Source: a virus
Reading direction: 5' to 3' (one strand)
DNA length: 64,000 nucleotides
Virus record (IMG/VR): IMGVR_UViG_3300027816_000056
Shown here: positions 1 to 64,000 of the stretch, one piece after another
Numbering within the stretch: position 1 is the stretch's first letter
Layout of the letters: every line of letters begins with the position of its first letter
Position numbers and translations under genes: made by a program
Notes under the pieces: model-generated
What the model was told of the DNA's origin: nothing
What the model saw: only the letters and a program-made list of their open reading frames with translations
Databases searched by the model: none

Positions 1-86
1 GCAGGACATTTATATGGTGCTCCTCTAAATCCTTCGAATGTTTTGATTAGTTCAATACCACCGGTACCTGTTTTTGTTATTTTCAT
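1..86 (-). CDS. Phage lysozyme/endolysin (GH24-like), N-terminal fragment running off the window
   Basis: Translated by hand (not in ORF track): MKITKTGTGGIELIKTFEGFRGAPYKCP.., matching the GIxLIKxFEG..Y.CPAG N-terminus of GH24 lysozymes; follows a holin-like gene. Confidence 0.85.
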   Translation of the reverse strand, partial: MKITKTGTGGIELIKTFEGFRGAPYKCP

Positions 87-102
87 GACTTGTTACTTGT
101 AT

Positions 103-321
103 TTATTTTTTTAATAGAAATTTTTCAGCAACATTGCCGGCAATGCAAATAATTACAATGGTTTTAACTGCATCTACTAGATCTGTAGATGGTTTAACAG
201 ATTCATGAGAATATGAATTCAACAACATTGTAACGGCAATAAATAAAAATCCAATAAATGCAATAACTCGTTTGATAGATGTATCTCCGCCAGTAAACAT
301 TTCTGTAATAAATTTTTTCAT
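103..321 (-). CDS. Putative holin
   Basis: 72 aa, two hydrophobic segments, basic C-terminus, directly upstream of lysozyme, AGGAG RBS. Confidence 0.65.
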   Translation of the reverse strand: MKKFITEMFTGGDTSIKRVIAFIGFLFIAVTMLLNSYSHESVKPSTDLVDAVKTIVIICIAGNVAEKFLLKK

Positions 322-344
322 GTAGCTCCTAATATACTTTCAAG

Positions 345-353
345 TATAAATAT
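345..353 (-). promoter_or_regulatory. ATATTTATA late-type promoter motif (lysis cassette)
   Basis: Exact copy of a 9-mer found upstream of 11 genes in the window. Confidence 0.6.
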
Positions 354-377
354 CAACTACAAACAAATAACAGAAAA

Positions 378-1286
378 CTAAATACCTAAATCTTTTTTAT
401 ATTGTTTGATCCATGTCGGTAAATCTCCAACAGGATTCCATCCTAAGATGTTACGAGCTTTTGTATTATCTGCTAATGTTTCTTTAGGCTCGATTCTAGG
501 ATATCCATACGTTTTTTCCCCACCCATCATATCAGCTACCTCATTAACTGAATAGTTTTTTCCGTTTCCAATGTTAAAAACTTCTCCATTTAACGGGTCG
601 ATGTATGTAGCTGCTAACCAATTAGCTTGTACTACATCATCTACGTATGTAAAATCTCTTCGTTGTTCTCCATCATTTGTAATAGTTAGCGGCAATCCAT
701 CTAACATTTGTTTTGCAAATATTCCCATTACTAAACAATAAGCTCCTTCAGTTGCCATTCGATTTCCATATACATTGAAATAACGAAGAGATACCGTATC
801 TAATCCGTATACCTGACTAAACATTTTACAATATTGTTCTCCGATTAATTTTTGAAGACCATATGGAGATAATGGATTGGTACCATGAGTTTCGGGTGTC
901 GGAAATTGTGTAGCATCTCCATATGCCGATGACGATGCACTATATACAACTCGTTTAACACCAGCTCGATGTGCTGCTAACAATACTTTAAGTGTACCTT
1001 GAACGTTTACCGTATTAAATGTAATGGGATCTTCTATAGATGGTTGCACCCGAGCCATAGCGGCAAAATGAAAAACAAAATCTACTTCATTGAATATATC
1101 AGTTAATTCATCAACATCGATTTTTGCTAAATCTTTGTTATAAAATTTTGCTAGATTATTTATGTTTTCTGCTTTACCCGTAGATAAGTTATCAATTACA
1201 ATTACATGACATCCTCGTTGTAACAAATAATCAGTCATATTTGAGCCTATAAATCCAGCCCCACCGGTTACTACTACTTTTTGCAT
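378..1286 (-). CDS. NAD-dependent nucleotide-sugar epimerase/dehydratase (extended SDR, GalE/WbpP-like)
   Basis: VTGGAGFIGS Rossmann motif, SSSAYG, YxxxK (YGLQK), RYFNVYG, RDFTYV. Confidence 0.92.
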   Translation of the reverse strand: MQKVVVTGGAGFIGSNMTDYLLQRGCHVIVIDNLSTGKAENINNLAKFYNKDLAKIDVDELTDIFNEVDFVFHFAAMARVQPSIEDPITFNTVNVQGTLKVLLAAHRAGVKRVVYSASSSAYGDATQFPTPETHGTNPLSPYGLQKLIGEQYCKMFSQVYGLDTVSLRYFNVYGNRMATEGAYCLVMGIFAKQMLDGLPLTITNDGEQRRDFTYVDDVVQANWLAATYIDPLNGEVFNIGNGKNYSVNEVADMMGGEKTYGYPRIEPKETLADNTKARNILGWNPVGDLPTWIKQYKKDLGI

Positions 1287-2476
1287 ATTATTAAATCTTT
1301 CTCATATGTTTCTAAATGATTAATTGTTATGTTTAATGTTCCTAATTGAAATGATCCTATTTCTCCGGATTGTTGAATAATTTCAGCAAGTTGCTGAATA
1401 TACATATAATCTTGATTACTCATTCGATTGCTATCTATTTCTACTACAATATCATTTTCTGACATAGGATCATTAAAACCAATACAAAATACTCGTTTAG
1501 TCAAATCAAATGTAGTATTAGATTGTTCCCGTTCAATATAATCTGCAGTTAAAACTTGCATATCATCATCAATATAAATTCTATCACACCATGGTTCTAA
1601 AAGTTCTAATAATGAAGCAGTACATGATTTGACTCGAAATGCAATGTTATATTTTGGCGGAATAATAGGTTTCATTAATTCATCATGTTTGCAAAAATGA
1701 CCCCATTTACGTATAAAATTACGCGTTGAACGTAAATTTTGAGCTTCCCATTCCGAACTGTTAGTTCCGGGAGTTGTTAGTGTTGGATTGAATCTACTAC
1801 CCCTGCAAGTCATATGATATACACAACCTTTCCATGTTTGTATAAATTTAACACCATTTAATTGAAAACGATTAAATATATCTGAATCTTCTTTAGACTG
1901 TGGTGCATATAATGTATCATGTCCTTTGATTTCTTGGAAATCTGATTTCATAAATGCCCATGGCGCAAATACTCCTTCTGTAACATGATTTCCTTTTAAC
2001 GGGTGACAATTAGTAAACCATTGTAAAAATGCAACTTCATTAAAGTTTTCAGGTTCAATTCCCCAATCAGCTAATACTTTTTCAGGACCGTCTGGATGTA
2101 ATGGTGGTTCAATCCTAGTTAACGAAACAATGCGTTTTGTACCAATATGTTTTTCAATTGCATCTAATGCGCCTGGACATAGATACATATCAGCATGATA
2201 TATGATACATATATCGTGTGTTGCAACCTCATTAACTAATCGGTCATATAATATAGTATGACCAAGTCTGTTAGGGCCTTCATTTCGTATAGCTTTAAAA
2301 TTTGTATCTTTATCCATCATTTCAAGACACCATTCCCATGTATCATCTTTATCACTGAAATCATCAGCAACGCAAATTTCTACTTCATGTTTACCTTGAT
2401 TTTTTCTAATTGCATCATAAGACCATTTAAGATACTTTAAATTGTTCCTGGAAGGTTGTATAAAACTTATTTTCAT
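1274..2476 (-). CDS. Glycosyltransferase family 2
   Basis: ISFIQPSRN, VADDFS, HADMY, EDSD motifs; start moved to MKISF at 2476. Confidence 0.8.
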   Translation of the reverse strand: MKISFIQPSRNNLKYLKWSYDAIRKNQGKHEVEICVADDFSDKDDTWEWCLEMMDKDTNFKAIRNEGPNRLGHTILYDRLVNEVATHDICIIYHADMYLCPGALDAIEKHIGTKRIVSLTRIEPPLHPDGPEKVLADWGIEPENFNEVAFLQWFTNCHPLKGNHVTEGVFAPWAFMKSDFQEIKGHDTLYAPQSKEDSDIFNRFQLNGVKFIQTWKGCVYHMTCRGSRFNPTLTTPGTNSSEWEAQNLRSTRNFIRKWGHFCKHDELMKPIIPPKYNIAFRVKSCTASLLELLEPWCDRIYIDDDMQVLTADYIEREQSNTTFDLTKRVFCIGFNDPMSENDIVVEIDSNRMSNQDYMYIQQLAEIIQQSGEIGSFQLGTLNITINHLETYEKDLIICKK

Positions 2477-3365
2477 GATATTTTTCTTTGTATAATTTTT
2501 TTGTTGTATTACTACAATATAAGTAAAATTCTTCATCTATCCTAAGTTTTTGCGCAATCATTCTAGCAGATTGTAAATCTCCTAGTTCAACTGTTAAATC
2601 TGGATGAAGTTGTTCTTGTGTATCTAATCCTCGATAACCAATGCATGGAATTCCTAGATATGAACAATTTAGGGCAAAGGTACCCGCGGCATGAGTTCGC
2701 ATTAAATGTATGCCGTATTTAAATTTATTAAGTGACTGAATCCAGGTTGTCCAATTCATATACGGAAAATGATTTAATAGCTGATCTTCATGTGACTGTT
2801 TTCTCCCCATCGATGGTGCCCATACAGTATTATCTAATTCTTGAGCAATCATATATGAATCAAAACCACTATACCATGAAACAAAATTACCTCCAATAAT
2901 AACACCGCTACGATCGATTACATCTAACTGGCCAACAGCATCCTCAATCATTAAAGATGGTAAAACACGAACATCTGGATGTGTCGTTAATCCTTGATAA
3001 TATTTACGATCGGATTCATTATGAGTAAAAATAATATCTGCACTAGTTAATGTGTTAAAATACCAAATTTGTTGATGTAATGGATAATCCTGCCAAAGCC
3101 AGTTAGGACCTTCTTGCATTATAGCTACTTGTTTACAAACCATTCGTAGTTTGTTAATATCAAATTCTGGATTGTTTTTTGGAATAATAACAATTCCTAA
3201 ATCAAATACCGGACTTTCGATATACTCAGTAGACTCCATTGCATGTTTAATATTAAAATGTTCTGCATCTAACGCACACATCCATGCAAATTCAGTTCTC
3301 ATATTATCATGGGTTCTGGAAATCTTCCCGTGGAAGCCCATCTCAGTAAAAAATGCTATTTTCAT
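2427..3365 (-). CDS. Putative GT-B fold glycosyltransferase
   Basis: MKIAFF start; C-terminal GTFALNCSYLGIPCIG resembles the GT4 E-x7-E/GxPVI region; glyco-island context. Confidence 0.6.
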   Translation of the reverse strand: MKIAFFTEMGFHGKISRTHDNMRTEFAWMCALDAEHFNIKHAMESTEYIESPVFDLGIVIIPKNNPEFDINKLRMVCKQVAIMQEGPNWLWQDYPLHQQIWYFNTLTSADIIFTHNESDRKYYQGLTTHPDVRVLPSLMIEDAVGQLDVIDRSGVIIGGNFVSWYSGFDSYMIAQELDNTVWAPSMGRKQSHEDQLLNHFPYMNWTTWIQSLNKFKYGIHLMRTHAAGTFALNCSYLGIPCIGYRGLDTQEQLHPDLTVELGDLQSARMIAQKLRIDEEFYLYCSNTTKKLYKEKYHENKFYTTFQEQFKVS

Positions 3366-3910
3366 ACAACTCGTTTTAGCACACTAAGACCAGGAAATTC
3401 TTCGATAACTAAATCAATTGTCCAATTTTCATTTAAAGACAGAAAATCATTCATAGCAGAATTTACTCCTGGGAACTTGATAATATCATGCATAATAATA
3501 TACTGTTTAACATCGCCTTCGAATAAATTTAATTCTTTTAAAACATGCGCATATGTATGCAACCCATCAATAAATAATAAATCTACATTAGATATGCGCA
3601 TTTTATGAGAAGATTTTTCCTCAAGAATTAGTTCAATTTTATTTGCATTACAAATTTCTTGATAATCCTTTAATTTAGGTTTAGCTCGATCGAATGATAT
3701 ATCGCATAATGTAATTTTACTAGGATTTGACTTTAACCATGCCCATGATGATATCATAGTTTCTACGCCAATTTCTACAATATGGCCGCCTTCGCATTTT
3801 TTTCCATATTGATATAATATATCCATTAAATGATGTATATATCTACTTTCGGGTGTTGTATGAAGTTTACACTGATCAAAATATTCATTAATTAATTCAA
3901 TTTGTTTCAT
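3362..3910 (-). CDS. Class I SAM-dependent methyltransferase (Methyltransf_24-like)
   Basis: IVEIGV, DLLFIDGLHTY, IIMHD. Confidence 0.8.
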   Translation of the reverse strand: MKQIELINEYFDQCKLHTTPESRYIHHLMDILYQYGKKCEGGHIVEIGVETMISSWAWLKSNPSKITLCDISFDRAKPKLKDYQEICNANKIELILEEKSSHKMRISNVDLLFIDGLHTYAHVLKELNLFEGDVKQYIIMHDIIKFPGVNSAMNDFLSLNENWTIDLVIEEFPGLSVLKRVV

Positions 3911-3928
3911 ATATATTTACCTTTTTAT

Positions 3929-4558
3929 TTATAATCTATACAATTGTCTTGCTTTGAATTTTTCAACGTATTTAATACCTTTTTTATAACTTTGATAGTT
4001 TAAATGAAATGATTCAAATACAGGACGTTGAAAATACCATCTATCTTTTTGAGAAGTAAAATATTGTAACTGATTAAACTTTTCATCGAATTGATCTGTA
4101 ATATCAACAAACATGTTTGGATACCATGTATCCAAAGTACTAGGCGTTCTATATTCAATGATACTTAGATTTTTAATTCTCGTTAGTGGATATGATAATT
4201 CGTTAACAAATTTATGTTCAAAATGCGAATCGTCTGATGTTGGAATAAATATGCATGCATGTTCATCCGTAATTATTTTTGTCTCAATAAAATTCACCCA
4301 GCCGTCGTGTCCTAATTCATCCATGTAATATGTTTCAGAAAACATTAATGAAACATTTGAATCTACATTTTCCCAAACATTCATAACTTCTTGATGTCTA
4401 GGTCTATCACTCGTTTCATCAAATTGTCCGCCAACTGTCATACAAAAAATATCAAAATGCGTATCTTGATATTTTCTTATCGTACCCATCATTGCATATT
4501 CAACATCATCTGGATGCGGCGCTAAACATAAAACTCTATCAAAATTTAAAAATTTCAT
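3929..4558 (-). CDS. PIG-L/LmbE-family N-acetyl-sugar deacetylase
   Basis: APHPDDVE, DSHFEH, FVDIT..K..YFTSQ. Confidence 0.88.
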   Translation of the reverse strand: MKFLNFDRVLCLAPHPDDVEYAMMGTIRKYQDTHFDIFCMTVGGQFDETSDRPRHQEVMNVWENVDSNVSLMFSETYYMDELGHDGWVNFIETKIITDEHACIFIPTSDDSHFEHKFVNELSYPLTRIKNLSIIEYRTPSTLDTWYPNMFVDITDQFDEKFNQLQYFTSQKDRWYFQRPVFESFHLNYQSYKKGIKYVEKFKARQLYRL

Positions 4559-5625
4559 TAAACTACCTCAAAATACGTATCATCAATTGCTTGTTCGGAT
4601 AAAATATCATTCATCCAAAATACACATATCAAATCATCATTACCAACATTGGTTAAATTGTGAGTATAATATGGCGGCATATCGATAACTTTATTGTCCG
4701 AATCTTTTATATTATAAGAAATAATTTTATTACTACCAATCTTTCGCATTTCAATCTTTGCATGTCCTTGTACTATACAAAAACGTTCAACTCGTTTTGT
4801 ATGAAAATGGTTTCCTCGAGTTACGTTAGGTTTTGTAGTCGAATAAAATATTTGTCCTTGTTCTTTCGAAATAACTAATTCTTTTAATTCACCCCGATTA
4901 TCTTCTATATGTTTAACATCAAATACAGGATTCATAATATATGATCGAAATGTTGTAAACATATTCAATTCAAATTCACTTTGAAATTTTGGTATTTTGC
5001 CTGTTTGAATATATGATAAAAAATTAGTCAACATTTCGGTAACGATGCCTATTGATGACATAACATCAAACTCAACATCAAATCGATGACCTAAAATTAT
5101 TTCATGAATTTGTTTGCATAAATTTTCTACATATAACAACGATATTGGATTATCTATAACATTAATTTTTTTATCTTGTATTAAAGAATCGCATAGCGTT
5201 GCAATAAATGAATTGTAATTTGGTTTACAAAATGGGCCATATATGTTCGGCAGTTTAATTGAAATAAAATTGTTATTTTTTGCCCATTTTGCGAATTGTT
5301 CTTTATTGTTTCTACGCCATTTGCCATATACATTATCTGCATCTTCATGAATCGATGATGTATAGATAACCAATGGCTGTGTTTGAATACTATCTAATGC
5401 TGAAATTAAATCGGTTGTACTTTGAATATTATTGTTGTATAATTCATTCTCATCTCCGCGATTTTTTTCTGCCATATGGATAATGACGTCGCATTTTTTT
5501 AAATTATGCAAATCTGCAAATAAATTCCTTTGCAATTGAATTACTTCAATATCTGTACATTTGTATTTAAAATATACATTTAAATGATATGAAATAAAAC
5601 CAGATCCATTTAATCCAATAATCAT
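4558..5625 (-). CDS. fnlB: SDR reductase with C-terminal cupin (FnlB/CapF/WbjC-like)
   Basis: N-terminal SDR with LPNIYGPFCKPNYNSFIAT; cupin DNRG..GQIFYSTTKP..RGNHFHTKRVERFCIVQG..DMPPYYTHNL. Confidence 0.8.
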   Translation of the reverse strand: MIIGLNGSGFISYHLNVYFKYKCTDIEVIQLQRNLFADLHNLKKCDVIIHMAEKNRGDENELYNNNIQSTTDLISALDSIQTQPLVIYTSSIHEDADNVYGKWRRNNKEQFAKWAKNNNFISIKLPNIYGPFCKPNYNSFIATLCDSLIQDKKINVIDNPISLLYVENLCKQIHEIILGHRFDVEFDVMSSIGIVTEMLTNFLSYIQTGKIPKFQSEFELNMFTTFRSYIMNPVFDVKHIEDNRGELKELVISKEQGQIFYSTTKPNVTRGNHFHTKRVERFCIVQGHAKIEMRKIGSNKIISYNIKDSDNKVIDMPPYYTHNLTNVGNDDLICVFWMNDILSEQAIDDTYFEVV

Positions 5626-6572
5626 ATTGTAATATTATTTTTCTTAAAAAAATTAGCAACATTATTTGTTACATGATATTGTGAACTAAACGGTAACTTT
5701 CCATAATCTTCATTACGTTTTTGAAATCCAATTAGATAATAATCTCCAGAATCTTCCGTACGTTGCCATTCTATTTCACTGATCATTTCTTCATGTAGTT
5801 TTTCTCCATCTCGAATTGGAATTTTATGAAATGCAATATCTGGTTTGCCGCATGCTTCTGCAATTGCTTTAACTAAATCCATTATGTTTAATGATTCAAT
5901 TTTTGGTATTGCAATTTTTCCGTGAGAGGTTGGATGATTGTATGCCCATTCTACTAAATTAATAGCTTGATCTAATGTCAATAAAAACCGAGTCATTTTG
6001 GTATCAGTGATTGGTAAAGATTCAACACCATCTTCGATCATCTTTTTAAATACTGGAATAATTGATCCGGTTGAATTTAAAACATTTCCATATCTTGCTA
6101 ATACTACTTTGATATCTGTTTGTTGTTTTGCAAATTCTACATATAATTGTTCTGCAATTGCTTTAGACATACCATATACATTTACCGGCTTACATGCTTT
6201 ATCTGTTGATATAAAAATTACCGTTTCTATTTTATGTGTACTCTCTTGAATAACATCTAATAAGTTTTGATGTCCATTAATGTTTACTTCAACCGATTCA
6301 TATGGATTTGCTTGGCATACCCAAACTGTTTTAACTGCTGCAGTGTTGATAACAATTTGTGGTTTGAATTCTTGAAATGATCTAGCAATTGACTGTTTGT
6401 CTTTAACATCTCCCAGTTTATATGTCACATTTGGAAATTCTAAACGCATTGCTTCTTGTTTATGTTCATTTCTAGATAACACCATAATATCGTTATTTTG
6501 ATAGTATCGTCTTACTAAATTGCTGCCCAATGCGCCTGTGCCACCGATAATTAAAATTCTTTTGTTTTTCAT
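5622..6572 (-). CDS. fnlA: UDP-GlcNAc 4,6-dehydratase (FnlA/CapE/PseB-like)
   Basis: GGTGALG, STDKACKPVNVYGMSK, RYGNVLNSTGS, MTRF, IRDGEKLHE; adjacent to fnlB-like gene. Confidence 0.8.
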   Translation of the reverse strand: MKNKRILIIGGTGALGSNLVRRYYQNNDIMVLSRNEHKQEAMRLEFPNVTYKLGDVKDKQSIARSFQEFKPQIVINTAAVKTVWVCQANPYESVEVNINGHQNLLDVIQESTHKIETVIFISTDKACKPVNVYGMSKAIAEQLYVEFAKQQTDIKVVLARYGNVLNSTGSIIPVFKKMIEDGVESLPITDTKMTRFLLTLDQAINLVEWAYNHPTSHGKIAIPKIESLNIMDLVKAIAEACGKPDIAFHKIPIRDGEKLHEEMISEIEWQRTEDSGDYYLIGFQKRNEDYGKLPFSSQYHVTNNVANFFKKNNITI

Positions 6573-6904
6573 ATTTCTTCGATCCTTTTTGCTTTATCAT
6601 CTATTACTAAATCAAAATGTGGTTTTTCGTCTCCGCATTTTAATTCATGAAATTTACATTTCCAATCATTTAATTGTTTCAGCGTAAATTCTTTATAATC
6701 TACACCCGAAACTGCACCTCGAGCTGTCCAATATATTATCTTCCATCCCGCATCATATAATGCATTAATTTTATCGATATGATGCTGAATTGGTTGTGCT
6801 AAATCATATCGACGAATATCTGGATAATGACATATAGTTTCATCGATATCAACTAATGCAATTTGTTGCGTTTTTGAATATGGGGTTGATTCATAAAATT
6901 TCAT
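6569..6904 (-). CDS. Small HAD-family phosphatase (capsule biosynthesis phosphatase-like)
   Basis: VDIDETIC, YWTARG, KP..DLVIDDK. Confidence 0.8.
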   Translation of the reverse strand: MKFYESTPYSKTQQIALVDIDETICHYPDIRRYDLAQPIQHHIDKINALYDAGWKIIYWTARGAVSGVDYKEFTLKQLNDWKCKFHELKCGDEKPHFDLVIDDKAKRIEEI

Positions 6905-7830
6905 ACGTATATAACATTTTTTACAAAGTTACCACTCGAAAATGGATCTTTTCTAATCTTGCCCTCGTTGATACCGCCATGATTAGATCCATATCGTTTG
7001 TTACCTAAAATATATGTTTTTGAAAATCTAGTAGACCATAAGTTCATACCAGTTTCATTTCCAACATTAAGTATTGCTTTTGATTTCAAATACATTTGTT
7101 CTCTAATTGATAACTGTAATTGTTTAACTTCTACAACACTGTTTAAATAATTCAATGATGTATCTTGAATAGGACGTTCGCCATAATAAAACCAATTCAA
7201 TTCATTATCAATAACATCAATTAAAACTTGTTCGTCTGATGTTGTTCCAAAGGTAGATGATACTGAAACATATGCATATGGTTTGTTATTCCAATATGTT
7301 TCGATGATATCATTGCCTTTTTTTATTTCGGCATCGTTAAAAAATATATCCGGATTACTATCTTGCATTTCAGAATCTTCAAATTGCCAAAATTTCAACA
7401 TTTGTTCGACTAATGGTATTTTTGAATTATCTAAATCATATATTCGATAATGATCGTGAAATATTTCTCCGTTATAGCTATCAATAAATGCGTCTACGTA
7501 TGGATTATTTTTAAAGATGTCTAAGGTTATGTTAGAGCAATCATACACGCCATAGCCCCACGTATTTAGCATCTCGCCAAATATAGAACGCAACATTTTA
7601 GGAGACGGAACATATACTTTGCAATTTGGATATTTTTGTTTTAATAAACGTGGCATTGCTGATATTACAGCCCAATCGCCTATACCATGACACGTTCGCA
7701 TTACAACAAATTCTTGTGCATCAAGATATTCATCGGGAATTGCGTATGCATTGTTTTTATTAAATCCTATTTTGCTAACTTCTCCTAAAGATGAAAGTTG
7801 ATTGTTATATATTCTAAAAAAATGTGCCAT
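6901..7830 (-). CDS. GT9/heptosyltransferase-like glycosyltransferase
   Basis: HGIGDW..MPRLLKQKYP, FKNNPYVD, VGNETG. Confidence 0.7.
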   Translation of the reverse strand: MAHFFRIYNNQLSSLGEVSKIGFNKNNAYAIPDEYLDAQEFVVMRTCHGIGDWAVISAMPRLLKQKYPNCKVYVPSPKMLRSIFGEMLNTWGYGVYDCSNITLDIFKNNPYVDAFIDSYNGEIFHDHYRIYDLDNSKIPLVEQMLKFWQFEDSEMQDSNPDIFFNDAEIKKGNDIIETYWNNKPYAYVSVSSTFGTTSDEQVLIDVIDNELNWFYYGERPIQDTSLNYLNSVVEVKQLQLSIREQMYLKSKAILNVGNETGMNLWSTRFSKTYILGNKRYGSNHGGINEGKIRKDPFSSGNFVKNVIYV

Positions 7831-8750
7831 TATAATACAATCTCATTAAAATATCTAACTACGGTTATTTCTTTTGGTTGATTGATAGTTATTGAAGCGC
7901 CGCTAAAATATTCTAACATCATTTCGGGAATATTAACTGAAGCTAATGTACTAAAAATTAAACCGCCACCAAATCTAGGATTAATTTCTAAAAAATAATA
8001 TTGCCCACCTTGTTCCTTTAGTTGGATACACGCCGGGCCTTTTATATTTAAATGCATACATATACGAGCACATTCATTTAAAATTTCATGATTATTAACA
8101 ATTCGTCCCTTAGTAGATATTCCAGCTTTTGTTTGAATTCGTTCGCGAACAATTCCTGTTAACATATTGGATGCTTCATCACATAATACATCAACTGAAT
8201 ATTCCGGGCCGTCTATAAATGTTTGAATTATAAATCCTTCGTCTACTTTTGGAAATCCGTTATCGATAATCTGAATATTTCTACTACCACTACCTCTAAT
8301 CGGTTTAATAATTTTTTTACCAGGAAATAATAATTTTGATGTCGACGTTAATGGCAGTTTAAATTTGTCTTTACATAAAGAATAAAATGAATACTTATCT
8401 TGACAAATGTCAATTGTTAATTTGCTCGGTATTAACAAATAAACGCCGGTGGCTCTAATTTGATCTTGAAATTTTGCCATCAATGCTACATCAGAATCGC
8501 CGGTTTGAAATATTACATTAATATTATACTGATTGATTAATTTAAGCAAAGCAGTTAACCATTCCTGTTCATTTGAACTATCTGGCAATGTTTCTCCTTT
8601 TTTTGCTAAAAACAATCCCGCGGCTGTTGGGTCTGAATCTGCAGCAACAATGGCAATATCATCTTTAAATTTACTACATTCTAAAGATTTAATAACACTT
8701 ATTGCGGCAGGTCCTCCCGCATGCGTAACTAATATTCGAAACAATTTCAT
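7830..8750 (-). CDS. ATP-grasp ligase (CarB-like, polysaccharide-locus type)
   Basis: CQDK, IIKPIRGSGSR, IIQTFIDGPEYSVD, FLEINPRFGGG. Confidence 0.88.
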   Translation of the reverse strand: MKLFRILVTHAGGPAAISVIKSLECSKFKDDIAIVAADSDPTAAGLFLAKKGETLPDSSNEQEWLTALLKLINQYNINVIFQTGDSDVALMAKFQDQIRATGVYLLIPSKLTIDICQDKYSFYSLCKDKFKLPLTSTSKLLFPGKKIIKPIRGSGSRNIQIIDNGFPKVDEGFIIQTFIDGPEYSVDVLCDEASNMLTGIVRERIQTKAGISTKGRIVNNHEILNECARICMHLNIKGPACIQLKEQGGQYYFLEINPRFGGGLIFSTLASVNIPEMMLEYFSGASITINQPKEITVVRYFNEIVL

Positions 8751-8758
8751 ATATTCTT

Positions 8759-8787
8759 ATTATGTATATTTTTTAAATAGATTCCAA
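8759..8787 (-). promoter_or_regulatory. Sigma70-like promoter TTGGAA-N17-CATAAT
   Basis: 17-nt spacer, -10 box 8 nt from the ATG at 8750. Confidence 0.45.
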
Positions 8788-10977
8788 GTGTTTTAATAAG
8801 TTACTAGGCTTATATGTTGCATTATGTTTTAACATTATATCTTCTTGATTATAATCATATACGCTTTCTAGATCGATTAAACTATATTGACCATTTTCCA
8901 ATTGAATTATATTCTGGGGAACTAAATCATAGTAAATTTTATTTCGTTTTTTGCAATTATCTAAAACAGCTTTCATAAAATGCGTTGGAATTTTATCAAA
9001 ATCAAAATCATTATCTGCAATAGTTTTGCCCTCTTTCATAACATAACCAATTAAGACATTACCATCATAAATTAATTTATCTAAAGCCGGTACTACTCCA
9101 TTAAAAAGTCCTGATTCTATTGCATTTTGAAAATTTTGTAATCTACAATATTCTGGGTGAAATATTTTGATAAATGTTTTTGATACTGCATCGTAGTAAA
9201 TAGTACGGCCGTGATTAATGCCGTCTACTATGCGATTATATTTATCTTTTATTAGTTTGAAGTTTTGAAATTCTAAATCAATCAATTGAACTTTATCAAC
9301 ATATGTAACGCCCCATTTATAAAACTCAATATTGAATGGATATCCCTTGTGGCTGCCAGATTCGAAAAACATTTTAATATTGTTCCAATCATTAACATCC
9401 CTATTAGAATTAGTTATATTTTTTCTTGAAAAATAAAATCTAGGTTCTAGAAATTTATAACCATTTATTTCTATACAATAATTTTGTAAAATATCATCAT
9501 CACTCGTTGCACCGAATTTCATAAATTTGGCATAATCTTTTGGAAATACTTCTACATTATCGGGAAACTTAATATTTTGCTCTCTGAGTTTAGATGATAT
9601 GATTATATCTAAATCATCATTATCTCGAATACCCATTGCACTTAATATTGAACTTTGCGTTAAACAATATTCATTTTTATCTATTCCCAATTCATCTAAT
9701 TGTTTTAATAGATGTATTTTTGAAGTTACTGGTTTGACTCGATGAACTCCGTCTATTTTTGTAGGAGTATCATATATCTTTGATGTTTCAATATAAAATG
9801 GAATATATTTTTCTCCTCGAACAAGTCGGCCAATCATTGCATACGCTCGATGATAACTATGTTTTATAAATCCATTATCAAATTCAACTGGATTTTCTTT
9901 AAGAAACGTTTCAATTTCCGAATCAGTCATACTGTCTAAAGAGTTGTAATATTCTTCAGTCATTTTATCCCAACCCAAATCATGATGATTTGCAACATTT
10001 TTACGAAATCCAGCAATCATACAGTTATAATATTGCCAATTATTTGGTTCTAGATTTGGCTTACTGGCAGTTTTCCAATAGTTAACTATCTCTCGTACTG
10101 TTTTTAGTTTACCATTAAGATTTAATATTTGTTTACTAATTCCACCATTCGCTACTTCCATATTCATGAAGTATTCTGAACTAATAGGACTATATTTAGG
10201 CAGTTCCTGTACAGATACATTTAATTCATTATATGTTCGTTCTAACCAATATGCAACGTGCCTAGGATTCTGTGGTATTGCATTAAAATGATATACCCAT
10301 CCAGCATTTATAAAATGTAATTCATCGGTAAACCATGAGTGACCTGGAATATGTAATAAATTTTTTCGAAACAAATCTTGCAGATTATAGCATTCTGGTA
10401 AATAATTAACATCAACATTGAATAACTGTGTTAAATAATTAATAATAGTCTGATCCGTACCGGCTTTAATTTGTTCGTTTAATTGATTAATAGTTTCAAT
10501 ATGTTGTAAATAGAAATTTTTAACTTTATCATAAAACGGTTTATGTGCTTTATTTGTTATTTGAAACCCCCCATTAAAATATTTCCATGTTTTAATTTTA
10601 GGCTGATCTGGAAATAATGCATCTCCCCATCTTTGAATACTTCTTGTTGTCCATTCATAACATCCATTATTTACTACTACACTAAACTTTCCATTAGTTT
10701 CATTAAAAAAATTAGGAGCATCTGGATGTATAATAGTATCAGCATCTACAATTAAAACTTGGTCGTATTCAATTCCATTATGTTCTAATATATCATGTAC
10801 CCAATATCGCTGTAATGTGACTTTAAGATAGTTTGGATCGGATATAACATCTTTCCATTCAATTAATGTAACATTGTTTCGATCGCACCATGTTTGCCAA
10901 CTTTTAACCGAATAATGATATGGTTGATTTCTATCATTACCTAAATCTACATTAGGTATAAAAACTATATTTTTCAT
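8773..10977 (-). CDS. Multidomain protein: GT-A glycosyltransferase + ParB/Srx-like + nucleotidyltransferase-like + kinase-like domains
   Basis: VDADT/YFNGG/TDQTIIN/HF (GT8/GT34-like); HSYHR; SILSAMGIRDNDDLDII; YYDLVPQNII..LIDLES. Confidence 0.6.
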   Translation of the reverse strand: MKNIVFIPNVDLGNDRNQPYHYSVKSWQTWCDRNNVTLIEWKDVISDPNYLKVTLQRYWVHDILEHNGIEYDQVLIVDADTIIHPDAPNFFNETNGKFSVVVNNGCYEWTTRSIQRWGDALFPDQPKIKTWKYFNGGFQITNKAHKPFYDKVKNFYLQHIETINQLNEQIKAGTDQTIINYLTQLFNVDVNYLPECYNLQDLFRKNLLHIPGHSWFTDELHFINAGWVYHFNAIPQNPRHVAYWLERTYNELNVSVQELPKYSPISSEYFMNMEVANGGISKQILNLNGKLKTVREIVNYWKTASKPNLEPNNWQYYNCMIAGFRKNVANHHDLGWDKMTEEYYNSLDSMTDSEIETFLKENPVEFDNGFIKHSYHRAYAMIGRLVRGEKYIPFYIETSKIYDTPTKIDGVHRVKPVTSKIHLLKQLDELGIDKNEYCLTQSSILSAMGIRDNDDLDIIISSKLREQNIKFPDNVEVFPKDYAKFMKFGATSDDDILQNYCIEINGYKFLEPRFYFSRKNITNSNRDVNDWNNIKMFFESGSHKGYPFNIEFYKWGVTYVDKVQLIDLEFQNFKLIKDKYNRIVDGINHGRTIYYDAVSKTFIKIFHPEYCRLQNFQNAIESGLFNGVVPALDKLIYDGNVLIGYVMKEGKTIADNDFDFDKIPTHFMKAVLDNCKKRNKIYYDLVPQNIIQLENGQYSLIDLESVYDYNQEDIMLKHNATYKPSNLLKHLESI

Positions 10978-11693
10978 GAATTTTGTTTTACTCCATCAAA
11001 TTCGGATATAATTACTTCATTCGGAATGTAACATTTTAATTCTGCAAATCTTGCCATCCCGTTATTAAAATCATAATATCCTTCGTAACAATTTGGTTTT
11101 CGTTTATCTCGAATTGGTATGTCATGAACACATTGATCAATGTTCAGAATAAATTCAGTTAAACGATCTCGATACCATGGTGTTTTATACACGGCATCGG
11201 TACTTAATCTTTTATGTGGTGCATGTTTACCTAAATATGAATATCCATATTTTAATTTTTTATATCCAGGTGATTTATTTGTATTATATGGGGTGTATCC
11301 ATCAATATATTCTTGTAGTAGATATTTTTCTAGCTTTGTTAATAACATGTAGTCATAATCTAATTCAACAAATTCATAAATACGATTATATACCTGGTCT
11401 TTAGATACATGTATTTGCGTATCTTCACATAAAAAAATCACATATGGAGTTGTTACTTGATTAACTAATGATAACGTAACAGGTGCCCATTCTTCTGATA
11501 AATCATTATAAAAATTTAATTTTGAAATATGTTTTTTATATAATGAGTAAACTTCTTCTAAATTAATTGTTGAATTATAATTTACAAAAAATTCAACATC
11601 ACTAAAAACTTTTCCAATCGTTGGTAGTTGTTTTTGTAATACCTGCAACCGTTCTGGCTTAGTACATATAAAATTCTGAACTATCGAAATCAT
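10974..11693 (-). CDS. Putative GT-A (GT2-like) glycosyltransferase
   Basis: MISIV start, VTTPYVIFLCED. Confidence 0.5.
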   Translation of the reverse strand: MISIVQNFICTKPERLQVLQKQLPTIGKVFSDVEFFVNYNSTINLEEVYSLYKKHISKLNFYNDLSEEWAPVTLSLVNQVTTPYVIFLCEDTQIHVSKDQVYNRIYEFVELDYDYMLLTKLEKYLLQEYIDGYTPYNTNKSPGYKKLKYGYSYLGKHAPHKRLSTDAVYKTPWYRDRLTEFILNIDQCVHDIPIRDKRKPNCYEGYYDFNNGMARFAELKCYIPNEVIISEFDGVKQNS

Positions 11694-12664
11694 TTGTTAT
11701 ACACCTTTTGCCAAAATTCGATCATTTCATCCATCATTTTTTCAAATGTATATGTCGGAGTCCAACCTAATTCTGTTTTAATTTTTGTACAATCTCCTTT
11801 GAGATACGGTAACTCTTCTGGACGTAAAAACTTTTGATTCTGTATCACATAATCTCTATAATCTAATCTCAACTTACCAAACACATACTCACACATATCT
11901 CGTACCGATCTAGTTTCCTCAGTCGCAACAACCCAATCACCTGGTTTATCTTGTTGTAGAATGAGATGCATTGCTCTTACATAATCGTAAGAATGTCCCC
12001 AATCACGATAAGCATCCATATTACCTAATTCCAATTTATCTTGCAATCCTAAACTAATTAAAACTGCGGCTTTGACAACTTTATTTGTTACGAAATTAGA
12101 ACCACGTCTAGGTGACTCATGATTAAATAGAATACCATTAGATGCATGTAAGTTATATGCGTTTCTATAATTTCGTACAATATTATATGCAAATACTTTA
12201 CTACATCCATATGGCGACACTGGAGTCATTGGTGTTGTTTCTCGTTGAAATCCATCGGCGTCTACAGAACTGCCAAACATCTCAGATGATGATGCTTGAT
12301 AAAATTTTGCTATTGGACATGCATTTCTATAAGCTTCCAATATATTCAGAACCCCCAATCCATTTGTTTGAATTGTAAATTGAGGTATGTCAAAACTAAT
12401 ACGAACATGGCTTTGAGCTGCAAGATTATAAATTTCATCTGGTTGTATTTTTGCTAATAAATGTTCTAAGCTACTTTGATCTAATAAATCGCCGTAATAT
12501 GTATAAATTGTATCGTCTAGATGTGATATTCTAGATTCTTGATGTTCTGGAGTAGAATTTCTTCTTACAATTCCATGGACTTCATATCCAATTGAATGTA
12601 AATATTCTGCTAAATATGAACCATCTTGTCCGGCGATTCCTGTGATAAACGCTTTTTTTTTCAT
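11690..12664 (-). CDS. gmd: GDP-mannose 4,6-dehydratase
   Basis: ITGIAGQDGSYLAE, YNLAAQSHV, YQASSSEMFG, GILFNHESPRRG, RDWG. Confidence 0.97.
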   Translation of the reverse strand: MKKKAFITGIAGQDGSYLAEYLHSIGYEVHGIVRRNSTPEHQESRISHLDDTIYTYYGDLLDQSSLEHLLAKIQPDEIYNLAAQSHVRISFDIPQFTIQTNGLGVLNILEAYRNACPIAKFYQASSSEMFGSSVDADGFQRETTPMTPVSPYGCSKVFAYNIVRNYRNAYNLHASNGILFNHESPRRGSNFVTNKVVKAAVLISLGLQDKLELGNMDAYRDWGHSYDYVRAMHLILQQDKPGDWVVATEETRSVRDMCEYVFGKLRLDYRDYVIQNQKFLRPEELPYLKGDCTKIKTELGWTPTYTFEKMMDEMIEFWQKVYNK

Positions 12665-13248
12665 TTAAAAATTTCCATTTGTGTTAAATCGGGCCAATCA
12701 GTTGAAACCCATTGTTTTGGTTTTGTTTGTATTGCTGTATCTAATTTGTCTAAACCCAATTGAGCGGTTTCTGGTGTCATATAGTAATGATATCCGTATG
12801 TTTGAACATTTTGTACTCGCCATGGAATATTCGGCAGTCTACCATCATATGACATTTTTTTTAACTGTATAGCTGCAGCTTTGTTATCAGTTAATATCAT
12901 TCCACCGCGTCCTAAACTTAAATGTTTTTGATATTGAAATGATAAACTCATATATGTCCGTGGGATGTAACTATCTGCAGACCACAAAACTGCTGCATCA
13001 ATAACAGAATCTGTTAAATAATAGTAATCAACCCAATCTTCTGTTCGCCATTCCAAATCAATTAATAATTTATTTGCTAAAAATGGAATTGATAAATATG
13101 TATTTTTTGGAACACTTATACTATCTGCATTTGTATATCGCAGACATAATTCAACACCGTGAGTACAAGAATCAACTGCAATCGCATATGGAGCTCCAAA
13201 AAACTTAGCAATGCTATTTTCAAAATCCGTTACGGTATTAAAATTCAT
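12661..13248 (-). CDS. Shortened DegT/DnrJ/EryC1/StrS PLP-dependent sugar aminotransferase
   Basis: FE..IAKFFGAPYAIAVDSCT, IDAA, SFQYQKHLSLGRGGMILT with the Schiff-base Lys; only 195 aa. Confidence 0.8.
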   Translation of the reverse strand: MNFNTVTDFENSIAKFFGAPYAIAVDSCTHGVELCLRYTNADSISVPKNTYLSIPFLANKLLIDLEWRTEDWVDYYYLTDSVIDAAVLWSADSYIPRTYMSLSFQYQKHLSLGRGGMILTDNKAAAIQLKKMSYDGRLPNIPWRVQNVQTYGYHYYMTPETAQLGLDKLDTAIQTKPKQWVSTDWPDLTQMEIFK

Positions 13249-13787
13249 TTTGTTGCCTCCACATTCAAACTAATTAATAATCCATTTTCTTTATCCATAT
13301 GTGGATAATATGCTTGAGAATGATCATCATATTGTGCATGATCTGTCTTTTTCCAATTATAATGAATTATATTGTAAAATCCTAATGATTCTAATAATTC
13401 CTTTAAAGAGTTAAAATCATATACTGTTTTATGGTAAATGGTTGCATTGCCCATGGGCATTTGACCGAATAATGGTCCTAATATTTTATTTATATCATTC
13501 GTATCTTGATATACCCACATTAATTTTAAGAAATCTGGAACTGCTAATCTTAATGTTCCGCTGGGACGTAAAACGCGATACCATTCTTGCAATACCGTTT
13601 TTATTTCTGTTCTATCAAAATATTCTATAACATGTGATGCGTAAATAACATCAACAATTCCATCATTAAATGGTAATTTTGTTATATCATTAAATTGTAA
13701 ATGTGAATAATCTCCGCCGTCAATATGAATCCAATCTGAACCGAAGTCGCGCCATCCGCAGCCTAAATGTAATTTAATCGTTTGCAT
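13245..13787 (-). CDS. SAM-dependent methyltransferase (Methyltransf_11-like)
   Basis: LHLGCG, LPF..VDVIYASHVIEY, EWYRVLRPSG. Confidence 0.88.
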   Translation of the reverse strand: MQTIKLHLGCGWRDFGSDWIHIDGGDYSHLQFNDITKLPFNDGIVDVIYASHVIEYFDRTEIKTVLQEWYRVLRPSGTLRLAVPDFLKLMWVYQDTNDINKILGPLFGQMPMGNATIYHKTVYDFNSLKELLESLGFYNIIHYNWKKTDHAQYDDHSQAYYPHMDKENGLLISLNVEATK

Positions 13788-14355
13788 ATAATGTAATTAA
13801 ATTTAATTTTATATTTTCTTTTTCCCAAGCAACATCGGCATAAGCAAATCCCAATGATTGTAATTTATTTATTAGATCATTATGTTGATCACTCGTTATA
13901 TTAGTTATTTTACCTAAATGAAATTCTACAAATAAATCATTAATATATTCTAAACAATTGTTAGATAACATATGGTTTAATAATTCATATTCAGCACCTT
14001 CTATATCAATTTTTAAAATAATATAATCATCCTTATCAAAATTATCTGTAATAAATTTACATACATCTAAACACTCCGTTTCGATAAATCGATCTTGTTT
14101 AATATTGGTAATTTTAGATGAATTGATGGTACTAGCAAATGATTCACTACCTAAATAAAATTTTACAACGCCATCGCGAATCCAAGCAGCTTTTTTATAA
14201 AAATTAACACCATTAAAATTTTTAAATGATTTAAAATTACTTGGATCTGGTTCAAATGCATGAATCTCATATTCAGCCGAATCTGGTATTAAATCATAAA
14301 AAAATTTAACTGATTGTCCTTTGTTAAATCCTAAATCTATAAAAATTTTTTTCAT
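13774..14355 (-). CDS. FkbM-family methyltransferase
   Basis: FIDLGFNKG, AFEPDP, LKIDIEGAE, VEFH. Confidence 0.88.
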   Translation of the reverse strand: MKKIFIDLGFNKGQSVKFFYDLIPDSAEYEIHAFEPDPSNFKSFKNFNGVNFYKKAAWIRDGVVKFYLGSESFASTINSSKITNIKQDRFIETECLDVCKFITDNFDKDDYIILKIDIEGAEYELLNHMLSNNCLEYINDLFVEFHLGKITNITSDQHNDLINKLQSLGFAYADVAWEKENIKLNLITLYAND

Positions 14356-14762
14356 ATAAATGTTTTATCTAATTGTTGACCTTCATATGGTCCTGTTTTA
14401 TATTCATATACTAATGTATTATCTTCTAAAATTTCATACGTATGACCACCTTGCAATGTAAATGAAGCATCACCTGTATATAATATTGGAGTTGCAATAA
14501 TTTGATCATCGATATCATAAAAAATGCATTTTACACTTCCATGAATTACAATCCAACTTTCCTGAGCAATTATATTACGATTACGTTCTTTCCATATATG
14601 TTTATGTGGAGCAAATGTTTTACCCTTTTCCATATTGAGCAAAGAACATTGTATAAATTGATTGTCTGGAACTACTTCAGTTCTACCCGGACTTAAATCT
14701 TCTTTTCGTACTATTATATGTAATAATATATCTGAATCAATATTACTATAAATTTTTTCCAT
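14352..14762 (-). CDS. Cupin protein (WbuC/sugar isomerase-like)
   Basis: PHKH..QESW, GGHTY, EYKTGPY. Confidence 0.75.
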   Translation of the reverse strand: MEKIYSNIDSDILLHIIVRKEDLSPGRTEVVPDNQFIQCSLLNMEKGKTFAPHKHIWKERNRNIIAQESWIVIHGSVKCIFYDIDDQIIATPILYTGDASFTLQGGHTYEILEDNTLVYEYKTGPYEGQQLDKTFI

Positions 14763-15409
14763 TATAACGTTTCGTAATATGAATTTTGTTTTTCTTGTCG
14801 TTCGATTGTCTTTGGATGATATAAAGAATAATCTTCTTCCATTGGTAGCTGTGCATATTGCTTGAATCCTGTTAATACTTCATGTACTCGATTCTTCCAG
14901 GTAACTGTACCATCGTTACGATATATTCTCCACTGATAATCCGGCCAATTCACCCATCCTTCGGAATTTACATTCCAATTCCATTTCATTGCGTGTTCCT
15001 CAGTTAATCCATCAACTGTATTAACGCGTGGCACTAAATACACATCAACATCTGGATTGCTTTGTAATATTGTTGGCAATGATTCTAATATCGGAGTGCA
15101 TGGAATTTCGTCAGCGTCAATTTGAAAAATATAATCACCGGTGCATTGTTGTGTTAAATGATTTTTAAATGCAGCAAAATCATTGTTTAGTGGATAAAAT
15201 ATAACTCGTACGTTGCCTTGCTCATTATGTTTCATAATATATCCAAAGACCTCACGTTTATCTTGTGTTTGCGTATTCAATTCATCTAGATTCAAATCCA
15301 TTTGAACTACAATCTCATCTTGCGGTCTTTTATGTTCTAAAAGAAATGTAATGAGTCTTTGTATTTCAACGAACTCATTGCATACCGTCAGTGCGTAACT
15401 TATTTTCAT
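14762..15409 (-). CDS. Glycosyltransferase family 2
   Basis: ISYALTVCNE, DYIFQIDADE, PDYQWRIY, VHE. Confidence 0.88.
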   Translation of the reverse strand: MKISYALTVCNEFVEIQRLITFLLEHKRPQDEIVVQMDLNLDELNTQTQDKREVFGYIMKHNEQGNVRVIFYPLNNDFAAFKNHLTQQCTGDYIFQIDADEIPCTPILESLPTILQSNPDVDVYLVPRVNTVDGLTEEHAMKWNWNVNSEGWVNWPDYQWRIYRNDGTVTWKNRVHEVLTGFKQYAQLPMEEDYSLYHPKTIERQEKQNSYYETL

Positions 15410-16689
15410 GCTTCAATCTTTTTTAATTTTGGCAATGTAATCTTTGGAGCTTCAGTTTCGACCCGTTTCAGTTTAGGAAGTTGAAGTTGAATTTGTTGTG
15501 GAACTGATTGCAATGATGAATCAACATGTTCTAATACTTGTTTATATGTTTCTGCAATTGCAGTTTTTGTAAATGTGCTATTAACAAAATATCGTTGACG
15601 TTTTGCTAAATCCATCCATTTTTTATAATTTTTGCGAACTTCTTGCATCATCTTTCCAGCATATTTATAATCTGGAGTAAACCATTTAGCTTCTTTAATT
15701 AAAAATGGATTCTGTGCAGATGCATGAATTGGAGTCAATCCTCCTGGCAATGCACAAATAAAATCTTTCTTTAAAAAGTCGGCTTGTCCAGAATAATGTG
15801 GAGCTATAATTGGTTTACCTGTAGTTGAGAATTCTAATAATGGTCTACCAAATCCTTCTGCTTTAGTAAATGATATCATGGCTTTAACTTTAGGATGATT
15901 GTACATGGCATTCATTTCAAAATCTGCTAATTCTCCATGCACAAGATACACATTGGGAAGTTTAGCCGATCCAAAGTTTTCTCGAATCTGCAAAATACGT
16001 GATTCAATTTCCATTCTATCCATGATGCTATACGTAGCACCACTTGTTTTTAATATGAGAGCTGGTTGATCTTTAGTGTTTTTAAATGTATCAAAGAAGC
16101 AGTGTACTAATCCAGAAAGATTCTTTCGGTCTTCACCTAATGATCCTTGCAACCAATGTCCTACCGATAAGAATGCCCAAGATTCTTTAATTTCATCTAG
16201 CAGCGGAAACGGAATATCTGCTTTGTTGTTATATACAACTTCATTGAAATATTCTGGTACAACTTCTATTCGTGTTGTTAGTGGTAAATTTTGTTGTTTT
16301 GCGGTATTTTCAAATACTTCTTTAGTAAAGTTACTAGGAACTATTACCAATTGCATTTTATTTAAATTTTCAATCCATTCTTTAGGACATACATCGCCTT
16401 CTGTTCCTGCAGTCACTCCTATATTATATTTGCCAACCGGTTGCAATTCATTAGGAACTGATATTTGCACCCAAACATCTGGTTGTTCTGTTAATGGTAA
16501 CGGAATAATTCTTCGCATCCATTCCGGAGATAACGGATATGTCATTGGAGTTCCGCCCCACGGCAATGAAACTAATTTAACATCCCATGAATCTCCTCGT
16601 TGTTCTATAATATTGCTAATTACTTCTCGTGCATGATGCCCGTAACCGCTTTGTGTTGCTACGGGACTTGCTATAACTATTTTTCTCAT
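15406..16689 (-). CDS. Glycosyltransferase family 4 (GT-B)
   Basis: SGYG, VPSNF, RKN, EGFGRPLLE..GKPII. Confidence 0.88.
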   Translation of the reverse strand: MRKIVIASPVATQSGYGHHAREVISNIIEQRGDSWDVKLVSLPWGGTPMTYPLSPEWMRRIIPLPLTEQPDVWVQISVPNELQPVGKYNIGVTAGTEGDVCPKEWIENLNKMQLVIVPSNFTKEVFENTAKQQNLPLTTRIEVVPEYFNEVVYNNKADIPFPLLDEIKESWAFLSVGHWLQGSLGEDRKNLSGLVHCFFDTFKNTKDQPALILKTSGATYSIMDRMEIESRILQIRENFGSAKLPNVYLVHGELADFEMNAMYNHPKVKAMISFTKAEGFGRPLLEFSTTGKPIIAPHYSGQADFLKKDFICALPGGLTPIHASAQNPFLIKEAKWFTPDYKYAGKMMQEVRKNYKKWMDLAKRQRYFVNSTFTKTAIAETYKQVLEHVDSSLQSVPQQIQLQLPKLKRVETEAPKITLPKLKKIEA

Positions 16690-18179
16690 TGTGCTACTAT
16701 TCCTGTTCGTTCATAAACTCGTTCTTCTACTCGATGCAATGTGTATGATGGTCTTGATTCTTTTTTAATTGAAAATAAATAGTTAAACATTTCAATCATT
16801 TTGTTACCCATCGATTCTGCAGTCAATCCGTATTGCATGCACCATACTCTTCCGCAAATTCCAGATGACTCTCTCACTTCAGGATCCATATCATACCAAT
16901 AACGAATTGCATCGGCTACATCTTCAAAACTTACTCGATCATCAAAGATATATGGTGTTGCTGGTGATCCTTGTAATGATCTATTGGTTGGAAATACTGG
17001 TTTTGCCCAACTTCCATGTTTCTTAAACTTACCGGTATGATTTGTTGCAAATTCACCATTGAAACGAATCCATTCTCCATTTTCATCTTGAAAACCACAT
17101 TGATCTTGCAATCCACCAGTTACATTGTTAATTATTGGAGTACCTGATAGCATCGCTTCGGTTGAACTTAATCCCCATCCTTCGTTGCTACCAATATTAA
17201 CTACAACATCAGCTACATTGTACATTGCATTAAGATCTTGTGAAGATAATTTTTGTTCTGAAAACAATATTTTACAATTTGGTGCTAATGCCTTTGCTAC
17301 TGCACGAAGATCCGTTCCATTTTCATCAATTGCTTGAGTATGCATTAATAATGCAACACGACTCTGTTGTTCTGCTGGTAACTGATCTACAAAATGTTTG
17401 AATGCAATAACTAAATCACCTGGTTGCTTCCTTCTAATATTTCGATTGTTCCAAAATACTACAAAATCTACGCCGTTACGTGTTTTAATGCGTTCATACA
17501 TTTGCTTGTATGTTTCATCGGTTTTTGGTAACGGCTTAAACATGTTGTGATTCAATCCGTGCGGCACAAATCCGGTAACTACTTGATTCCATTTAAGATC
17601 TGCAGGAGCTGAATCTCCATCATCATAATCTACAACCCCAAATCCGTTCTGTTTAAGCACTTCTCTGTGAATATTATCAGATTGCTTACTAATGCCCATA
17701 ATCATATCACAACTGCCGTAAAAAGGGGCGTTCCACATTGGATACGGCAAATCATCCCAAATAGAATAATACGTAATTGGAACACCAAACGTTGTTTTAA
17801 TTTCATGTTCTAGTTGATACAACCAAGTCCAGTAACGAGGATCTGTAAAGTGAAGAATTGCATCGGGACGTTCTTGATTCAAAATTGCAAACAAGATGTT
17901 TCTGTCTCCATATCCATTCCATGGAATCAATTTAACTGACGCATCTTGTATGCCAGTTTCTCGAGCAATTTCTTGAGACAAATCAAATGCTTTGCCGGCA
18001 TCTGGATGATTGATTGCTGCACCTAATTGCACCCAATCAAATTCCTTAACGGTGTTTAAAATAATTTCTTTGCTAACTGTTCCAATTCCAGATGGAAGAC
18101 GGAAATCATCTGCTAATAATAGAATTTTCTTTTTTGCAGGACGGTTAGGATCAATTTTTCTTAATTTTGGTAACTCCAT
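16686..18179 (-). CDS. Glycosyltransferase family 4 (GT-B)
   Basis: SGIG, VPHG, NRNIRRKQ, EGWGLSSTEAMLSGTPII. Confidence 0.9.
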   Translation of the reverse strand: MELPKLRKIDPNRPAKKKILLLADDFRLPSGIGTVSKEIILNTVKEFDWVQLGAAINHPDAGKAFDLSQEIARETGIQDASVKLIPWNGYGDRNILFAILNQERPDAILHFTDPRYWTWLYQLEHEIKTTFGVPITYYSIWDDLPYPMWNAPFYGSCDMIMGISKQSDNIHREVLKQNGFGVVDYDDGDSAPADLKWNQVVTGFVPHGLNHNMFKPLPKTDETYKQMYERIKTRNGVDFVVFWNNRNIRRKQPGDLVIAFKHFVDQLPAEQQSRVALLMHTQAIDENGTDLRAVAKALAPNCKILFSEQKLSSQDLNAMYNVADVVVNIGSNEGWGLSSTEAMLSGTPIINNVTGGLQDQCGFQDENGEWIRFNGEFATNHTGKFKKHGSWAKPVFPTNRSLQGSPATPYIFDDRVSFEDVADAIRYWYDMDPEVRESSGICGRVWCMQYGLTAESMGNKMIEMFNYLFSIKKESRPSYTLHRVEERVYERTGIVAQ

Positions 18180-18201
18180 TTATTATTCCTTATAACTTTA
18201 T

Positions 18202-18210
18202 TATAAATAT
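18202..18210 (-). promoter_or_regulatory. ATATTTATA late-type promoter motif heading the glycosylation island
   Basis: Exact motif followed by ATAAAGTTATAAGGA (RBS) and the ATG at 18179. Confidence 0.65.
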
Positions 18211-18212
18211 GA

Positions 18213-18617
18213 TTAACCTAATATTACTACCGGTTTTTCTAGTTTCTTTACGGTATTGTATGCTGTCTTTAAAACTGGATCTAATGCAGTTTCATTGGTC
18301 ATAATCATCATGTAATCGCAATGCTGTGCAATGAGTTTCATGCGATGATGAAGTTGGCTGAAATGATATGGTTTGCCGTAATATGTTTCTGGCATTGCTG
18401 AGTATAAATTATATCCAGAAAATGACGGATTGAATTCTCGATACTGCATACCAAATTCTAATGCATATTTTCTAACCATGCTGTTAGCACCTTCATTTCC
18501 TCCGGCACCTATGACCGTTAACTCTTCTGGAAACTTGCGTTTCAACATTTGCAAAGTTTCTTGCACTTTGCGTTTATTCTGCCAACCAGTATTTCCAATT
18601 ACTGCTACTTTTGTCAT
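18213..18617 (-). CDS. SLOG-superfamily protein (YspA/DUF2493-like)
   Basis: KVAVIG..W, IGAGGNEGAN..YALE, IAQHCD, KPVVI. Confidence 0.7.
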   Translation of the reverse strand: MTKVAVIGNTGWQNKRKVQETLQMLKRKFPEELTVIGAGGNEGANSMVRKYALEFGMQYREFNPSFSGYNLYSAMPETYYGKPYHFSQLHHRMKLIAQHCDYMMIMTNETALDPVLKTAYNTVKKLEKPVVILG

Positions 18618-18829
18618 ATTGTTTTCTCGTATAAGAATTTGACACCTTTTGGCATATGACCGTATGCAATTCGAAGCATACCTTCTAACAAGGCTCTATT
18701 TTCTTTACCGTTAGGATCATCATGATTTGTTAGCAATGTATATTCACACTTCTGCCATCCAACATATGGAGCACGTTTTTGTATTTCAAATCCGTATACA
18801 AAAGTATGTTTATGTTTATATGCTATCAT
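18614..18829 (-). CDS. Hypothetical protein
   Basis: 71-aa ORF with ATGA overlap and its own promoter. Confidence 0.65.
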   Translation of the reverse strand: MIAYKHKHTFVYGFEIQKRAPYVGWQKCEYTLLTNHDDPNGKENRALLEGMLRIAYGHMPKGVKFLYEKTI

Positions 18830-18835
18830 ACTACT

Positions 18836-18864
18836 ATTATAATGATTTATCCGTACGAATCCTA
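18836..18864 (-). promoter_or_regulatory. Sigma70-like promoter TAGGAT-N17-TATAAT (leaderless)
   Basis: -10 box ends 6 nt before the ATG at 18829. Confidence 0.6.
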
Positions 18865-19805
18865 TTTTCTCGGGGACAATTTACATAATCAGTTTTAAAT
18901 GGACAATACTTGCAATTCTTATCACCTTTGCCAGCAACAGCTTCATATTGTCTATCTGCTAACTTGTTGCCGTCTGCATCAAAGCAATGATCAATAAAAT
19001 TGTCAATATGTTTTTGTACTTTGCGTTGAGTTACTGTGCCTGCTGCAGGTCGTAACAATTGGATGCGTTTCTGAGGAAACATTGATTCTTCAACAAGTTT
19101 GCGTTTAACTATGAAAAACTCAACTACAATGTTTTCTTTAGGGACGCCAAACTGACGTGAAAAATAATTCTTATAGGCAACTAGTTGTGCCATTTTCAAA
19201 GAATCTGACTTTTGATATTTATTCCAACCACTTCGGCTTGTTTTGATATCGTATATATGAATTGTATTGGTAGGTACATGACGCAAAACTAAATCAATAA
19301 AGCCGTACCAATATACCGAAGAATTTGTCTCTGATGCCGGTTCGCAAAGTTCTAATTCAATTCCAACCAATTCCCAATCCTTTGTCGAGAAGTATTGTTT
19401 GCGACGTTTCTTGAACCAATCTAATATAGCAACACCATCTTCTAAATATTCTGCCATTTGCAACGGATTGGAAAAATGTTCTCCGTTAGATTCATCAACA
19501 CGTCGTTTGTATTCTTCTCGAAGCTTGTTTGTTAGAATGCTACGGAAATCCAATGCATCTGCACGTTTAACTGAATCTGTATACATTACGGTTAAATAAT
19601 GTTGCAATGTTTCGTGAAAAGCCGTACCAAAGCAAGTTTCTATGCTAGATTGAAATGGAGCTAATCCATCAATATATGCAAGTTTCCATGACAACGGACA
19701 ACGTTCAAACATGGACCATTGTGAATAAGATATCTTACGAGGAACTGATGTAGCATCACGTAATGATAACGTATAGATAGGATTAATATAGTTTCCAGAT
19801 TTCAT
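18837..19805 (-). CDS. PD-(D/E)XK exonuclease (RecB/Cas4-like)
   Basis: ISYSQ..CP, FGTAFH, E..GFIDLV..IYDIKT, QL..Y, C-terminal CKYCPF..C. Confidence 0.88.
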   Translation of the reverse strand: MKSGNYINPIYTLSLRDATSVPRKISYSQWSMFERCPLSWKLAYIDGLAPFQSSIETCFGTAFHETLQHYLTVMYTDSVKRADALDFRSILTNKLREEYKRRVDESNGEHFSNPLQMAEYLEDGVAILDWFKKRRKQYFSTKDWELVGIELELCEPASETNSSVYWYGFIDLVLRHVPTNTIHIYDIKTSRSGWNKYQKSDSLKMAQLVAYKNYFSRQFGVPKENIVVEFFIVKRKLVEESMFPQKRIQLLRPAAGTVTQRKVQKHIDNFIDHCFDADGNKLADRQYEAVAGKGDKNCKYCPFKTDYVNCPRENRIRTDKSL

Positions 19806-19811
19806 ACATAT

Positions 19812-19840
19812 AATATATGAAATTATTTTGTAAGATCCAA
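19812..19840 (-). promoter_or_regulatory. Sigma70-like promoter TTGGAT-N17-TATATT (leaderless)
   Basis: -10 box ends 6 nt before the ATG at 19805. Confidence 0.65.
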
Positions 19841-20038
19841 ATAATGTTGCCGTTGTTCTTGCAGATAAATATCAATTAAATCTTTTGTTTTGTTAAGATC
19901 TTGTTCAAATGTACCTTTATGTCGGCATCTTACAATGCGTTTAATGATATCAAATTCATAGCTATTAAGTGACCACTCTTCTGCAAATTTATACAAGCTA
20001 TCTTTACCTCTGTAGTGTGATTGTGTGTTTACGCTCAT
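19823..20038 (-). CDS. DUF3310-like small phage protein
   Basis: SHY, IIK.IVRC.HKG..QDLNK pattern. Confidence 0.6.
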   Translation of the reverse strand: MSVNTQSHYRGKDSLYKFAEEWSLNSYEFDIIKRIVRCRHKGTFEQDLNKTKDLIDIYLQEQRQHYLDLTK

Positions 20039-20487
20039 TTCTTAACTCCTTTGATCATTGTTTTTATTTCACGTTCAGCATAACCGTATAATGACAGAAG
20101 ACGGGTGCATTGTTCTTGATTTAATAATTCGGCGTAGTCGATTGCTTCGGATTTGCTTACTTGATAATGTTCTGCAATCTGATCAATCAATTTGTCTGAA
20201 TATTTATCGTCTTTTTTACCTTTAACATACTTTGCAAAACCTTTGCTTGTTGGTAGTATTTCATGATAAAGGCGATATGTTTCTCTAGGTCGTAACAATC
20301 CTATTGTATATGTTTGTAACTCATTAACAAGTTCTATCAGATCCTGCCGCATTGATAGCCATCGATTCACAATAAATGGAGAAAACTTTGCCTGATCTGT
20401 TTCAGACCATTTACGCCATTCTTTCTTTTTGTGTGTGACTCCATCAATAAAATCAAAAATTGTTGCACCCTTTTTTTCTTCTGCCAT
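20035..20487 (-). CDS. Clamp-loader small subunit (T4 gp62-like)
   Basis: IFDFI..K, FSPFIVNRWLS, IAEHYQVSKSEA; near clamp loader and clamp. Confidence 0.8.
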   Translation of the reverse strand: MAEEKKGATIFDFIDGVTHKKKEWRKWSETDQAKFSPFIVNRWLSMRQDLIELVNELQTYTIGLLRPRETYRLYHEILPTSKGFAKYVKGKKDDKYSDKLIDQIAEHYQVSKSEAIDYAELLNQEQCTRLLSLYGYAEREIKTMIKGVKK

Positions 20488-20489
20488 GT

Positions 20490-20702
20490 TTATAGTTTAT
20501 ATTTCTGCTTGTATTTTTCTTCAAATAATTCACCCATACCAATTTCTAAAATAACTGCTGCATCTGGTATGCCTGGTATTTTACGTTCTAACACATCATC
20601 AATGCTTTTGTTTCTCAATGTTTTCATTTTTATTTTTGCATTGCTACGAGCTGATGTTTTGAAAACTAATGTTACATCAGCTTTATGATATGGCACCGAC
20701 AT
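20490..20702 (-). CDS. Hypothetical protein
   Basis: 70-aa ORF tightly packed in the operon. Confidence 0.65.
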   Translation of the reverse strand: MSVPYHKADVTLVFKTSARSNAKIKMKTLRNKSIDDVLERKIPGIPDAAVILEIGMGELFEEKYKQKYKL

Positions 20703-20923
20703 TATTTTTTCAATTTAATTGGTTGAAACTCTTCCGGAATAGCACCACAATCATCGCATCTAAATACCGGTACTGGTACCATTGTATCTTTGTCTCCGCC
20801 TGTTAGAAACTTTGACACTTTGTTAATTGCCATTACCTGACGAAAATACAATCCGTCACATTCTTTGCATTGTATCGGTTGCATATCATTAGGACCGATA
20901 TTTACATTTAATTTATTACTCAT
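20702..20923 (-). CDS. Zinc-ribbon protein
   Basis: CKEC..CDDC. Confidence 0.7.
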   Translation of the reverse strand: MSNKLNVNIGPNDMQPIQCKECDGLYFRQVMAINKVSKFLTGGDKDTMVPVPVFRCDDCGAIPEEFQPIKLKK

Positions 20924-21846
20924 ATTTCTCCTAAAATATTTACAAACATTGCCATTGCATTGATTTCTTTGTCTACTACACTAGCATCTTTAAATTGCGA
21001 CTCTGCAATAATCAATATTACCGGTGCAATATGGCCGTGAGCAAATTCATCTAAGTTATCATATAGAAATGTATACAATGGCGTAAAATCTCGCACTTTG
21101 CTATCCGCAATAATTTGACGAATTTTAGTAAATGCTGCCTTTTTATCTTTGCTATTACGCAGAACATCCAAAATTTCCGTCATGTAATTGGCTTGTATGC
21201 TACTTGTTTTGTCTAATTGCAATACTCCGTTAACTACGGATGCTTGTGCTGCATTAATTGCACGACGAATATCTGGATAAGATGCATTAATGATTGCTGC
21301 TACGTCTTTGATGTCATATCGTATTTCATTTTCTTCAAGTACTTGCACTAATCGCTTTGCTACATCCGTTTTATTGGGTGGAGTTATTGCAAATGTCTGA
21401 CAACGAGATTGAATTGGGTCAATAATCTTTTCAACATAATTACATGTTAAAATGAATCGTGTTGTTTTGCTATAAGTCTCCATTAAATTGCGAAGTGCGG
21501 CTTGAGCATTAGGTGTCAAGTAATCTGCTTCATCTAAAATAATGATTTTCCAACGACGAAATCCAACTGTAGATGCATATCTTTTAATTTTATCTCTAAC
21601 AGCATCCACCGAGTTTTCATCCGATGCATTTATATACATAACATCGGCGTCCACACTAGAGGCAATGATTTTTGCCAACGTGGTCTTCCCAGTTCCAGCT
21701 GTGCCATAAAATAACAAGTGAGGAACGTCGCCATTAGCAATAAATATGCCAACTTTTTCAATGATATGTTCATTTCCTATATATCCTTCTAATGTATCTG
21801 GGCGAAACGATTCTACCCAGAGTGTATTTTCTGTGTTTCCGTACAT
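20920..21846 (-). CDS. Clamp-loader AAA+ subunit (T4 gp44/RFC small subunit-like)
   Basis: LWVESFRP, GTAGTGKTT, INASDE, DEAD, SRC. Confidence 0.95.
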   Translation of the reverse strand: MYGNTENTLWVESFRPDTLEGYIGNEHIIEKVGIFIANGDVPHLLFYGTAGTGKTTLAKIIASSVDADVMYINASDENSVDAVRDKIKRYASTVGFRRWKIIILDEADYLTPNAQAALRNLMETYSKTTRFILTCNYVEKIIDPIQSRCQTFAITPPNKTDVAKRLVQVLEENEIRYDIKDVAAIINASYPDIRRAINAAQASVVNGVLQLDKTSSIQANYMTEILDVLRNSKDKKAAFTKIRQIIADSKVRDFTPLYTFLYDNLDEFAHGHIAPVILIIAESQFKDASVVDKEINAMAMFVNILGEI

Positions 21847-21848
21847 AC

Positions 21849-22274
21849 TTAAATACCTGTTGATCCAAATCCTTTGTCACCTCGTTTAGTTCCGGATAAT
21901 GCTCCGGTAGGCAACCATTCTATATGTTCTACTTTGCAAAGAACCATTTGAGCTATTCGATCTCCTTTTTCAAATTCAACAGCTCTAGGACCATGATTAA
22001 TTAAAATAACTCCTATTTCTCCTCTATAATCACAATCAATAGTGCCTGGAGAATTCAATACAGTGATTCCATGTTTCAATGCCAATCCGCTTCTTGGTCT
22101 AATTTGTATTTCATATCCTTGCGGAATTTCTACATATAATCCGGTGTTAACTAGAATTCTAGTACCCGAATCCAAAAATATGTCCTCGTTGCAACAAATA
22201 TCTAAACCTGCGGATCCCGGAGTCTTATACTGCGGGATCGGATTATTGGATGTGTTTTTTACTGGTACTATCAT
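21849..22274 (-). CDS. dut: Trimeric dUTPase
   Basis: AGLD, RPRSGLA, GTIDCDYRGE, RIAQ, RG..GFGSTG; start moved to MIVPV. Confidence 0.96.
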   Translation of the reverse strand: MIVPVKNTSNNPIPQYKTPGSAGLDICCNEDIFLDSGTRILVNTGLYVEIPQGYEIQIRPRSGLALKHGITVLNSPGTIDCDYRGEIGVILINHGPRAVEFEKGDRIAQMVLCKVEHIEWLPTGALSGTKRGDKGFGSTGI

Positions 22275-22279
22275 AACAA

Positions 22280-22990
22280 TTAATTCTGTAACATTACTAA
22301 CCAATATGTTGAATCAAAATCATTTCCAACAAAATCTATACGAGCTAATCCATCTGGTGATACATGCAACTGACCAGCATCTCCTCGATTTGCTACAAGT
22401 ACTTCTTTCAATTTATCTGCAGAGAAACAAACTGGATCCATATCTGCACCTGGAGTATTGCCTACTTCAAATGTGATGTTGTCTGCATTTACGGTACTAT
22501 AATTAATAATAAAACGAATTACACCACCTTTAACTTGAACTGCAAAGTTTTTAGCATCAGGCAAAGCATTTTTTGCTTTGATAAATTTAGTAATAAACTC
22601 ATCATTAACTGGAATTTGAATTTGATAATCAGGCTCTGCATTGATTGCAGGTACTGCTGGAATGACAGTGGTATCAGCTAACATAAAGGTTGCTTCAGTT
22701 TTTCCTTCGCTGATTTTCATTGCATAGTTTTTACCTGCAGAATCTTTAACATCAATTTCAATATTTTCACCTAGTGCTGATAACATTTTAATTAAGGCGC
22801 CTGTATGATTGATTCCTAATTCGCCTTTCATGAAAGGAGTCGTTTTCCATTGAATTTTACCTACAACGGTTTGATCAATATCAATTAATTCACATCCGAT
22901 TCCTTCGGCATTTTCTTTTAGTTTAACTGCCTCGCAATTACCAGCAAGATAATAACGATTAATTAATGATTGTAATTTGCTTTTTTCCAT
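22280..22990 (-). CDS. Sliding clamp (T4 gp45-like)
   Basis: 236-aa two-lobed alpha/beta pattern, next to the clamp loader. Confidence 0.75.
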   Translation of the reverse strand: MEKSKLQSLINRYYLAGNCEAVKLKENAEGIGCELIDIDQTVVGKIQWKTTPFMKGELGINHTGALIKMLSALGENIEIDVKDSAGKNYAMKISEGKTEATFMLADTTVIPAVPAINAEPDYQIQIPVNDEFITKFIKAKNALPDAKNFAVQVKGGVIRFIINYSTVNADNITFEVGNTPGADMDPVCFSADKLKEVLVANRGDAGQLHVSPDGLARIDFVGNDFDSTYWLVMLQN

Positions 22991-23001
22991 TTTTATCCTG
23001 A

Positions 23002-24264
23002 TTAAAATTTAAAGAATTTATTAAAGTTTTCTGCATCGGTAGTTGAAATTGAATCACCTCCGAATTTTTTATATGTTTTAATATACTTTTCGTATACTTG
23101 TGGTGCTGCATCTGGATCTGCAAACATTTCATGCAATGATAAAATCACATCATATAAATCTTTAGGAACTACTGTTTCTAACAATTCAACGTGACTATCA
23201 ACTAATTGATTTATTTCTTTTGCAGCATTCACATACAAATGGGTATTATGAACAACCATTCTAGGCATAGCTTCTTGTGAATATCTATCTAATCCAGCAT
23301 CCGTCTTACCGCCGAGATATTCATATGTAAAATCAGCACAAGCTGGACATCCTAATTGACAAGGTACATGTTGTGTCAAATCAATTCCAGTTACATCACC
23401 CGTTTTGCCTTGTTTGATATGTGACTTACGTCGATACTCAGCATTCTTTGGAAAATACAATTCAGAGAATGTTTGTGTCTTGAAATTTGTTGAATGAAGA
23501 TACGTTCCAAATACTGGATATTGTCCTGGTGATGATGAATCCGTTGTTACTGTAATTCTTCCTCCGTAATGTTTATTCATTAATTTTTGCATTGTTGCTA
23601 AAATAAAGAAATCGGAAATTTTACTAATTCCTAACAAGTGAAGATATTCATTACGAGTTTTTTCAAATTCTCCTTCTTTAAGCATTAATGATAATGCAAA
23701 CATGAAATCAACTAATTTTTGTGGACCACCAATCGCCCATCCTTGAAAATCAAAATGCTTGAATTTATGATACCACCATGTATATTCCTCAGCATTCGAT
23801 CCTTGCAACATATTCAAAAACTTAGTCTTACCGCTTTGATGTTTTTCAAACCAAGCAAAGTTATCATAACTAATATCTGCACATGTTGCAAATTGATTTC
23901 TATATTTAGTTTTAGGTGGTATATCTAAATTTGCTGCAACATCGCTGTTTGCTTCTAACCAATGAAAAATCTTTTCACGAAGTTCATTACTATACGGCAA
24001 AGCACCAGTTGCAATCTGATATCCTCCAGAATCTCCAAATACTAATACATCTTTTTCTAATCCTAGTTGATCTCGAAAATCCATTTTTTTGTAATGATGT
24101 CCTGCCGTAATCAAAAAGTATGGATGTCTCCAATCTTCTGGATAACGAGAGTCAAAAAACTTTACAGGGTCACCATTTGAAAATTTCATATCTTTCTTAA
24201 ATGCAGAAACCATAGATCCTGCAGATAATGATGGAAAGTATATGAATCTTTTAGCTTCGCTCAT
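23002..24264 (-). CDS. dpdA: Guanine transglycosylase, DpdA/TGT family (probable DNA 7-deazaguanine insertase)
   Basis: DSGGYQ, LDIPP, LQG, WAIGG, HLLG, DSSS, C-x3-C-x2-C..HN zinc site; folE/queD/queE nearby. Confidence 0.8.
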   Translation of the reverse strand: MSEAKRFIYFPSLSAGSMVSAFKKDMKFSNGDPVKFFDSRYPEDWRHPYFLITAGHHYKKMDFRDQLGLEKDVLVFGDSGGYQIATGALPYSNELREKIFHWLEANSDVAANLDIPPKTKYRNQFATCADISYDNFAWFEKHQSGKTKFLNMLQGSNAEEYTWWYHKFKHFDFQGWAIGGPQKLVDFMFALSLMLKEGEFEKTRNEYLHLLGISKISDFFILATMQKLMNKHYGGRITVTTDSSSPGQYPVFGTYLHSTNFKTQTFSELYFPKNAEYRRKSHIKQGKTGDVTGIDLTQHVPCQLGCPACADFTYEYLGGKTDAGLDRYSQEAMPRMVVHNTHLYVNAAKEINQLVDSHVELLETVVPKDLYDVILSLHEMFADPDAAPQVYEKYIKTYKKFGGDSISTTDAENFNKFFKF

Positions 24265-25291
24265 TGTATTCCTTTAGTTTATTAATTAATTTTGTTGCTG
24301 AAAAAAAGTTTTTATGTAATGCTGTAACCAGTTGATTAATATTAGTTGTTATATCAGCATTTTCATATTCTAATATTGCTTGAACCACATCATCTATACT
24401 ATTCGCACGTTTAAACATCGGCGAATACATTTCAGTGTATGATAATCTATCTGGCACAATCGGACATGCTCCTGCACAAGCTGATTCATACATTGATATA
24501 CCTAATGTTTCTTGATCTGCAAATGATACTGCAAACTTAGCTCGTCGAAGCAATTCATGATATTCTGGTTTAGTTAAATTCATTTCCATTGCTACACAGA
24601 ATTGATAATGTGCTAATTCTGGACGAGCTGCTAATTCTTGAAATAAGTCTAATCGTTTCTCAGGAGCTATACGGTGCGGAAACACTATGATGTTTTCTTT
24701 TTCTGCCCAAGCTTTTGGTTGAATTATATTTTTGGTATATTCCATTGGCCAGCCCGTACGATGAAATGTTAAATTGAATGATATATCATATGTTTTACTC
24801 ATTAAATCAAAGTGAGCTTGTGTTGCTAACCAATTGAAATCAAATGCAGATATAAATGATTGTTCTGCGTGTCGTATCCACGATTTTCCTCCTACGAGAC
24901 GACCTAAAAAATCATTTGGATCATATGACCCCGCGTGCCATAGTCCGTGCGTTACAACGGGAATATTTAGGAGTTCGCTCATGTATTTTACATTGATAAT
25001 ACCCGGATGCCATGCATCTGTAAAAATAATATGATCTCCTGGCTGAATATGTCCTCGGGTAAACATGTAACTTAAAGAATGAACTTGCTTTGCTTTATAC
25101 ATGTTAGTACCACCAAAATTTAAGAATGCACCTGGAGTGGTTGCTTCTGGAATATTCAAATCTCCCTCTACAACAATTACTTCAAATCCAGCTTCTTCTA
25201 ATAATTTTGGTACATGAGTCTTCCATTCGCAGGTATAACGAGTTGGTACTGATTCTATGTCAACTAAAAATATTCTCATCTTATCTTTCAA
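24251..25291 (-). CDS. GT-B (GT4-like) glycosyltransferase in the deazaguanine operon
   Basis: HAGSYD, VFPHRIAPEKR, QETLGISMYE..GACPIVPDRLSY.E. Confidence 0.8.
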   Translation of the reverse strand: MKDKMRIFLVDIESVPTRYTCEWKTHVPKLLEEAGFEVIVVEGDLNIPEATTPGAFLNFGGTNMYKAKQVHSLSYMFTRGHIQPGDHIIFTDAWHPGIINVKYMSELLNIPVVTHGLWHAGSYDPNDFLGRLVGGKSWIRHAEQSFISAFDFNWLATQAHFDLMSKTYDISFNLTFHRTGWPMEYTKNIIQPKAWAEKENIIVFPHRIAPEKRLDLFQELAARPELAHYQFCVAMEMNLTKPEYHELLRRAKFAVSFADQETLGISMYESACAGACPIVPDRLSYTEMYSPMFKRANSIDDVVQAILEYENADITTNINQLVTALHKNFFSATKLINKLKEYNERS

Positions 25292-25637
25292 TTATCGCTC
25301 CATTTTCCCAATCTTCCCAAACTTCTACTTTGTATAATTCTGGAAATTGATCTAATAAAAATTCTCCAATAGCTTCGCATGACATTGCACCAAATTCTAG
25401 TACATTATATGCATCTTTTTCGAAATACATATGAAGATTTCGTTTTATCTCTCGATTTAATAAAATAAATTCTTTGTCTCGATCCGTATGCGTTACATGT
25501 GCATAACATCGAAATCCAAACATGTGTCGATGTCTATCCGATAAGAATGCTACTTCCGGGAACACATCTTTAGCAGCGGGCCAACAATGAAACCCTTCAA
25601 TACTAAATGTTACTACTACGCTGTACTTCATCTGCAA
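25281..25637 (-). CDS. dpdL: QueD-like T-fold protein, probable CDG decarboxylase (DpdL-like)
   Basis: EGFHCW, LSDRHRHMF (LxxxHRHxF, which I recall as the DpdL signature), SCE, VWEDWENG; a canonical queD exists separately. Confidence 0.7.
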   Translation of the reverse strand: MQMKYSVVVTFSIEGFHCWPAAKDVFPEVAFLSDRHRHMFGFRCYAHVTHTDRDKEFILLNREIKRNLHMYFEKDAYNVLEFGAMSCEAIGEFLLDQFPELYKVEVWEDWENGAIIER

Positions 25638-26019
25638 TTAATTGTTTATATTTAGTTGTAGACCAACCATGTGATCTATCAATGTAATGAATAAGAGTAC
25701 CTAAATCTTTACCGGTAAAATCTTTTCCAATGTAATCATCTCCTAGGAAACGAATATCCGGATCAATACCTTTAATAAATTCATAAAGTATTTTTTCCGT
25801 AGAATACGTTATAACTTCATCAATCATTTCTAATGAAAGCAACATTTCTTTACGTTCGGCTACTGATAAGATAGGTTTCATTTTTTCTGGACGTTCGATA
25901 CTAGGATCTTCATGTAACAATACAATCAACCTAGTACAATGTTTTTTACATTCATTAAACATCTTAATATAACCTGGATGTATTACATCAAAGTTACCAG
26001 CAATTACTCCTATTTTCAT
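25603..26019 (-). CDS. Cytidylyltransferase (TagD glycerol-3-phosphate CTase-like)
   Basis: AGNFDVIHPGY (HxGH variant), KPI..ER, GDDY, RSHGWSTT. Confidence 0.85.
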   Translation of the reverse strand: MKIGVIAGNFDVIHPGYIKMFNECKKHCTRLIVLLHEDPSIERPEKMKPILSVAERKEMLLSLEMIDEVITYSTEKILYEFIKGIDPDIRFLGDDYIGKDFTGKDLGTLIHYIDRSHGWSTTKYKQLIADEVQRSSNI

Positions 26020-26441
26020 TGTCTATCGAATTTATAATCATCTGGAGTTACTTGTTGCATATTATGCACTGTGGTACAATACAATGAATAATCTGCATAC
26101 ACAACTTTAATACTATCTGTTTTCTTTAGCAATCCAGCATCTTTACAATCCAACATTAATAAGATGTGAGCTCGAATTCTAATCATTGGTGGTATCTTTT
26201 CTAACATACCAGGAGTAACTTCTAATGTTACAAAACTAGTATCAGAAATCATTCTGAATACCATATCCCATCGCTCTTGTTCAATTAACTGCTGTGTAGC
26301 TCCGGAACAAAAATAAACATGTGCTATTTTATTTGCTACAATTTTATCTAATGCCTTTACATCAGCAATAAATAAAGTTTCAATATCGGTAAAGCGACCT
26401 TCTACTTCTTTACCATACCAATGAGTTCTATAACCAATCAT
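26016..26441 (-). CDS. Hypothetical protein, first gene of the deazaguanine/clamp operon
   Basis: 141 aa; WYGKEVEG..TLFI, HVYF; ATGA overlap with the CTase gene. Confidence 0.75.
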   Translation of the reverse strand: MIGYRTHWYGKEVEGRFTDIETLFIADVKALDKIVANKIAHVYFCSGATQQLIEQERWDMVFRMISDTSFVTLEVTPGMLEKIPPMIRIRAHILLMLDCKDAGLLKKTDSIKVVYADYSLYCTTVHNMQQVTPDDYKFDRQ

Positions 26442-26446
26442 ACCAT

Positions 26447-26475
26447 ATTATAATAAAATAATTGCTATTTTCCAA
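26447..26475 (-). promoter_or_regulatory. Sigma70-like promoter TTGGAA-N17-TATAAT (leaderless)
   Basis: Perfect -10 box 5 nt from the ATG at 26441; -35 box lies in the last codons of polB. Confidence 0.7.
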
Positions 26476-28972
26476 ATGAAAAGAATCGATTTGCATTATT
26501 ATTCTCCGGTAATGCGCCCCATCCCATTGCAGAATAAAAATCATCAAACTTATTGCTTAACTCACTTGAAAACATTTTGTTATGATCAATATACTGTTCT
26601 GCAAAGGCTACAATCTCTGGTGGGTCTTGATAACCTCGTAATGCTATAGTTTCAAAGCCATATGGATTGTTAAGCAAGTAACCCCATTTAATTTTTTCTC
26701 CATCTGATATAGGTAACACATCTGTATTTAATTGTGTTAACATATCATTGAAATTGATTGCAGCTTTAACGTGTGCAGTGGATCCTTTGATATATCCAGA
26801 AAATGGTTTTCGGCCTTTGATATATTTTGACAATTCTTTAACACTTGAATTCTTCATAATATTCAATACTTCTGATTTTTTAATATTACTTTTGAAATCA
26901 TGTATCAATGTAGAAGTTGTTTGCTTGTCTTTGCCTTTAAGAATAAACCACAATGTTTCTTTCATGATCTTTTTAAAGTCAGCCGGAAAACTTGATCTTA
27001 CAACATCTAATCCTTTTATATCCAATTTATCTGTAGGTTTTCCTTCTTTGAAAATAACCCATTGTGCATATCGTTTCTTTGCAATCCATAAACCAGATTT
27101 TGCAATGTATTCCTGCTTAATTTGGAATCTATGTTTTTCGGTATTATGAAATACTTTTGCATATTGATTATACATTGTATTAACAGTGCCTTGAATCTCA
27201 GATGCAATTGCATTTGTTTGTTCAATCATGAATTGTTCATCTTCAACATCGCATCCTGGAAATCTATGTTTGATTAAAGGTTCGCTGCTACAAAAGGTTG
27301 AATCTGTATCCGTGTAAAATGCAAACTCTGCTTTATCTCCAGATGCATTAACAAAATGATCCGTGCCTAATTCTCGTTGATATTGATTATTAATAACACG
27401 ACCAGAAAATTTAATTATGCTTTGCCCTACTGCTGTAATAGCACCTGCATTATCTAGATCATGAAAACGAAATGTTTTTAATCCTAATACTCCATAAAAT
27501 GAATTGAGCAATACTTTTTGCGTTAACTGCAATGCATCATAGAATTTATACTCCTCAGTACCTACTGCAAATGTATCTCGTTTGTCTTTGAATATTACAC
27601 GTTCATCAAACCATTTTTCAAGAATCGTTGGAAGAAATCCGCGTTGATCATTTCTATAGACTGTACCGTTACTTGCAATACTGTAATTATTTTCAACTAA
27701 CCAAGATCTAATATCTGGAATTGTTTTTCCATTCATCGTGACCTGAGTTGCTTCGTCTCGCATCATACATTCCTGATTCCAATTTGATACAACTCCAATT
27801 TTTGTTTCTGGAGATATATTCAATGTCATGATGATACTAGGATACAATGATGTTAAGTCCAAGTCATAGATCCATTTATATAATCCAGGTACCGGTGCTT
27901 TTACATATGCTCCTGCTAATGCATCAGCTATTGTTTCTTCTTCAATGAATCGGAACTGTTTGTTAGGCGCAACTAATCCGTTTCGCTTTAAATCTACAAT
28001 TGCAGCACCATCTAGATATTTAGATGCATAATATACATCTTCATATGGAACGTGACCTTTGTGACAAATTGAACGTGCTAAATTCAACATTTGCAACTTG
28101 TCGTCTAATTCATAAACCAGATCAACGTCAGTCATATTGTAATAAGCAAACTTGTGAATATCTTGTGTAAATAGTGTATCTAAATCACCTTCGTATTCAA
28201 CTTTGCCTCGACCTAATTCAAATTGTGCTACTGTATCTAATCGATAATTAGGAAGTTCTGTATATGTAAAGTTTTTATATAATTTTAAATAATCTAAACT
28301 AGATACACCTAAAATTTTCCACTTACCGGATTTGCTTTGTTCAACTACTCCTGCGGGAGATAATTTTTTAATGGATTGTGCACCTAATACTTTTTTGCAA
28401 CGACCTATCAAATACGGAATATCATATCCATCAGTATTCCAGCCTGTAATTACTGTAGGTTGTATTTCTGCGAATATATTAATAAATCTAGTTAATAAGT
28501 CTCTTTCATCTCGAAATATCTCTAAAGTATAGCCGTCACCTTGTATTTCACGGTCTTTTATGCGGCCTAATTCATCTAAAATTAATACTCGACGATCTTT
28601 GCCGACTTTATCATAGTATGCAATTGAAGTAATTGATGTACGTACATCATCAATTGTACTATAACCATTTTCATCTTTTGCTGTTTCAATGTCAAAAAAG
28701 AAATCTCTATGTCCTTTTGAAGGCTCATCTGATTCATAATACAAATCAATTAGAGTTCTAACTTCTTCATTTAAATCAGATTCATATGATTTAGGATTAT
28801 CTCTGTGATTACCAGCAACACGATCTAATCTAGTGCCGTCTAATGATTGATATTGTCCTTGTGTATTTGGTAAATATCCATATGGTTGAAATGGAAACTT
28901 TTGATGTCCTAATTCATCATCCCAAACGTGCATAATGCCGTTTTTCTTGTCGTAACCTATTGCTTGATACAT
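26465..28972 (-). CDS. polB: Family B DNA polymerase (T4 gp43-like)
   Basis: FFDIET (ExoI), GWNTDGYDIPY, DLTSLYPSII, KVLLNSFYG, YTDTDS, KKRY, KGLDVVRS. Confidence 0.97.
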   Translation of the reverse strand: MYQAIGYDKKNGIMHVWDDELGHQKFPFQPYGYLPNTQGQYQSLDGTRLDRVAGNHRDNPKSYESDLNEEVRTLIDLYYESDEPSKGHRDFFFDIETAKDENGYSTIDDVRTSITSIAYYDKVGKDRRVLILDELGRIKDREIQGDGYTLEIFRDERDLLTRFINIFAEIQPTVITGWNTDGYDIPYLIGRCKKVLGAQSIKKLSPAGVVEQSKSGKWKILGVSSLDYLKLYKNFTYTELPNYRLDTVAQFELGRGKVEYEGDLDTLFTQDIHKFAYYNMTDVDLVYELDDKLQMLNLARSICHKGHVPYEDVYYASKYLDGAAIVDLKRNGLVAPNKQFRFIEEETIADALAGAYVKAPVPGLYKWIYDLDLTSLYPSIIMTLNISPETKIGVVSNWNQECMMRDEATQVTMNGKTIPDIRSWLVENNYSIASNGTVYRNDQRGFLPTILEKWFDERVIFKDKRDTFAVGTEEYKFYDALQLTQKVLLNSFYGVLGLKTFRFHDLDNAGAITAVGQSIIKFSGRVINNQYQRELGTDHFVNASGDKAEFAFYTDTDSTFCSSEPLIKHRFPGCDVEDEQFMIEQTNAIASEIQGTVNTMYNQYAKVFHNTEKHRFQIKQEYIAKSGLWIAKKRYAQWVIFKEGKPTDKLDIKGLDVVRSSFPADFKKIMKETLWFILKGKDKQTTSTLIHDFKSNIKKSEVLNIMKNSSVKELSKYIKGRKPFSGYIKGSTAHVKAAINFNDMLTQLNTDVLPISDGEKIKWGYLLNNPYGFETIALRGYQDPPEIVAFAEQYIDHNKMFSSELSNKFDDFYSAMGWGALPENNNANRFFSFGK

Positions 28973-29193
28973 TTTTTATTTTTATAGTATCTGATGATAC
29001 CGTATGTGTTTATTGCTATTATAACTAATCCCAGGACCATATGACTAATATTATTTATGTAAATATCATATACAATCCAACCAATATCTCCTACTATCCA
29101 CCAAATCAAAGCAGGAAGAAAATGTCCGCGGGCATTGACAATGAAACCAATCAATACCAATGCCGTGCAGACCCATCCTAATGCTTCAATCAT
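28957..29193 (-). CDS. Small three-TM membrane protein (PnuC-half-like)
   Basis: Three hydrophobic helices, W.VGD..W, N.YGI. Confidence 0.55.
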   Translation of the reverse strand: MIEALGWVCTALVLIGFIVNARGHFLPALIWWIVGDIGWIVYDIYINNISHMVLGLVIIAINTYGIIRYYKNKKCIKQ

Positions 29194-29489
29194 GGTTTTG
29201 TGTTTACCATAGCAATCTCATGTTCGCGAACCAATATAAATTCAGCATCTCCCAATTGTACTTTCTTCTGGGATCCTAAATTTCCAGAATATATTTTAAC
29301 TCGATCTCCGGCTTTTACTGTCATTGGTATTTTGTTACCGGTTTGTGTAAACAATCCATCGCCTACCTCCATCACATCACATTCAACATATTCATCCATA
29401 CCTGCCATCATGATGATACCACTCTTTGTTTTTTCTTGTTTTTCTAATTCTTTAAGGAGTACTTGATCTCCAATTGGTTTCCAATTCAT
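29190..29489 (-). CDS. groES: Co-chaperonin GroES
   Basis: KPIGDQVL, KTKSGII, VGDG, VKAGDRV, VREHEI. Confidence 0.9.
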   Translation of the reverse strand: MNWKPIGDQVLLKELEKQEKTKSGIIMMAGMDEYVECDVMEVGDGLFTQTGNKIPMTVKAGDRVKIYSGNLGSQKKVQLGDAEFILVREHEIAMVNTKP

Positions 29490-29500
29490 AACTTTTCCTT

Positions 29501-29749
29501 TTATTTATTATACAAATTTATAACTGTTTCTCGCGTTATATTAGATCCTACTAATCGACCTATTTCTATTCCATTTTTAATTAACAATACGGTTGGTACA
29601 TTACGCACATTCCATGTTTTGCAAGTTTCTGCACTAGAATCTGCATCAATAAATGTAATTGACATTTGAGATTGTAATGATTGCATTACAGGTTTAATCA
29701 TTTTGCAAGGACCGCACCATTCGGCAGTAAAATAAAGTAGTTGTTTCAT
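29501..29749 (-). CDS. trxA: Thioredoxin
   Basis: FTAEWCGPCK, VPT. Confidence 0.93.
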   Translation of the reverse strand: MKQLLYFTAEWCGPCKMIKPVMQSLQSQMSITFIDADSSAETCKTWNVRNVPTVLLIKNGIEIGRLVGSNITRETVINLYNK

Positions 29750-29805
29750 CTTGTTATAACGTAATTAATTTGGTAATTTCCAAATGTTGTTGTTACTGTA
29801 TACAT
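29746..29805 (-). CDS. Putative 19-aa micropeptide MYTVTTTFGNYQINYVITR
   Basis: Fills the gap exactly: starts 1 nt after the upstream stop, and its TGA overlaps the thioredoxin ATG (ATGA). Confidence 0.45.
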   Translation of the reverse strand: MYTVTTTFGNYQINYVITR

Positions 29806-29806
29806 A

Positions 29807-29989
29807 TTATTTTAATTTGCTGATTAATCTGGGAGGGAACCAATCACAAGTATATTCATCCTTAGATACTCTGATTCTTTTCTCCCATAAGTCAATTCCT
29901 TGTACAATACCTTTAATCGAGTGTGATTCATCTATTTTAACTTTAACTACTTCACCCAATCTTAGGTTTTTTATATCATCAACGCTCAT
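29807..29989 (-). CDS. Hypothetical protein (small beta-barrel-like)
   Basis: 60-aa ORF in operon packing. Confidence 0.6.
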   Translation of the reverse strand: MSVDDIKNLRLGEVVKVKIDESHSIKGIVQGIDLWEKRIRVSKDEYTCDWFPPRLISKLK

Positions 29990-29991
29990 AT

Positions 29992-30303
29992 TTATTTCAA
30001 TTTATTAATATCATTATAATGGATCCCACAATTTCTACAAACTAAGTAATTATCTGTAATCCAACTTGAATGTCCAGGTCCATAAATACCATTACTTTGT
30101 CTTTTAATATGGTGTATCTTATCAGTAGATTTACAAACAGGACATTCAATCTTACTGATTCGTTCTTCTTCTTGTTCTCTTTCTTTTTGTTTTCTTTCCT
30201 GTTCTGCTAATTCTCGTTTTTTCTGATTGGCATACCAATTAGATAAGTCAACTGGGGTGCCTTCAGTTCTTTCAAGTTTAACTCTTTTAGTTTCGTTTTC
30301 CAT
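29992..30303 (-). CDS. Coiled-coil plus zinc-ribbon hypothetical protein
   Basis: CPVC..CRNC; start moved to MENETK behind a GAGGTG RBS. Confidence 0.7.
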   Translation of the reverse strand: MENETKRVKLERTEGTPVDLSNWYANQKKRELAEQERKQKEREQEEERISKIECPVCKSTDKIHHIKRQSNGIYGPGHSSWITDNYLVCRNCGIHYNDINKLK

Positions 30304-30304
30304 A

Positions 30305-30448
30305 TCACACACCTCTTTTAGTAAGCATTTTTCTGATTCCATAACCAATTATCTTTTCTTCAAAGGAAATAGAACAAATTTCTACTTTAAATATTTTTCT
30401 TAATATAGGATTAAGGGTTCTTTTAAACCAAGTTGAATGTGATTTCAT
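30305..30448 (-). CDS. Small basic hypothetical protein (47 aa)
   Basis: Translated by hand: MKSHSTWFKRTLNPILRKIFKVEICSISFEEKIIGYGIRKMLTKRGV; 1-nt gaps to both neighbours. Confidence 0.55.
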   Translation of the reverse strand: MKSHSTWFKRTLNPILRKIFKVEICSISFEEKIIGYGIRKMLTKRGV

Positions 30449-30449
30449 A

Positions 30450-31139
30450 TTATTTATTATATTTTCTACTATTATTTATTCGTTTTGTCCAAGCTAAATT
30501 TGATGGATCGCAACATTCTCTAACTGTCATTCCTTCTTCAAAACATTTACTACGTGGTTTGATATGATCTAAACTAGGATAATTTTTATCACTAAAATGT
30601 AATGTTAAATTATCTTTTATATATTCGCCATCAATGTAATCATACCCATCCCATGTTTCTAACATCACTTTACGCATTTTTCTAGTATGATAATTGCAAA
30701 CCTTCCAATACTTTTTCCATTCAATGTTTCGTTCATCTACCCACCGTTGAATTAAACCTTTTTCTTTTTTTGTTTGTATCCCTTTTGCAATTGATTCTGG
30801 TGTATTTGAATATATATGCATATTAATCGCTTTTTTATCTAAACCAAATTCTGCAGGATGCAATTTCATATACTGTGAATAACATATATGACTACAAAAT
30901 TTTGACGTATTTGAATTATATACAGTTATCATATTGTTACAAAATTTACATTCCAAAGTTTTATATGATGTTTGTTTAAAATACATTTTTCTGCATTTCG
31001 CACTACACCAATTATTTTTAGCTGTTAATGTTTTTTTATTTCCGGAAATTGTTTCGTAATATGAATTACATACATCACATGTTCTGCCATGTATAAATTT
31101 ATATTTAGTTCCTATTTTTTCTGTACGTACATATGTCAT
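30450..31139 (-). mobile_element. Free-standing HNH homing endonuclease with N-terminal Zn-finger repeats
   Basis: CxxC..CSxxC twice; SLDHIKP..NL....N..K HNH core; own promoter motif. Confidence 0.75.
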
Positions 31140-31152
31140 AACAATCCTTTAT

Positions 31153-31161
31153 TATAAATAT
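31153..31161 (-). promoter_or_regulatory. ATATTTATA late-type promoter motif (HNH gene)
   Basis: Exact motif plus ATAAAGGA RBS. Confidence 0.6.
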
Positions 31162-31197
31162 GCAGTATTATATTTCTTTTTCAGTGTCTAATGCAGT

Positions 31198-31986
31198 TTA
31201 CACCCCGCGCTGCGTATTGAAAGCTATTATGTGATCTCTTCCTGTCATGTTATATCCTCGTTCGGCACACATTTCAAATACTATCGGATACATTTTGATT
31301 AATTCTTCTCGAGTATCGCCGGCGGGCATAATATACGTCTTTTCTTTAGGAATTTCTAAAAATTCGCGTGCTTCTTCAATTTCTTTAAGATTCTCTTCAG
31401 TGCCATCCCATACTGGTTTAAAATGATAATCAGAATGAGTGGTTATCATTGCATTCATTGCTGAATAATTCAGCCTAAACTTGTTATGTTGCGCAACCAT
31501 CTTTTCATCCGTAATCGTGCCTTGCGGCGTAGCAACACCCACCCTGGGAACGCTATTGCTAAACTTAGGGCTAAGAGAGATAAGCCCAATAGGATAATCA
31601 GTCTCAATAAAATGCGAGCCTTCAGTTTCAATAGTAATGAGAATATCTCTTTCATGTGCAAAATGTGTTAGTTCGTTAACTAATGCAGGATGCATTGTGG
31701 GAGATCCACCCGTTAACATCATTTCTTTGATATGTGGATTTTTATCATAAATATCAATGATATCATTAAATGTAAATGTGCCTTTTTCTGGGTGAATGCT
31801 AGTGTACCAAGAGTCACACCAACCTCCTTCGCCAAACCAACAACGATGAGTGCAGCCTGTAGTTCTAACTGCAATTGTAGGTCTGCCAAATCGAGATCCT
31901 TCTGATTGTACACAACGATATAATTCTACTATTGGAAGTATTTTCGTGTAATCTGTAATTCTTTTAGAATGGGAGGTCATCGTCAT
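31198..31986 (-). CDS. queE: 7-carboxy-7-deazaguanine synthase (radical SAM)
   Basis: ELY..VQSEG..G.P...VRTTGC, atypically spaced Cys motif CTHRC..WCDS, LTGG.P, TIETEG, SLSPK. Confidence 0.92.
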   Translation of the reverse strand: MTMTSHSKRITDYTKILPIVELYRCVQSEGSRFGRPTIAVRTTGCTHRCWFGEGGWCDSWYTSIHPEKGTFTFNDIIDIYDKNPHIKEMMLTGGSPTMHPALVNELTHFAHERDILITIETEGSHFIETDYPIGLISLSPKFSNSVPRVGVATPQGTITDEKMVAQHNKFRLNYSAMNAMITTHSDYHFKPVWDGTEENLKEIEEAREFLEIPKEKTYIMPAGDTREELIKMYPIVFEMCAERGYNMTGRDHIIAFNTQRGV

Positions 31987-32329
31987 CTTCTATTTTATTT
32001 GTTGATATATTCAAGTTGTTAATTACGTTTTGAAATAAAGACTCAAGCAATTGCAATCGTTCCTGCAATTTAATTAATTCAGAACGCCTTACAATTGGAG
32101 TTAAATCCATTTCCGACATATTAGCAAAATAATCATCTAAAAATGATATAGGATACAATTGCACTTGAGTATATTCCGGTTTCTGAGCTTCTTTCGGTAA
32201 CATTCTCCATTTAATCTCAACGCCTCGTTTAATAGCTTCTGCTGTTACTTCTCGACCAATATTGGTACCTCCAGATCCTTTACCTAAATATTCAAAAAGC
32301 GATAGATATGTCTCATTATTATTCTTCAT
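31964..32329 (-). CDS. Hypothetical protein with C-terminal coiled coil and acidic DDDDLPF tail
   Basis: Between queD and queE; likely start MKNNNET. Confidence 0.65.
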   Translation of the reverse strand: MKNNNETYLSLFEYLGKGSGGTNIGREVTAEAIKRGVEIKWRMLPKEAQKPEYTQVQLYPISFLDDYFANMSEMDLTPIVRRSELIKLQERLQLLESLFQNVINNLNISTNKIEDDDDLPF

Positions 32330-32795
32330 ATATACTTGAATTATTATCGTTTTCAAAACATTCTACTTTGATACATCGACATCTGCCAGCATCTGTATTT
32401 GCTAAAACTTCATTGAATTTATCATATACTAGTTTAGCACACGATTCAGCACCCATCTTTTCTAGAAAATGTACTTTTGCTAATCCAGATACTTGAAGCA
32501 TTTCAAACATATCTCTATAAGGATCATCTGCTTGAATAAGTGTAGTATGATCCCACATATGATCCATCCAATCTTTAAGACCATTGCCTTTTGGTGGTGT
32601 CTTGAAACCTCCATAATCAACAATCCAATTCATATCATCAAGTTGATTCTCAATATCTGGTTCGTTAGATGCAAACCATACTTTAAATTTAAGTGCATAT
32701 CCATGTAGCAGTTGACAATGAGAATGTTGAGCTTTCCATTGACGTATTGCTACTGAATAGTTTTCAAATAGTTTTGTTGAAATGTAACGTGCCAT
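32319..32795 (-). CDS. queD: 6-carboxy-5,6,7,8-tetrahydropterin synthase
   Basis: HCQLLHGY, WIVDYG, WDHT, GAE, VECFE. Confidence 0.9.
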   Translation of the reverse strand: MARYISTKLFENYSVAIRQWKAQHSHCQLLHGYALKFKVWFASNEPDIENQLDDMNWIVDYGGFKTPPKGNGLKDWMDHMWDHTTLIQADDPYRDMFEMLQVSGLAKVHFLEKMGAESCAKLVYDKFNEVLANTDAGRCRCIKVECFENDNNSSIYEE

Positions 32796-33496
32796 TAATT
32801 ATAACCTTTTACAAATTGATAAAATTCTGATCTTGCATTACCATCTTCTAAGAATGCTCCGGATAGCTTTGCTGTCTTCATTGAAGCTCCGCCATGCTTA
32901 ACACCTCTGCATTGCACACAATTATGCGTTGCTTCAATCATGATTGCAACACCTTTATTGTTTTCAATTAATTCATCTATTGCGTGATGTATTGCTACTG
33001 TCAATTGTTCTTGAATTGCACCTCGTCTGCCAAAGTGTTCTACTACACGATTCAATTTACTCAAACCAATAACATTGCTATTCTCACCTGGAATATATGC
33101 AACATGTACATTACCCATAATTGTCTGATGATGATGACTACACATTGAAGTTAATGGAATACCTCCTTCAAATACAATACCATCATATCCGTCACTAGGA
33201 AATGCTGTAATGTCTGACATTGGATTATATCGGCCGGCCCATAAATCATTTACATATGCCTTTGCTACTCTACGTGGAGTATCAGCTGAATTTGGATCCG
33301 TTTCCCATGTTACTCCTAATGCTGTTAAAAATTGTCCGTAATGATATGCAGCTTTATCAATAATTTCTTGTTTTTCTTCTGCAGTTAGTCTAGCATCAGG
33401 ACCTTCTAATGTTTGCTTAACTGCTAATTGCATAGAAACACCGTTAGCAAAACCAGGATGCACTAACTCTAAATTTGTTCTTTGTTTTGTTGTCAT
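32795..33496 (-). CDS. folE: GTP cyclohydrolase I
   Basis: DTPRRVAK, SMCSHH, IGLSKLNR, IQEQLT, HNCVQCRGV. Confidence 0.96.
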   Translation of the reverse strand: MTTKQRTNLELVHPGFANGVSMQLAVKQTLEGPDARLTAEEKQEIIDKAAYHYGQFLTALGVTWETDPNSADTPRRVAKAYVNDLWAGRYNPMSDITAFPSDGYDGIVFEGGIPLTSMCSHHHQTIMGNVHVAYIPGENSNVIGLSKLNRVVEHFGRRGAIQEQLTVAIHHAIDELIENNKGVAIMIEATHNCVQCRGVKHGGASMKTAKLSGAFLEDGNARSEFYQFVKGYN

Positions 33497-33512
33497 AACT
33501 TAATTCTTAATT

Positions 33513-33542
33513 ATAATATAGAATAATTTATTGGGCTTTCAA
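33513..33542 (-). promoter_or_regulatory. Sigma70-like promoter for folE-queD-queE (TTGAAA-N16/18-TATATT/TATTAT)
   Basis: Same architecture as the other TTG-type promoters; spacer off by 1. Confidence 0.45.
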
Positions 33543-33743
33543 AGTTTTTTCGCCTTTTTTATGCGCTGGATCAAAAGGACAGTGTCTACAACCATTGCCA
33601 CAACATGAGCCTCTTCTTTTATGATATGATTCAGTCATTACTCGATATCCATTTTCATAATAAAAGTCTGTAGGAAGGAGCTTGTTTCCAAACTCCCTCA
33701 CATACAGCTGATATATCCAATCATATTGAGTAGGTACCATCAT
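33528..33743 (-). CDS. Small Cys-rich protein (DUF5522-like)
   Basis: YYENG..VMT..YH..RG.CCGNGCRHCPF. Confidence 0.75.
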   Translation of the reverse strand: MMVPTQYDWIYQLYVREFGNKLLPTDFYYENGYRVMTESYHKRRGSCCGNGCRHCPFDPAHKKGEKTLKAQ

Positions 33744-35599
33744 TATTTTATCTCACACGCTCCGCCGGCACAAGCTAATTCACCTGACAGATCTGTATTG
33801 TCATCTAATTCAATTACTTGACTCAAATCAATGTTGTGCAGAGATTTCATCATTGTTTCATATGTTTCTTTGCTGCAATCTTCAAATGGTGCTTGAGTAT
33901 AGGTACCACCGTCATATGGTAATACAGATAAGCCGTTATAATGATCTCTATTGTTCCACATCCATTCTCCTGCCAATTCCCACTCATCTGCTTTAAGTGA
34001 AACTGTTGCAGATACATTGTGAGTATTATTTCCGCTTCTATGACCTGGTTTAACCCATTCTAAGTGCACCTTTTTGATACGATCCAATAATTGAAAAGGT
34101 GATTCCGTTCTCATGATAGCTCCATCTGGCGCCTTTTGCGGAATAGAAATTACTGCAGTATCATGTGGACGAAAATATTCATCTTCAATTAGTTCTGGGT
34201 GATTAATTGCCAAATAAGAATAAATTGCTTCATTTTTTCCAACACGGATTCTACGGATATAATAATCATTGTGCCATGCATGAATACCCGATGAAGTTCC
34301 TAATGCCAATGATGTAGTACCTGCAGGTTTTACTGTGGTTGTACGAGCTGAGCGATTAATTCCGATCAATGCAGCTACTCGTTCATTTTCTTCTTTAACT
34401 GCCTTTGCTGCTGCTTTCATATCATAACCTAATACAACTCCAGAACCAATACCTGTCATTGATACCCCAATAAGAGCATCTTTTTCAGTTGTACGTTTCC
34501 AAATTGGACGAAGGTAATGAAAGTCAGTGTATCCTGCTTGAAGCGTTCCAATAAATGCTGCTGCTTTAACACGTGCTTCTAAATCTTCCTGTGATTCAAT
34601 ATCTGATGCATTTACTTCACACAAGTTACAGAATTGGAATGGACGAAGAGCAATTTCGCAACATGGATTAGTCCCCCAATCTTTATCATTTGTTAAATAA
34701 ATACCTGGTTCGCCTGCTCCTGACAATTCAACTCGTTTCCACAAATCCATAAAGAATTCTTTTGTCAATTTATGACGCATTAATGTTGCTGAATTGTTTG
34801 CACGTCCGCGTTGTGGATTATGTTCCCACCATGCACCAGACTTACATGCAATCATATCCTCATCATCGGCACTGAACAAACTAATAAGAGCTGCTCTGCG
34901 AATGCCACCTGCCAATACTGCATCTGCGATATGACATACCATATCATGCACTTCAATTGCTGATAATTTTTCTCCATCTTCTTTTGCATCTAAAATTCCT
35001 TGTAACTTGATTAAACATTCTTTCAATGGTTGTGGGCCTGGTGCTTTTCCTCCCGAAGTAACTAATCTTGCACCTTTAGCACGAATATCCGAAAAGTCAA
35101 ACGTAAAAGTAGATCCACCCTCAAAATAAGATTTAACTAGTGCCTTTACTGCATCTGCCCATCCTTCAATTGAATCTGCTATAAGATATCTGCGAGTACG
35201 TTTTGGATTTGGTTTGCGAATTTCTGGCAATTTTTCTACATGATGTGTTTGAACGGAATATCCAACACCTGTACCTCCTAGTAGCAAAAACATTGCTTCA
35301 CCAAACGCTCGAAAATCGTCAATTGGCAAATAAGCACAGTTATAAATTCGGTTAGGGGAGATTTCAATTGGTTTTCCGCCAAATTGCAAACTGCGCATTG
35401 AAGGTAATACTTTTTTATCATACACGAATTTGTATGCATCTTTAATTTCCGATTCTAATTTTGGATATTTTTTGATGTGCATATTCATGTTTCTTGTAAC
35501 TAATTCTTCCCATGTTTCTCGACGATTGAGTTCGGGAATGTATTTGGCGTATTTCATATACACCGTAATTTCACTCAAAATTTTGTTTGAAATCTCCAT
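33743..35599 (-). CDS. nrdJ: Class II (B12-dependent) ribonucleotide reductase
   Basis: YNC, TNPCCEI, CNLCEV, TTVKPAGTTS, C-terminal CAGGAC; no beta subunit adjacent. Confidence 0.9.
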   Translation of the reverse strand: MEISNKILSEITVYMKYAKYIPELNRRETWEELVTRNMNMHIKKYPKLESEIKDAYKFVYDKKVLPSMRSLQFGGKPIEISPNRIYNCAYLPIDDFRAFGEAMFLLLGGTGVGYSVQTHHVEKLPEIRKPNPKRTRRYLIADSIEGWADAVKALVKSYFEGGSTFTFDFSDIRAKGARLVTSGGKAPGPQPLKECLIKLQGILDAKEDGEKLSAIEVHDMVCHIADAVLAGGIRRAALISLFSADDEDMIACKSGAWWEHNPQRGRANNSATLMRHKLTKEFFMDLWKRVELSGAGEPGIYLTNDKDWGTNPCCEIALRPFQFCNLCEVNASDIESQEDLEARVKAAAFIGTLQAGYTDFHYLRPIWKRTTEKDALIGVSMTGIGSGVVLGYDMKAAAKAVKEENERVAALIGINRSARTTTVKPAGTTSLALGTSSGIHAWHNDYYIRRIRVGKNEAIYSYLAINHPELIEDEYFRPHDTAVISIPQKAPDGAIMRTESPFQLLDRIKKVHLEWVKPGHRSGNNTHNVSATVSLKADEWELAGEWMWNNRDHYNGLSVLPYDGGTYTQAPFEDCSKETYETMMKSLHNIDLSQVIELDDNTDLSGELACAGGACEIK

Positions 35600-35644
35600 T
35601 GTTTGTAATCTCCTTGTTAATAAAAATATAAATTGTTTTTAGAT

Positions 35645-35674
35645 AAAAAAAGGTCGGATATTTCTACCCGAACC
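35645..35674 (-). terminator. Intrinsic terminator/attenuator upstream of nrdJ
   Basis: GGTTCGGGTA-GAAA-TATCCGACC hairpin followed by T7 on the minus strand. Confidence 0.75.
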
Positions 35675-35682
35675 CAATCTAA

Positions 35683-35691
35683 TATAAATAT
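35683..35691 (-). promoter_or_regulatory. ATATTTATA motif between helicase and nrdJ
   Basis: Exact motif, upstream of the hairpin. Confidence 0.55.
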
Positions 35692-35695
35692 CGGT

Positions 35696-37063
35696 TTACC
35701 CTAAAGTTCCACCTAAATCTTTGAACTTTTGTGCTAAATTTTTCTTCATAATGTTTTCACCAGATTTCATTGTTTGAGTAGTTTGTTTACCCTGTGTAGT
35801 CTGCGGTTCAAAGAATTGAAATTGTCCGTTATTGGTATTGATTTTACTTGGTAATGTAATACCATCTGGACCAAAACGATTCTTAATAACGTGACCTCTA
35901 CCGGTACCTGACATTTTATCTTCTACTTTACGGGACAATGACATTAAAAAGTCAGCAACCATCACTTTTCCATATGATGATGCAATCTTATCTGCTTCAA
36001 TAACATCTTCTTCTAAGGCGCTTCTTCCTGCTTGAGACGCAGTCCATACTGGAATATCATATTCCCCTGCCATTCCTCGTAACTCCTCGTAAAGTTCTTC
36101 TAATGCTTCGTGTTTGTCCTTTTTTGCATTGATTTTCAACAAATCACCGTAATCCACAATTACTAATGCAGGTTTATTTCCTAGCATAATTGTTTTTTCT
36201 AAATGAGCTTTAAGTCCCATTACTCCAACCGATTTAGTTGGGAAATACTTTACAATCAAATCTCCTGACAGAGTTTTCATTTTTTCTTCAACGGTATCTT
36301 GATGATGCTTCAATGTCTGTGCATTAATTCCTGTTAATACCGAATCATAGCGTTGTCCTACATAGTTTTCATTGAGCTCCAATGTATAATGTATAACACA
36401 ATGGCCGGCTCTTACTGCATTAGCACCTATATTAATAAGCATCCAAGATTTACCGATACCTGCAGGTGCCATTACTACACCCAATTCGCCTGGCGCTAAT
36501 CCACCATCCATTAAGTCATCAATAACATCCCAACCCGTAGTTATAGTGTGTCGTGATGCTTCTGCATATCGTGCTGATATATTAGATTTATATTCTAACC
36601 CAATATTGGTATCAGCACCAGCTTTCATAGCCGTATCAATTTTGCTTTTTATTTCATCGTAATTACCTCGTTGAAGTAAATTTACCGAATCCATAATAGC
36701 TCGTTTGATTTCTTGATTTTTGCAAAAGTTTAATATTTCATCTTTAACAAATGTCAAATCATCTGACTCCATGTATCGAAATACGTCTTTGAGCTGTTCT
36801 AATATTGCAGCTTTCAAAATAGCTTCTGGGCCAGAATCACTTAATTCTGTTAATTTTACTTTCAATACATCTTTTGTAGGCGGTGCTTTGTATTGTCGAA
36901 AATGTTCTAATACTGTTTCTAACAACCAACAATTGGCATCTGATTCAAAATAGTCAGGCCGGATGATGTCTGCAATTTGTTGTAAAAACATTCTGTCAGT
37001 AAACATAGCGGCAATAACTTTTACTTGAAAGCCCCATCCATATTCACTTAATTTATCTGTCAT
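35696..37063 (-). CDS. Replicative DnaB-like helicase (T4 gp41-like)
   Basis: APAGIGKS, YTLEL, VDYGDL, WTASQ, KNRFGPDG. Confidence 0.93.
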   Translation of the reverse strand: MTDKLSEYGWGFQVKVIAAMFTDRMFLQQIADIIRPDYFESDANCWLLETVLEHFRQYKAPPTKDVLKVKLTELSDSGPEAILKAAILEQLKDVFRYMESDDLTFVKDEILNFCKNQEIKRAIMDSVNLLQRGNYDEIKSKIDTAMKAGADTNIGLEYKSNISARYAEASRHTITTGWDVIDDLMDGGLAPGELGVVMAPAGIGKSWMLINIGANAVRAGHCVIHYTLELNENYVGQRYDSVLTGINAQTLKHHQDTVEEKMKTLSGDLIVKYFPTKSVGVMGLKAHLEKTIMLGNKPALVIVDYGDLLKINAKKDKHEALEELYEELRGMAGEYDIPVWTASQAGRSALEEDVIEADKIASSYGKVMVADFLMSLSRKVEDKMSGTGRGHVIKNRFGPDGITLPSKINTNNGQFQFFEPQTTQGKQTTQTMKSGENIMKKNLAQKFKDLGGTLG

Positions 37064-37069
37064 GTAACA

Positions 37070-37098
37070 ATAATATTAAAAAGAAATGTTTTATCCAA
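37070..37098 (-). promoter_or_regulatory. Sigma70-like promoter TTGGAT-N17-TATTAT (leaderless)
   Basis: -10 box ends 6 nt before the helicase ATG. Confidence 0.65.
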
Positions 37099-37099
37099 A

Positions 37100-38164
37100 T
37101 TATTTTTTATGTGTTTGTTGAGCGAAGGCACTTAAAGATAGCCAAGTATTTGTCAACCAGTCTGGAAGATTCTTCATTGCATTCCACATTTTATCTTCCA
37201 TAAACAAGCGTTGAAATTCTTGTCGATTAAGCATAGGAATAGATTGATTCATAATTCCTCGGATTGTGCTACAATTCTGCGCAGGAATATTCAACAATTT
37301 GATATTCATTAATCGATAATTAGTTTCAACGGTATCGTAGTTATCTAAAACTTTTTGATACATTTTACCTTCCTTAAGAATGCGTTTATCATTGCATTTT
37401 TGTTGCAAATCATCCAAAGTAAATTCCGTAGGATCTGCTAATTCTGGAAATGTCTTTAATATGGTTTTAGGTCCAATACCATCTACCCCGGAAATATTAT
37501 CCGAAGCATCACCAGTAAATGTTCTATAAACTACATAGTTATTGGGATGTACCCCAAACTCTTCTAAAATTGCAGCTTCATCATACATTTTCTTTTTGAT
37601 AGGTGACCAAACTTGCAACTTGTTATCAACCAATTGATAAAAATCTCGATCCGTAGATACTATAGTTATTTTTTTGCTAATGTCTTTATACATTTGTGCA
37701 ATATAAGCAATTGTATCGTCTGCTTCAATTCCATCGATTGCTAAAAAGGTAACTGGTAAATTATCTAGATATGATACCAATCTACTAAATTGCCAGCGCA
37801 TTGCTTCTTGTTCATCTTCAATAGAAGCAAATTGTTGATGATCATGTCTACGCAATCTAGTTTTATTGGCTCGATTTGCTTTGTAATCGCCATGTATTTT
37901 TCTACGACGAGCACTACCACCTCTGCCATCAAACACAATAACGCATCTACTAGGACGAAAATCTCGTACTGCTTTACCAATAGAAAAAAGGAATCCTGTA
38001 ATTCCTCCAATGTGATCTCCATCTTCATTTGTGGACGGAGTTGCTCCAAAAGCTCTGATAAAAGTATTCAATCCGTCAAATACCATGATATGATCATTGA
38101 CATCTGACGGACCGTTTACTTTTTCTTCTTGTAACTTTTTGAATAGCTGTTGATACTTATTCAT
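37100..38164 (-). CDS. 5'-3' exonuclease/flap endonuclease (T4 RNase H-like)
   Basis: FDGLN, VFDG, YKANR, EADD, STDRDFYQL, GDASDNI.GV.GIGPKT. Confidence 0.93.
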   Translation of the reverse strand: MNKYQQLFKKLQEEKVNGPSDVNDHIMVFDGLNTFIRAFGATPSTNEDGDHIGGITGFLFSIGKAVRDFRPSRCVIVFDGRGGSARRRKIHGDYKANRANKTRLRRHDHQQFASIEDEQEAMRWQFSRLVSYLDNLPVTFLAIDGIEADDTIAYIAQMYKDISKKITIVSTDRDFYQLVDNKLQVWSPIKKKMYDEAAILEEFGVHPNNYVVYRTFTGDASDNISGVDGIGPKTILKTFPELADPTEFTLDDLQQKCNDKRILKEGKMYQKVLDNYDTVETNYRLMNIKLLNIPAQNCSTIRGIMNQSIPMLNRQEFQRLFMEDKMWNAMKNLPDWLTNTWLSLSAFAQQTHKK

Positions 38165-39327
38165 TAGCCTTCTTCATCTATAACTGATTCATCGATTATT
38201 ACATCGTCAATACCCCCATCAATACCTGCTTGATATTTAAAAATGTAAGCATCGCAAATTCTTTGATACAATCGATTTTTTATTTCTAGTTGATTAATTA
38301 TCTTTTCAACAAAAGTCTTTGATTGAAATTTAATTTCGCCAAATGTTTCTCCGGTTTCAATATCAACATCATCCAATGTATAATGTGCTCCAGATTGTTT
38401 AACTAAACTATATTTCTTCATAGTTTCCAACCAACCGCCGTAATTATCAATACCTGAATCATAATAGATATCGTAATTAATTTTGCGATGTGGTGGTCCC
38501 ATACGATTCTTAACAACTTGCACTTCTGTCTTGCTTCCGACTACTTGATCAACGCCATCAATTTTTGCTTTGATCATTCCGGTATTTTTAAGACGCAATC
38601 TAACCGATGCGTGAAATGGAATTGCTTTACCACCCGATGTAGTCCATGCATCTCCAAATGATACACCTAATTTGGTACGAAGCTGATTAGTCATAATCAA
38701 ACAAATTCTCTCACGTGCAATCCAATTGGTTACTTTACGCATTGCTTTGGATAGAATGATTGATTTACTTGTAGCATAACCATCTTTGTCATATTCAGCC
38801 GCCATTTCAATTTTTGTTGATGCACCCATTATTGAATCTACAATGATTGTAACTAAACGATCTTTGTCTGACTTACGTACTTGTTCAACAATTGTTTCAA
38901 TGGTTTCGAATATTTCTTCAACTGTTTCCAATGGAACATAAAGCATTGATTTTAAATCAATTCCAATTGCCGACATAAATTCAGCACTTGATGCCGCTTC
39001 TGTATCAATATAAACTGCTAACCCGCCTTTCTTTTGTGTTTCAGCAGCTACGTGTGATACAAGCAATGATTTTCCGGATGCTTCTAATCCGGTAACTTCA
39101 GTTATCCGACCTACTGGGAATCCTCCGTTCGGTCGGTTTGAAATTGCCAAATCGAGCATATCGCAACCAGATGAAATCCATTCTGATACATTGCTTGGTG
39201 AATCTGCATCGCCTTCTAGAAAGAAAGCTGTTTTAAGAGCTTGTCCTTTAAATTGCTTGTTGATACTTTCTGCTAATGTATTTGCTAACGAATCTTCCAG
39301 TTCTAGTTTGCTTTTACTCTTTGCCAT
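38164..39327 (-). CDS. uvsX: RecA/UvsX recombinase
   Basis: GLEASGKS, YIDTE, IVDS, NQLR, TSGGKA..F.ASVR, KNR. Confidence 0.95.
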   Translation of the reverse strand: MAKSKSKLELEDSLANTLAESINKQFKGQALKTAFFLEGDADSPSNVSEWISSGCDMLDLAISNRPNGGFPVGRITEVTGLEASGKSLLVSHVAAETQKKGGLAVYIDTEAASSAEFMSAIGIDLKSMLYVPLETVEEIFETIETIVEQVRKSDKDRLVTIIVDSIMGASTKIEMAAEYDKDGYATSKSIILSKAMRKVTNWIARERICLIMTNQLRTKLGVSFGDAWTTSGGKAIPFHASVRLRLKNTGMIKAKIDGVDQVVGSKTEVQVVKNRMGPPHRKINYDIYYDSGIDNYGGWLETMKKYSLVKQSGAHYTLDDVDIETGETFGEIKFQSKTFVEKIINQLEIKNRLYQRICDAYIFKYQAGIDGGIDDVIIDESVIDEEG

Positions 39328-39337
39328 CTATAACTCC

Positions 39338-40111
39338 TTAATTGAAAAGATCATTGAATGCTGAAGCAACATCGTCAACTTTACCTGCTACTGGCTTTGA
39401 TGCCTTTGCTGGTGCTGGTTCTGCTTTTACTTCTTCTTCATCTGCAGCTACATCAGAATCAGCATTTTCTGGATTCATCCATTCTTGCAATGCATATTCC
39501 AATTCTTCATAAGTTGGCTCAGGAAATAAATCAGTAATTTCTGGTTGATTCATGATTTTTTCAGCAATTGCTTTGTCTTCAGTTGCTGGTTGTGTATTTG
39601 GCTTAACACGAATCGTAGTCTTAGGATATGCTCCTCCTTCTGCGGGAACAAATTCTACATCAATATCACGACCATTCATCAAATCCGTAATATCACCATA
39701 ATCAGGATCAGAAATAATTGAAAGAAGTTCTGTGTAAATTGTTTTTCCAAAACCCCAGAATTTAACTCCTTCTGCTTCTTTACCACGAATAATAACCGGA
39801 ACATAAGTTCTCATTTTAGGTTCGATTTTACGACCCATGATCCATTCATCTTTATCGCCAGTCTTTTTTAGTTTGTCTGAAAACTCTACGATTGGATCAG
39901 CATTTCCAAATGTAATTGGTGACAACATGGATTTTTTACCAATGTCGTAATGAAAATACAATTCTAGAAATGGATTGTCTTTGCGATGTACATACGGTAC
40001 AATGCGGATACGTGTCTTACCTGCTTCAGGTTTCCACAAATTTTGTTTTTTGTCATCAGCTTTGTTCAACTGATTCAGCTTTGCTTTAATAGCATCTAAA
40101 TTTAAAGCCAT
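39338..40111 (-). CDS. Single-stranded DNA-binding protein (T4 gp32-like)
   Basis: LWKP..RIRIVP, FWGFGK, DITD..GRD, acidic tail ending FNDLFN. Confidence 0.85.
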   Translation of the reverse strand: MALNLDAIKAKLNQLNKADDKKQNLWKPEAGKTRIRIVPYVHRKDNPFLELYFHYDIGKKSMLSPITFGNADPIVEFSDKLKKTGDKDEWIMGRKIEPKMRTYVPVIIRGKEAEGVKFWGFGKTIYTELLSIISDPDYGDITDLMNGRDIDVEFVPAEGGAYPKTTIRVKPNTQPATEDKAIAEKIMNQPEITDLFPEPTYEELEYALQEWMNPENADSDVAADEEEVKAEPAPAKASKPVAGKVDDVASAFNDLFN

Positions 40112-40158
40112 TAGTTAACTCCTTTTAATTGGTTAATAAAATATAAAATATTAATTAC

Positions 40159-40186
40159 AATATAAGTAATTAAATCGTTAAATCAA
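40159..40186 (-). promoter_or_regulatory. Sigma70-like promoter TTGATT-N16-TATATT for the SSB-uvsX-RNase H genes
   Basis: AT-rich leader and AAGGAG RBS downstream. Confidence 0.5.
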
Positions 40187-40206
40187 AATAATTAGTTAAG
40201 TTTTTT

Positions 40207-40707
40207 TTAAAATAAAAAGTCGTATATTGTTTCGACAGTTATACCATATTTCTGTGCAATAGCTTCATCTTGAATGTCTACACTTTTCAAATCACCATCT
40301 TCTTCAAATACAGCTGTAAAATTAATTTTATCCGAGCCGGCTTTCAATTCACAATCAAATTCAATATCTGATACTAAACGAGTTTGATCATATGCTCCGG
40401 TTGGGTCGTTTTGACTTTCAATATCTTGTTTGATATCATCAATGATATCTTGGAATGTATTTTTATCGGCTAATTGAGAACCTTGAAATGTCATGCTAAC
40501 GATACCAGATATATTAGTATCATAATCAGCTCTGTTTATCATGATCTTTAAATTTTTAGGATCTACCATTAAGTTACCAGTACGTGGATCTCGATTAGCT
40601 CCGCTGTCAAATCCTAATTTATTTTCTAGATCACTTAAATCAGCTTCGTTAAGATTCTTAGTTTTGAATCTACGCATATTTTCTGCTAAGATATTTTTTT
40701 TCATCAT
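40207..40707 (-). CDS. Acidic hypothetical protein with conserved N-terminal leader (putative internal virion protein)
   Basis: N-terminus MMKKNILAENMRRFKTKNLNE shared with neighbour. Confidence 0.7.
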   Translation of the reverse strand: MMKKNILAENMRRFKTKNLNEADLSDLENKLGFDSGANRDPRTGNLMVDPKNLKIMINRADYDTNISGIVSMTFQGSQLADKNTFQDIIDDIKQDIESQNDPTGAYDQTRLVSDIEFDCELKAGSDKINFTAVFEEDGDLKSVDIQDEAIAQKYGITVETIYDFLF

Positions 40708-40735
40708 AATAGTATTTTTAATTATCTAGCTTGAT

Positions 40736-41056
40736 TCAAGATTCACTGTACAGCGAATCCTGATTAGACATATCTTGTTCAATATGATCAGCAAGTTTTT
40801 GTATGGTTTGTATAATTTGTTTGAATTCTTTTAAATAAAAATTTTTATTGTATTCATCCGTAAAATCATCAATAACATCTGCCGGAGTATTTGGTATACA
40901 AGTTTCTAAAGCATTTAAAATATGATCGTATATTTCAATCTCTTTTTGATTTAATGGACCAGTTGCATTGGCTACATATGTATCAAGCTCATTGATGTTT
41001 TTAGTACCAAATCGATGCATATTTTCAGCTAATAAATCTTTTAATTTTTTCATCAT
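40736..41056 (-). CDS. Acidic hypothetical protein with conserved N-terminal leader (putative internal virion protein)
   Basis: N-terminus MMKKLKDLLAENMHRFGTKNINE; ATATTTATA motif at 41070-41078. Confidence 0.7.
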   Translation of the reverse strand: MMKKLKDLLAENMHRFGTKNINELDTYVANATGPLNQKEIEIYDHILNALETCIPNTPADVIDDFTDEYNKNFYLKEFKQIIQTIQKLADHIEQDMSNQDSLYSES

Positions 41057-41077
41057 GTTCCTTATATAATATAAATA

Positions 41078-41464
41078 TCAACTCCAAGTAACTTTCTTAA
41101 AGAACATTAAATTGATAATTCGATATCCAGCATCATCCGTAAGTATGAATGAATTTTGATATCTAGACCAATCCAATTGATATGTTTTATCTAAAACTCC
41201 ATTATTTACTGCACGTATCACTTCATTAAGAGCATTAACTGTATACAATGTATTGGTTTCTTTTTTGCGATGTATACTTATTGTGTTTTGCCCTCTGCGG
41301 CCGGAATCAAATGCATTGTAAGTGCAATATAAATTATCAGTTACGTCGGCATTAGAAAACACAAATATTCGGTGTTCTGGAATTTCGTAATTTGTTTGTA
41401 TGTATTCGGTGATTATATTTAAATCGCCTCGATGTGCAAATGTGCAAAGTAATTGTGTTTTCAA
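41078..41464 (-). CDS. Hypothetical phage protein
   Basis: 128-aa ORF with TTG start and AAGGA RBS. Confidence 0.7.
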   Translation of the reverse strand: MKTQLLCTFAHRGDLNIITEYIQTNYEIPEHRIFVFSNADVTDNLYCTYNAFDSGRRGQNTISIHRKKETNTLYTVNALNEVIRAVNNGVLDKTYQLDWSRYQNSFILTDDAGYRIINLMFFKKVTWS

Positions 41465-41473
41465 ATCATGTCC

Positions 41474-42730
41474 TTAAGATTGAAGTTGTATAAATTCATA
41501 TTTAGGATATGCAGATTTTAATCCAAATACCCACATTCCTTGAGATAATCCTATAATTGACCATTCTGATGCTATAGTTACAATTGGAATTCCAGGATTA
41601 TTTACATCATATGCAATAAGTCCTAAAATTTCTTCAAAGAATTTATTTTTTGTTGTATTTAATAATTTAATCATAATGTTTGGATCTAGTACTAAATCAT
41701 TATGTTTTAATTTATTAAACCAAATTGCAGCATTATTAGTTTCATTACTAATTTGTTGACCTATTTTAATAGAAACTTCAGTTTCATCGCCAGAACCTCG
41801 TTGTATTTTATCAAAATCATCAGATGTTATCCAATATGATATTGTTTGATTTCCAGTTTTTATTGTTAAACGAGTATCTCGTATATCAGTATCTAAATCA
41901 GATTTCCATAAAATTTCATGCAGTAGTTGCCACCCTTTATATAGTTGTGACCATCCGCTTTTATAACTTAATTCATTGCTAGAAACGTTATCCATTAATG
42001 GAACAAATATTTTTTCTAATACTTGAATCAAATCATTTAGTTGTTTCCATGAATGTGGATCTACTAAATCTTTTAATTCTTCAAATGAATCTCCCATTGC
42101 AGTTAATGGTTTTATAATATCATTGAAAAAATTTGTGGTATATGTTAATAAATCACCATCAATTGGCATTCCTGCTTTTGCTGGTCGAAAAGTTTTTCCT
42201 TCGGGAGCTTTACCCATTTCACCTGATTTAGTTAATCTAGGTAGCTTACCAATTTCTTTAACTTCCCATTCTCCGCCAGGCATAATAATATCATGAGATG
42301 CCGTTCCACCAGGTTGTGAATCTTTTACTGCTAATAATATTTGTATTTCACCTTTACCCATTCCAGCAGCAGATTTGCCGGTAGGTAATATATCATAAAA
42401 TTTAGTAAATGCTTTATAACCGGTAGACATAAATGAATCAATAGTATGCTGACGATAATTTTTATCAAATTCTATTTTTTCTTCCGGGGACAAATCTTCG
42501 TAGCGATCTAATATTTGTTGTGTTAAATCATCAGATAAATTTAATTGAGAAAATTCTACTTGCTCTGTTATTATACCTTGAGCTTTATTAACTACGACTC
42601 TTGCTTCTAATGGCGTTAAATCAGTCATTTCCAAAATAACATGATATAACATTTCATAATCTTTAGGTCTAGTAGGATAACCTTTCGGTAATCTGTAACT
42701 CCATTCTACTAGTATTGAATCTATGGTCAT
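41474..42730 (-). CDS. Putative PD-(D/E)XK restriction-endonuclease-like protein
   Basis: GKGE..HD(x7)WEVKE catalytic-like pattern. Confidence 0.5.
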   Translation of the reverse strand: MTIDSILVEWSYRLPKGYPTRPKDYEMLYHVILEMTDLTPLEARVVVNKAQGIITEQVEFSQLNLSDDLTQQILDRYEDLSPEEKIEFDKNYRQHTIDSFMSTGYKAFTKFYDILPTGKSAAGMGKGEIQILLAVKDSQPGGTASHDIIMPGGEWEVKEIGKLPRLTKSGEMGKAPEGKTFRPAKAGMPIDGDLLTYTTNFFNDIIKPLTAMGDSFEELKDLVDPHSWKQLNDLIQVLEKIFVPLMDNVSSNELSYKSGWSQLYKGWQLLHEILWKSDLDTDIRDTRLTIKTGNQTISYWITSDDFDKIQRGSGDETEVSIKIGQQISNETNNAAIWFNKLKHNDLVLDPNIMIKLLNTTKNKFFEEILGLIAYDVNNPGIPIVTIASEWSIIGLSQGMWVFGLKSAYPKYEFIQLQS

Positions 42731-44049
42731 AAAGATATAGTTTTCATTTTATCATAAATATTGCCCACTTTTACTTTTACCGGAAAATCTCCATCTTCTA
42801 ACAGCTGTTTTATCTCCGGCAATATTCGTGTGGCTTCCGAATATTCTACATCAATTAATATTGAGTCATATGTATATAAAATTATGCAACTTGCAAAGTC
42901 TTGTAAATATGTTTGCAATCGTTTTAATTTTTGCACTGATACTTCTGTCTCAACGGCTTGTAAATAGTAATTAAACAATTTATTTGCTGTCATGTTTTGC
43001 ACAACATCTTTGCATATTTTTCTACGTGTTATTGGTGTTTCAATGCAACCCGAAGCCTTCCATTTAGCCCATAGTTTATATACATAATCATTTACTTCTC
43101 GAAAGAATGGAATAGTTAAAAATTCTGAATCTATTCCTCCATACAGCAAACGAAATGTTATGGATTTGCTTTCATTGCGTTGTTCATCAGTTAATTCTGA
43201 TGCACCGAAATAATATTGTCCTAAATAATCATGTATAGATGTTGTTGGTAACTTGTATCCAATTATCCGTGCAATCAATCTAACGTGATATGAATCAAAA
43301 TCCATTTCAACAAGTGCGCCGTTAGGAAATCTACTACAAAATGCAGATCTAGTACCATCTTCTTTGTTCATGGCCGCAAAATTAAAACCTCTGTATGCGT
43401 TACTAGGTCGACCCGTTACGGTATGATAATTGTATTGTGAATACACAAATCCATCTGTTATTAGATCAGGCATTCTAAAATCTTCTGTAACTTGTAATCC
43501 GTTGCTTTCTATTGCAGCAAATACGTCTGGATATGTTGCATTGAATCTTTGATATGAATCTGATAGTTCTGCATTCATACACATAGGCCAGGCATAATGA
43601 CGAATTTTTTGACACATTGCTAAATGTTGTTGCAAAGGAACTATGCTATTAACGTGTGGCAATGCAGAATGCCGCCGCCAATAAAATGTATGTGCTGCAG
43701 TAGGATAATGAGATTCATCATAAGCTTCTCCGTAAGTATACCACCACAATGTTTTAATATCCCATACAGCCCCATTTCCTCCGATTTGAAGCCAGGTCTT
43801 TTTGTCATGAACAAAGATATTCTCCAATTGCAAAAACCGGGACAAATGTTCTGGAAAGCCCCTTAGTTGTTCAGTATGACGAAATGGAACTAGACGCTCT
43901 ACATCATCTTCTGTATATACATACAATGCAATAACTGTATTTGTTACGGGGTGCAGTATCGGACTGGCCAGTACCGGAACAATCAGCGTACGCTTATCAG
44001 CAATACATTGTAGCAATGCATCGATTTCTTCTGCGTGATCCAGTATCAT
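42727..44049 (-). CDS. Compact family A DNA polymerase-like protein
   Basis: TVTGRPSN, R..F, motif A MDFDSYHVRL, motif B KSITFRLLYG, NY..Q, motif C YTYDSIL. Confidence 0.85.
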   Translation of the reverse strand: MILDHAEEIDALLQCIADKRTLIVPVLASPILHPVTNTVIALYVYTEDDVERLVPFRHTEQLRGFPEHLSRFLQLENIFVHDKKTWLQIGGNGAVWDIKTLWWYTYGEAYDESHYPTAAHTFYWRRHSALPHVNSIVPLQQHLAMCQKIRHYAWPMCMNAELSDSYQRFNATYPDVFAAIESNGLQVTEDFRMPDLITDGFVYSQYNYHTVTGRPSNAYRGFNFAAMNKEDGTRSAFCSRFPNGALVEMDFDSYHVRLIARIIGYKLPTTSIHDYLGQYYFGASELTDEQRNESKSITFRLLYGGIDSEFLTIPFFREVNDYVYKLWAKWKASGCIETPITRRKICKDVVQNMTANKLFNYYLQAVETEVSVQKLKRLQTYLQDFASCIILYTYDSILIDVEYSEATRILPEIKQLLEDGDFPVKVKVGNIYDKMKTISL

Positions 44050-44055
44050 ACTTTA

Positions 44056-44084
44056 AATATATGAAAAAAATTTCATATAAACAA
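44056..44084 (-). promoter_or_regulatory. Sigma70-like promoter TTGTTT-N17-TATATT (leaderless) containing a 9-bp inverted repeat
   Basis: -10 box 6 nt from the ATG at 44049; TATATGAAA-N4-TTTCATATA at 44058-44079. Confidence 0.6.
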
Positions 44085-44086
44085 GT

Positions 44087-44698
44087 TTATGCATTAATAT
44101 CTGCTGGTGTTTTAAAATCAGTATCAGTATAATATTGCAATGGATTTGTTAGTACGGCACCAATTCCTGGCATCTGTTGTTCTGCAAAACGAATTTGTGC
44201 TAAATTTTGTGATTGAACTCCAGGTACATTAATTCCGCGTGATGATTTTGTATCATCAATGTTTCCTGCAATGCTCCATTTGATTTCAATTGCTTGATAT
44301 ACATTAGGATCTATAACTTGAGATTTCCAAGCATCATATTGCAATTTATTTACTTCTATGATTAATTGTTCATTAACTTTTTTAATAAAATATCTAGTTA
44401 TAAATCCAGCAGATCTATCTTGCACTGTTACGGTTGGTGGTATTACTTGCGGAGTTATGTATTTAGTTTTTAATCTAGTTTTAAGTTTGATATATGTTGT
44501 ATCTCGAGTATCTTCAACATATGGTACTAATTTTTTAGATGTTTTTGCATTCCACGTAGCACCAGTATATACTTCTTTAGTTATATATTTATGATACGCT
44601 CCGCGATATTCTGTTCCATCTTCAGTTTGCCACTCCTTACCATTTGTATGTAAATTGGTAGTAATTTCATCTGGCATATAATACGACTTGATTCTCAT
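44087..44698 (-). CDS. Hypothetical protein at the end of the baseplate module
   Basis: 203-aa ORF coupled to the hub gene. Confidence 0.65.
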   Translation of the reverse strand: MRIKSYYMPDEITTNLHTNGKEWQTEDGTEYRGAYHKYITKEVYTGATWNAKTSKKLVPYVEDTRDTTYIKLKTRLKTKYITPQVIPPTVTVQDRSAGFITRYFIKKVNEQLIIEVNKLQYDAWKSQVIDPNVYQAIEIKWSIAGNIDDTKSSRGINVPGVQSQNLAQIRFAEQQMPGIGAVLTNPLQYYTDTDFKTPADINA

Positions 44699-44700
44699 AC

Positions 44701-47073
44701 TTATTCTATACTAGGCCTCATTATACATCTAACATTAGTTGTCCAATCCCCATCTGTAGTAACATTATGTGTAATACTAATTATACTAAACACCGTATGT
44801 ACACGATATCGCAACGGTAATCCATCAAATGTTAAAACATCTCCATAACGCAATCCATTTATACCATCAATAGTAAATTCAACTTCAAATGGAAATAATG
44901 GAGCTGTAATTTGTTGTGATTTTGTTATATCATCAGTTGGAAATTTTATATAACTTTTTAAAGCTCGATTTAATGCACCAATAAATTCTGGTTCATTTGG
45001 TGATAAACTTAAGTTTTTTCTAGTCTCACTCAATGTTTTTAATACATTTTCATGATTATTTTTATATTTTGATATAGCTTTATTTATAGCAACTTCATCT
45101 TTAGAATTATACATAAAATTCATATATGGAGCAATCTGTTCTTCAGTAACTTCATTTCCACTGTTTAATACATAAGATAAATTTTTAACTGATTCTGGTA
45201 ATCGTGCTTTAAATTGAAATTCTCGAACTACGGTACCATTAGGATGATTTGCTAGCATTGGTACCGAATATGGTTCTACACGCGTAACTTGACCTGTTTT
45301 TGAAGTTTTAATATATTTAGTATCAGAAAAATACATTTTATTTAAAAAATCTGGATCTGTTCTTAATTTTAGATCTATAGAGTCTCCAGATGCATATGCA
45401 ATTCTTGCAGAAATTGTTGCTAAGAAATTTTTTAATGTAAAGTTTCTAGTATTTGTTGCAGATAAATCATTTAATACTTTTTGTATGAATTCTATATTAA
45501 TAAAAATTCTAGATGGATAAATAACAGGATCCGTATTATTTGTTGTTTGAGAGTGCACTCCTGGCCATGTAGATCCATCGACAGTTTTAATATCTCCATA
45601 ATATGCTAAATCACCATAATGATTCATTCCATTTTCTTGATTCGGATCTGCTGGCAAAAATAAAATTTCATTAGGAATGCATGATGTTAAATTAGGCAAA
45701 TAATTACTAAATGCAGTTAAATCATCACATAATATTCTAGGAAACTCAACCGATCCAGAAACTTTAGAAGTAATAAATTGATTCGTAAATGAAATTAATG
45801 AACCTAATGTTATATATCTATGATAAAATGATACATTAGTTTCTGATTGATCATTTTCTGAAATACGAGTTGCTAATTGCAATGATTGTGTTACTGCAGC
45901 TGATCCTGTTAATGATGATCTAGATGTTTTTTCTTGTTCTAAAAAATTTTTGATTGCTGCATCATTTAAATCTGGTCTATATGGTTGGCCGTATAATATA
46001 AAATGATCGGTTACTGCTTGTTCGCCGGCTAAATTTTCAAAACGTATAATTCCTGAACCTGCATTATCTGGATTAAACTTTGATATAGATGATTTTATTA
46101 TACTTTCTAAATCATTGAAAAATTCACTCTTTGGTGGTAAATCATCTTTTGTGTTAGATTGTTCTTGCAGTTTTTCTGTATTGTAATTAGGATTAATGCC
46201 AATATCTGTTTGTTGTTTTTTAACATCGGTTTGTTTTGTTGCAGGAGGCATAAACATTGATATATCTGTAAATACATTGCTAGTACCTGTTAAACTTATA
46301 GTAGCATCAATAGTTCCGGCGTCTGTATATGAAAAATCGAATGATGTTATTAAACCTTCAAAACGAAATTTATTCATTCGTCGTATTTCTTGCTTTAAAT
46401 CATCTAAATCCCATCCAGTATCTTTATAACGTTCTTGTAATGCTTTTTCATTAGGTAGTGATCCACTTGTTAATAAACCGTTTGTAGTTGTTTCTTGATT
46501 TATGTTATAATCATTTGCAGTAATAATAGCAGATCTTGGATGTTCTATTTCTATACTAACAAATCTACCAGGACGAAACCAAGTATCTTCAACATCTTCT
46601 AGATCTCGAAATACATTTGGTATAGATAAAGCAACAGTTGCTTTGTTTAGTAATCCCATTGAATGATCACCGATTGAAACATCTACTTGCGTAATATATG
46701 GTCCTGTTCTTCTAGAATCATCTATAAATTTTGTTGATTTTGGAGCTACTTTATTTTCTTTTGAATCGAATATAAATGATGTTTTTGTATATTCCGATGG
46801 AGTTAAAAATCCATCAATAAACCCAGATCCAGAAGCAGAACCATTAGGTAAAAATCTTCCTTGACGAGTTGTAGTTCCACCTAAAACAGAAAATGGTTCT
46901 TTTTTTGGAGTTTTACTAGAATTTCCAGTATATGCCGTAATTGTAACATTGGCTATCTTACCCAACATGAAATCTAATGCTGCATTACTACGATCGCCTT
47001 TACCCGCTTTACCTCGAGCATTTAATTCTTTTTGTAAATTTGCATCAACGTTTGAATAAAATATATTACTCAT
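44701..47073 (-). CDS. Baseplate hub protein (gp27/gpD/VgrG-like)
   Basis: C-terminal TIDGINGLRYGD..ISITHNV..WTT; follows a LysM-like gene. Confidence 0.6.
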   Translation of the reverse strand: MSNIFYSNVDANLQKELNARGKAGKGDRSNAALDFMLGKIANVTITAYTGNSSKTPKKEPFSVLGGTTTRQGRFLPNGSASGSGFIDGFLTPSEYTKTSFIFDSKENKVAPKSTKFIDDSRRTGPYITQVDVSIGDHSMGLLNKATVALSIPNVFRDLEDVEDTWFRPGRFVSIEIEHPRSAIITANDYNINQETTTNGLLTSGSLPNEKALQERYKDTGWDLDDLKQEIRRMNKFRFEGLITSFDFSYTDAGTIDATISLTGTSNVFTDISMFMPPATKQTDVKKQQTDIGINPNYNTEKLQEQSNTKDDLPPKSEFFNDLESIIKSSISKFNPDNAGSGIIRFENLAGEQAVTDHFILYGQPYRPDLNDAAIKNFLEQEKTSRSSLTGSAAVTQSLQLATRISENDQSETNVSFYHRYITLGSLISFTNQFITSKVSGSVEFPRILCDDLTAFSNYLPNLTSCIPNEILFLPADPNQENGMNHYGDLAYYGDIKTVDGSTWPGVHSQTTNNTDPVIYPSRIFINIEFIQKVLNDLSATNTRNFTLKNFLATISARIAYASGDSIDLKLRTDPDFLNKMYFSDTKYIKTSKTGQVTRVEPYSVPMLANHPNGTVVREFQFKARLPESVKNLSYVLNSGNEVTEEQIAPYMNFMYNSKDEVAINKAISKYKNNHENVLKTLSETRKNLSLSPNEPEFIGALNRALKSYIKFPTDDITKSQQITAPLFPFEVEFTIDGINGLRYGDVLTFDGLPLRYRVHTVFSIISITHNVTTDGDWTTNVRCIMRPSIE

Positions 47074-47366
47074 CTTCTAGAATTTATATTATTTAAAAAA
47101 TTATCTATATCATTTATAGTTGGAATTTGTAGTCTAGTATTTGGAGGTATTACTATTGTTCCTTTGCCAATACCATTTGCTTCAGCAATAATTGGCCAGG
47201 CTGTTGGATCTCCATAAAAACGTTGTGCTAATTTATCTAAACGTTCTGTACTAGTAGTTCTAATTAAAATAAAAGAACCATTATTTACGGGAGGTAATAT
47301 CGTTGTTTCTAATCGACGTTTTCCAGAGTCCGTTTTAATGATTTTAGTTGTTGAATATCGATTCAT
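47070..47366 (-). CDS. LysM-like baseplate protein (P2 gpX/T4 gp53-like)
   Basis: RLDKLAQRFYGD..W.IIAEAN..RLQIP. Confidence 0.8.
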   Translation of the reverse strand: MNRYSTTKIIKTDSGKRRLETTILPPVNNGSFILIRTTSTERLDKLAQRFYGDPTAWPIIAEANGIGKGTIVIPPNTRLQIPTINDIDNFLNNINSRR

Positions 47367-49036
47367 GATGTTACCTTTACTGTTCCTTTATCTCTATCTC
47401 GTTTGATCCAACTTTCATTCAATGAACCGGTTGCTGCAGAATTTCCTTTAAAATCGCTTAACCAGTTATCATCTCCCGTTTTGCTTTCACCTGTATTAGG
47501 ATCAAATCTTTTTGCCAATGTATAGAATTTACCATTATTTTGCGGAACTTCATTTCCAATGATATTAAATCCACATTTAACTTCAACACGATGTGGGACT
47601 TGCATGTTAGTAACATCGGCTTCAATATTAGTTTCCCATGTAGAATCTTGATCATGCAATGTATAAGTTAAATCAGTTAATACTACTGGTGTTTGTCGAA
47701 ATAAATCTCCAATTGTTATTCGCATCCATGGGCCGGCCATTGTTATATCAGAATTATAAATTGGAGCTGTATATCCTGCGAGTGCATTTAATTTTCTCCA
47801 TATAGGTTGCAGTTCATCTCGATCTGTTGCATACACAGTAAAATCTAAACTTAAAGATCGTTCAAAACCTTTGTATTGATAATTAGGGTCAGCTCGACCA
47901 ATCATGTTTTGTGCAGCCCATTGTGCATTAAATTGATCACTTAAACTAGAAATCGTAGCTCTGAATACAATAATATCATCAGTTGTATTTCGATCAATAT
48001 CTAGCTCACTTGTAGTTTCTCGAACATCTGGTTGATATAATCCAGGACGAAGTTTTGGTCCAGTAAAATAAAATTTAATAAAATCTTGTGTAAGTCCTAA
48101 TGGTCCAGGAATTGAATGCCAACGATATGCATTCTCCTCAGTTCTTTGACCAAAATCTATAACATTAACACGATCTCCTCGAAACGGAATTCCTAGATCC
48201 GGGAAGCGTTTTGTCTTTTCCCATATTTTTAGATCTTTGTTCCAACGTTTTGATACATGACTTTTCAAAGTAAAATCATTTCGTATAGCAGTTGTAGCAT
48301 CATGACTACCCCAACCATATCCAGTAGTACTAGCACCATCTAAATTAAATACAGCATACGCACCGCCTAACGGATTTGCACTAGCAGCTGCAAACAATCC
48401 GGTACGTGCATTTCCAGTTCTAGTAAATGCAGCAGCGCCATCTAATCTTAACAACGTTGCTGCTCCCGGATTTTCAATAACTCTGCGATTTCTAAAATCG
48501 GCATATTTTACTCCAGGAATAGGTTTAGTTTGATTGGCAGTTAATGTTGCGTATGTTGATGTCTGCGGTCCTATAAATGAATTTACTGCTTGTGAAAGTT
48601 GTGGTATTCCTACTAAACTAGCAACAGCACTGCCGGCTAAACTCAATGCACTTGCACCTATAGAACTTAAAGTAATATTTGATGCTTCTGGGGTCATTGC
48701 AGTCCATACTTTTCCGTTAGAACTATTTCTAATGAATGAAGATTTAAAAAATTCACTATTCCCATCATATACCGGCATTGCTCTGTCTGCAATTCTCGGT
48801 AAATCTTTAACGGTATTATATGGATTTCCAGTATAATATCCAGAAAATGCTGTATATGTAGAAATAAATTGTGGATTATTTCTAGTAGGATTGACGTATG
48901 TTCTAGGTGGACCTATAGGCGGATATGGAGCTTTGAATTGTGCGGTGTTTGCAGTAGGATTTGTATATATTACATCCGGTAATATATTAAATGGAGCCGT
49001 AAATTGTGATTGATTTCCTAATGTTGGATTACTCAT
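47363..49036 (-). CDS. Tail-tube initiator/baseplate protein (gp48/gp54-like) with N-terminal NPT..QF repeats
   Basis: C-terminal tube-fold pattern FRA.I..W..IGRADP.Y.Y..R.LSLDF..P.MRITIGD. Confidence 0.6.
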   Translation of the reverse strand: MSNPTLGNQSQFTAPFNILPDVIYTNPTANTAQFKAPYPPIGPPRTYVNPTRNNPQFISTYTAFSGYYTGNPYNTVKDLPRIADRAMPVYDGNSEFFKSSFIRNSSNGKVWTAMTPEASNITLSSIGASALSLAGSAVASLVGIPQLSQAVNSFIGPQTSTYATLTANQTKPIPGVKYADFRNRRVIENPGAATLLRLDGAAAFTRTGNARTGLFAAASANPLGGAYAVFNLDGASTTGYGWGSHDATTAIRNDFTLKSHVSKRWNKDLKIWEKTKRFPDLGIPFRGDRVNVIDFGQRTEENAYRWHSIPGPLGLTQDFIKFYFTGPKLRPGLYQPDVRETTSELDIDRNTTDDIIVFRATISSLSDQFNAQWAAQNMIGRADPNYQYKGFERSLSLDFTVYATDRDELQPIWRKLNALAGYTAPIYNSDITMAGPWMRITIGDLFRQTPVVLTDLTYTLHDQDSTWETNIEADVTNMQVPHRVEVKCGFNIIGNEVPQNNGKFYTLAKRFDPNTGESKTGDDNWLSDFKGNSAATGSLNESWIKRDRDKGTVKVTS

Positions 49037-49047
49037 ATTTTACTCCA

Positions 49048-50811
49048 TTATCCGTAATAAGGTGCATTCATTCCGCCACCAAATAAACGATCGTTTTGTT
49101 TTAATTGTGCTGTTTGATTGTTAATTGCAGCAACTATCATGTTTGCAAATGTTTGCATGTTTGTATTATTACCTCCAGTACCACCTAAGTTTGTGCCAGC
49201 AATAACCATATCATCATCACGTAAATTAATTTGATCAGGGCCCATTAAAATTGCTTTTGAAGACCCTGGTGGTATTACTACATCGCTACCATCTAATTGA
49301 TTAACTTGGTCTGATCCTGGGAGTCCTTTTCCGGTTCCGCCTTTTATTCCTGTTTTTGCATCAGATCCTGCTTTTAATACATTTTTTATTGTTTGCGCGG
49401 TGCCTACAGCATTAATCATTTCATCGGATATGCCTAAGTTTTTTAATAATTCTTTAGCGCCGCCTGTAATACCAGATTTAGTTGCAGAAATTATTTGTTG
49501 TTGATTTCCTAATACTGTAGCAAATAATGTTTCTTGTTCAACATCTAAAATTTGTTTTAATAAATCTTCTGTTGAACGAGTATCAGTTGCATTTTTAAGT
49601 GATTCAAAATCTGCTGGACTTAAAGCTCCAGCTTCTACTGCTGCAGCAGCTTGTTCTAATGCATTTGATCCATTTAAATCTATAGTAATACCAGAAGCTG
49701 CAGCTTTATCTAATATTTTTTTCTTCTGTAGGGCAGATGATAATGATTTTTCATCCATTCCTAATAATTCAGCCATCTGTTTACGAGCAAACAAATTGTT
49801 TTCTAAAGTTTCACCTTCCTGTTCTAAGATTTTATTCATTGCATCTGCTTGTGCATTCATATCACCACGCAATGCTGCCTCTCGGAACGTGTTAGTTAAA
49901 CTCTTACCAGAACTATCAACTAATCGACGACCACTTAGTAATTGATATTCTAATTCTTGTCCGATGCTAGTTTCAATCTGTAACATGTCACTAGATGCTT
50001 TAGCAATTTGTTCAATTGAAAGTCCGAATTTTTTTGCTTTAATTACAGCTGTTTCTAAATTTCCAGGAACCTTTCCATATTGTAATTGTATGTCTTCAGA
50101 TAATCCAGCTATTTCGGTAGTTATCATTGAAAAATAACCTAAATCTCCCGATTCATCACCAAATGCTTTTGCTACAGCTTGTGCTACTCGTAATGATGCA
50201 TCAGCACTTTCATTTTGTGAAGCTGCATATTGTGTATATGAATTTGCTTGTTCTTCAGATAATCCTAAATTAGTTCTTGTTATATCTTGAACTTTTTGTA
50301 AACTTGCATAAAATTCAGTATTAGTATTAGCTGTTTGATTAAACGTTGGTAGCATTTTTTTAATACCAACGGCATACTGCATACTTTGTTGACTAGTAAA
50401 TTTATAAGTAGATGCTACTTTTTGTAAATTTTCTGATAGTTTTGCTGCAGCTGCAGTTGTTATACCAAAACCTTTATTTAATTGTTTATTTCGATTTTCT
50501 AATGCTAATGCATCTTTTGTAGCCTCTGTATATGCATCGCCTAATGAACTTACACGTTTTGCAATTGTTTGTATACCAAGTGAGGTTGCAAATCCTTTAT
50601 TCAATTTATCAAAAGCAGAACCAAAATTATCAACAGCTGTTGTTAAAGTTTTAATTAAATCTAAAAAAGCTTTGCCACTGTCAGTTACTGTATTCCAATC
50701 GATATTTAACGGATTATTATATGGATTATCATTATTTGGAGTGTCTGCCATACCATGCCGAGCTTGTTGTTTTAAACGCAGAATTAAATCATATTGTGAG
50801 TTCTTTATCAT
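49048..50811 (-). CDS. Tape measure protein
   Basis: Ala/Gln/Leu-rich helical protein directly after the chaperone pair; ATATTTATA motif 4 nt upstream. Confidence 0.75.
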   Translation of the reverse strand: MIKNSQYDLILRLKQQARHGMADTPNNDNPYNNPLNIDWNTVTDSGKAFLDLIKTLTTAVDNFGSAFDKLNKGFATSLGIQTIAKRVSSLGDAYTEATKDALALENRNKQLNKGFGITTAAAAKLSENLQKVASTYKFTSQQSMQYAVGIKKMLPTFNQTANTNTEFYASLQKVQDITRTNLGLSEEQANSYTQYAASQNESADASLRVAQAVAKAFGDESGDLGYFSMITTEIAGLSEDIQLQYGKVPGNLETAVIKAKKFGLSIEQIAKASSDMLQIETSIGQELEYQLLSGRRLVDSSGKSLTNTFREAALRGDMNAQADAMNKILEQEGETLENNLFARKQMAELLGMDEKSLSSALQKKKILDKAAASGITIDLNGSNALEQAAAAVEAGALSPADFESLKNATDTRSTEDLLKQILDVEQETLFATVLGNQQQIISATKSGITGGAKELLKNLGISDEMINAVGTAQTIKNVLKAGSDAKTGIKGGTGKGLPGSDQVNQLDGSDVVIPPGSSKAILMGPDQINLRDDDMVIAGTNLGGTGGNNTNMQTFANMIVAAINNQTAQLKQNDRLFGGGMNAPYYG

Positions 50812-50823
50812 TTATTATAAATA

Positions 50824-51051
50824 TTAACGCCTGTTACTTTTGCGTTTTGCATTTTGTTGAGCTTGTAGAACAGATTCTGCATATTCTTCTCGTTCTTTTA
50901 AGATTTTATTTATGCGACGAGTCCAGTGCGTACGAATATGTACGGGCATATAATATATATCATTCCAATGCCATCGACCTTCACCGTGCCATAATAAATT
51001 AAAAAGATTGTCGTGCATGGCTACACGATCTTTTGGATTAAAACCAAAAAA
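50824..51051 (-). CDS. Tail assembly chaperone C-terminal extension (frameshift product, lambda gpGT analogue)
   Basis: FGFNPKDR..W.WNDIYYMPVHIR..; overlaps the end of the upstream ORF at a T6 run. Confidence 0.65.
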   Translation of the reverse strand, partial: FFGFNPKDRVAMHDNLFNLLWHGEGRWHWNDIYYMPVHIRTHWTRRINKILKEREEYAESVLQAQQNAKRKSNRR

Positions 51052-51793
51052 GTTGTGGTCCGATCGGAAACCCGGTAGTGAAGGTGCTCCCATCTTCACC
51101 TTCAATTTCAACTGTTAAATCTAAACCAGGTGTGTTATCCGAAACATATTTTCGAAAACGTTTTGAATCTAATGATAAAAATTCATAACGAATAAAATTT
51201 TCAATAACAGATTTATCACGAGAATCATTTACTTGTGTTATAATGTTTTTTAAATATCCAGATATAGTATCTTCTACAGAATCTTTTGTTGGATAATGAA
51301 ACCATATAGTGTGAGTATCTGTTTTAAATGAAAATTCTCCTGCTTCATTTGGTTGCAAAGAAAATGTCCTTGGTTTTAAAGTTTTTAAATCTACAGTTCT
51401 AGTAATATCATTGTTTGTTTTTGGATCTGTTACGACTACTTCATAATCTGAGCCATATGCTAATATTCTAGCATTGATAATTAATCCTAATTTGTCTACA
51501 ATAGATATTTCTGATACATTTACTGGAGGTAATATTACAGATTCTAACAATTTATCAAATACTACGCCGTTTTGTATGTAAGATGCATTAGTTAAAATAT
51601 CTTCATCATATGCAGTCATGTAACGCATTTCTACGGTGCCAGAACTTAAAATGGATGATTGCGGATATATTTTTCCTCCGCTTGATAATGGAACAATAAC
51701 CGAAGGCAATTTGCTTTTTTGTTCGGTTTCGTATTGTTTTCGTGCTAAATTAATAATGTTTTGATTGTCAACTCGATCTGTCAATTTACTCAT
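51038..51793 (-). CDS. Tail assembly chaperone/baseplate hub assembly protein (T4 gp26-like)
   Basis: VPLSSGGKIY, MRYMTAYDEDILT, ARILAYG.DY, ends ..LFWF; between tube and tape measure. Confidence 0.75.
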   Translation of the reverse strand: MSKLTDRVDNQNIINLARKQYETEQKSKLPSVIVPLSSGGKIYPQSSILSSGTVEMRYMTAYDEDILTNASYIQNGVVFDKLLESVILPPVNVSEISIVDKLGLIINARILAYGSDYEVVVTDPKTNNDITRTVDLKTLKPRTFSLQPNEAGEFSFKTDTHTIWFHYPTKDSVEDTISGYLKNIITQVNDSRDKSVIENFIRYEFLSLDSKRFRKYVSDNTPGLDLTVEIEGEDGSTFTTGFPIGPQLFWF

Positions 51794-51817
51794 TTGAATC
51801 CTTTATATAACCTTTAT

Positions 51818-51826
51818 TATAAATAT
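51818..51826 (-). promoter_or_regulatory. ATATTTATA late-type promoter motif
   Basis: Exact motif just downstream of a terminator. Confidence 0.65.
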
Positions 51827-51835
51827 CATGAACAT

Positions 51836-51862
51836 AAAAAATGGGAGTCATAAACTCCCATT
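51836..51862 (-). terminator. Intrinsic terminator after tail tube
   Basis: AATGGGAGT-TTATG-ACTCCCATT followed by a T tract. Confidence 0.85.
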
Positions 51863-51881
51863 CTAGTTACTAGTATTTTGA

Positions 51882-52406
51882 TTAGAAATTTAAGAATGCC
51901 CAATCGTAACGAAGAGTCATTGAAATTTCAACAGGGTCTTCAGCTGACCAATCTACATCTCCAAATTTAGCAGATTGAATATACGCACCATTCAAGATCC
52001 ACTCTTCAATAATTTCACCCAATGGAGAAAGTTGACGTAAACGAATTTCTTTTTTATAAAATGAAGAATAGCCATCTCTACCGGTTGCAGATTCATGATG
52101 CAAACGTACCCATTCCATTACTGCTTGTGCAGCCGATGGGACAATTGGATCATACAACGTAATATCTAAAGCATTCCATTTAGATTTTCCTTTAACGTAA
52201 CGCTGAACGTTGATATGATCTAAAGTTACTTCCCCATTATCTATTTCTGGTTTTGCAGAAGTTTTAATTAGATATGCAGGTATTCCCTGAATCACCATAA
52301 TAAACTGATGTTTTTTCTTGGGTTCCCATGAATACGCTTTATTAAAGAAATCAACTTCAGCTCCAAAGTCAGCTAGAGCCGGATTCACTTGATCTATTAA
52401 TGCCAT
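51882..52406 (-). CDS. Tail tube protein (T4 gp19-like)
   Basis: WEPK..F, ITLYDP, WILNGA, L.YDWA; downstream of sheath. Confidence 0.9.
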   Translation of the reverse strand: MALIDQVNPALADFGAEVDFFNKAYSWEPKKKHQFIMVIQGIPAYLIKTSAKPEIDNGEVTLDHINVQRYVKGKSKWNALDITLYDPIVPSAAQAVMEWVRLHHESATGRDGYSSFYKKEIRLRQLSPLGEIIEEWILNGAYIQSAKFGDVDWSAEDPVEISMTLRYDWAFLNF

Positions 52407-52427
52407 TTTATTCCTTTGTTATTTTCT

Positions 52428-52436
52428 TATAAATAT
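52428..52436 (-). promoter_or_regulatory. ATATTTATA late-type promoter motif (tail tube)
   Basis: Exact motif. Confidence 0.65.
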
Positions 52437-52446
52437 CAAGCAAAGT

Positions 52447-52475
52447 AAAAAAGGTAGAACCAAAGTCCTACCTTT
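52447..52475 (-). terminator. Intrinsic terminator after tail sheath
   Basis: AAAGGTAGGAC-TTTG-GTTCTACCTTT followed by a T tract. Confidence 0.85.
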
Positions 52476-52495
52476 CTTGTAAATCATTTTGATTT

Positions 52496-54958
52496 CTATT
52501 CTGGAAATGCTGCTCCCGTTGGTTGAATATTGAAATCTAGGATAATAAATTCTGCCGTACGAGTTGGCTGAAGGAATATTTGTCCGTAAAGAATGTTTTG
52601 ATCAATAATATCTGGTGTATTATTTGTTGCATCCATTACTACTCGAAACGCATATAAACCTTGCTGTGCACGTACTGATTCTAAATATGGATTAGCAATC
52701 TGAGCAAATCTATCACGAGTCTGTGTTGTATTTTGATCAAATACTAAATAACGAGTTGATGATGCAATAAACTTCTTAACCGCAATCAACAAACGACGCA
52801 CATTTACTCGGTCTAATGCACTTGGTCGAGCCTGTAAGGTCTTTTGACCCCAAATCACTACTCCATCGTTAGGGAAGTTCGCAATAGGATTAATGCGAGC
52901 TTCATACAATGTATTTCGATCTGCTTGTGATAAATTTTGATATGTATCAGATACTGTAGTCAATCCCCCTCTGTTCAAACCAGCTGGTGCATACCATGGA
53001 GCTGAAACTGCATCATTAAATGCTAATGCCCCTGGAACAACAACACTTGGTGGAACCCAAAGTGGAACATTGTTTGCAGGATTTGTAATTCTTACCCATG
53101 GCCAATATGTTGCCGTATAATTGTTATCCAAAGTAGTGATATCATTAACAACCGTAGAAATTGAATCTGTCAATGCATTAGAATCCATTACATAGAATGC
53201 ATCTTGACGATTAGTTACTAAATTTCTTGCAAGAGTTGTTACTGCACTATGTTTGCTTTGCAATATACCTGGAGTTATAAGCATATTGAAATCATAATAA
53301 TCTGTATTAGATAACAATGTAAATGCTTTATTATATGCTTTAGTACCAGTTGCAGTAGCCGTACTACAATCAAATCCAAATACATTAGTATTTGCTATAT
53401 TGGTTCCTGAATATTTTGGTAAGTTTGGACGAGATCCATCAAAACCACCTTGGAATGGAACAATGAATTTTCTTGTAGTGGTAGCTACATTGCTAGTAAA
53501 ATAGTTAGTACCAGTTGTTAAAGCAGTTTCTATAGATCCGGTATACGGTGCAGTTAATGAAGGGAATGCTGCCTGTGTATCTTGACTAACATTTCCTAGA
53601 TAGAAATCTGCATTGCTACCCGTTGTAGAACCTGATGATGGTGTTGGTGCTAAATAATTTAAATTAGTAGTATTTGTAAAATCAAATCCAAAATAGTTAT
53701 TTGCATTGTATATGTTAGATACTACTTGAGAAGTATTATATGCTGCAGCAGTTAAATTCAATGAACCAGAAACTAATGGAATTGGTGAACTAGGTGCACG
53801 GAATCCAAATGGAATCAATGTTTTTTCATTAGTTTTATTTGCAACACCATCTGTTACTTCTACACGAATGTATTTTGAAAGATTTGGATAATCGCCATTA
53901 ACAACAATATTTCCAGCATCAGTTACAGTTTGATAACGATTACCAATTCTACGTGCAATATAATTAGGAGAATCTGGATCTAAGTTACAATTTAAATATG
54001 TCTCAACAATATCAGGTGTTTGATCTGTATCTTGTGATGCATATGGTGAATTTGGAATATTTGCAGTATTAACTCGTCGTACTTCTACTGTAAATGTACC
54101 ATATCCATTTGGATCTGCAACTTCTGATGCAGTTCTTACATCTCGAATACCAACTTTAACTTCATGACTCACAGAAGTACCATGTGATAATGTATGAAAC
54201 TTAAATAAATTTTTAGTAACCGTACCAATTTTTTGTGAAGTAATCCACGGGGTTGCTGCAGTTGAATAATCAGTTAAGAAATAATAGTTATTCAATATTC
54301 CTAATTCAATAGTAACATCTCCTAAATTATTAAAGAGACTTGTAGCGCTAGAATTTTCATATTGAACATACACAGGATAATCTAAAGATTTTGGAGAATT
54401 ACCAAATATTTTAGTTACGTAGTTATTTTTAGTGGAATCAATTGATGCTGATATGCTAGAACCATTTCCAGATAAAAATGCACTGAATCCAGGTACCGTA
54501 GTAGTTCCGAATGATCCTGACAACGTTAATACAAAACTTCCAGAAGGACCATTTGTTATTGCGGATTGTTCAAATACATTGGTAGTTGAATCTACATATG
54601 ATACTGGTTGAGTTGGATGAAGTACGTGCGTTACTGCTTGTACTGATCCTGATTTTGCAATAACGGCCAATCCGCCGTTTCTTAATCCATATCCATCTTC
54701 ATATAAAAGACGTGTTACGGTAATTACATTTCCATTTCTCAAATATTCTTCAACTGTAAATGGTACATATGAATCTGAGGTATATGAACCAAATATTTGT
54801 TGAAATTCAGAGAAAGATGAAACTTTTGTTGGTATTAGTGCCGGTCCTTTTACAGTTGGACCTACAATTGCAGCACCAATTTGACCGATAGCTTGTGGTA
54901 AAAATGATTGATCTACTTCTCTCGTAAATACCCCGGCTGATACAATTCTTTCTGCCAT
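52496..54958 (-). CDS. Contractile tail sheath protein (T4 gp18-like)
   Basis: SAGVFTREVD, GPTVKGP, YWPW, PWYAPAG..RG, INPI, WGQKTL, RVNVRRL. Confidence 0.96.
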   Translation of the reverse strand: MAERIVSAGVFTREVDQSFLPQAIGQIGAAIVGPTVKGPALIPTKVSSFSEFQQIFGSYTSDSYVPFTVEEYLRNGNVITVTRLLYEDGYGLRNGGLAVIAKSGSVQAVTHVLHPTQPVSYVDSTTNVFEQSAITNGPSGSFVLTLSGSFGTTTVPGFSAFLSGNGSSISASIDSTKNNYVTKIFGNSPKSLDYPVYVQYENSSATSLFNNLGDVTIELGILNNYYFLTDYSTAATPWITSQKIGTVTKNLFKFHTLSHGTSVSHEVKVGIRDVRTASEVADPNGYGTFTVEVRRVNTANIPNSPYASQDTDQTPDIVETYLNCNLDPDSPNYIARRIGNRYQTVTDAGNIVVNGDYPNLSKYIRVEVTDGVANKTNEKTLIPFGFRAPSSPIPLVSGSLNLTAAAYNTSQVVSNIYNANNYFGFDFTNTTNLNYLAPTPSSGSTTGSNADFYLGNVSQDTQAAFPSLTAPYTGSIETALTTGTNYFTSNVATTTRKFIVPFQGGFDGSRPNLPKYSGTNIANTNVFGFDCSTATATGTKAYNKAFTLLSNTDYYDFNMLITPGILQSKHSAVTTLARNLVTNRQDAFYVMDSNALTDSISTVVNDITTLDNNYTATYWPWVRITNPANNVPLWVPPSVVVPGALAFNDAVSAPWYAPAGLNRGGLTTVSDTYQNLSQADRNTLYEARINPIANFPNDGVVIWGQKTLQARPSALDRVNVRRLLIAVKKFIASSTRYLVFDQNTTQTRDRFAQIANPYLESVRAQQGLYAFRVVMDATNNTPDIIDQNILYGQIFLQPTRTAEFIILDFNIQPTGAAFPE

Positions 54959-54983
54959 TAAATTACTCCTTTGATTTGTTTAG

Positions 54984-54992
54984 TATAAATAT
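54984..54992 (-). promoter_or_regulatory. ATATTTATA late-type promoter motif (tail sheath)
   Basis: Exact motif; AAGGAG RBS downstream. Confidence 0.65.
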
Positions 54993-55010
54993 ATAAAACG
55001 ATGTGCTGAC

Positions 55011-55280
55011 CTACACACTAGGAGTAAATGTTCCAGAAGATATATCAATTTGTCCGTCGCCGTATCGTTCTTTAAGTGTTTCAATTAATTGAGACTCTTC
55101 TTCTCGAAGTCGATCAAATTGCGACATCAATTCATCATAACGTGCTTCTATTTGTTCGCGTTGGCGTTCAATAAGTTTCAATTCAATTGATACATTACCT
55201 AACCATCCGGCGTTTTCTGCAAAGCGTGTTCGCAGATCTTGTATTGCATCTAAGTGTTCTTTGTCTAGTTTTCTTGTCAT
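55011..55280 (-). CDS. Small coiled-coil hypothetical protein
   Basis: 89 aa ending L.ERYGDG.ID..G.F; preceded by TTGGTT-N17-TATTAT promoter at 55299-55327. Confidence 0.75.
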   Translation of the reverse strand: MTRKLDKEHLDAIQDLRTRFAENAGWLGNVSIELKLIERQREQIEARYDELMSQFDRLREEESQLIETLKERYGDGQIDISSGTFTPSV

Positions 55281-55330
55281 ACGTAACCTTTTCTTGATAT
55301 AATAAGAAATGTTTTGTTAAGAACCAAATA

Positions 55331-56311
55331 TTACCAACATACAATTAATACTAATCCATCACCACCATTTCCACCTCTACCACCAGTAGTACCAGCTCCA
55401 CCACCACCGCCACCACAACCGATTCCTCCGTTTCCTCCTTGTCCACCTGTACCAGATGCAATACTTCCTCCCCCGGTACCTCCGGTATGTAAAAACGGTT
55501 TAAGTGATCTGATTCCGGGATTTCCATTACCGCCGTTGGCAGCGCCTCCAGCTAAAGTGTTGCTAGGAAGATAAATACCACTTCCTTCAGAATCAACAGC
55601 TCCTGGTAAGATTATTCCGCCACCTGTTCCGCTGGTAGAATTTGTAGCACCGCCTCCACCTGTACCGCCAGTTAAAGGACTTAGATTCCATAGTGCAGTT
55701 AAATTAACAGCATTTGGAGTACCTGAACTTCCTCCAGCAGTTCCTATTTGTCCTGCATATCCAGCATTACCGGCAGTTCCGGTATTTGAAAAAAATCCTA
55801 ACTTTGATATTGGACCATTATTAGCTATACCTGTTGCTCCAGGTGCTGCTCCAGCTGTTCCTCCGTTACCAGCGCCGCCCGCGTTTCCTCCATTTGCTGA
55901 TACTATTACACTAGGTACTGTTGTACCCCCAGATAATCCTGCTCCTAATGTCACAAAGGTTGAGGTACCGCTACTACCCCCATTACCAGCATCTCCACCA
56001 TTACCGCCGATGCCTACATAAATTTTTAATGAATCCGGAATAAAAACTGTTGGAATTATGATAGAAGTAATACCGCCGCATGATCCACCACCACCACCGC
56101 CTTTGTTACCAGCAGCTGATTGACCACCACCACCGCCACCACCACTGCCAATGCAGAGTATATACATCATGGTAATGCCACGTGGTTTAGTCCAAGTCTG
56201 CCAATTCTGTGTTGCGGATGTGGGTCTGCCTGATGCAAAAAACATTTGCACGTCTCCTTTGAATTGAGACGGTAAAAAACCAAAATCTGAAGATGAGTTT
56301 CCAAAAAACAT
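55331..56311 (-). CDS. Glycine-rich virion/adhesin protein, paralog 3
   Basis: MFFGNSSSDFGFL..WTKP.G..LCIG.GGGGG..GGNGGDGLV.I..W. Confidence 0.75.
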   Translation of the reverse strand: MFFGNSSSDFGFLPSQFKGDVQMFFASGRPTSATQNWQTWTKPRGITMMYILCIGSGGGGGGGQSAAGNKGGGGGGSCGGITSIIIPTVFIPDSLKIYVGIGGNGGDAGNGGSSGTSTFVTLGAGLSGGTTVPSVIVSANGGNAGGAGNGGTAGAAPGATGIANNGPISKLGFFSNTGTAGNAGYAGQIGTAGGSSGTPNAVNLTALWNLSPLTGGTGGGGATNSTSGTGGGIILPGAVDSEGSGIYLPSNTLAGGAANGGNGNPGIRSLKPFLHTGGTGGGSIASGTGGQGGNGGIGCGGGGGGAGTTGGRGGNGGDGLVLIVCW

Positions 56312-56315
56312 ACAT

Positions 56316-57338
56316 TTACCAACTAATAATTACTACTAAACCATCACCACCGTTACCTCCACGACCTCCGGTAGTACCAGCTCCGCCTCCACCTCCACCA
56401 CAACCATATCCCCCATCACCACCATTGCCTCCGGCTGCATTATCAGAAGATCCTCCTCCAGTGCCACCGGTGTTTAAGAATGGCCTCCATAATTTAATTC
56501 CAGGACTACCGTTTCCTCCAGGGACACCGGCTGAACCCGCTGTTCCACCAACTAAAAGATTAGTAGCAGGTGTAATTGTTCCGCCGGCATAATCTACAGC
56601 TGTAGGTCCAGATATACTTATATTTCCACCAGCAAATCCTGCCTGAGCTGGGGTATTAATTCCGGCGCCGCCCGATCCAGGAGTGGTTGATATTGAAGCC
56701 CATGCATTAGCAAAACTAGCGCCAACTGCTCCGGTATGGACACCGCCGGCGGCACCATTTTGACCTGCATATCCGGCATTTGTAGCTAATATTGTTGCAG
56801 AAAATAATCCTGCCTTTCCTATAGGCCCTAGTGAAGCAATTGTTACAGCAGATCCGCCGCCTCCAAGTCCGCCAGCGGCTGCAGTTGTACCAGCACCGCC
56901 CCCTGTACTTGGATTTGCTTGTAATATTAAGTTAGGTATTACTAGTCCAGAACCAACACCTGTACCTAACGATATATATGAAGAATTTCCAGAGTTACCG
57001 GCGTTATTAGCATCGCCGCCAGCTCCACCAGCACCTACTGAAATTTTTAATGCATTTGGAAGAAAAATCGCAGGTACCATTAAAGTAGTAACTCCGGCGC
57101 CCCCAGCACCACCACCACCTCCTCGAGTCGTATTTGATGCACCACTTCTACCGCCACCACCGCCGCCACCGGCACCGATACAAAGCATATAAACCATAGT
57201 AACACCTTTTGGTTTAATCCATTGTTGCCAATTCTGTGTTGCTGTAGATGTTACTCCTGTTGAAAAAAACATCTGAACATCCCCGTTAAATTGAGATGTT
57301 AAGAATCCAAAATCTGATGGTGACTTCCCAAATTGCAT
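56316..57338 (-). CDS. Glycine-rich virion/adhesin protein, paralog 2
   Basis: Same conserved termini as its neighbours. Confidence 0.75.
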   Translation of the reverse strand: MQFGKSPSDFGFLTSQFNGDVQMFFSTGVTSTATQNWQQWIKPKGVTMVYMLCIGAGGGGGGGRSGASNTTRGGGGGAGGAGVTTLMVPAIFLPNALKISVGAGGAGGDANNAGNSGNSSYISLGTGVGSGLVIPNLILQANPSTGGGAGTTAAAGGLGGGGSAVTIASLGPIGKAGLFSATILATNAGYAGQNGAAGGVHTGAVGASFANAWASISTTPGSGGAGINTPAQAGFAGGNISISGPTAVDYAGGTITPATNLLVGGTAGSAGVPGGNGSPGIKLWRPFLNTGGTGGGSSDNAAGGNGGDGGYGCGGGGGGAGTTGGRGGNGGDGLVVIISW

Positions 57339-57347
57339 ATATTTACC

Positions 57348-58364
57348 TTACCAGCTTACTATCATTACTAAACCATCACCACCATTGCCGCCCCTACCTC
57401 CGGTAGTGCCGCCACCACCTCCACCTCCGCCGCAGCCGTAGCCACCGATGCCGCCATCACCTCCAACTTGATTAGAAGCAGATCCACCTCCACTTCCTCC
57501 AGTATTTAAAAATGGTTTAAGTGATTTTATTCCTGCGCTTCCATTTCCTCCAATAATGGTCGCGTTACCTGCCGTTCCGCCGGTTATTTTATTAGCTGAT
57601 GGGGTAAAATTTCCATCATCAAAACTCACTACTGCCTGTAAAGAAATATTCCCCCCAGCAAATCCGGTGTTTGCAGTAGTACCAACTCCCGCACCGCCAC
57701 TACCTCCGCTAAGCGGTGATACGTTAAATACGGCAGTTATAGCCGTACCATTAGCCCCAGTTTGTGCACCTCCAGCAGTTCCAGATTGTCCCGCAAATCC
57801 TGCATTTAACGCATTTCCATTACCTGGGAAGAATCCTAGTTTGCTTATAGGTCCATGGACGGCTATTGTTGTTACGGTACCGGCAGCACCGCCACCGCCA
57901 CCTTGCAATGACGTACCAGTACCTCCATTAGTGCCTCCTAGTGCTCGTAATATTAAATTAGGATTTGAAATTCCCGTTGTTAATGATGAACCTAATGATA
58001 TATACGATGGACCACCTGAAAGTGCTGGGCTAGAAGATATTCCACCTTGACCACCAGCACCTACTGAAATTTTTAATGAATCTGGTATTAAAATAGCAGG
58101 GAGTAATAAAGTAGTTATAGCACCACTTCCGCCACCGCCGCCGCCTCCTCTAGCATTGCCAGTAGCAGCCGAAAAACCTCCACCACCACCTCCACCACCT
58201 CCGATACACATCATATATACCATTGATGTTCCTTTTGGTTTAGTCCAAGTCTGCCAGTTTTGAGTTTGCGTAGGAGCTATTCCTGTTGGAGTAAATACTT
58301 GCACATCACCTTTAAAGCTAGGAGGTAAAAATCCAAAGTCTGATGGTGAATTTCCGAAAAACAT
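57348..58364 (-). CDS. Glycine-rich virion/adhesin protein, paralog 1
   Basis: Same conserved termini as its neighbours. Confidence 0.75.
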   Translation of the reverse strand: MFFGNSPSDFGFLPPSFKGDVQVFTPTGIAPTQTQNWQTWTKPKGTSMVYMMCIGGGGGGGGGFSAATGNARGGGGGGGSGAITTLLLPAILIPDSLKISVGAGGQGGISSSPALSGGPSYISLGSSLTTGISNPNLILRALGGTNGGTGTSLQGGGGGAAGTVTTIAVHGPISKLGFFPGNGNALNAGFAGQSGTAGGAQTGANGTAITAVFNVSPLSGGSGGAGVGTTANTGFAGGNISLQAVVSFDDGNFTPSANKITGGTAGNATIIGGNGSAGIKSLKPFLNTGGSGGGSASNQVGGDGGIGGYGCGGGGGGGGTTGGRGGNGGDGLVMIVSW

Positions 58365-58380
58365 AACTATTTCTTACTAA

Positions 58381-58833
58381 TTAATAATCACCACCAAATA
58401 CTGTTGCTTGCCATCGTTGGTTGGTAGTTTGTGCAATATGTTGAGAAACTAATATATAATGACTTGATGGTATTGCTATGTTTAATGGTATTTCATAGTA
58501 TGAAACTGCATTAGTTGAGTTTGCTGTTGAAATAATTGGTACTGAAATTTCTGCTAATAGATTGGTATCTGAATCGGTGGTAGTTCCTGTGTTCACTGAG
58601 CTTAAAAATACTCGAAGTGTAGTTGCAACAGAGTTAACTGCTGCAGCTGATGCTACTGGTATAAATCTTACACGTTGTACAAAACTTCCGTTTGCTCCGG
58701 CACTAAATGCAAGAAATATATCTGTACCCACCGTACCTCCTCCAGCAGAACTAACGTTAGCTGCAGTTGTTGTAATTTTTGCTTCACCTACATTTGGTGT
58801 TAATGCGAATATTGGACTTGTATTTGCTGGCAT
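58381..58833 (-). CDS. Putative tail-fibre-associated structural protein
   Basis: 150 aa, beta-rich, MPANTSPIF..GGDY; ATATTTATA motif at 58856-58864. Confidence 0.6.
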   Translation of the reverse strand: MPANTSPIFALTPNVGEAKITTTAANVSSAGGGTVGTDIFLAFSAGANGSFVQRVRFIPVASAAAVNSVATTLRVFLSSVNTGTTTDSDTNLLAEISVPIISTANSTNAVSYYEIPLNIAIPSSHYILVSQHIAQTTNQRWQATVFGGDY

Positions 58834-58863
58834 AATTTTTTCTTTTTTATTTTATTATAAATA

Positions 58864-59586
58864 TCAAAATCCAGAAAATGGATACATTGTTTGTGTTATA
58901 GCTATAACTTTACCAAAATCCGTTCCTGCTGAAGGTGTTGAATTTAATGCATATGATGCTGTTAACGCAAATGAAGCTGTTCCTTGTAGTGAACCGGTAA
59001 ATGAATTTGCTGTAACATTGCCGGTTACTGCTAATGTAGATCCATCAAAAGTTGCATTAGATTCTCCATTCAAAGTTGCTGCAGTTCCAGTTGCTGTTAC
59101 TAAGTAATTATCTGTGTTATTATTTATAGTTACTCCGCCACCCCCTGGTGCCCATGATGCTGATACTGCAAATGAAGCTGTTCCTTGTAGTGATCCCGTA
59201 AAACTGTTTGCTGTTACATTACCAGTAACTGCTAATGTTGAACCATCAAATGTTAGATTAGATTCGCCATTTAACTCTGGTGTTGTACCGGTCGCTGTTA
59301 TTACTCTATTGTTAATGTTACCGGCAGCAAATGTAGTGCCTCCGCCGCCTCCTGGTGCCCATGATGCTGATACTGCAAATGAAGCTGACACTACTGAGTT
59401 TGCACCATATGGCCCATATACTCCAGATGCAGTAACAAATGAAGCAGTTGACGCGGTGGTTACTGATCCTAATAAGTTTTGTGCTGTTGTAGCAAAACTT
59501 GCCGTACCTTGTAATGATCCCGTTGCATCGAGAGATGCTACGGTTAAATTTGTAATACTACCAGAGTCTGTATAAAATATAGGCAT
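58864..59586 (-). CDS. Fibre-like protein with internal tandem duplication
   Basis: Two copies of TATGT..LNGESN.TFDGSTLAVTGNVTANSFTGSLQGTASFA; ATATTTATA motif at 59591-59599. Confidence 0.7.
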   Translation of the reverse strand: MPIFYTDSGSITNLTVASLDATGSLQGTASFATTAQNLLGSVTTASTASFVTASGVYGPYGANSVVSASFAVSASWAPGGGGGTTFAAGNINNRVITATGTTPELNGESNLTFDGSTLAVTGNVTANSFTGSLQGTASFAVSASWAPGGGGVTINNNTDNYLVTATGTAATLNGESNATFDGSTLAVTGNVTANSFTGSLQGTASFALTASYALNSTPSAGTDFGKVIAITQTMYPFSGF

Positions 59587-59601
59587 ATATTATAAATATC
59601 T

Positions 59602-62600
59602 TTACATGTTAAATTCACCCGTACGAATTGCTTGCCAAAATACATCGTTAGTAATTGCAACAGAGCTATTTGAATTAATTTTAAATCCAGCAGGGCCGAC
59701 ATCTTGAACGGTCCATGATCTAGCATCTCCTCCTGTTACAGTTACTGTATATGTACCTGGAAATTGTGTTGCAAATGTTACTGTATAAATTAACGGAGTT
59801 CCAGAAAAACTATTTCCTTTTGCAACTCCAGATTTTACAACCATTCCGTTAACATATGAAGCGGTTGCAGCATATGATGCAGAAGTAGCAAAGCTAGCTG
59901 TACCTTGCAATGAACCGGTAATACCAGAAGTTACACTTAAATTACCCAATACATCAACAGTGGTTGTACTAACTCTAAATACATCAGCTCTTGTAGAATC
60001 ATTCGCGCCGGCACCTATAACAAAAAGTGATGTAGTATTGCCATGTTGATTGTATTGTCCAATAACTAGTTGTCCTGACCCAGATGCAATTGTTCCAAGT
60101 CCTTCCGCATGCGAGTAATCTCCTAGCGCAATTGTACTTTGACCTTCAGCATGAGAATATAATCCAATGGTGCGTGTTGAAAATCCTTCGGCGTGAGATG
60201 CCTCTCCAATTGTAGTAGTGTCACGTCCTTCGGCGTGTGAATACGTACCAAGTGCACGAGTGTTAAGCCCTTCAGCATGAGAATAGTTTCCAGCTGCACA
60301 TGAACCCCTACCTTCAGCATGCGATGATAATCCTATAGAAAATACACTATTACCCTCAGCGTGTGAATATTGTCCTAATGCAGTTGAATTTGTACCTTCT
60401 GCATGAGCGTGTTGAGCAGCATATGGTTGGTCTCCAATCCAACTAACCGGAGCATTATCTAGATCGCCAACAACTGCTGTGGTAGTTGTTATGGAAGGAT
60501 CTTGTAGAAAAATTAACGTTGAAGCACCATCAAACGATGCAGAATCTATAACAACAGCTGTTGTACCATATGAATAATCATATAATGTATCATCTAGATA
60601 CAAATATGATCCATTTGCAAAATAAAATGCAATGTCTCCATATGATGCAGATAATGATGCCGTGCCTGCAGTTACCGATGTTGCTAAATATCCATTTGTT
60701 CCACCAGTCGATGTAACACTACCTTCAGTGTGTGAATAATTACCAACCGCTGTTGTAATATATCCTTCTGCATGTGAATATAAACCAGATGCTACCGTAG
60801 TTTCGCCATGTTGCAAACTTTGACTTGTATGTATGAACGAAAAACTTGCAGTTGCTGCAAATGAACCTGCTTTATTATATTGAATCTCATTGTTGTTTCC
60901 TGCTGCTGCTACGTATGAAGCTGTTGTAGAATTTGTTGCGTTTACAGCCCAACTTGCCGTACCTTGTAATGATCCAGTAAATGTTGATGAAATGGAAGTA
61001 GCGTTAGTTACGTTATATCCACCCATATTCAAATTACCAGACATTGCACGTGTACCATTGACAAGCAAATACTGCTGATGGTCATCAGCATTTAATCCTA
61101 ACAAGTTTCCATGCACAGATGATGCATTTACACCCGCTGCTCGGAATCCAATAATTGGACGTATATCTTGTATTTGTGTAATGTTTGCTGAACCAGATTG
61201 TACGTATATAGAAGCTAATGCAACTACGCCATCAGAAAAATAAGTTGGTGGTGCCGGTAGACCGGCATTCTCTGCTTCAACTAGTGTTGCATATTGACTT
61301 GGATTGATTACTAAAAAATATTCCTCATCCGGTCCTCGGCCAACTGTATACAAACTATGCTTAGTGTAGTAGGATGCAGACATTGCAACCAATGCACTAC
61401 CGGAGTTGTATACGTTATTTGGTACTAGTGTTTGCGATGATTTATTCCAACCAAACGCTCCTGATCCTGATTGGTAGTATTGTGTAAATGCAATTGCACT
61501 ACCGCCAGTTGGATCATATTCGTTTTCTCCAAAGTAATACAAACCAGCTGTTACATCAAGTTGACGAGGCGTTATATCTTCCGATACTATACACCCTTGA
61601 GCAAATACCGGACCTAATGCATTTCTATTAAACTTAGATAATGCATTTGACATATGTGCTGCAAAATATGGACTATTGTCTACTAACTCGATTCCTGTAT
61701 CATTTGTTACAACGCGGCCTAATATAATGTTATGCGCACTAGGAGGTTGTATTGCGTTAGCTGTTAGTGTTGCAGTTTCATCAATGAATATGTAGTTATC
61801 GGTATTTGGTGATAAGGTTAGATTGGTATCGGCCCAATCAATTCTTTGAAATACTTCCGTACCCATGTTATGTAAATAACCATATCCAGCTGCTGTCGTA
61901 ATAGTTAAACTTCCGGAAATTGTTATGTTACCTCCAGACATTACCCCCATCGGACTACCTTCGAAAATTAGTGTCGATGCATCTGTATGAGTACCATCTG
62001 CAAATGTTACTGATAATTTTCTTGTAATGTCTAATTCACCATCCGTTTCATCTAGAAATGTCCAAAAGAAGTTTTGACTTGCATTAGTTATTTTACTATG
62101 ATCAGCAGTACCTTGGAATCTGCAAGATGCACTAGGATGTAGAATTTCAAAATCATAATTCACTGAATCGTGGATCATGGATCCTACTATATTGAAGCTT
62201 GATGAGTTTGCTAAGTTTGGAATATATACTGCAGAACCCCAACCTGGCATATCCATTCCTAAACCCTGAAGGTCTGCACCATTTTCAAGTTGAATAGCTA
62301 CCGAAGTTGCATCTCCTTCACCAATTAGACCAGCTGCATAAATATCCATTTCTGCTACACCACCTACAGCATAATTTGCAATTAACCCGGTGGCTCCTAT
62401 CGGAAACTGATAGTAATTTTCTAAACTTGCTAATGCTTGATATCCATTTGATGAACTTACAAAACTACCCGTACTATAAACTCCATTATAATCTAAATAC
62501 TCACCATAAAATTTAGTATCTTGCGTTCTTGATATAACTGTAACACACATATCGCAATCGTAAAAAGAAACTTTATGTGCTTGTGCAAAATCTCCAATAT

Positions 62601-63978
62601 CATCTATATATAAAGCAGAATATCCTGCAGGTGCGTTTGTTAGTGTTAAAAATGATACTTCATTATTAATACCCATCTTAATCAAGTGCTGATTAGATGA
62701 GCTTGGGAATATTTGAGTAGTTTGAATACTACTACCAACAATACTAACGTACGGTTTGCCGGTTAGATCAATTTCTTTTTCTGTGTATCGACCCGGGCCA
62801 ACTTCAATTACATATCGATTAGTATCTGATGAGTCTGTGATATATGCAACAGATGCACTAATGCTAGTAAAGTCAGCTCCTTTTGTTCCTACCGTAATTC
62901 TTCTAGGATCTTGTCCTACTTCATAAAGTGATGAGCTTAGTGATATTTGTGTTTTTAAGAAGTTATCCGTACCTTGTACTTTACCAGTAGATCCAGAGTG
63001 TTCAATTGCAACATCAGTCGTACAGTTTTCAAAGTTAAGTGCAATTGCATCTATGGATGGACCAGATCCTGTCTGAGGTGCCCAAATACCTTTATCCCAA
63101 CGTTGAAAGTTAACACCCGTTAGACGTAGGTTACCTCCATTATATACTTTAAATCCAGTACCTAGAGCTGATCCTGCTGCTCTTGTTAGCAAACATCCAT
63201 TAACAATAAATGCACAATTAGGAGCATCGGATAAAGCAAATATTTGATTATTGTCAGATCCTGCTACACCTCCGTTAGTAGAAGTTACATTACGAAGCTG
63301 CATTCTACCAATACCAGCACTGCCGGTTCTTGTTACATGAAATCCTACGTCGAATGATTTATTGAGTTCGGTAAATCCGCCATATTTGACATTGGAACAC
63401 TGTAATATACAGTTACCATTACTTCCAGTACCAATAACTTTAGCGTTGGTATAGTTAGTACCAAATCTTACATTTTCAACATATGCAATTGCATTTGTTT
63501 GAGGTGTTGTAGGAGATGAATAAATAATAGCAGAAGCTGACGGGGCTGTAGATCCTTGTATTTGCATATCAATGATCATTGATTGATCACTCATTATAAA
63601 AATACTTGCACTAGGATTAGATGCAGATACTACGGTTGAAATTGAACTATCTCCTTTTACGGCAACATAAGAAGGTACAGTTATTGTATCTTCTATATAG
63701 ATACCAGGAAATACTTGCACCGTATACGTATTAGTTGCCGTTGCATCGACTATACTATCAACTGCAGATTTTATTGAAAAGTAATCTGTCTCACTACCCG
63801 GTAAACCTACTGTTACTAGATTATCAACGTACGTTGTTATACCTGTAAGTCCTGATCCATCACCAAAAAATGATCCAGAAAAAGATCCTGTTACTCCGTT
63901 ACTTACGTTAAGTGATCCTGTTACCTCAGAGTTTCCTTCAGAACGGAAACCGTTTTTTATGCGAAATTCATTTGCCAC
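59602..63978 (-). CDS. Large tail fibre/adhesin: two beta-helix-like modules and YadA/Hep_Hag-type SHAEG repeats
   Basis: Twice VTVG..D(Y/F).SI..AV..I.D..Y..(V/I).V.PG.Y.E; about 11 (S/A)H(A/T)EG repeats, mostly at 14-residue spacing; GSLQGTAS spacers; GTG start. Confidence 0.75.
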   Translation of the reverse strand: MANEFRIKNGFRSEGNSEVTGSLNVSNGVTGSFSGSFFGDGSGLTGITTYVDNLVTVGLPGSETDYFSIKSAVDSIVDATATNTYTVQVFPGIYIEDTITVPSYVAVKGDSSISTVVSASNPSASIFIMSDQSMIIDMQIQGSTAPSASAIIYSSPTTPQTNAIAYVENVRFGTNYTNAKVIGTGSNGNCILQCSNVKYGGFTELNKSFDVGFHVTRTGSAGIGRMQLRNVTSTNGGVAGSDNNQIFALSDAPNCAFIVNGCLLTRAAGSALGTGFKVYNGGNLRLTGVNFQRWDKGIWAPQTGSGPSIDAIALNFENCTTDVAIEHSGSTGKVQGTDNFLKTQISLSSSLYEVGQDPRRITVGTKGADFTSISASVAYITDSSDTNRYVIEVGPGRYTEKEIDLTGKPYVSIVGSSIQTTQIFPSSSNQHLIKMGINNEVSFLTLTNAPAGYSALYIDDIGDFAQAHKVSFYDCDMCVTVISRTQDTKFYGEYLDYNGVYSTGSFVSSSNGYQALASLENYYQFPIGATGLIANYAVGGVAEMDIYAAGLIGEGDATSVAIQLENGADLQGLGMDMPGWGSAVYIPNLANSSSFNIVGSMIHDSVNYDFEILHPSASCRFQGTADHSKITNASQNFFWTFLDETDGELDITRKLSVTFADGTHTDASTLIFEGSPMGVMSGGNITISGSLTITTAAGYGYLHNMGTEVFQRIDWADTNLTLSPNTDNYIFIDETATLTANAIQPPSAHNIILGRVVTNDTGIELVDNSPYFAAHMSNALSKFNRNALGPVFAQGCIVSEDITPRQLDVTAGLYYFGENEYDPTGGSAIAFTQYYQSGSGAFGWNKSSQTLVPNNVYNSGSALVAMSASYYTKHSLYTVGRGPDEEYFLVINPSQYATLVEAENAGLPAPPTYFSDGVVALASIYVQSGSANITQIQDIRPIIGFRAAGVNASSVHGNLLGLNADDHQQYLLVNGTRAMSGNLNMGGYNVTNATSISSTFTGSLQGTASWAVNATNSTTASYVAAAGNNNEIQYNKAGSFAATASFSFIHTSQSLQHGETTVASGLYSHAEGYITTAVGNYSHTEGSVTSTGGTNGYLATSVTAGTASLSASYGDIAFYFANGSYLYLDDTLYDYSYGTTAVVIDSASFDGASTLIFLQDPSITTTTAVVGDLDNAPVSWIGDQPYAAQHAHAEGTNSTALGQYSHAEGNSVFSIGLSSHAEGRGSCAAGNYSHAEGLNTRALGTYSHAEGRDTTTIGEASHAEGFSTRTIGLYSHAEGQSTIALGDYSHAEGLGTIASGSGQLVIGQYNQHGNTTSLFVIGAGANDSTRADVFRVSTTTVDVLGNLSVTSGITGSLQGTASFATSASYAATASYVNGMVVKSGVAKGNSFSGTPLIYTVTFATQFPGTYTVTVTGGDARSWTVQDVGPAGFKINSNSSVAITNDVFWQAIRTGEFNM

Positions 63979-64000
63979 GTCTTTTCCCTATCCAAGCCTG

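Follow-up and report, generated by a model that had tools for sequence, protein, structure and literature searches.

We put at about 0.55 the probability that the locus described here represents an undescribed type of 7-deazaguanine DNA-modification module, embedded among the replication genes of a freshwater phage, and we propose a route for it. The window analyzed (the whole 64,000-nucleotide stretch of IMG/VR record IMGVR_UViG_3300027816_000056) carries the module on the minus strand, sandwiched by the genes for family B DNA polymerase (polB) and the sliding clamp, with a FolE/QueD/QueE block (31198-33496) 5 kb away:

32795-33496, minus strand: FolE (PF01227, 2.5e-44)
32319-32795, minus strand: QueD (PF01242, 2e-11)
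31964-32356, minus strand: conserved 130-aa ORF within the FolE/QueD/QueE block
31198-31986, minus strand: QueE (phrog_2076, QueE-like, 3.1e-50)
26465-28972, minus strand: polB (PF00136 and PF03104), directly upstream of the module; C-terminal tail NRFFSFGK
26447-26475, minus strand: sigma-70-like hexamer pair TTGGAA-17-TATAAT
26016-26441, minus strand: 141-aa protein, present in nearly all close relatives
25603-26019, minus strand: small nucleotidyltransferase (NTase) of the cytidylyltransferase superfamily (PF01467, 5.8e-14; phrog_7878, HldE-like, 1.5e-35)
25281-25637, minus strand: DpdL, a QueD-like T-fold protein (phrog_17812; motif LSDRHRHMF) that aligns with phage QueD
24251-25291, minus strand: GT4-type retaining GT-B glycosyltransferase (GT; PF00534, 27.4 bits, cut-off 26.4)
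23002-24264, minus strand: large DpdA-like base-exchange enzyme of 420 aa (TGT fold, DSGGYQ motif, Cys3-His zinc site)
22280-22990, minus strand: sliding clamp (phrog_223, processivity factor, 1.9e-7), directly downstream of the module

The five ORFs from the 141-aa protein to the DpdA-like enzyme each abut or overlap the next (by 4, 35, 11, and 14 nt), are separated from polB by a 23-nt gap, and continue into the clamp, a dUTPase (21849-22304), and a clamp loader (20920-21846). The ORF coordinates thus agree with the layout given in an earlier sequence-only reading of this DNA, whose gene assignments were also correct at the family level (PF01467 NTase, DpdL, GT-B/GT4 fold, TGT fold) and whose FolE, QueD, and QueE are indeed on the window. 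The FolE/QueD/QueE block, which was also recovered by tblastn with ACP17 genes as queries, would be the supply route to 7-carboxy-7-deazaguanine (CDG); no QueC was seen among the ORFs scanned. The sugar island proposed in the same reading is real (378-18179, ~18 kb, with several other GTs) but its distance from the operon is about 4-5 kb, not 6 kb. The single promoter said to head the operon did not hold up: the match at 26447-26475 exists but is no better than chance, sigma-70-like matches numbering 46 against 48.5 expected from shuffled sequence, and the sigma-70 consensus may not be that of the host, which is probably a member of the Bacteroidota. Bacteroidota use promoters other than the sigma-70-like type.

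A comparison of gene neighborhoods reveals that DpdL, the GT, and the large DpdA-like enzyme stay together while their order is shuffled. This holds for 80 IMG/VR relatives, a 49-53% clade, and other lineages (PA5oct-like phages, ACP17, Phosso, BUDD/X1, BCSR5, and cyanophage BUCT-ZZ01). In all, the GT has deazaguanine-modification genes beside it in the window phage and in at least 10 further phage lineages. Specifically, i) DpdL-GT-DpdA is contiguous in close IMG/VR relatives whose contigs span the region, and every close relative keeps the clamp downstream of the DpdA-like gene; ii) in the 49-53% clade, the GT is immediately preceded by DpdL, FolE/QueD follow downstream, and the DpdA-like gene lies 3-5 kb upstream; iii) PA5oct-like phages and ACP17 have DpdA-GT-DpdL, BUDD has GT-DpdA-DpdL-QueE, Phosso DpdL-GT, BCSR5 GT-DpdA, and BUCT-ZZ01 DpdA-DpdL-GT; iv) DpdL adjoins the GT in 8 of 9 MAG contigs whose loci were fetched by GT motifs alone; v) all lineages found to carry the GT have DpdL or the DpdA-like gene next to it, and across these lineages no GT was seen without DpdL; and vi) among 13 DpdL-bearing cultured phage groups, six have both the GT and the large DpdA type and seven have neither nearby, so that DpdL phages lacking the GT, such as phiST, also lack the large DpdA type. 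Co-occurrence of the GT and DpdL with DpdA across phages had been named as a check on the proposal that the GT is wired into the deazaguanine pathway, and this conserved linkage lends that proposal strong support. The sugar-nucleotide enzymes beside the module vary by lineage (the NTase; GFO/IDH/MocA and ADH-like oxidoreductases; or a sugar C-methyltransferase, cupin, SDR, and UDP-glucose dehydrogenase), which argues for a real sugar step.

The same could not be said of the NTase, which had been read as a TagD-like cytidylyltransferase belonging to the pathway. Membership of the superfamily stands, but not the TagD level, since the closest matches are to HldE/RfaE domain II, all under curated cut-offs (as are TIGR02199 and TIGR01518). 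The HxGH motif is HPGY throughout the clade. About a quarter of close relatives have no NTase, and different sugar-nucleotide enzymes occupy its position in other lineages; the NTase is thus accessory and variable rather than a core member of the module. The 141-aa protein, for its part, has no match in Pfam, PHROG, NCBIfam, or Atlas, but aligns with a family of 132-183-aa proteins (hhalign probability 85%, E 5.8e-6) whose genes, in ACP17 as in many other contigs, neighbor DpdA, DpdL, or the GT, and the two families match each other in reciprocal HMM searches. It is probably a fourth conserved module member; its probable conservation had been overlooked in the sequence-only reading.

DpdL is 41% identical to the phiST protein CGPG_00067 (E 7e-17) and is a predicted CDG decarboxylase. 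The GT carries an intact EX7E motif, and its model (pLDDT 84) aligns with sucrose-phosphate synthase, BshA, and MshA (VIA-align Z 21-26; Z 23.5-26 over 294-320 residues for these as best matches) at only 10-13% sequence identity. E13, R18-Y19-T20, D92, D127, E143, R207, E211-K212, and E269 are invariant over 13 lineages, across which both EX7E and R-x3-EK are conserved; the N-terminal, acceptor-side half is the most conserved part, and its signature (RYT, D92, HAGSY, D127, E143) turned up nowhere but in the deazaguanine clusters of phages. With a pI of about 6 the GT is mildly acidic, and its best structural matches do not include the T4 DNA glucosyltransferases; both points count against a GT acting on DNA but not against one acting on a free base.

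The model of the DpdA-like enzyme (pLDDT 91.6) finds only tRNA-guanine or archaeosine transglycosylases among its top 50 Foldseek matches; the family profile matches arcTGT 1iq8 (E 2.4e-4), and PF01702 is matched by 23 of the 53 family members. Residues D78-S79-G80-G81, D114, D242, H209, and N340 are invariant in the family, and the zinc site can be read directly off the sequence as C302-x3-C306-x2-C309...H339, with H339 kept in at least 90% of members. The family profile fails to detect phiST DpdA3 (259 aa), and by sequence the window transglycosylase is a divergent, distinct large subfamily, not a phiST-type DpdA3. That it forms such a subfamily had escaped the earlier reading. The C-terminal FF tail resembles that of polB both in the window clade (NFNKFFKF and NRFFSFGK) and in ACP17 (TLDELFE and SLDDLFE), and an FF/LF tail is common across the family; the polB tail is likely clamp-binding, and the sliding clamp a likely dock for the DpdA-like tail. 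Several lineages place the module between polB and the clamp, and this position together with the polymerase-like tail points to DNA rather than tRNA as substrate.

We propose that FolE, QueD, and QueE would make CDG; that DpdL would process it, with predicted removal of the carboxyl group to give 7-deazaguanine; that the GT would transfer a sugar from an NDP-sugar to the deazaguanine base, most likely the free base, since its closest structural relatives act on small molecules, or alternatively after insertion into DNA; and that the large TGT-fold enzyme, tethered to the clamp by its tail, would put the modified base in place of guanine in phage DNA. The 141-aa protein would be a conserved helper; the small NTase, which the module can do without, would supply or edit the sugar donor, and other lineages have other sugar-nucleotide enzymes in its place. 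Folds, catalytic motifs, and conserved gene linkage are observed directly; the acceptor atom, sugar, order of steps, and final product are inferred, the product perhaps being a deazaguanine that bears a sugar or polyol phosphate. Lacking a hydroxyl group, plain 7-deazaguanine offers no obvious acceptor atom; the sugar could sit on the 2-amino group, O6, C7, or the CDG carboxylate, and a sugar at the 2-amino group would occupy the minor groove, awkwardly for replication. No dDG was obtained with ACP17 dpdL and dpdA in E. coli, and further enzymes were proposed to be needed (PMC10516641); PA5oct DNA resists cleavage at G-containing restriction sites, the modified base not being named (PMC12191111). 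We found no paper connecting a GT to a 7-deazaguanine DNA pathway.

The closest known system is that of Cellulophaga phage phiST, in which FolE, QueD, QueE, DpdL, and DpdA3 yield dDG (Cui et al. 2023, PMC10516641). Both have the same FolE/QueD/QueE supply without QueC, a DpdL with the LxxxHRHxF motif, a TGT-superfamily base-exchange enzyme, and a position adjoining polymerase genes; but phiST has the small DpdA3 and neither a GT nor a member of the 141-aa family nearby, whereas the 420-aa window enzyme carries an additional helical domain and ends in a polymerase-like tail, and a GT4 glycosyltransferase invariably accompanies it. As phiST, which has DpdL but lacks a GT, yields plain dDG, the GT is dispensable for DpdL chemistry as such. 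Huimycin and the dapiramicins bear a sugar on the 2-amino group, attached to a free 7-deazapurine by a GT whose neighboring genes encode FolE/QueD/QueE homologs (PMC7439116), so that a GT can take a free deazapurine as acceptor. The Kutzneria albida hui cluster differs in belonging to bacterial secondary metabolism, in having QueC and an O-methyltransferase but no base-exchange enzyme, and in its soluble product. BshA, MshA, and sucrose-phosphate synthase share with the phage GT a retaining GT4 mechanism, EX7E, and an Arg/Lys phosphate-binding motif, but not the invariant signature of its acceptor domain. The T4 alpha- and beta-glucosyltransferases, also GT-B enzymes of a phage, coat a modified DNA base with sugar as a counter-defense, and there too the sugar differs between lineages; they belong to other GT families, however, and target the pyrimidine hydroxymethyl group of 5-hydroxymethylcytosine DNA, and no hydroxymethylase route is linked to the window GT.

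It is unlikely, though the least so of the alternatives, that the DNA carries plain 7-deazaguanine or CDG and that the GT acts indirectly, glycosylating either a protein (for example the transglycosylase or a replisome component) or a transient intermediate whose sugar is removed before or during insertion. The plain dDG of phiST (PMC10516641), the want of an obvious acceptor group on 7-deazaguanine, and the strict pairing of GT and large DpdA, which also suits a protein-directed or carrier role, are consistent with such a scenario; but conservation concentrated in the acceptor-side half is what a single, fixed small acceptor would produce, donor-tailoring enzymes that vary by lineage make little sense for a discarded sugar, and protein-glycosylating GT4 enzymes are not the nearest structural relatives. 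Improbable in our view is mere co-regulation of the GT with the deazaguanine genes, its real target being another DNA base or a host molecule: its gene sits in an early replication operon, a place where auxiliary genes of no related function gather too, and the window holds a sugar island with other GTs, yet the GT keeps its DpdL or DpdA-like neighbor despite shuffled order and unrelated genome backbones, was never observed without DpdL, and has no hydroxymethyl-pyrimidine route noticed near it in any lineage.

Slightly more doubtful still is a soluble glycosylated pterin or deazapurine made outside DNA by FolE, the QueD-like T-fold protein, and the GT, on the model of cyanobacterial biopterin glucoside or huimycin. 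Huimycin is a precedent for a GT acting on a free deazapurine, and tetrahydrobiopterin glucosyltransferases (9v0l, 5zes) do match the GT at Z 21.6-22.2; but BGluT scores under BshA, MshA, and sucrose-phosphate synthase, making the match generic for GT4, the set always includes QueE and the TGT-fold enzyme with its polymerase-like tail, and PA5oct DNA is modified at G. Least probable by far is that the TGT-fold enzyme works on host or phage tRNA: its fold and motifs are common to tRNA-guanine transglycosylases, but no route to preQ1 via QueC or QueF was seen, the tail matches that of the polymerase in two lineages, polB and the clamp stand on either side of the gene, and DNA of related cultured phages is G-modified. 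Phage enzymes of this fold with known products all act on DNA (PMC10516641).

If our preferred reading, a sugar-bearing base inserted into DNA, is true, the window phage and at least 10 other phage lineages may make a sugar-bearing deazaguanine in DNA of a kind never described, and cultured phages exist on which to test the idea.

In the window, the family B DNA polymerase gene (polB) is followed, after a 23-nt gap, by five ORFs, each abutting its neighbour or sharing 4-35 nt with it, which run on into the genes for the sliding clamp, dUTPase, and clamp loader, an arrangement that the sequence-only reading had described correctly. The genes considered here are:

378-18179, sugar island (18 kb) of sugar-nucleotide enzymes, glycosyltransferases, and methyltransferases
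after the DpdA-like gene, minus strand, sliding clamp, dUTPase, and clamp loader, in that order
23002-24264, minus strand, DpdA-like protein, 420 aa, TGT fold
24251-25291, minus strand, glycosyltransferase (GT), 346 aa, PF00534, GT-B fold
25281-25637, minus strand, DpdL, 118 aa, T-fold, assigned by motif and identity to phiST
25603-26019, minus strand, nucleotidyltransferase (NTase), 138 aa, PF01467
26016-26441, minus strand, 141-aa protein, no family match as a single sequence
26465-28972, minus strand, polB
30450-31139, HNH-endonuclease-like ORF, 229 aa
31198-31986, minus strand, QueE, about 5 kb beyond polB
31964-32356, minus strand, 130-aa ORF between QueD and QueE, no family match
32319-32795, minus strand, QueD
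32795-33496, minus strand, FolE

A promoter had also been claimed at the head of the operon; a sigma-70-like site does exist there, but we give it no weight because such sites are equally frequent in shuffled sequence (46 vs 48.5). The sugar island encodes epimerases/dehydratases, GT2 and GT4 glycosyltransferases, methyltransferases, an ATP-grasp enzyme, an aminotransferase fragment, and a PIG-L deacetylase, and may be a source of unusual sugars. The HNH-endonuclease-like ORF between QueE and polB has a counterpart in 0/80 related loci and is probably a recent mobile insertion. No DNA-level relatives among cultured phages were found by megablast with the window; window DNA occurs in assembled contigs of freshwater metagenomes that come from 14 studies, with no RNA dataset among the listed sources.

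Comparison across phages upholds the proposal that GT is wired into the deazaguanine pathway. A tblastn search of cultured phages found GT at about 40% identity in the PA5oct-like Pseudomonas jumbo phages, Acidovorax phage ACP17, and Sinorhizobium phage Phosso, and at about 25% identity in Xanthomonas phages BUDD/X1 and Burkholderia phage BCSR5, and a deazaguanine cluster surrounds GT in every cultured phage so matched; a GT HMM added a distant member, from Synechococcus phage BUCT-ZZ01. GT stays adjacent to DpdL or the DpdA-like gene while gene order is shuffled: i) DpdA-like, GT, DpdL, then QueE in the PA5oct-like phage PAC2; ii) QueD, FolE, unknown, DpdA-like, GT, DpdL, QueE in ACP17; iii) GT, TGT, DpdL, QueE in BUDD; iv) polB, clamp, glycosylase, DpdL, GT, FolE in Phosso; v) DpdL, then GT, DpdA-like, QueE in BCSR5; and vi) DpdA-like, DpdL, GT in BUCT-ZZ01. 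Among 80 IMG/VR loci retrieved with GT as query, DpdL-GT-DpdA is kept in every close relative with a contig across the region, and in a group of relatives that we call the 49-53% clade DpdL lies directly upstream of GT, FolE and QueD follow GT, and the DpdA-like gene lies 3-5 kb before. Two GT peptide motifs scanned over 185,579 prokaryotic species genomes returned nine loci, all MAG contigs with phage genes (9/9); DpdL is directly upstream of GT in eight, the ninth ending at the contig edge, and three of the nine fall in Crocinitomicaceae bins, which hints at the host. Conversely, the seven cultured-phage groups in which no GT lies within 5 kb of DpdL (the phiST group, MA9V-3, D479, Bakedbeans, Roos, RHph_I1_18, and Ahp1) also lack the large DpdA type nearby. 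These co-occurrence counts come from samples retrieved partly through GT itself. Adjacency survives shuffled gene order in unrelated genome backbones, providing strong evidence that GT, DpdL, and the DpdA-like protein share one function.

In some close relatives the otherwise overlapping module genes are split, either between DpdL and GT or between NTase and DpdL, by homing-endonuclease-like ORFs of 194 or 221 aa (comparison loci L017:7397-7981, L024:4318-4902, and L080:6983-7648). We rejected the insertions of about 1 kb between DpdL and GT as pathway genes, since these are homing-endonuclease-like ORFs.

GT has a two-Rossmann GT-B fold and belongs to the retaining GT4 type: PF00534 reaches 27.4 bits (cut-off 26.4), and VIA-align matches GT to the GT4 enzymes sucrose-phosphate synthase, BshA, and MshA with Z 21-26 across about 290-320 residues. 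Both the EX7E motif (E261-x7-E269) and R-x3-EK (R207, E211, K212) are conserved in 13 lineages, where E269, R207, E211, and K212 are invariant, and the same lineages keep an N-terminal signature of RYT, D92, HAGSY, D127, and E143. Neither T4-type alpha-GT nor beta-GT is among the best 50 GT matches of Foldseek or VIA-align, although a relationship may exist beyond those listed. A search for longer proteins found none fusing GT to another domain, which is weak evidence, and a complex prediction for GT, the DpdA-like protein, and the 141-aa protein scored 0.00, which counts neither way.

The DpdA-like family is recognised through profiles and fold only; the window sequence alone has no Pfam, PHROG, or PDB sequence match. 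The model (pLDDT 91.6) has the TGT TIM-barrel fold, and its best 50 Foldseek PDB matches are all TGT or archaeosine TGT (E about 3e-9). Clustered at 50% identity, the family falls into 793 clusters; Pfam TGT recognises 23 of 53 diverse members, and the family profile matches archaeosine tRNA-guanine transglycosylase (arcTGT, 1iq8). GDSGGYQ at residues 77-83 aligns with DSGSFQ of arcTGT; D78, S79, G80, G81, D114, D242, and N340 are invariant in the 53 members, H339 nearly so, and D242 would by its position alone be the nucleophile. A Cys3-His zinc site (C302-x3-C306-x2-C309...H339), aligned by profile to the 1iq8 zinc motif, has the spacing CxxxCxxC rather than CxCxxC. FolE, QueD, and QueE lie 5-9 kb from the DpdA-like gene in the window and adjoin it in other lineages. 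The profile of the 53 members matches the 259-aa DpdA3 of Cellulophaga phage phiST (CGPG_00065) with an hhalign probability of 1.6%, so no similarity to DpdA3 is detected, whereas a 424-aa protein of ACP17, presumably the dpdA expressed by Cui et al., is a homolog with an hhalign probability of 97%; we conclude that the DpdA-like proteins form a separate large subfamily. A distant relative (22% identity) is found in Pseudomonas phage vB_PpuM-Illi-2 (L088:4857-6227), and as no DpdL, GT, or deazaguanine gene lies near it in that locus, the family may serve another use in P. putida jumbo phages.

Kinship with arcTGT raises the question of whether the substrate is tRNA or DNA. The C-terminal end of the DpdA-like protein resembles that of the polymerase encoded by the same phage (NFNKFFKF vs NRFFSFGK in the window; TLDELFE vs SLDDLFE in ACP17), BUCT-ZZ01 has the tail SLDSFFD, and an FF or LF motif ends most of the 53 diverse members, in a tail that is disordered in the model. 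Such a tail, resembling that of a polymerase, suggests that the enzyme docks on the sliding clamp encoded directly downstream. Moreover, PA5oct DNA resists restriction enzymes with G in their sites (PMC12191111). The tail and this resistance together make a tRNA role unlikely and indirectly support the prediction that the DpdA-like enzyme exchanges guanine in DNA.

DpdL has a QueD-like T-fold, reads LSDRHRHMF (LxxxHRHxF in place of the CxxxHGH of QueD), aligns with DpdLs and QueDs, and shares 41% identity with the phiST DpdL locus; DpdL is predicted to decarboxylate 7-carboxy-7-deazaguanine (CDG; Cui et al. 2023, PMC10516641). It is accompanied in the window by FolE, QueD, QueE, and the DpdA-like protein, and since no QueC was seen among the window genes scanned, the supply route would end at CDG. 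Phage QueD itself has CxxxHGY rather than the quoted CxxxHGH signature (window 32319-32795; L083:3481-3975; L002:2807-3283). Most close relatives keep the 130-aa ORF between QueD and QueE (35-78% identity), and for this reason it may be a further pathway component. The DpdL tree is too short and too poorly resolved for GT gains or losses to be dated, with GT-less DpdLs on long branches among GT-linked ones. In Chryseobacterium phage MA9V-3 (L100:4452-5333) and Vibrio phage Bakedbeans (L101:4230-5381), DpdL is the C-terminal part of longer annotated proteins; we rejected a DpdA3-DpdL fusion, because their N-terminal parts resemble neither DpdA3 nor one another.

The 141-aa protein is found in nearly all close relatives, and neither it nor its 172-aa relatives match anything in Pfam, PHROGs, NCBIfam, PDB sequence profiles, or the ESM Atlas. 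Profile comparison aligns it (85% probability, E 5.8e-6) with a family of 132-183 aa that adjoins the DpdA-like gene, DpdL, or GT in ACP17 (ASD50402), the 49-53% clade, and several MAG contigs. In reciprocal HMM searches each matches the other, and one also matches the ORF that immediately precedes GT in BCSR5; the members have GxEVE, TLF, H-[IV]-Y, and a central Trp in common. Judged by these similarities, the two appear to be one wider family travelling with DpdA-like, DpdL, and GT in many lineages, which makes the 141-aa protein a probable fourth member of the module (members at window 26016-26441, L002:4332-4730, L069:5916-6434, L095:5766-6281, and L103:8632-9099).

The NTase had been called a TagD-type cytidylyltransferase; superfamily membership (PF01467) stands, but the TagD family does not (TIGR01518, 52 bits against a cut-off of 165), and the protein is closer to HldE domain II (RfaE domain II, TIGR02199, 68 bits, cut-off 181). 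Of the nucleotide-binding motifs HxGH and ISTT, the second occurs as WSTT and the first as HPGY, the latter in each of the 25 distinct relatives in the window clade; a distant homolog (L095:1360-1806) has the canonical HAGH, and the gene is absent in about a quarter of close relatives. Sugar-nucleotide genes beside the module likewise vary by lineage, and close relatives of the window phage can differ in them too: some of these relatives and the 49-53% clade have GFO/IDH/MocA and ADH-like oxidoreductases; that clade also has a sugar C-methyltransferase, cupin, SDR, UDP-glucose dehydrogenase, and epimerase; and PA5oct has an SDR. Such tailoring genes lie at L069:4127-5925 and 12297-16188, L028:19-1824, and L097:4144-5923. 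This variation suggests a fixed acceptor and a lineage-specific sugar. A phosphoribosyltransferase, absent from the window, recurs by the module in PA5oct-like phages, the 49-53% clade, several MAG contigs, and BUCT-ZZ01 (L001:8342-8776; L069:16213-16782; L095:9091-9648; L087:1-402), and may salvage guanine released in base exchange.

How might these enzymes act together? FolE, QueD, and QueE would make CDG, on which DpdL, the predicted decarboxylase, would act; GT would add a sugar after the DpdL step, and the large DpdA-like enzyme would then insert the product. GT could instead act on a base already in DNA; we favour the free base as acceptor because the nearest structural relatives of GT take small acceptors and GT is mildly acidic. 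Precedent comes from huimycin and the dapiramicins, in which the sugar is on the 2-amino group of a free deazapurine and the glycosyltransferase is encoded with FolE/QueD/QueE homologs (PMC7439116); in the phages, C7 or the CDG carboxylate are candidate acceptors that would lie in the major groove and be easier to tolerate in DNA. Acceptor atom, sugar, and step order in this scheme are all inferred. Overall, we assign a probability of roughly 0.4 to the reading that many phage lineages (PA5oct, ACP17, a cyanophage, and an abundant freshwater T4-like group) swap DNA guanine for a sugar-bearing 7-deazaguanine, made by a large clamp-tethered DpdA, DpdL, a dedicated GT4 enzyme, and the 141-183-aa protein, the sugar being diversified by exchange of donor-tailoring enzymes.

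To our knowledge, sugar-bearing DNA bases are all pyrimidines (glucosyl- and arabinosyl-hmC, base J, and the sugar-like thymidine derivatives of Pbunaviruses), and the known DNA deazaguanines all carry small groups. If our reading is true, these phages would provide the first example in any DNA of a glycosylated purine analogue and, if confirmed, the product would be a new class of DNA base. We found no paper tying a glycosyltransferase to the deazaguanine pathway in the literature on DpdA, deazaguanine, glycosyltransferase, and phage; Cui et al. (2023, PMC10516641) described DpdL and used ACP17 without mention of the neighbouring GT, and a preprint of 2026 on deazapurine gene clusters is confined to those for bacterial metabolites. 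ACP17 dpdL and dpdA gave no dDG in E. coli, and the authors propose that other enzymes are needed (Cui et al. 2023, PMC10516641); a sugar step in the deazaguanine route could explain this failure, and could also identify the G modification of PA5oct-type therapeutic phages. The module is present in several cultured phages, and its enzymes could be put to use in labelling DNA at G. For the phages themselves, the turnover of donor-tailoring genes suggests that they are in an arms race with modification-dependent nucleases.

Follow-up and report, generated by a model that had tools for sequence, protein, structure and literature searches.

A polymerase-like C-terminal tail as a candidate sliding-clamp-binding motif in a predicted DNA base-exchange enzyme of a T4-like virus

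A T4-like uncultured myovirus, analysed here as one stretch of 64,000 nucleotides (the window), has a locus that bears on how guanines in double-stranded phage DNA are located and, in large part, modified by DpdA enzymes. A DpdA-like protein encoded at this locus ends in a short aromatic peptide that resembles the end of the virus's own DNA polymerase. This peptide is likely to be a T4-type motif for binding to the sliding clamp, which would dock the enzyme for base exchange on nascent DNA. On the best reading of the data, the new element is the occurrence of a known T4-type clamp motif on a new client, a predicted DNA base-exchange enzyme.

The DpdA-like protein and its gene context

The DpdA-like transglycosylase of the TGT superfamily (23002..24264, 420 aa; this gene and those given below with coordinates in this section lie on the minus strand) was assigned through an AF2 model (pLDDT 92.5), a Foldseek search and invariant residues. 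Foldseek comparison with the PDB retrieved archaeosine TGT (1iq8; E 1e-9, probability 1.00) as well as bacterial and human TGTs, and the TGT chains retrieved with E <= 0.001 numbered over 200, indicating the TIM-barrel fold of TGTs. Alignment of 93 relatives revealed D78-S79-G80-G81-x-Q83, D114, H209, and D242 to be invariant, H339 to be conserved in at least 90%, and a consensus containing LPCxxxCPxC; the catalytic Asp of the DSGGxQ motif, a second Asp, and a Cys/His zinc site were all present. The Asp residues presumably correspond to D102 and D280 of Z. mobilis. The Pfam scan of the window protein gave no match at E <= 0.01, TIGR00432 scored 14.3 bits (cut-off 350), and no DpdA model of PADLOC matched; PF01702 hits were precomputed for relatives that are 72-79% identical to it. 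The AF2 model consisted of a single TGT barrel with helices, in which no PUA-type tRNA-binding extension was seen.

Genes for a 7-deazaguanine precursor pathway were found in the window, namely those for FolE (GTP cyclohydrolase I; 32795..33496; PF01227, E 2.5e-44), QueD (PTPS; 32319..32795; PF01242, E 2e-11), a radical SAM protein that is probably QueE (31198..31986; PF04055, E 2.4e-6, slightly under the curated cut-off), and a DpdL-like T-fold protein, predicted to be a CDG decarboxylase (25281..25637). The radical SAM gene lies beside those for QueD and FolE, as it does in phiST and ACP17. The sequence LSDRHRHMF of the DpdL-like protein fits the LxxxHRHxF signature (PMC10516641), and the protein is 42% identical to phiST CGPG_00067 (DpdL). 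None of the scanned ORFs was seen to encode QueC. A GT-B type glycosyltransferase (24251..25291; PF00534, E 2.8e-6) is a conserved partner of DpdA, its homologues adjoining DpdA and DpdL in L053, L056, L074-L080, and ACP17 (gp124). Together with a cytidylyltransferase, the glycosyltransferase suggests a DNA base elaborated beyond dDG. The locus is similar to the phage DpdA1-4 systems, in which a TGT-superfamily enzyme is encoded together with FolE, QueD, QueE, and DpdL (PMC10516641). The assignment of the protein as a TGT-fold enzyme in a 7-deazaguanine gene context is supported by the model and the gene neighbourhood, and DNA base exchange is its predicted function.

The neighbouring gene codes for a sliding clamp of the gp45/PCNA fold (22280..22990, 236 aa; phrog_223, E 1.9e-7), the AF2 model of which (pLDDT 93.7) matched T4 gp45 best (3u61_F; TM 0.74/0.78); further Foldseek matches were RB69 gp45 (1b77) and PCNAs, with PCNA-peptide structures and 6drt among those listed. 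The position of dpdA directly before the clamp gene, noted in the first-pass annotation, was borne out, as its stop is 11 nt away from where the clamp ORF starts. Of 55 related loci, 50 likewise have the DpdA gene directly upstream, with the clamp start within 120 nt of its stop. A cognate clamp loader is encoded as well, with a gp44/RFC-like large subunit (20920..21846; phrog_168, E 5e-83; AAA, DNA_pol3_delta2) and a gp62-like small subunit (20035..20487; PF16790, E 1.5e-8; phrog_225, E 1.4e-20), and the window also encodes gp32 and a helicase. In ACP17, the clamp is gp108 and the loader gp109/gp111.

The C-terminal tail and its counterpart in the polymerase

Minus-strand translation of positions 23002-23067 gave KFGGDSISTTDAENFNKFFKF* as the end of the DpdA-like protein. 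The proposed clamp-binding motif, FNKFFKF (23005..23025, residues 414-420), follows a linker, the GGDSISTTDAEN region (23026..23064, residues 401-413), of low pLDDT; over the last 20 residues of the AF2 model, the pLDDT was 56-58, dropping under 50 between residues 405 and 410. Both length and sequence of the linker differ among distant relatives. The polymerase itself (PolB) is a family B enzyme of the T4 gp43 type (26465..28972, minus strand, 835 aa; PF00136 and PF03104) that matched phrog_262 (E 3e-178) and RB69 gp43 structures (E 8.9e-69). Its end (26465-26512) translates on the minus strand as LPENNNANRFFSFGK*, and its tail NRFFSFGK (26468..26491) is the positional equivalent of the clamp-binding peptide of T4/RB69 gp43. 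The tail coordinates of the first-pass annotation take in the stop codons, a trivial offset of one codon when residues are counted.

Among 120 close relatives of the DpdA-like protein, 115 end in [FY]F-x-[FL]; the aromatics at positions -7, -4, -3, and -1 are fixed in these 115, and the residues in between vary. Of 123 distant representatives (30-48% identity), 81 (66%) contain [FLM]F within the last six residues, versus an internal frequency of 3.9% in the same proteins, a C-terminal enrichment of about 17-fold. Of the window's 260 ORFs that reach 40 aa or more, only 4 contain FF-x-aromatic in the last 14 residues, namely PolB, the DpdA-like protein, and two short ones from the non-coding strand. 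As a short linear motif, the tail is conserved and lies beyond the fold; it consists of a hydrophobic peptide at the very C-terminus, borne on a flexible linker. Jumbo-phage DpdA forms (502-518 aa; L074-L079) lack it, although their PolB tail is of the LFDFE type. The PIP box in its canonical form, Q-x-x-[ILM]-x-x-[FY]-[FY], was not found in the DpdA tail, which has the [FY]F pair but carries F at position 4 and, in close relatives, A, V, or I at position 1; judged by its residues, the tail is PIP-like without being canonical.

The DpdA and PolB tails resemble each other within a genome and differ between lineages. The respective ends are KKINNLFKF and KKINSLFKF in L056, KMDALFD and KMDGLFW in L071, IETFFDF and IESFFEF in L053, and FSSLFE and FNKLFEF in L080. 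Similarly, in the cultured Acidovorax phage ACP17, DpdA (gp123) ends in TLDELFE and PolB (gp116) in SLDDLFE. Summed over 17 lineages, the same-genome tail similarity was 390, versus 289.8 +/- 21.3 when the pairings were shuffled in a permutation test (p ~3e-5), a statistic that ignores shared ancestry and concerns tails that all have a generic aromatic pair in common. In L036, L062, and L067, the match within the genome was no better than matches across genomes. Among all 1237 ORFs of ACP17, DpdA was the best match to the PolB tail, as was the DpdA-like ORF among the 795 ORFs of a close relative with a complete genome (G001; 159,586 bp). Chance as the origin of the tail is ruled out by this genome-wide ranking together with the C-terminal enrichment. 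Where the two tails have identical residues, identical codons are used for 3 of 6 in ACP17, 3 of 5 in L071, and 5 of 8 in L056. Since synonymous codons differ between the tails, the match has been kept at the protein level; a recent DNA copy between dpdA and polB is ruled out, as identical residues often have different codons.

DpdA carries the same motif as its cognate polymerase and tracks it across lineages. This covariation is the pattern expected for two peptides that would compete for one clamp site, and it appears to favour DNA over tRNA as the DpdA substrate. The first-pass annotation had proposed a tail NxN[KR]FFxF common to both proteins, placed behind a flexible linker in DpdA. Both ends were confirmed by translation, whereas the exact pattern is limited to the window; as PolB of close relatives ends in VAKFFSFGK, the conserved core comprises [FY]F-x-[FL] plus an upstream hydrophobic residue. 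The flexible linker held up in the AF2 model, the conservation turned out to be family-wide, and the covariation was recovered in many lineages, including the cultured ACP17.

When the clamp was co-folded with residues 381-420 of DpdA, the result was a weak pass with a score of 0.60, versus 0.00 for the best of three controls; the control in which an unrelated protein replaced the clamp scored 0.00. Of the 80 solved complexes in the benchmark of this procedure, 58 reached the mark, as did 2 of the 110 mismatched pairs; scores of 0.60 or lower were found for 7 of the 80 solved complexes and for both mismatches that reached it. These counts hold roughly, the clamp-DpdA run having used its own alignments. 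The runs share at least 43% of contacts, with a partner pLDDT of at least 47, and no interface is reported from them. The score may reflect likeness to known complexes, because peptide complexes of gp45 and PCNA have been solved.

Other proteins with polymerase-like ends were encountered as well. Indeed, other putative DNA-acting enzymes bear the tail of their own lineage, such as a LicD-family transferase of L056 (KINNFFKF) and an endonuclease VII-like protein of G001 (PKRFFS). FolE, whose end (..EFYxFVKGY) gave high scores in many loci, was not accepted as a third client, since this end is presumably a conserved helix at the C-terminus of GTP cyclohydrolase I and no tail. The late sigma factor of ACP17 (gp105) has no LDDLFE-type end, although an SCBM (sliding-clamp-binding motif) was expected by analogy with T4 gp55, and no homologue of gp105 was found in four related virus records. 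A baseplate-hub protein of the window (51038-51793) ends in QLFWF and ACP17 gp129 in GLDDFFV; both were left as unexplained coincidences.

Relation to known clamp clients and DpdA systems

PCNA clients with a PIP box, such as DNMT1, UNG2, and FEN1, couple DNA modification or repair to replication. The DpdA tail is comparable in that a hydrophobic residue precedes the aromatic pair by three positions (F-N-K-F-F); unlike the PIP box, it lacks the Gln at position 1, has an extra x-F after the pair, and would act on a phage clamp of the gp45 type. For T4-type polymerases, a clamp-binding role of the C-terminal peptide was reportedly described by Shamoo and Steitz in 1999 (PDB 1b77). To our knowledge, a TGT-fold base-exchange enzyme is not among the known clamp clients. 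Clamp binding through the C-terminal peptide of T4-type polymerases is established, and SCBMs on linkers are known in T4 polymerase, ligase, gp33, and gp55 (PMC7892883). As in these T4/RB69 clients, a short hydrophobic or aromatic peptide is placed on a flexible linker in DpdA, and it occupies the extreme C-terminus, as in gp43, gp33, and gp55. The likeness extends to a homotrimeric clamp of the gp45 fold encoded beside its loader and to one motif being common to several clients. The differences are that the client is a TGT-fold base-exchange enzyme, that the motif has a [FY]F-x-F flavour, and that its clamp binding is putative.

The nearest precedent for a clamp-bound DNA-modifying enzyme is T4 alpha-glucosyltransferase (alpha-GT), the binding of which to gp45 was reportedly found by Sommer et al. 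in 2004. Alpha-GT co-purifies with gp45 and modification is thought to be concomitant with replication, although doubt has been cast on how much clamp binding matters for its function (PMC13216743). Both alpha-GT and, putatively, DpdA are phage DNA-modifying enzymes associated with the replication clamp, but alpha-GT transfers glucose to hmC, whereas DpdA would exchange a base and has an unrelated fold. Searches of the literature returned no relevant paper that connects DpdA to a sliding clamp or to PCNA; the word 'clamp' occurs 0 times in PMC10516641, where a clamp-type tail goes unmentioned.

Among DpdA proteins described before, that of ACP17, tested in PMC10516641, has both architecture and tail in common with the window protein. 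Unlike this, DpdA3 of the phiST type is 259 aa long versus 420 aa, and comparison with phiST CGPG_00065 gave an hhalign probability of 1.6%, which does not place the window protein in DpdA3. In a single-sequence check, phiST DpdA3 ended in LRELLKK and had no clamp-type tail. In CP220, PolB ends in TLEEW, no ORF has that tail, and the profile of the window protein (one profile) found no homologue. For complete replacement, the documented cases are those of DpdA3 in phiST and CP220 (PMC10516641), and a clamp tether is therefore unnecessary for it there. On these single-sequence and one-profile searches, an extension of the mechanism to these phages is rejected, phiST DpdA3 being unrelated by hhalign and CP220 lacking a common tail. 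This weakens the earlier proposal that the tail is a general mechanism for very high substitution levels.

Proposed clamp docking and its alternatives

In the mechanism proposed, the last seven or so residues of DpdA (F-x-x-[FY]-F-x-F) would belong to the peptide class that anchors a gp43-type polymerase to a gp45-type clamp. The co-encoded loader would put clamps on newly replicated phage DNA, and the tail would bind a clamp protomer at its hydrophobic patch. In this way, the enzyme may be concentrated on nascent duplex and slide along it, swapping guanine for a 7-deazaguanine base supplied by FolE, QueD, QueE, and DpdL, probably 7-deazaguanine or a CDG derivative. That the clamp is bound, that DNA is the substrate, that exchange takes place at the fork or behind it, and that processivity or modification level gains from it are all points that we infer.

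Covariation points to a common partner of both tails without saying which one, and genes for a gp32-type SSB, a helicase, and the clamp loader are all located in the window, so that PolB and DpdA might dock on one of these hubs. This is improbable, given that the C-terminal peptide of T4/RB69 gp43 is an established clamp-binding element (PMC7892883; PDB 1b77), that the clamp gene is the one directly downstream of dpdA in most loci, and that the co-folding score was obtained with the clamp and not with an unrelated protein. If the clamp is the partner, its binding may yet serve regulation or localisation, for instance through competition of DpdA with PolB or a late transcription factor for clamps, or through mere placement in replication factories, which would leave processivity and modification level unchanged. 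The T4 enzyme illustrates this, as alpha-GT binding to the clamp is confirmed and yet the share of modification is reported to be determined by expression level and not by binding (PMC13216743), and the tail-less systems of phiST and CP220 point the same way. However, retention of the tail across 25-48% identity and its close tracking of PolB argue for a strong selective benefit, and a second enzyme of the DNA-modification type, the LicD-family transferase, bears the tail too, which makes a purely regulatory role unlikely.

The fold and motifs of the protein are those of tRNA TGTs, and the region is AT-rich (GC 0.29-0.37), which enriches codons for F, N, and K; hence, a tRNA-guanine transglycosylase with a tail likeness due to composition or to recombination between neighbouring genes was considered too. 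This is very improbable. Composition does not agree with the C-terminal over internal enrichment, nor with the lineage-specific match in the GC-richer ACP17, and the differing synonymous codons speak against recombination. In addition, dpdA is located inside a replisome operon and co-occurs with DpdL, FolE, QueD, and QueE, and PUA-type extensions were not seen in the model. Docking of DpdA on the clamp for base exchange on nascent DNA thus is the reading preferred here. A bolder version, in which the clamp would be an obligatory cofactor of the DpdA family, the LicD-type transferase, and others, with exchange followed by decoration in an assembly line on clamp-loaded nascent DNA, is possible but rather doubtful.

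A clamp-docking motif offers a concrete and cheaply tested hypothesis for the action of DpdA enzymes, and would tie post-replicative base exchange to the replisome, as PCNA does for DNMT1 or UNG2. Furthermore, a C-terminal tail resembling that of the own polymerase may serve as a sequence signature of replication-coupled DNA-modifying enzymes in phages; the LicD-type transferase was found in this way. Heterologous reconstitution of the dpdA-dpdL pairs of ACP17 and phiST failed (PMC10516641). If the clamp is an obligatory cofactor, this would account for ACP17 dpdA and dpdL yielding no product in E. coli, and such pathways may be reconstitutable by adding the clamp and its loader.

Genomic setting and identity of the DpdA-like protein

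The window originates from an uncultured T4-like myovirus with hundreds of metagenomic relatives. It matched no deposited phage at the DNA level, and its PolB (26465-28972), a homologue of RB69 gp43, was closest to that of Microcystis phage Mel-JY01 (44% identity); the polymerases of T4-like cyanophages came next. All genes were on the minus strand. Genes coding for gp32, UvsX/RecA, FEN/RNase H, a DnaB-type helicase, RNR, FolE, QueD, and a radical SAM protein lay upstream. The order thereafter was PolB, orf141, a cytidylyltransferase-like protein, a 118-amino acid (aa) T-fold protein, a GT-B glycosyltransferase (GT), the 420-aa protein (23002-24264), a 236-aa protein (22280-22990), dUTPase, and the large and small clamp-loader subunits. 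About 20 minus-strand ORFs formed an unbroken run (378-18179) upstream of the replication module. A 440-aa protein with a family A polymerase match (42727-44049; phrog_17, E 5.5e-14) occurred alongside the gp43-type PolB. Two adjacent small acidic proteins of 166 and 106 aa (40207-41056) began with a common leader (MMKK..LAENM.RF.TKN[LI]NE; about 21 residues), recalling T4 capsid-targeting sequences, and diverged thereafter; the 166-aa protein ended in IYDFLF. Three tandem paralogous ORFs of 326-340 aa (55331-58364), with common starts (MFFGNS.SDFGF) and ends (GRGGNGGDGLV.I..W), probably encode tail-fibre or baseplate-associated proteins.

The 420-aa protein had no Pfam or PHROG match of its own and matched TIGR00432 only faintly. 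Its AlphaFold2 model from 93 relatives was confident (pLDDT 92.5), Foldseek retrieved archaeosine, bacterial, and human tRNA-guanine transglycosylases (TGT; probability 1.00), and D-S-G-G-x-Q, two more Asp residues, and the Cys/His cluster were all kept in the alignment, thus placing it in the TGT superfamily. The 118-aa neighbour was 42% identical to phiST DpdL and contained LSDRHRHMF, which fits LxxxHRHxF, the signature of the predicted CDG decarboxylase DpdL according to Hutinet et al. (PMC10516641). Because this DpdL-like protein, FolE, QueD, and QueE were present in the window and QueC was not seen there, the 420-aa protein is best read as a DNA 7-deazaguanine transglycosylase (DpdA-like). 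A phiST-type DpdA3 identity was ruled out (hhalign probability 1.6%). On the basis of its model (pLDDT 93.7), with T4 gp45 as top structural match followed by PCNAs and RB69 gp45, the 236-aa protein is a true clamp.

DpdA co-travelled with the GT, DpdL, and an orf141-like protein in very distant phages (window 24251-26441; gp122-gp125 of the cultured Acidovorax phage ACP17, L082 9297-12375; and the related loci L053, L056, and L074-L080). In jumbo-phage contigs, conservation of the GT (E 1e-103 to 1e-115) far exceeded that of DpdA (E about 1e-30). These partners, together with a TagD/RfaE-like cytidylyltransferase as an extra in the window, suggest a modification beyond plain dDG.

A C-terminal tail shared by DpdA and PolB

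Translation of the window confirmed the C-termini reported in the first-pass annotation, DpdA ending in ..GGDSISTTDAENFNKFFKF and PolB in ..ENNNANRFFSFGK; no further coding-strand ORF in the window carried FF-x-aromatic near its end. The tail lay outside the DpdA fold, since the last 20 residues of the model had a pLDDT of 56-58 (below 50 at residues 405-410) and only a short helix (411-417) was predicted. It was also conserved, as 115 of 120 close relatives ended in [FY]F-x-[FL], F being constant at positions -7, -3, and -1, and positions -2, -5, -8, and -9 varying freely. Among 123 full-length distant proteins (30-48% identity; one representative per 50% cluster), 81 had [FLM]F within the last six residues, versus 3.9% at internal positions picked at random from these proteins; in most other representatives, a short extension followed the motif. 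The 502-518 aa forms of jumbo-phage contigs lacked it.

DpdA, PolB, and clamp ORFs were read in 80 related viral loci. As the first-pass annotation had proposed to check, the DpdA tail tracked that of PolB in the same genome: KKINNLFKF and KKINSLFKF, respectively, in L056, KMDALFD and KMDGLFW in L071, IETFFDF and IESFFEF in L053, FSSLFE and FNKLFEF in L080, and VNEFFQL and VSDFFSF in L057. ACP17 DpdA (gp123) was just 25% identical to that of the window over 169 residues, yet the pairing with its PolB (gp116) was kept (TLDELFE and SLDDLFE). Summed over 17 lineages, in some of which the match was generic only, same-genome similarity was 390 versus 289.8 +/- 21.3 after shuffling (p about 3e-5, uncorrected for shared ancestry). 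Furthermore, the DpdA tail was the closest to that of PolB among 1237 ORFs of ACP17 (94% of the genome) and among 795 ORFs of a complete 159.6-kb relative (G001). Identical residues in both tails often had different codons, which rules out a recent copy and indicates that the likeness is maintained at the protein level. In ACP17, gp129 (L082 14793-15554), annotated as a gp26-like baseplate hub chaperone and ending in ..CPKCGHKETLHLEGLDDFFV, ranked third in similarity to the PolB tail.

Proposed clamp docking and other carriers of the tail

In one co-fold, the clamp and DpdA residues 381-420 scored 0.60 (best of three controls, 0.00), with a run agreement of at least 43% of contacts and a partner pLDDT of at least 47, which was graded as weak support. 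Of 80 solved complexes, 58 attained the mark, as did 2 of 110 mismatched pairs, counts that are only rough because own alignments were used; only seven of these solved complexes, plus both passing mismatches, scored 0.60 or lower. As gp45 and PCNA peptide complexes have been solved, the pass may reflect likeness to known complexes. A shared clamp-docking tail on DpdA and PolB is thus well supported by comparison and weakly by modelling; from it we infer that DpdA may act processively and that its tail may be tied to the modification level.

Other proteins carried similar ends. Between PolB and DpdA, L056 contained a pathway-like gene cluster (2855-10002) encoding an LRR protein, a methyltransferase, an NTP-transferase/aminotransferase fusion, a GFO/IDH/MocA oxidoreductase, an ADH-like protein, and a LicD-family transferase, the latter copying the local PolB and DpdA tails (KINNFFKF). 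Similarly, an endonuclease VII/Holliday-junction-resolvase-like protein of G001 (104979-105461, minus strand; L091 4979-5461; phrog_945, E 1e-40) ended in PKRFFS, resembling AKFFSFGK of its PolB, and may be another clamp client. Judged by sequence, both tails are consistent with a general client motif of DNA-acting enzymes; the gp55-like factor of ACP17 did not show the motif.

Implications for DNA modification

DNMT1 and UNG2 use PIP boxes, offering an analogy for the DpdA tail. Linker-borne clamp-binding motifs are textbook knowledge for T4 polymerase, ligase, gp33, and gp55 (PMC7892883), and gp45 co-purifies with T4 alpha-glucosyltransferase (Sommer 2004; confirmed in PMC13216743). The literature search found no paper tying DpdA to a clamp, and the word "clamp" is absent from PMC10516641. 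The motif itself is of a known kind, and DpdA would be a new client class for it. The idea that the tail explains very high substitution in general is weakened by the documented complete-replacement phages phiST and CP220: phiST DpdA3 has no such tail and no CP220 ORF shares the ..TLEEW end of the CP220 PolB, and a clamp tether is therefore not the general route to complete replacement. Expression of dpdA and dpdL of ACP17 and of phiST yielded no dDG in Escherichia coli, and missing factors were suggested (PMC10516641); the phage clamp and its loader are a testable candidate for these factors.
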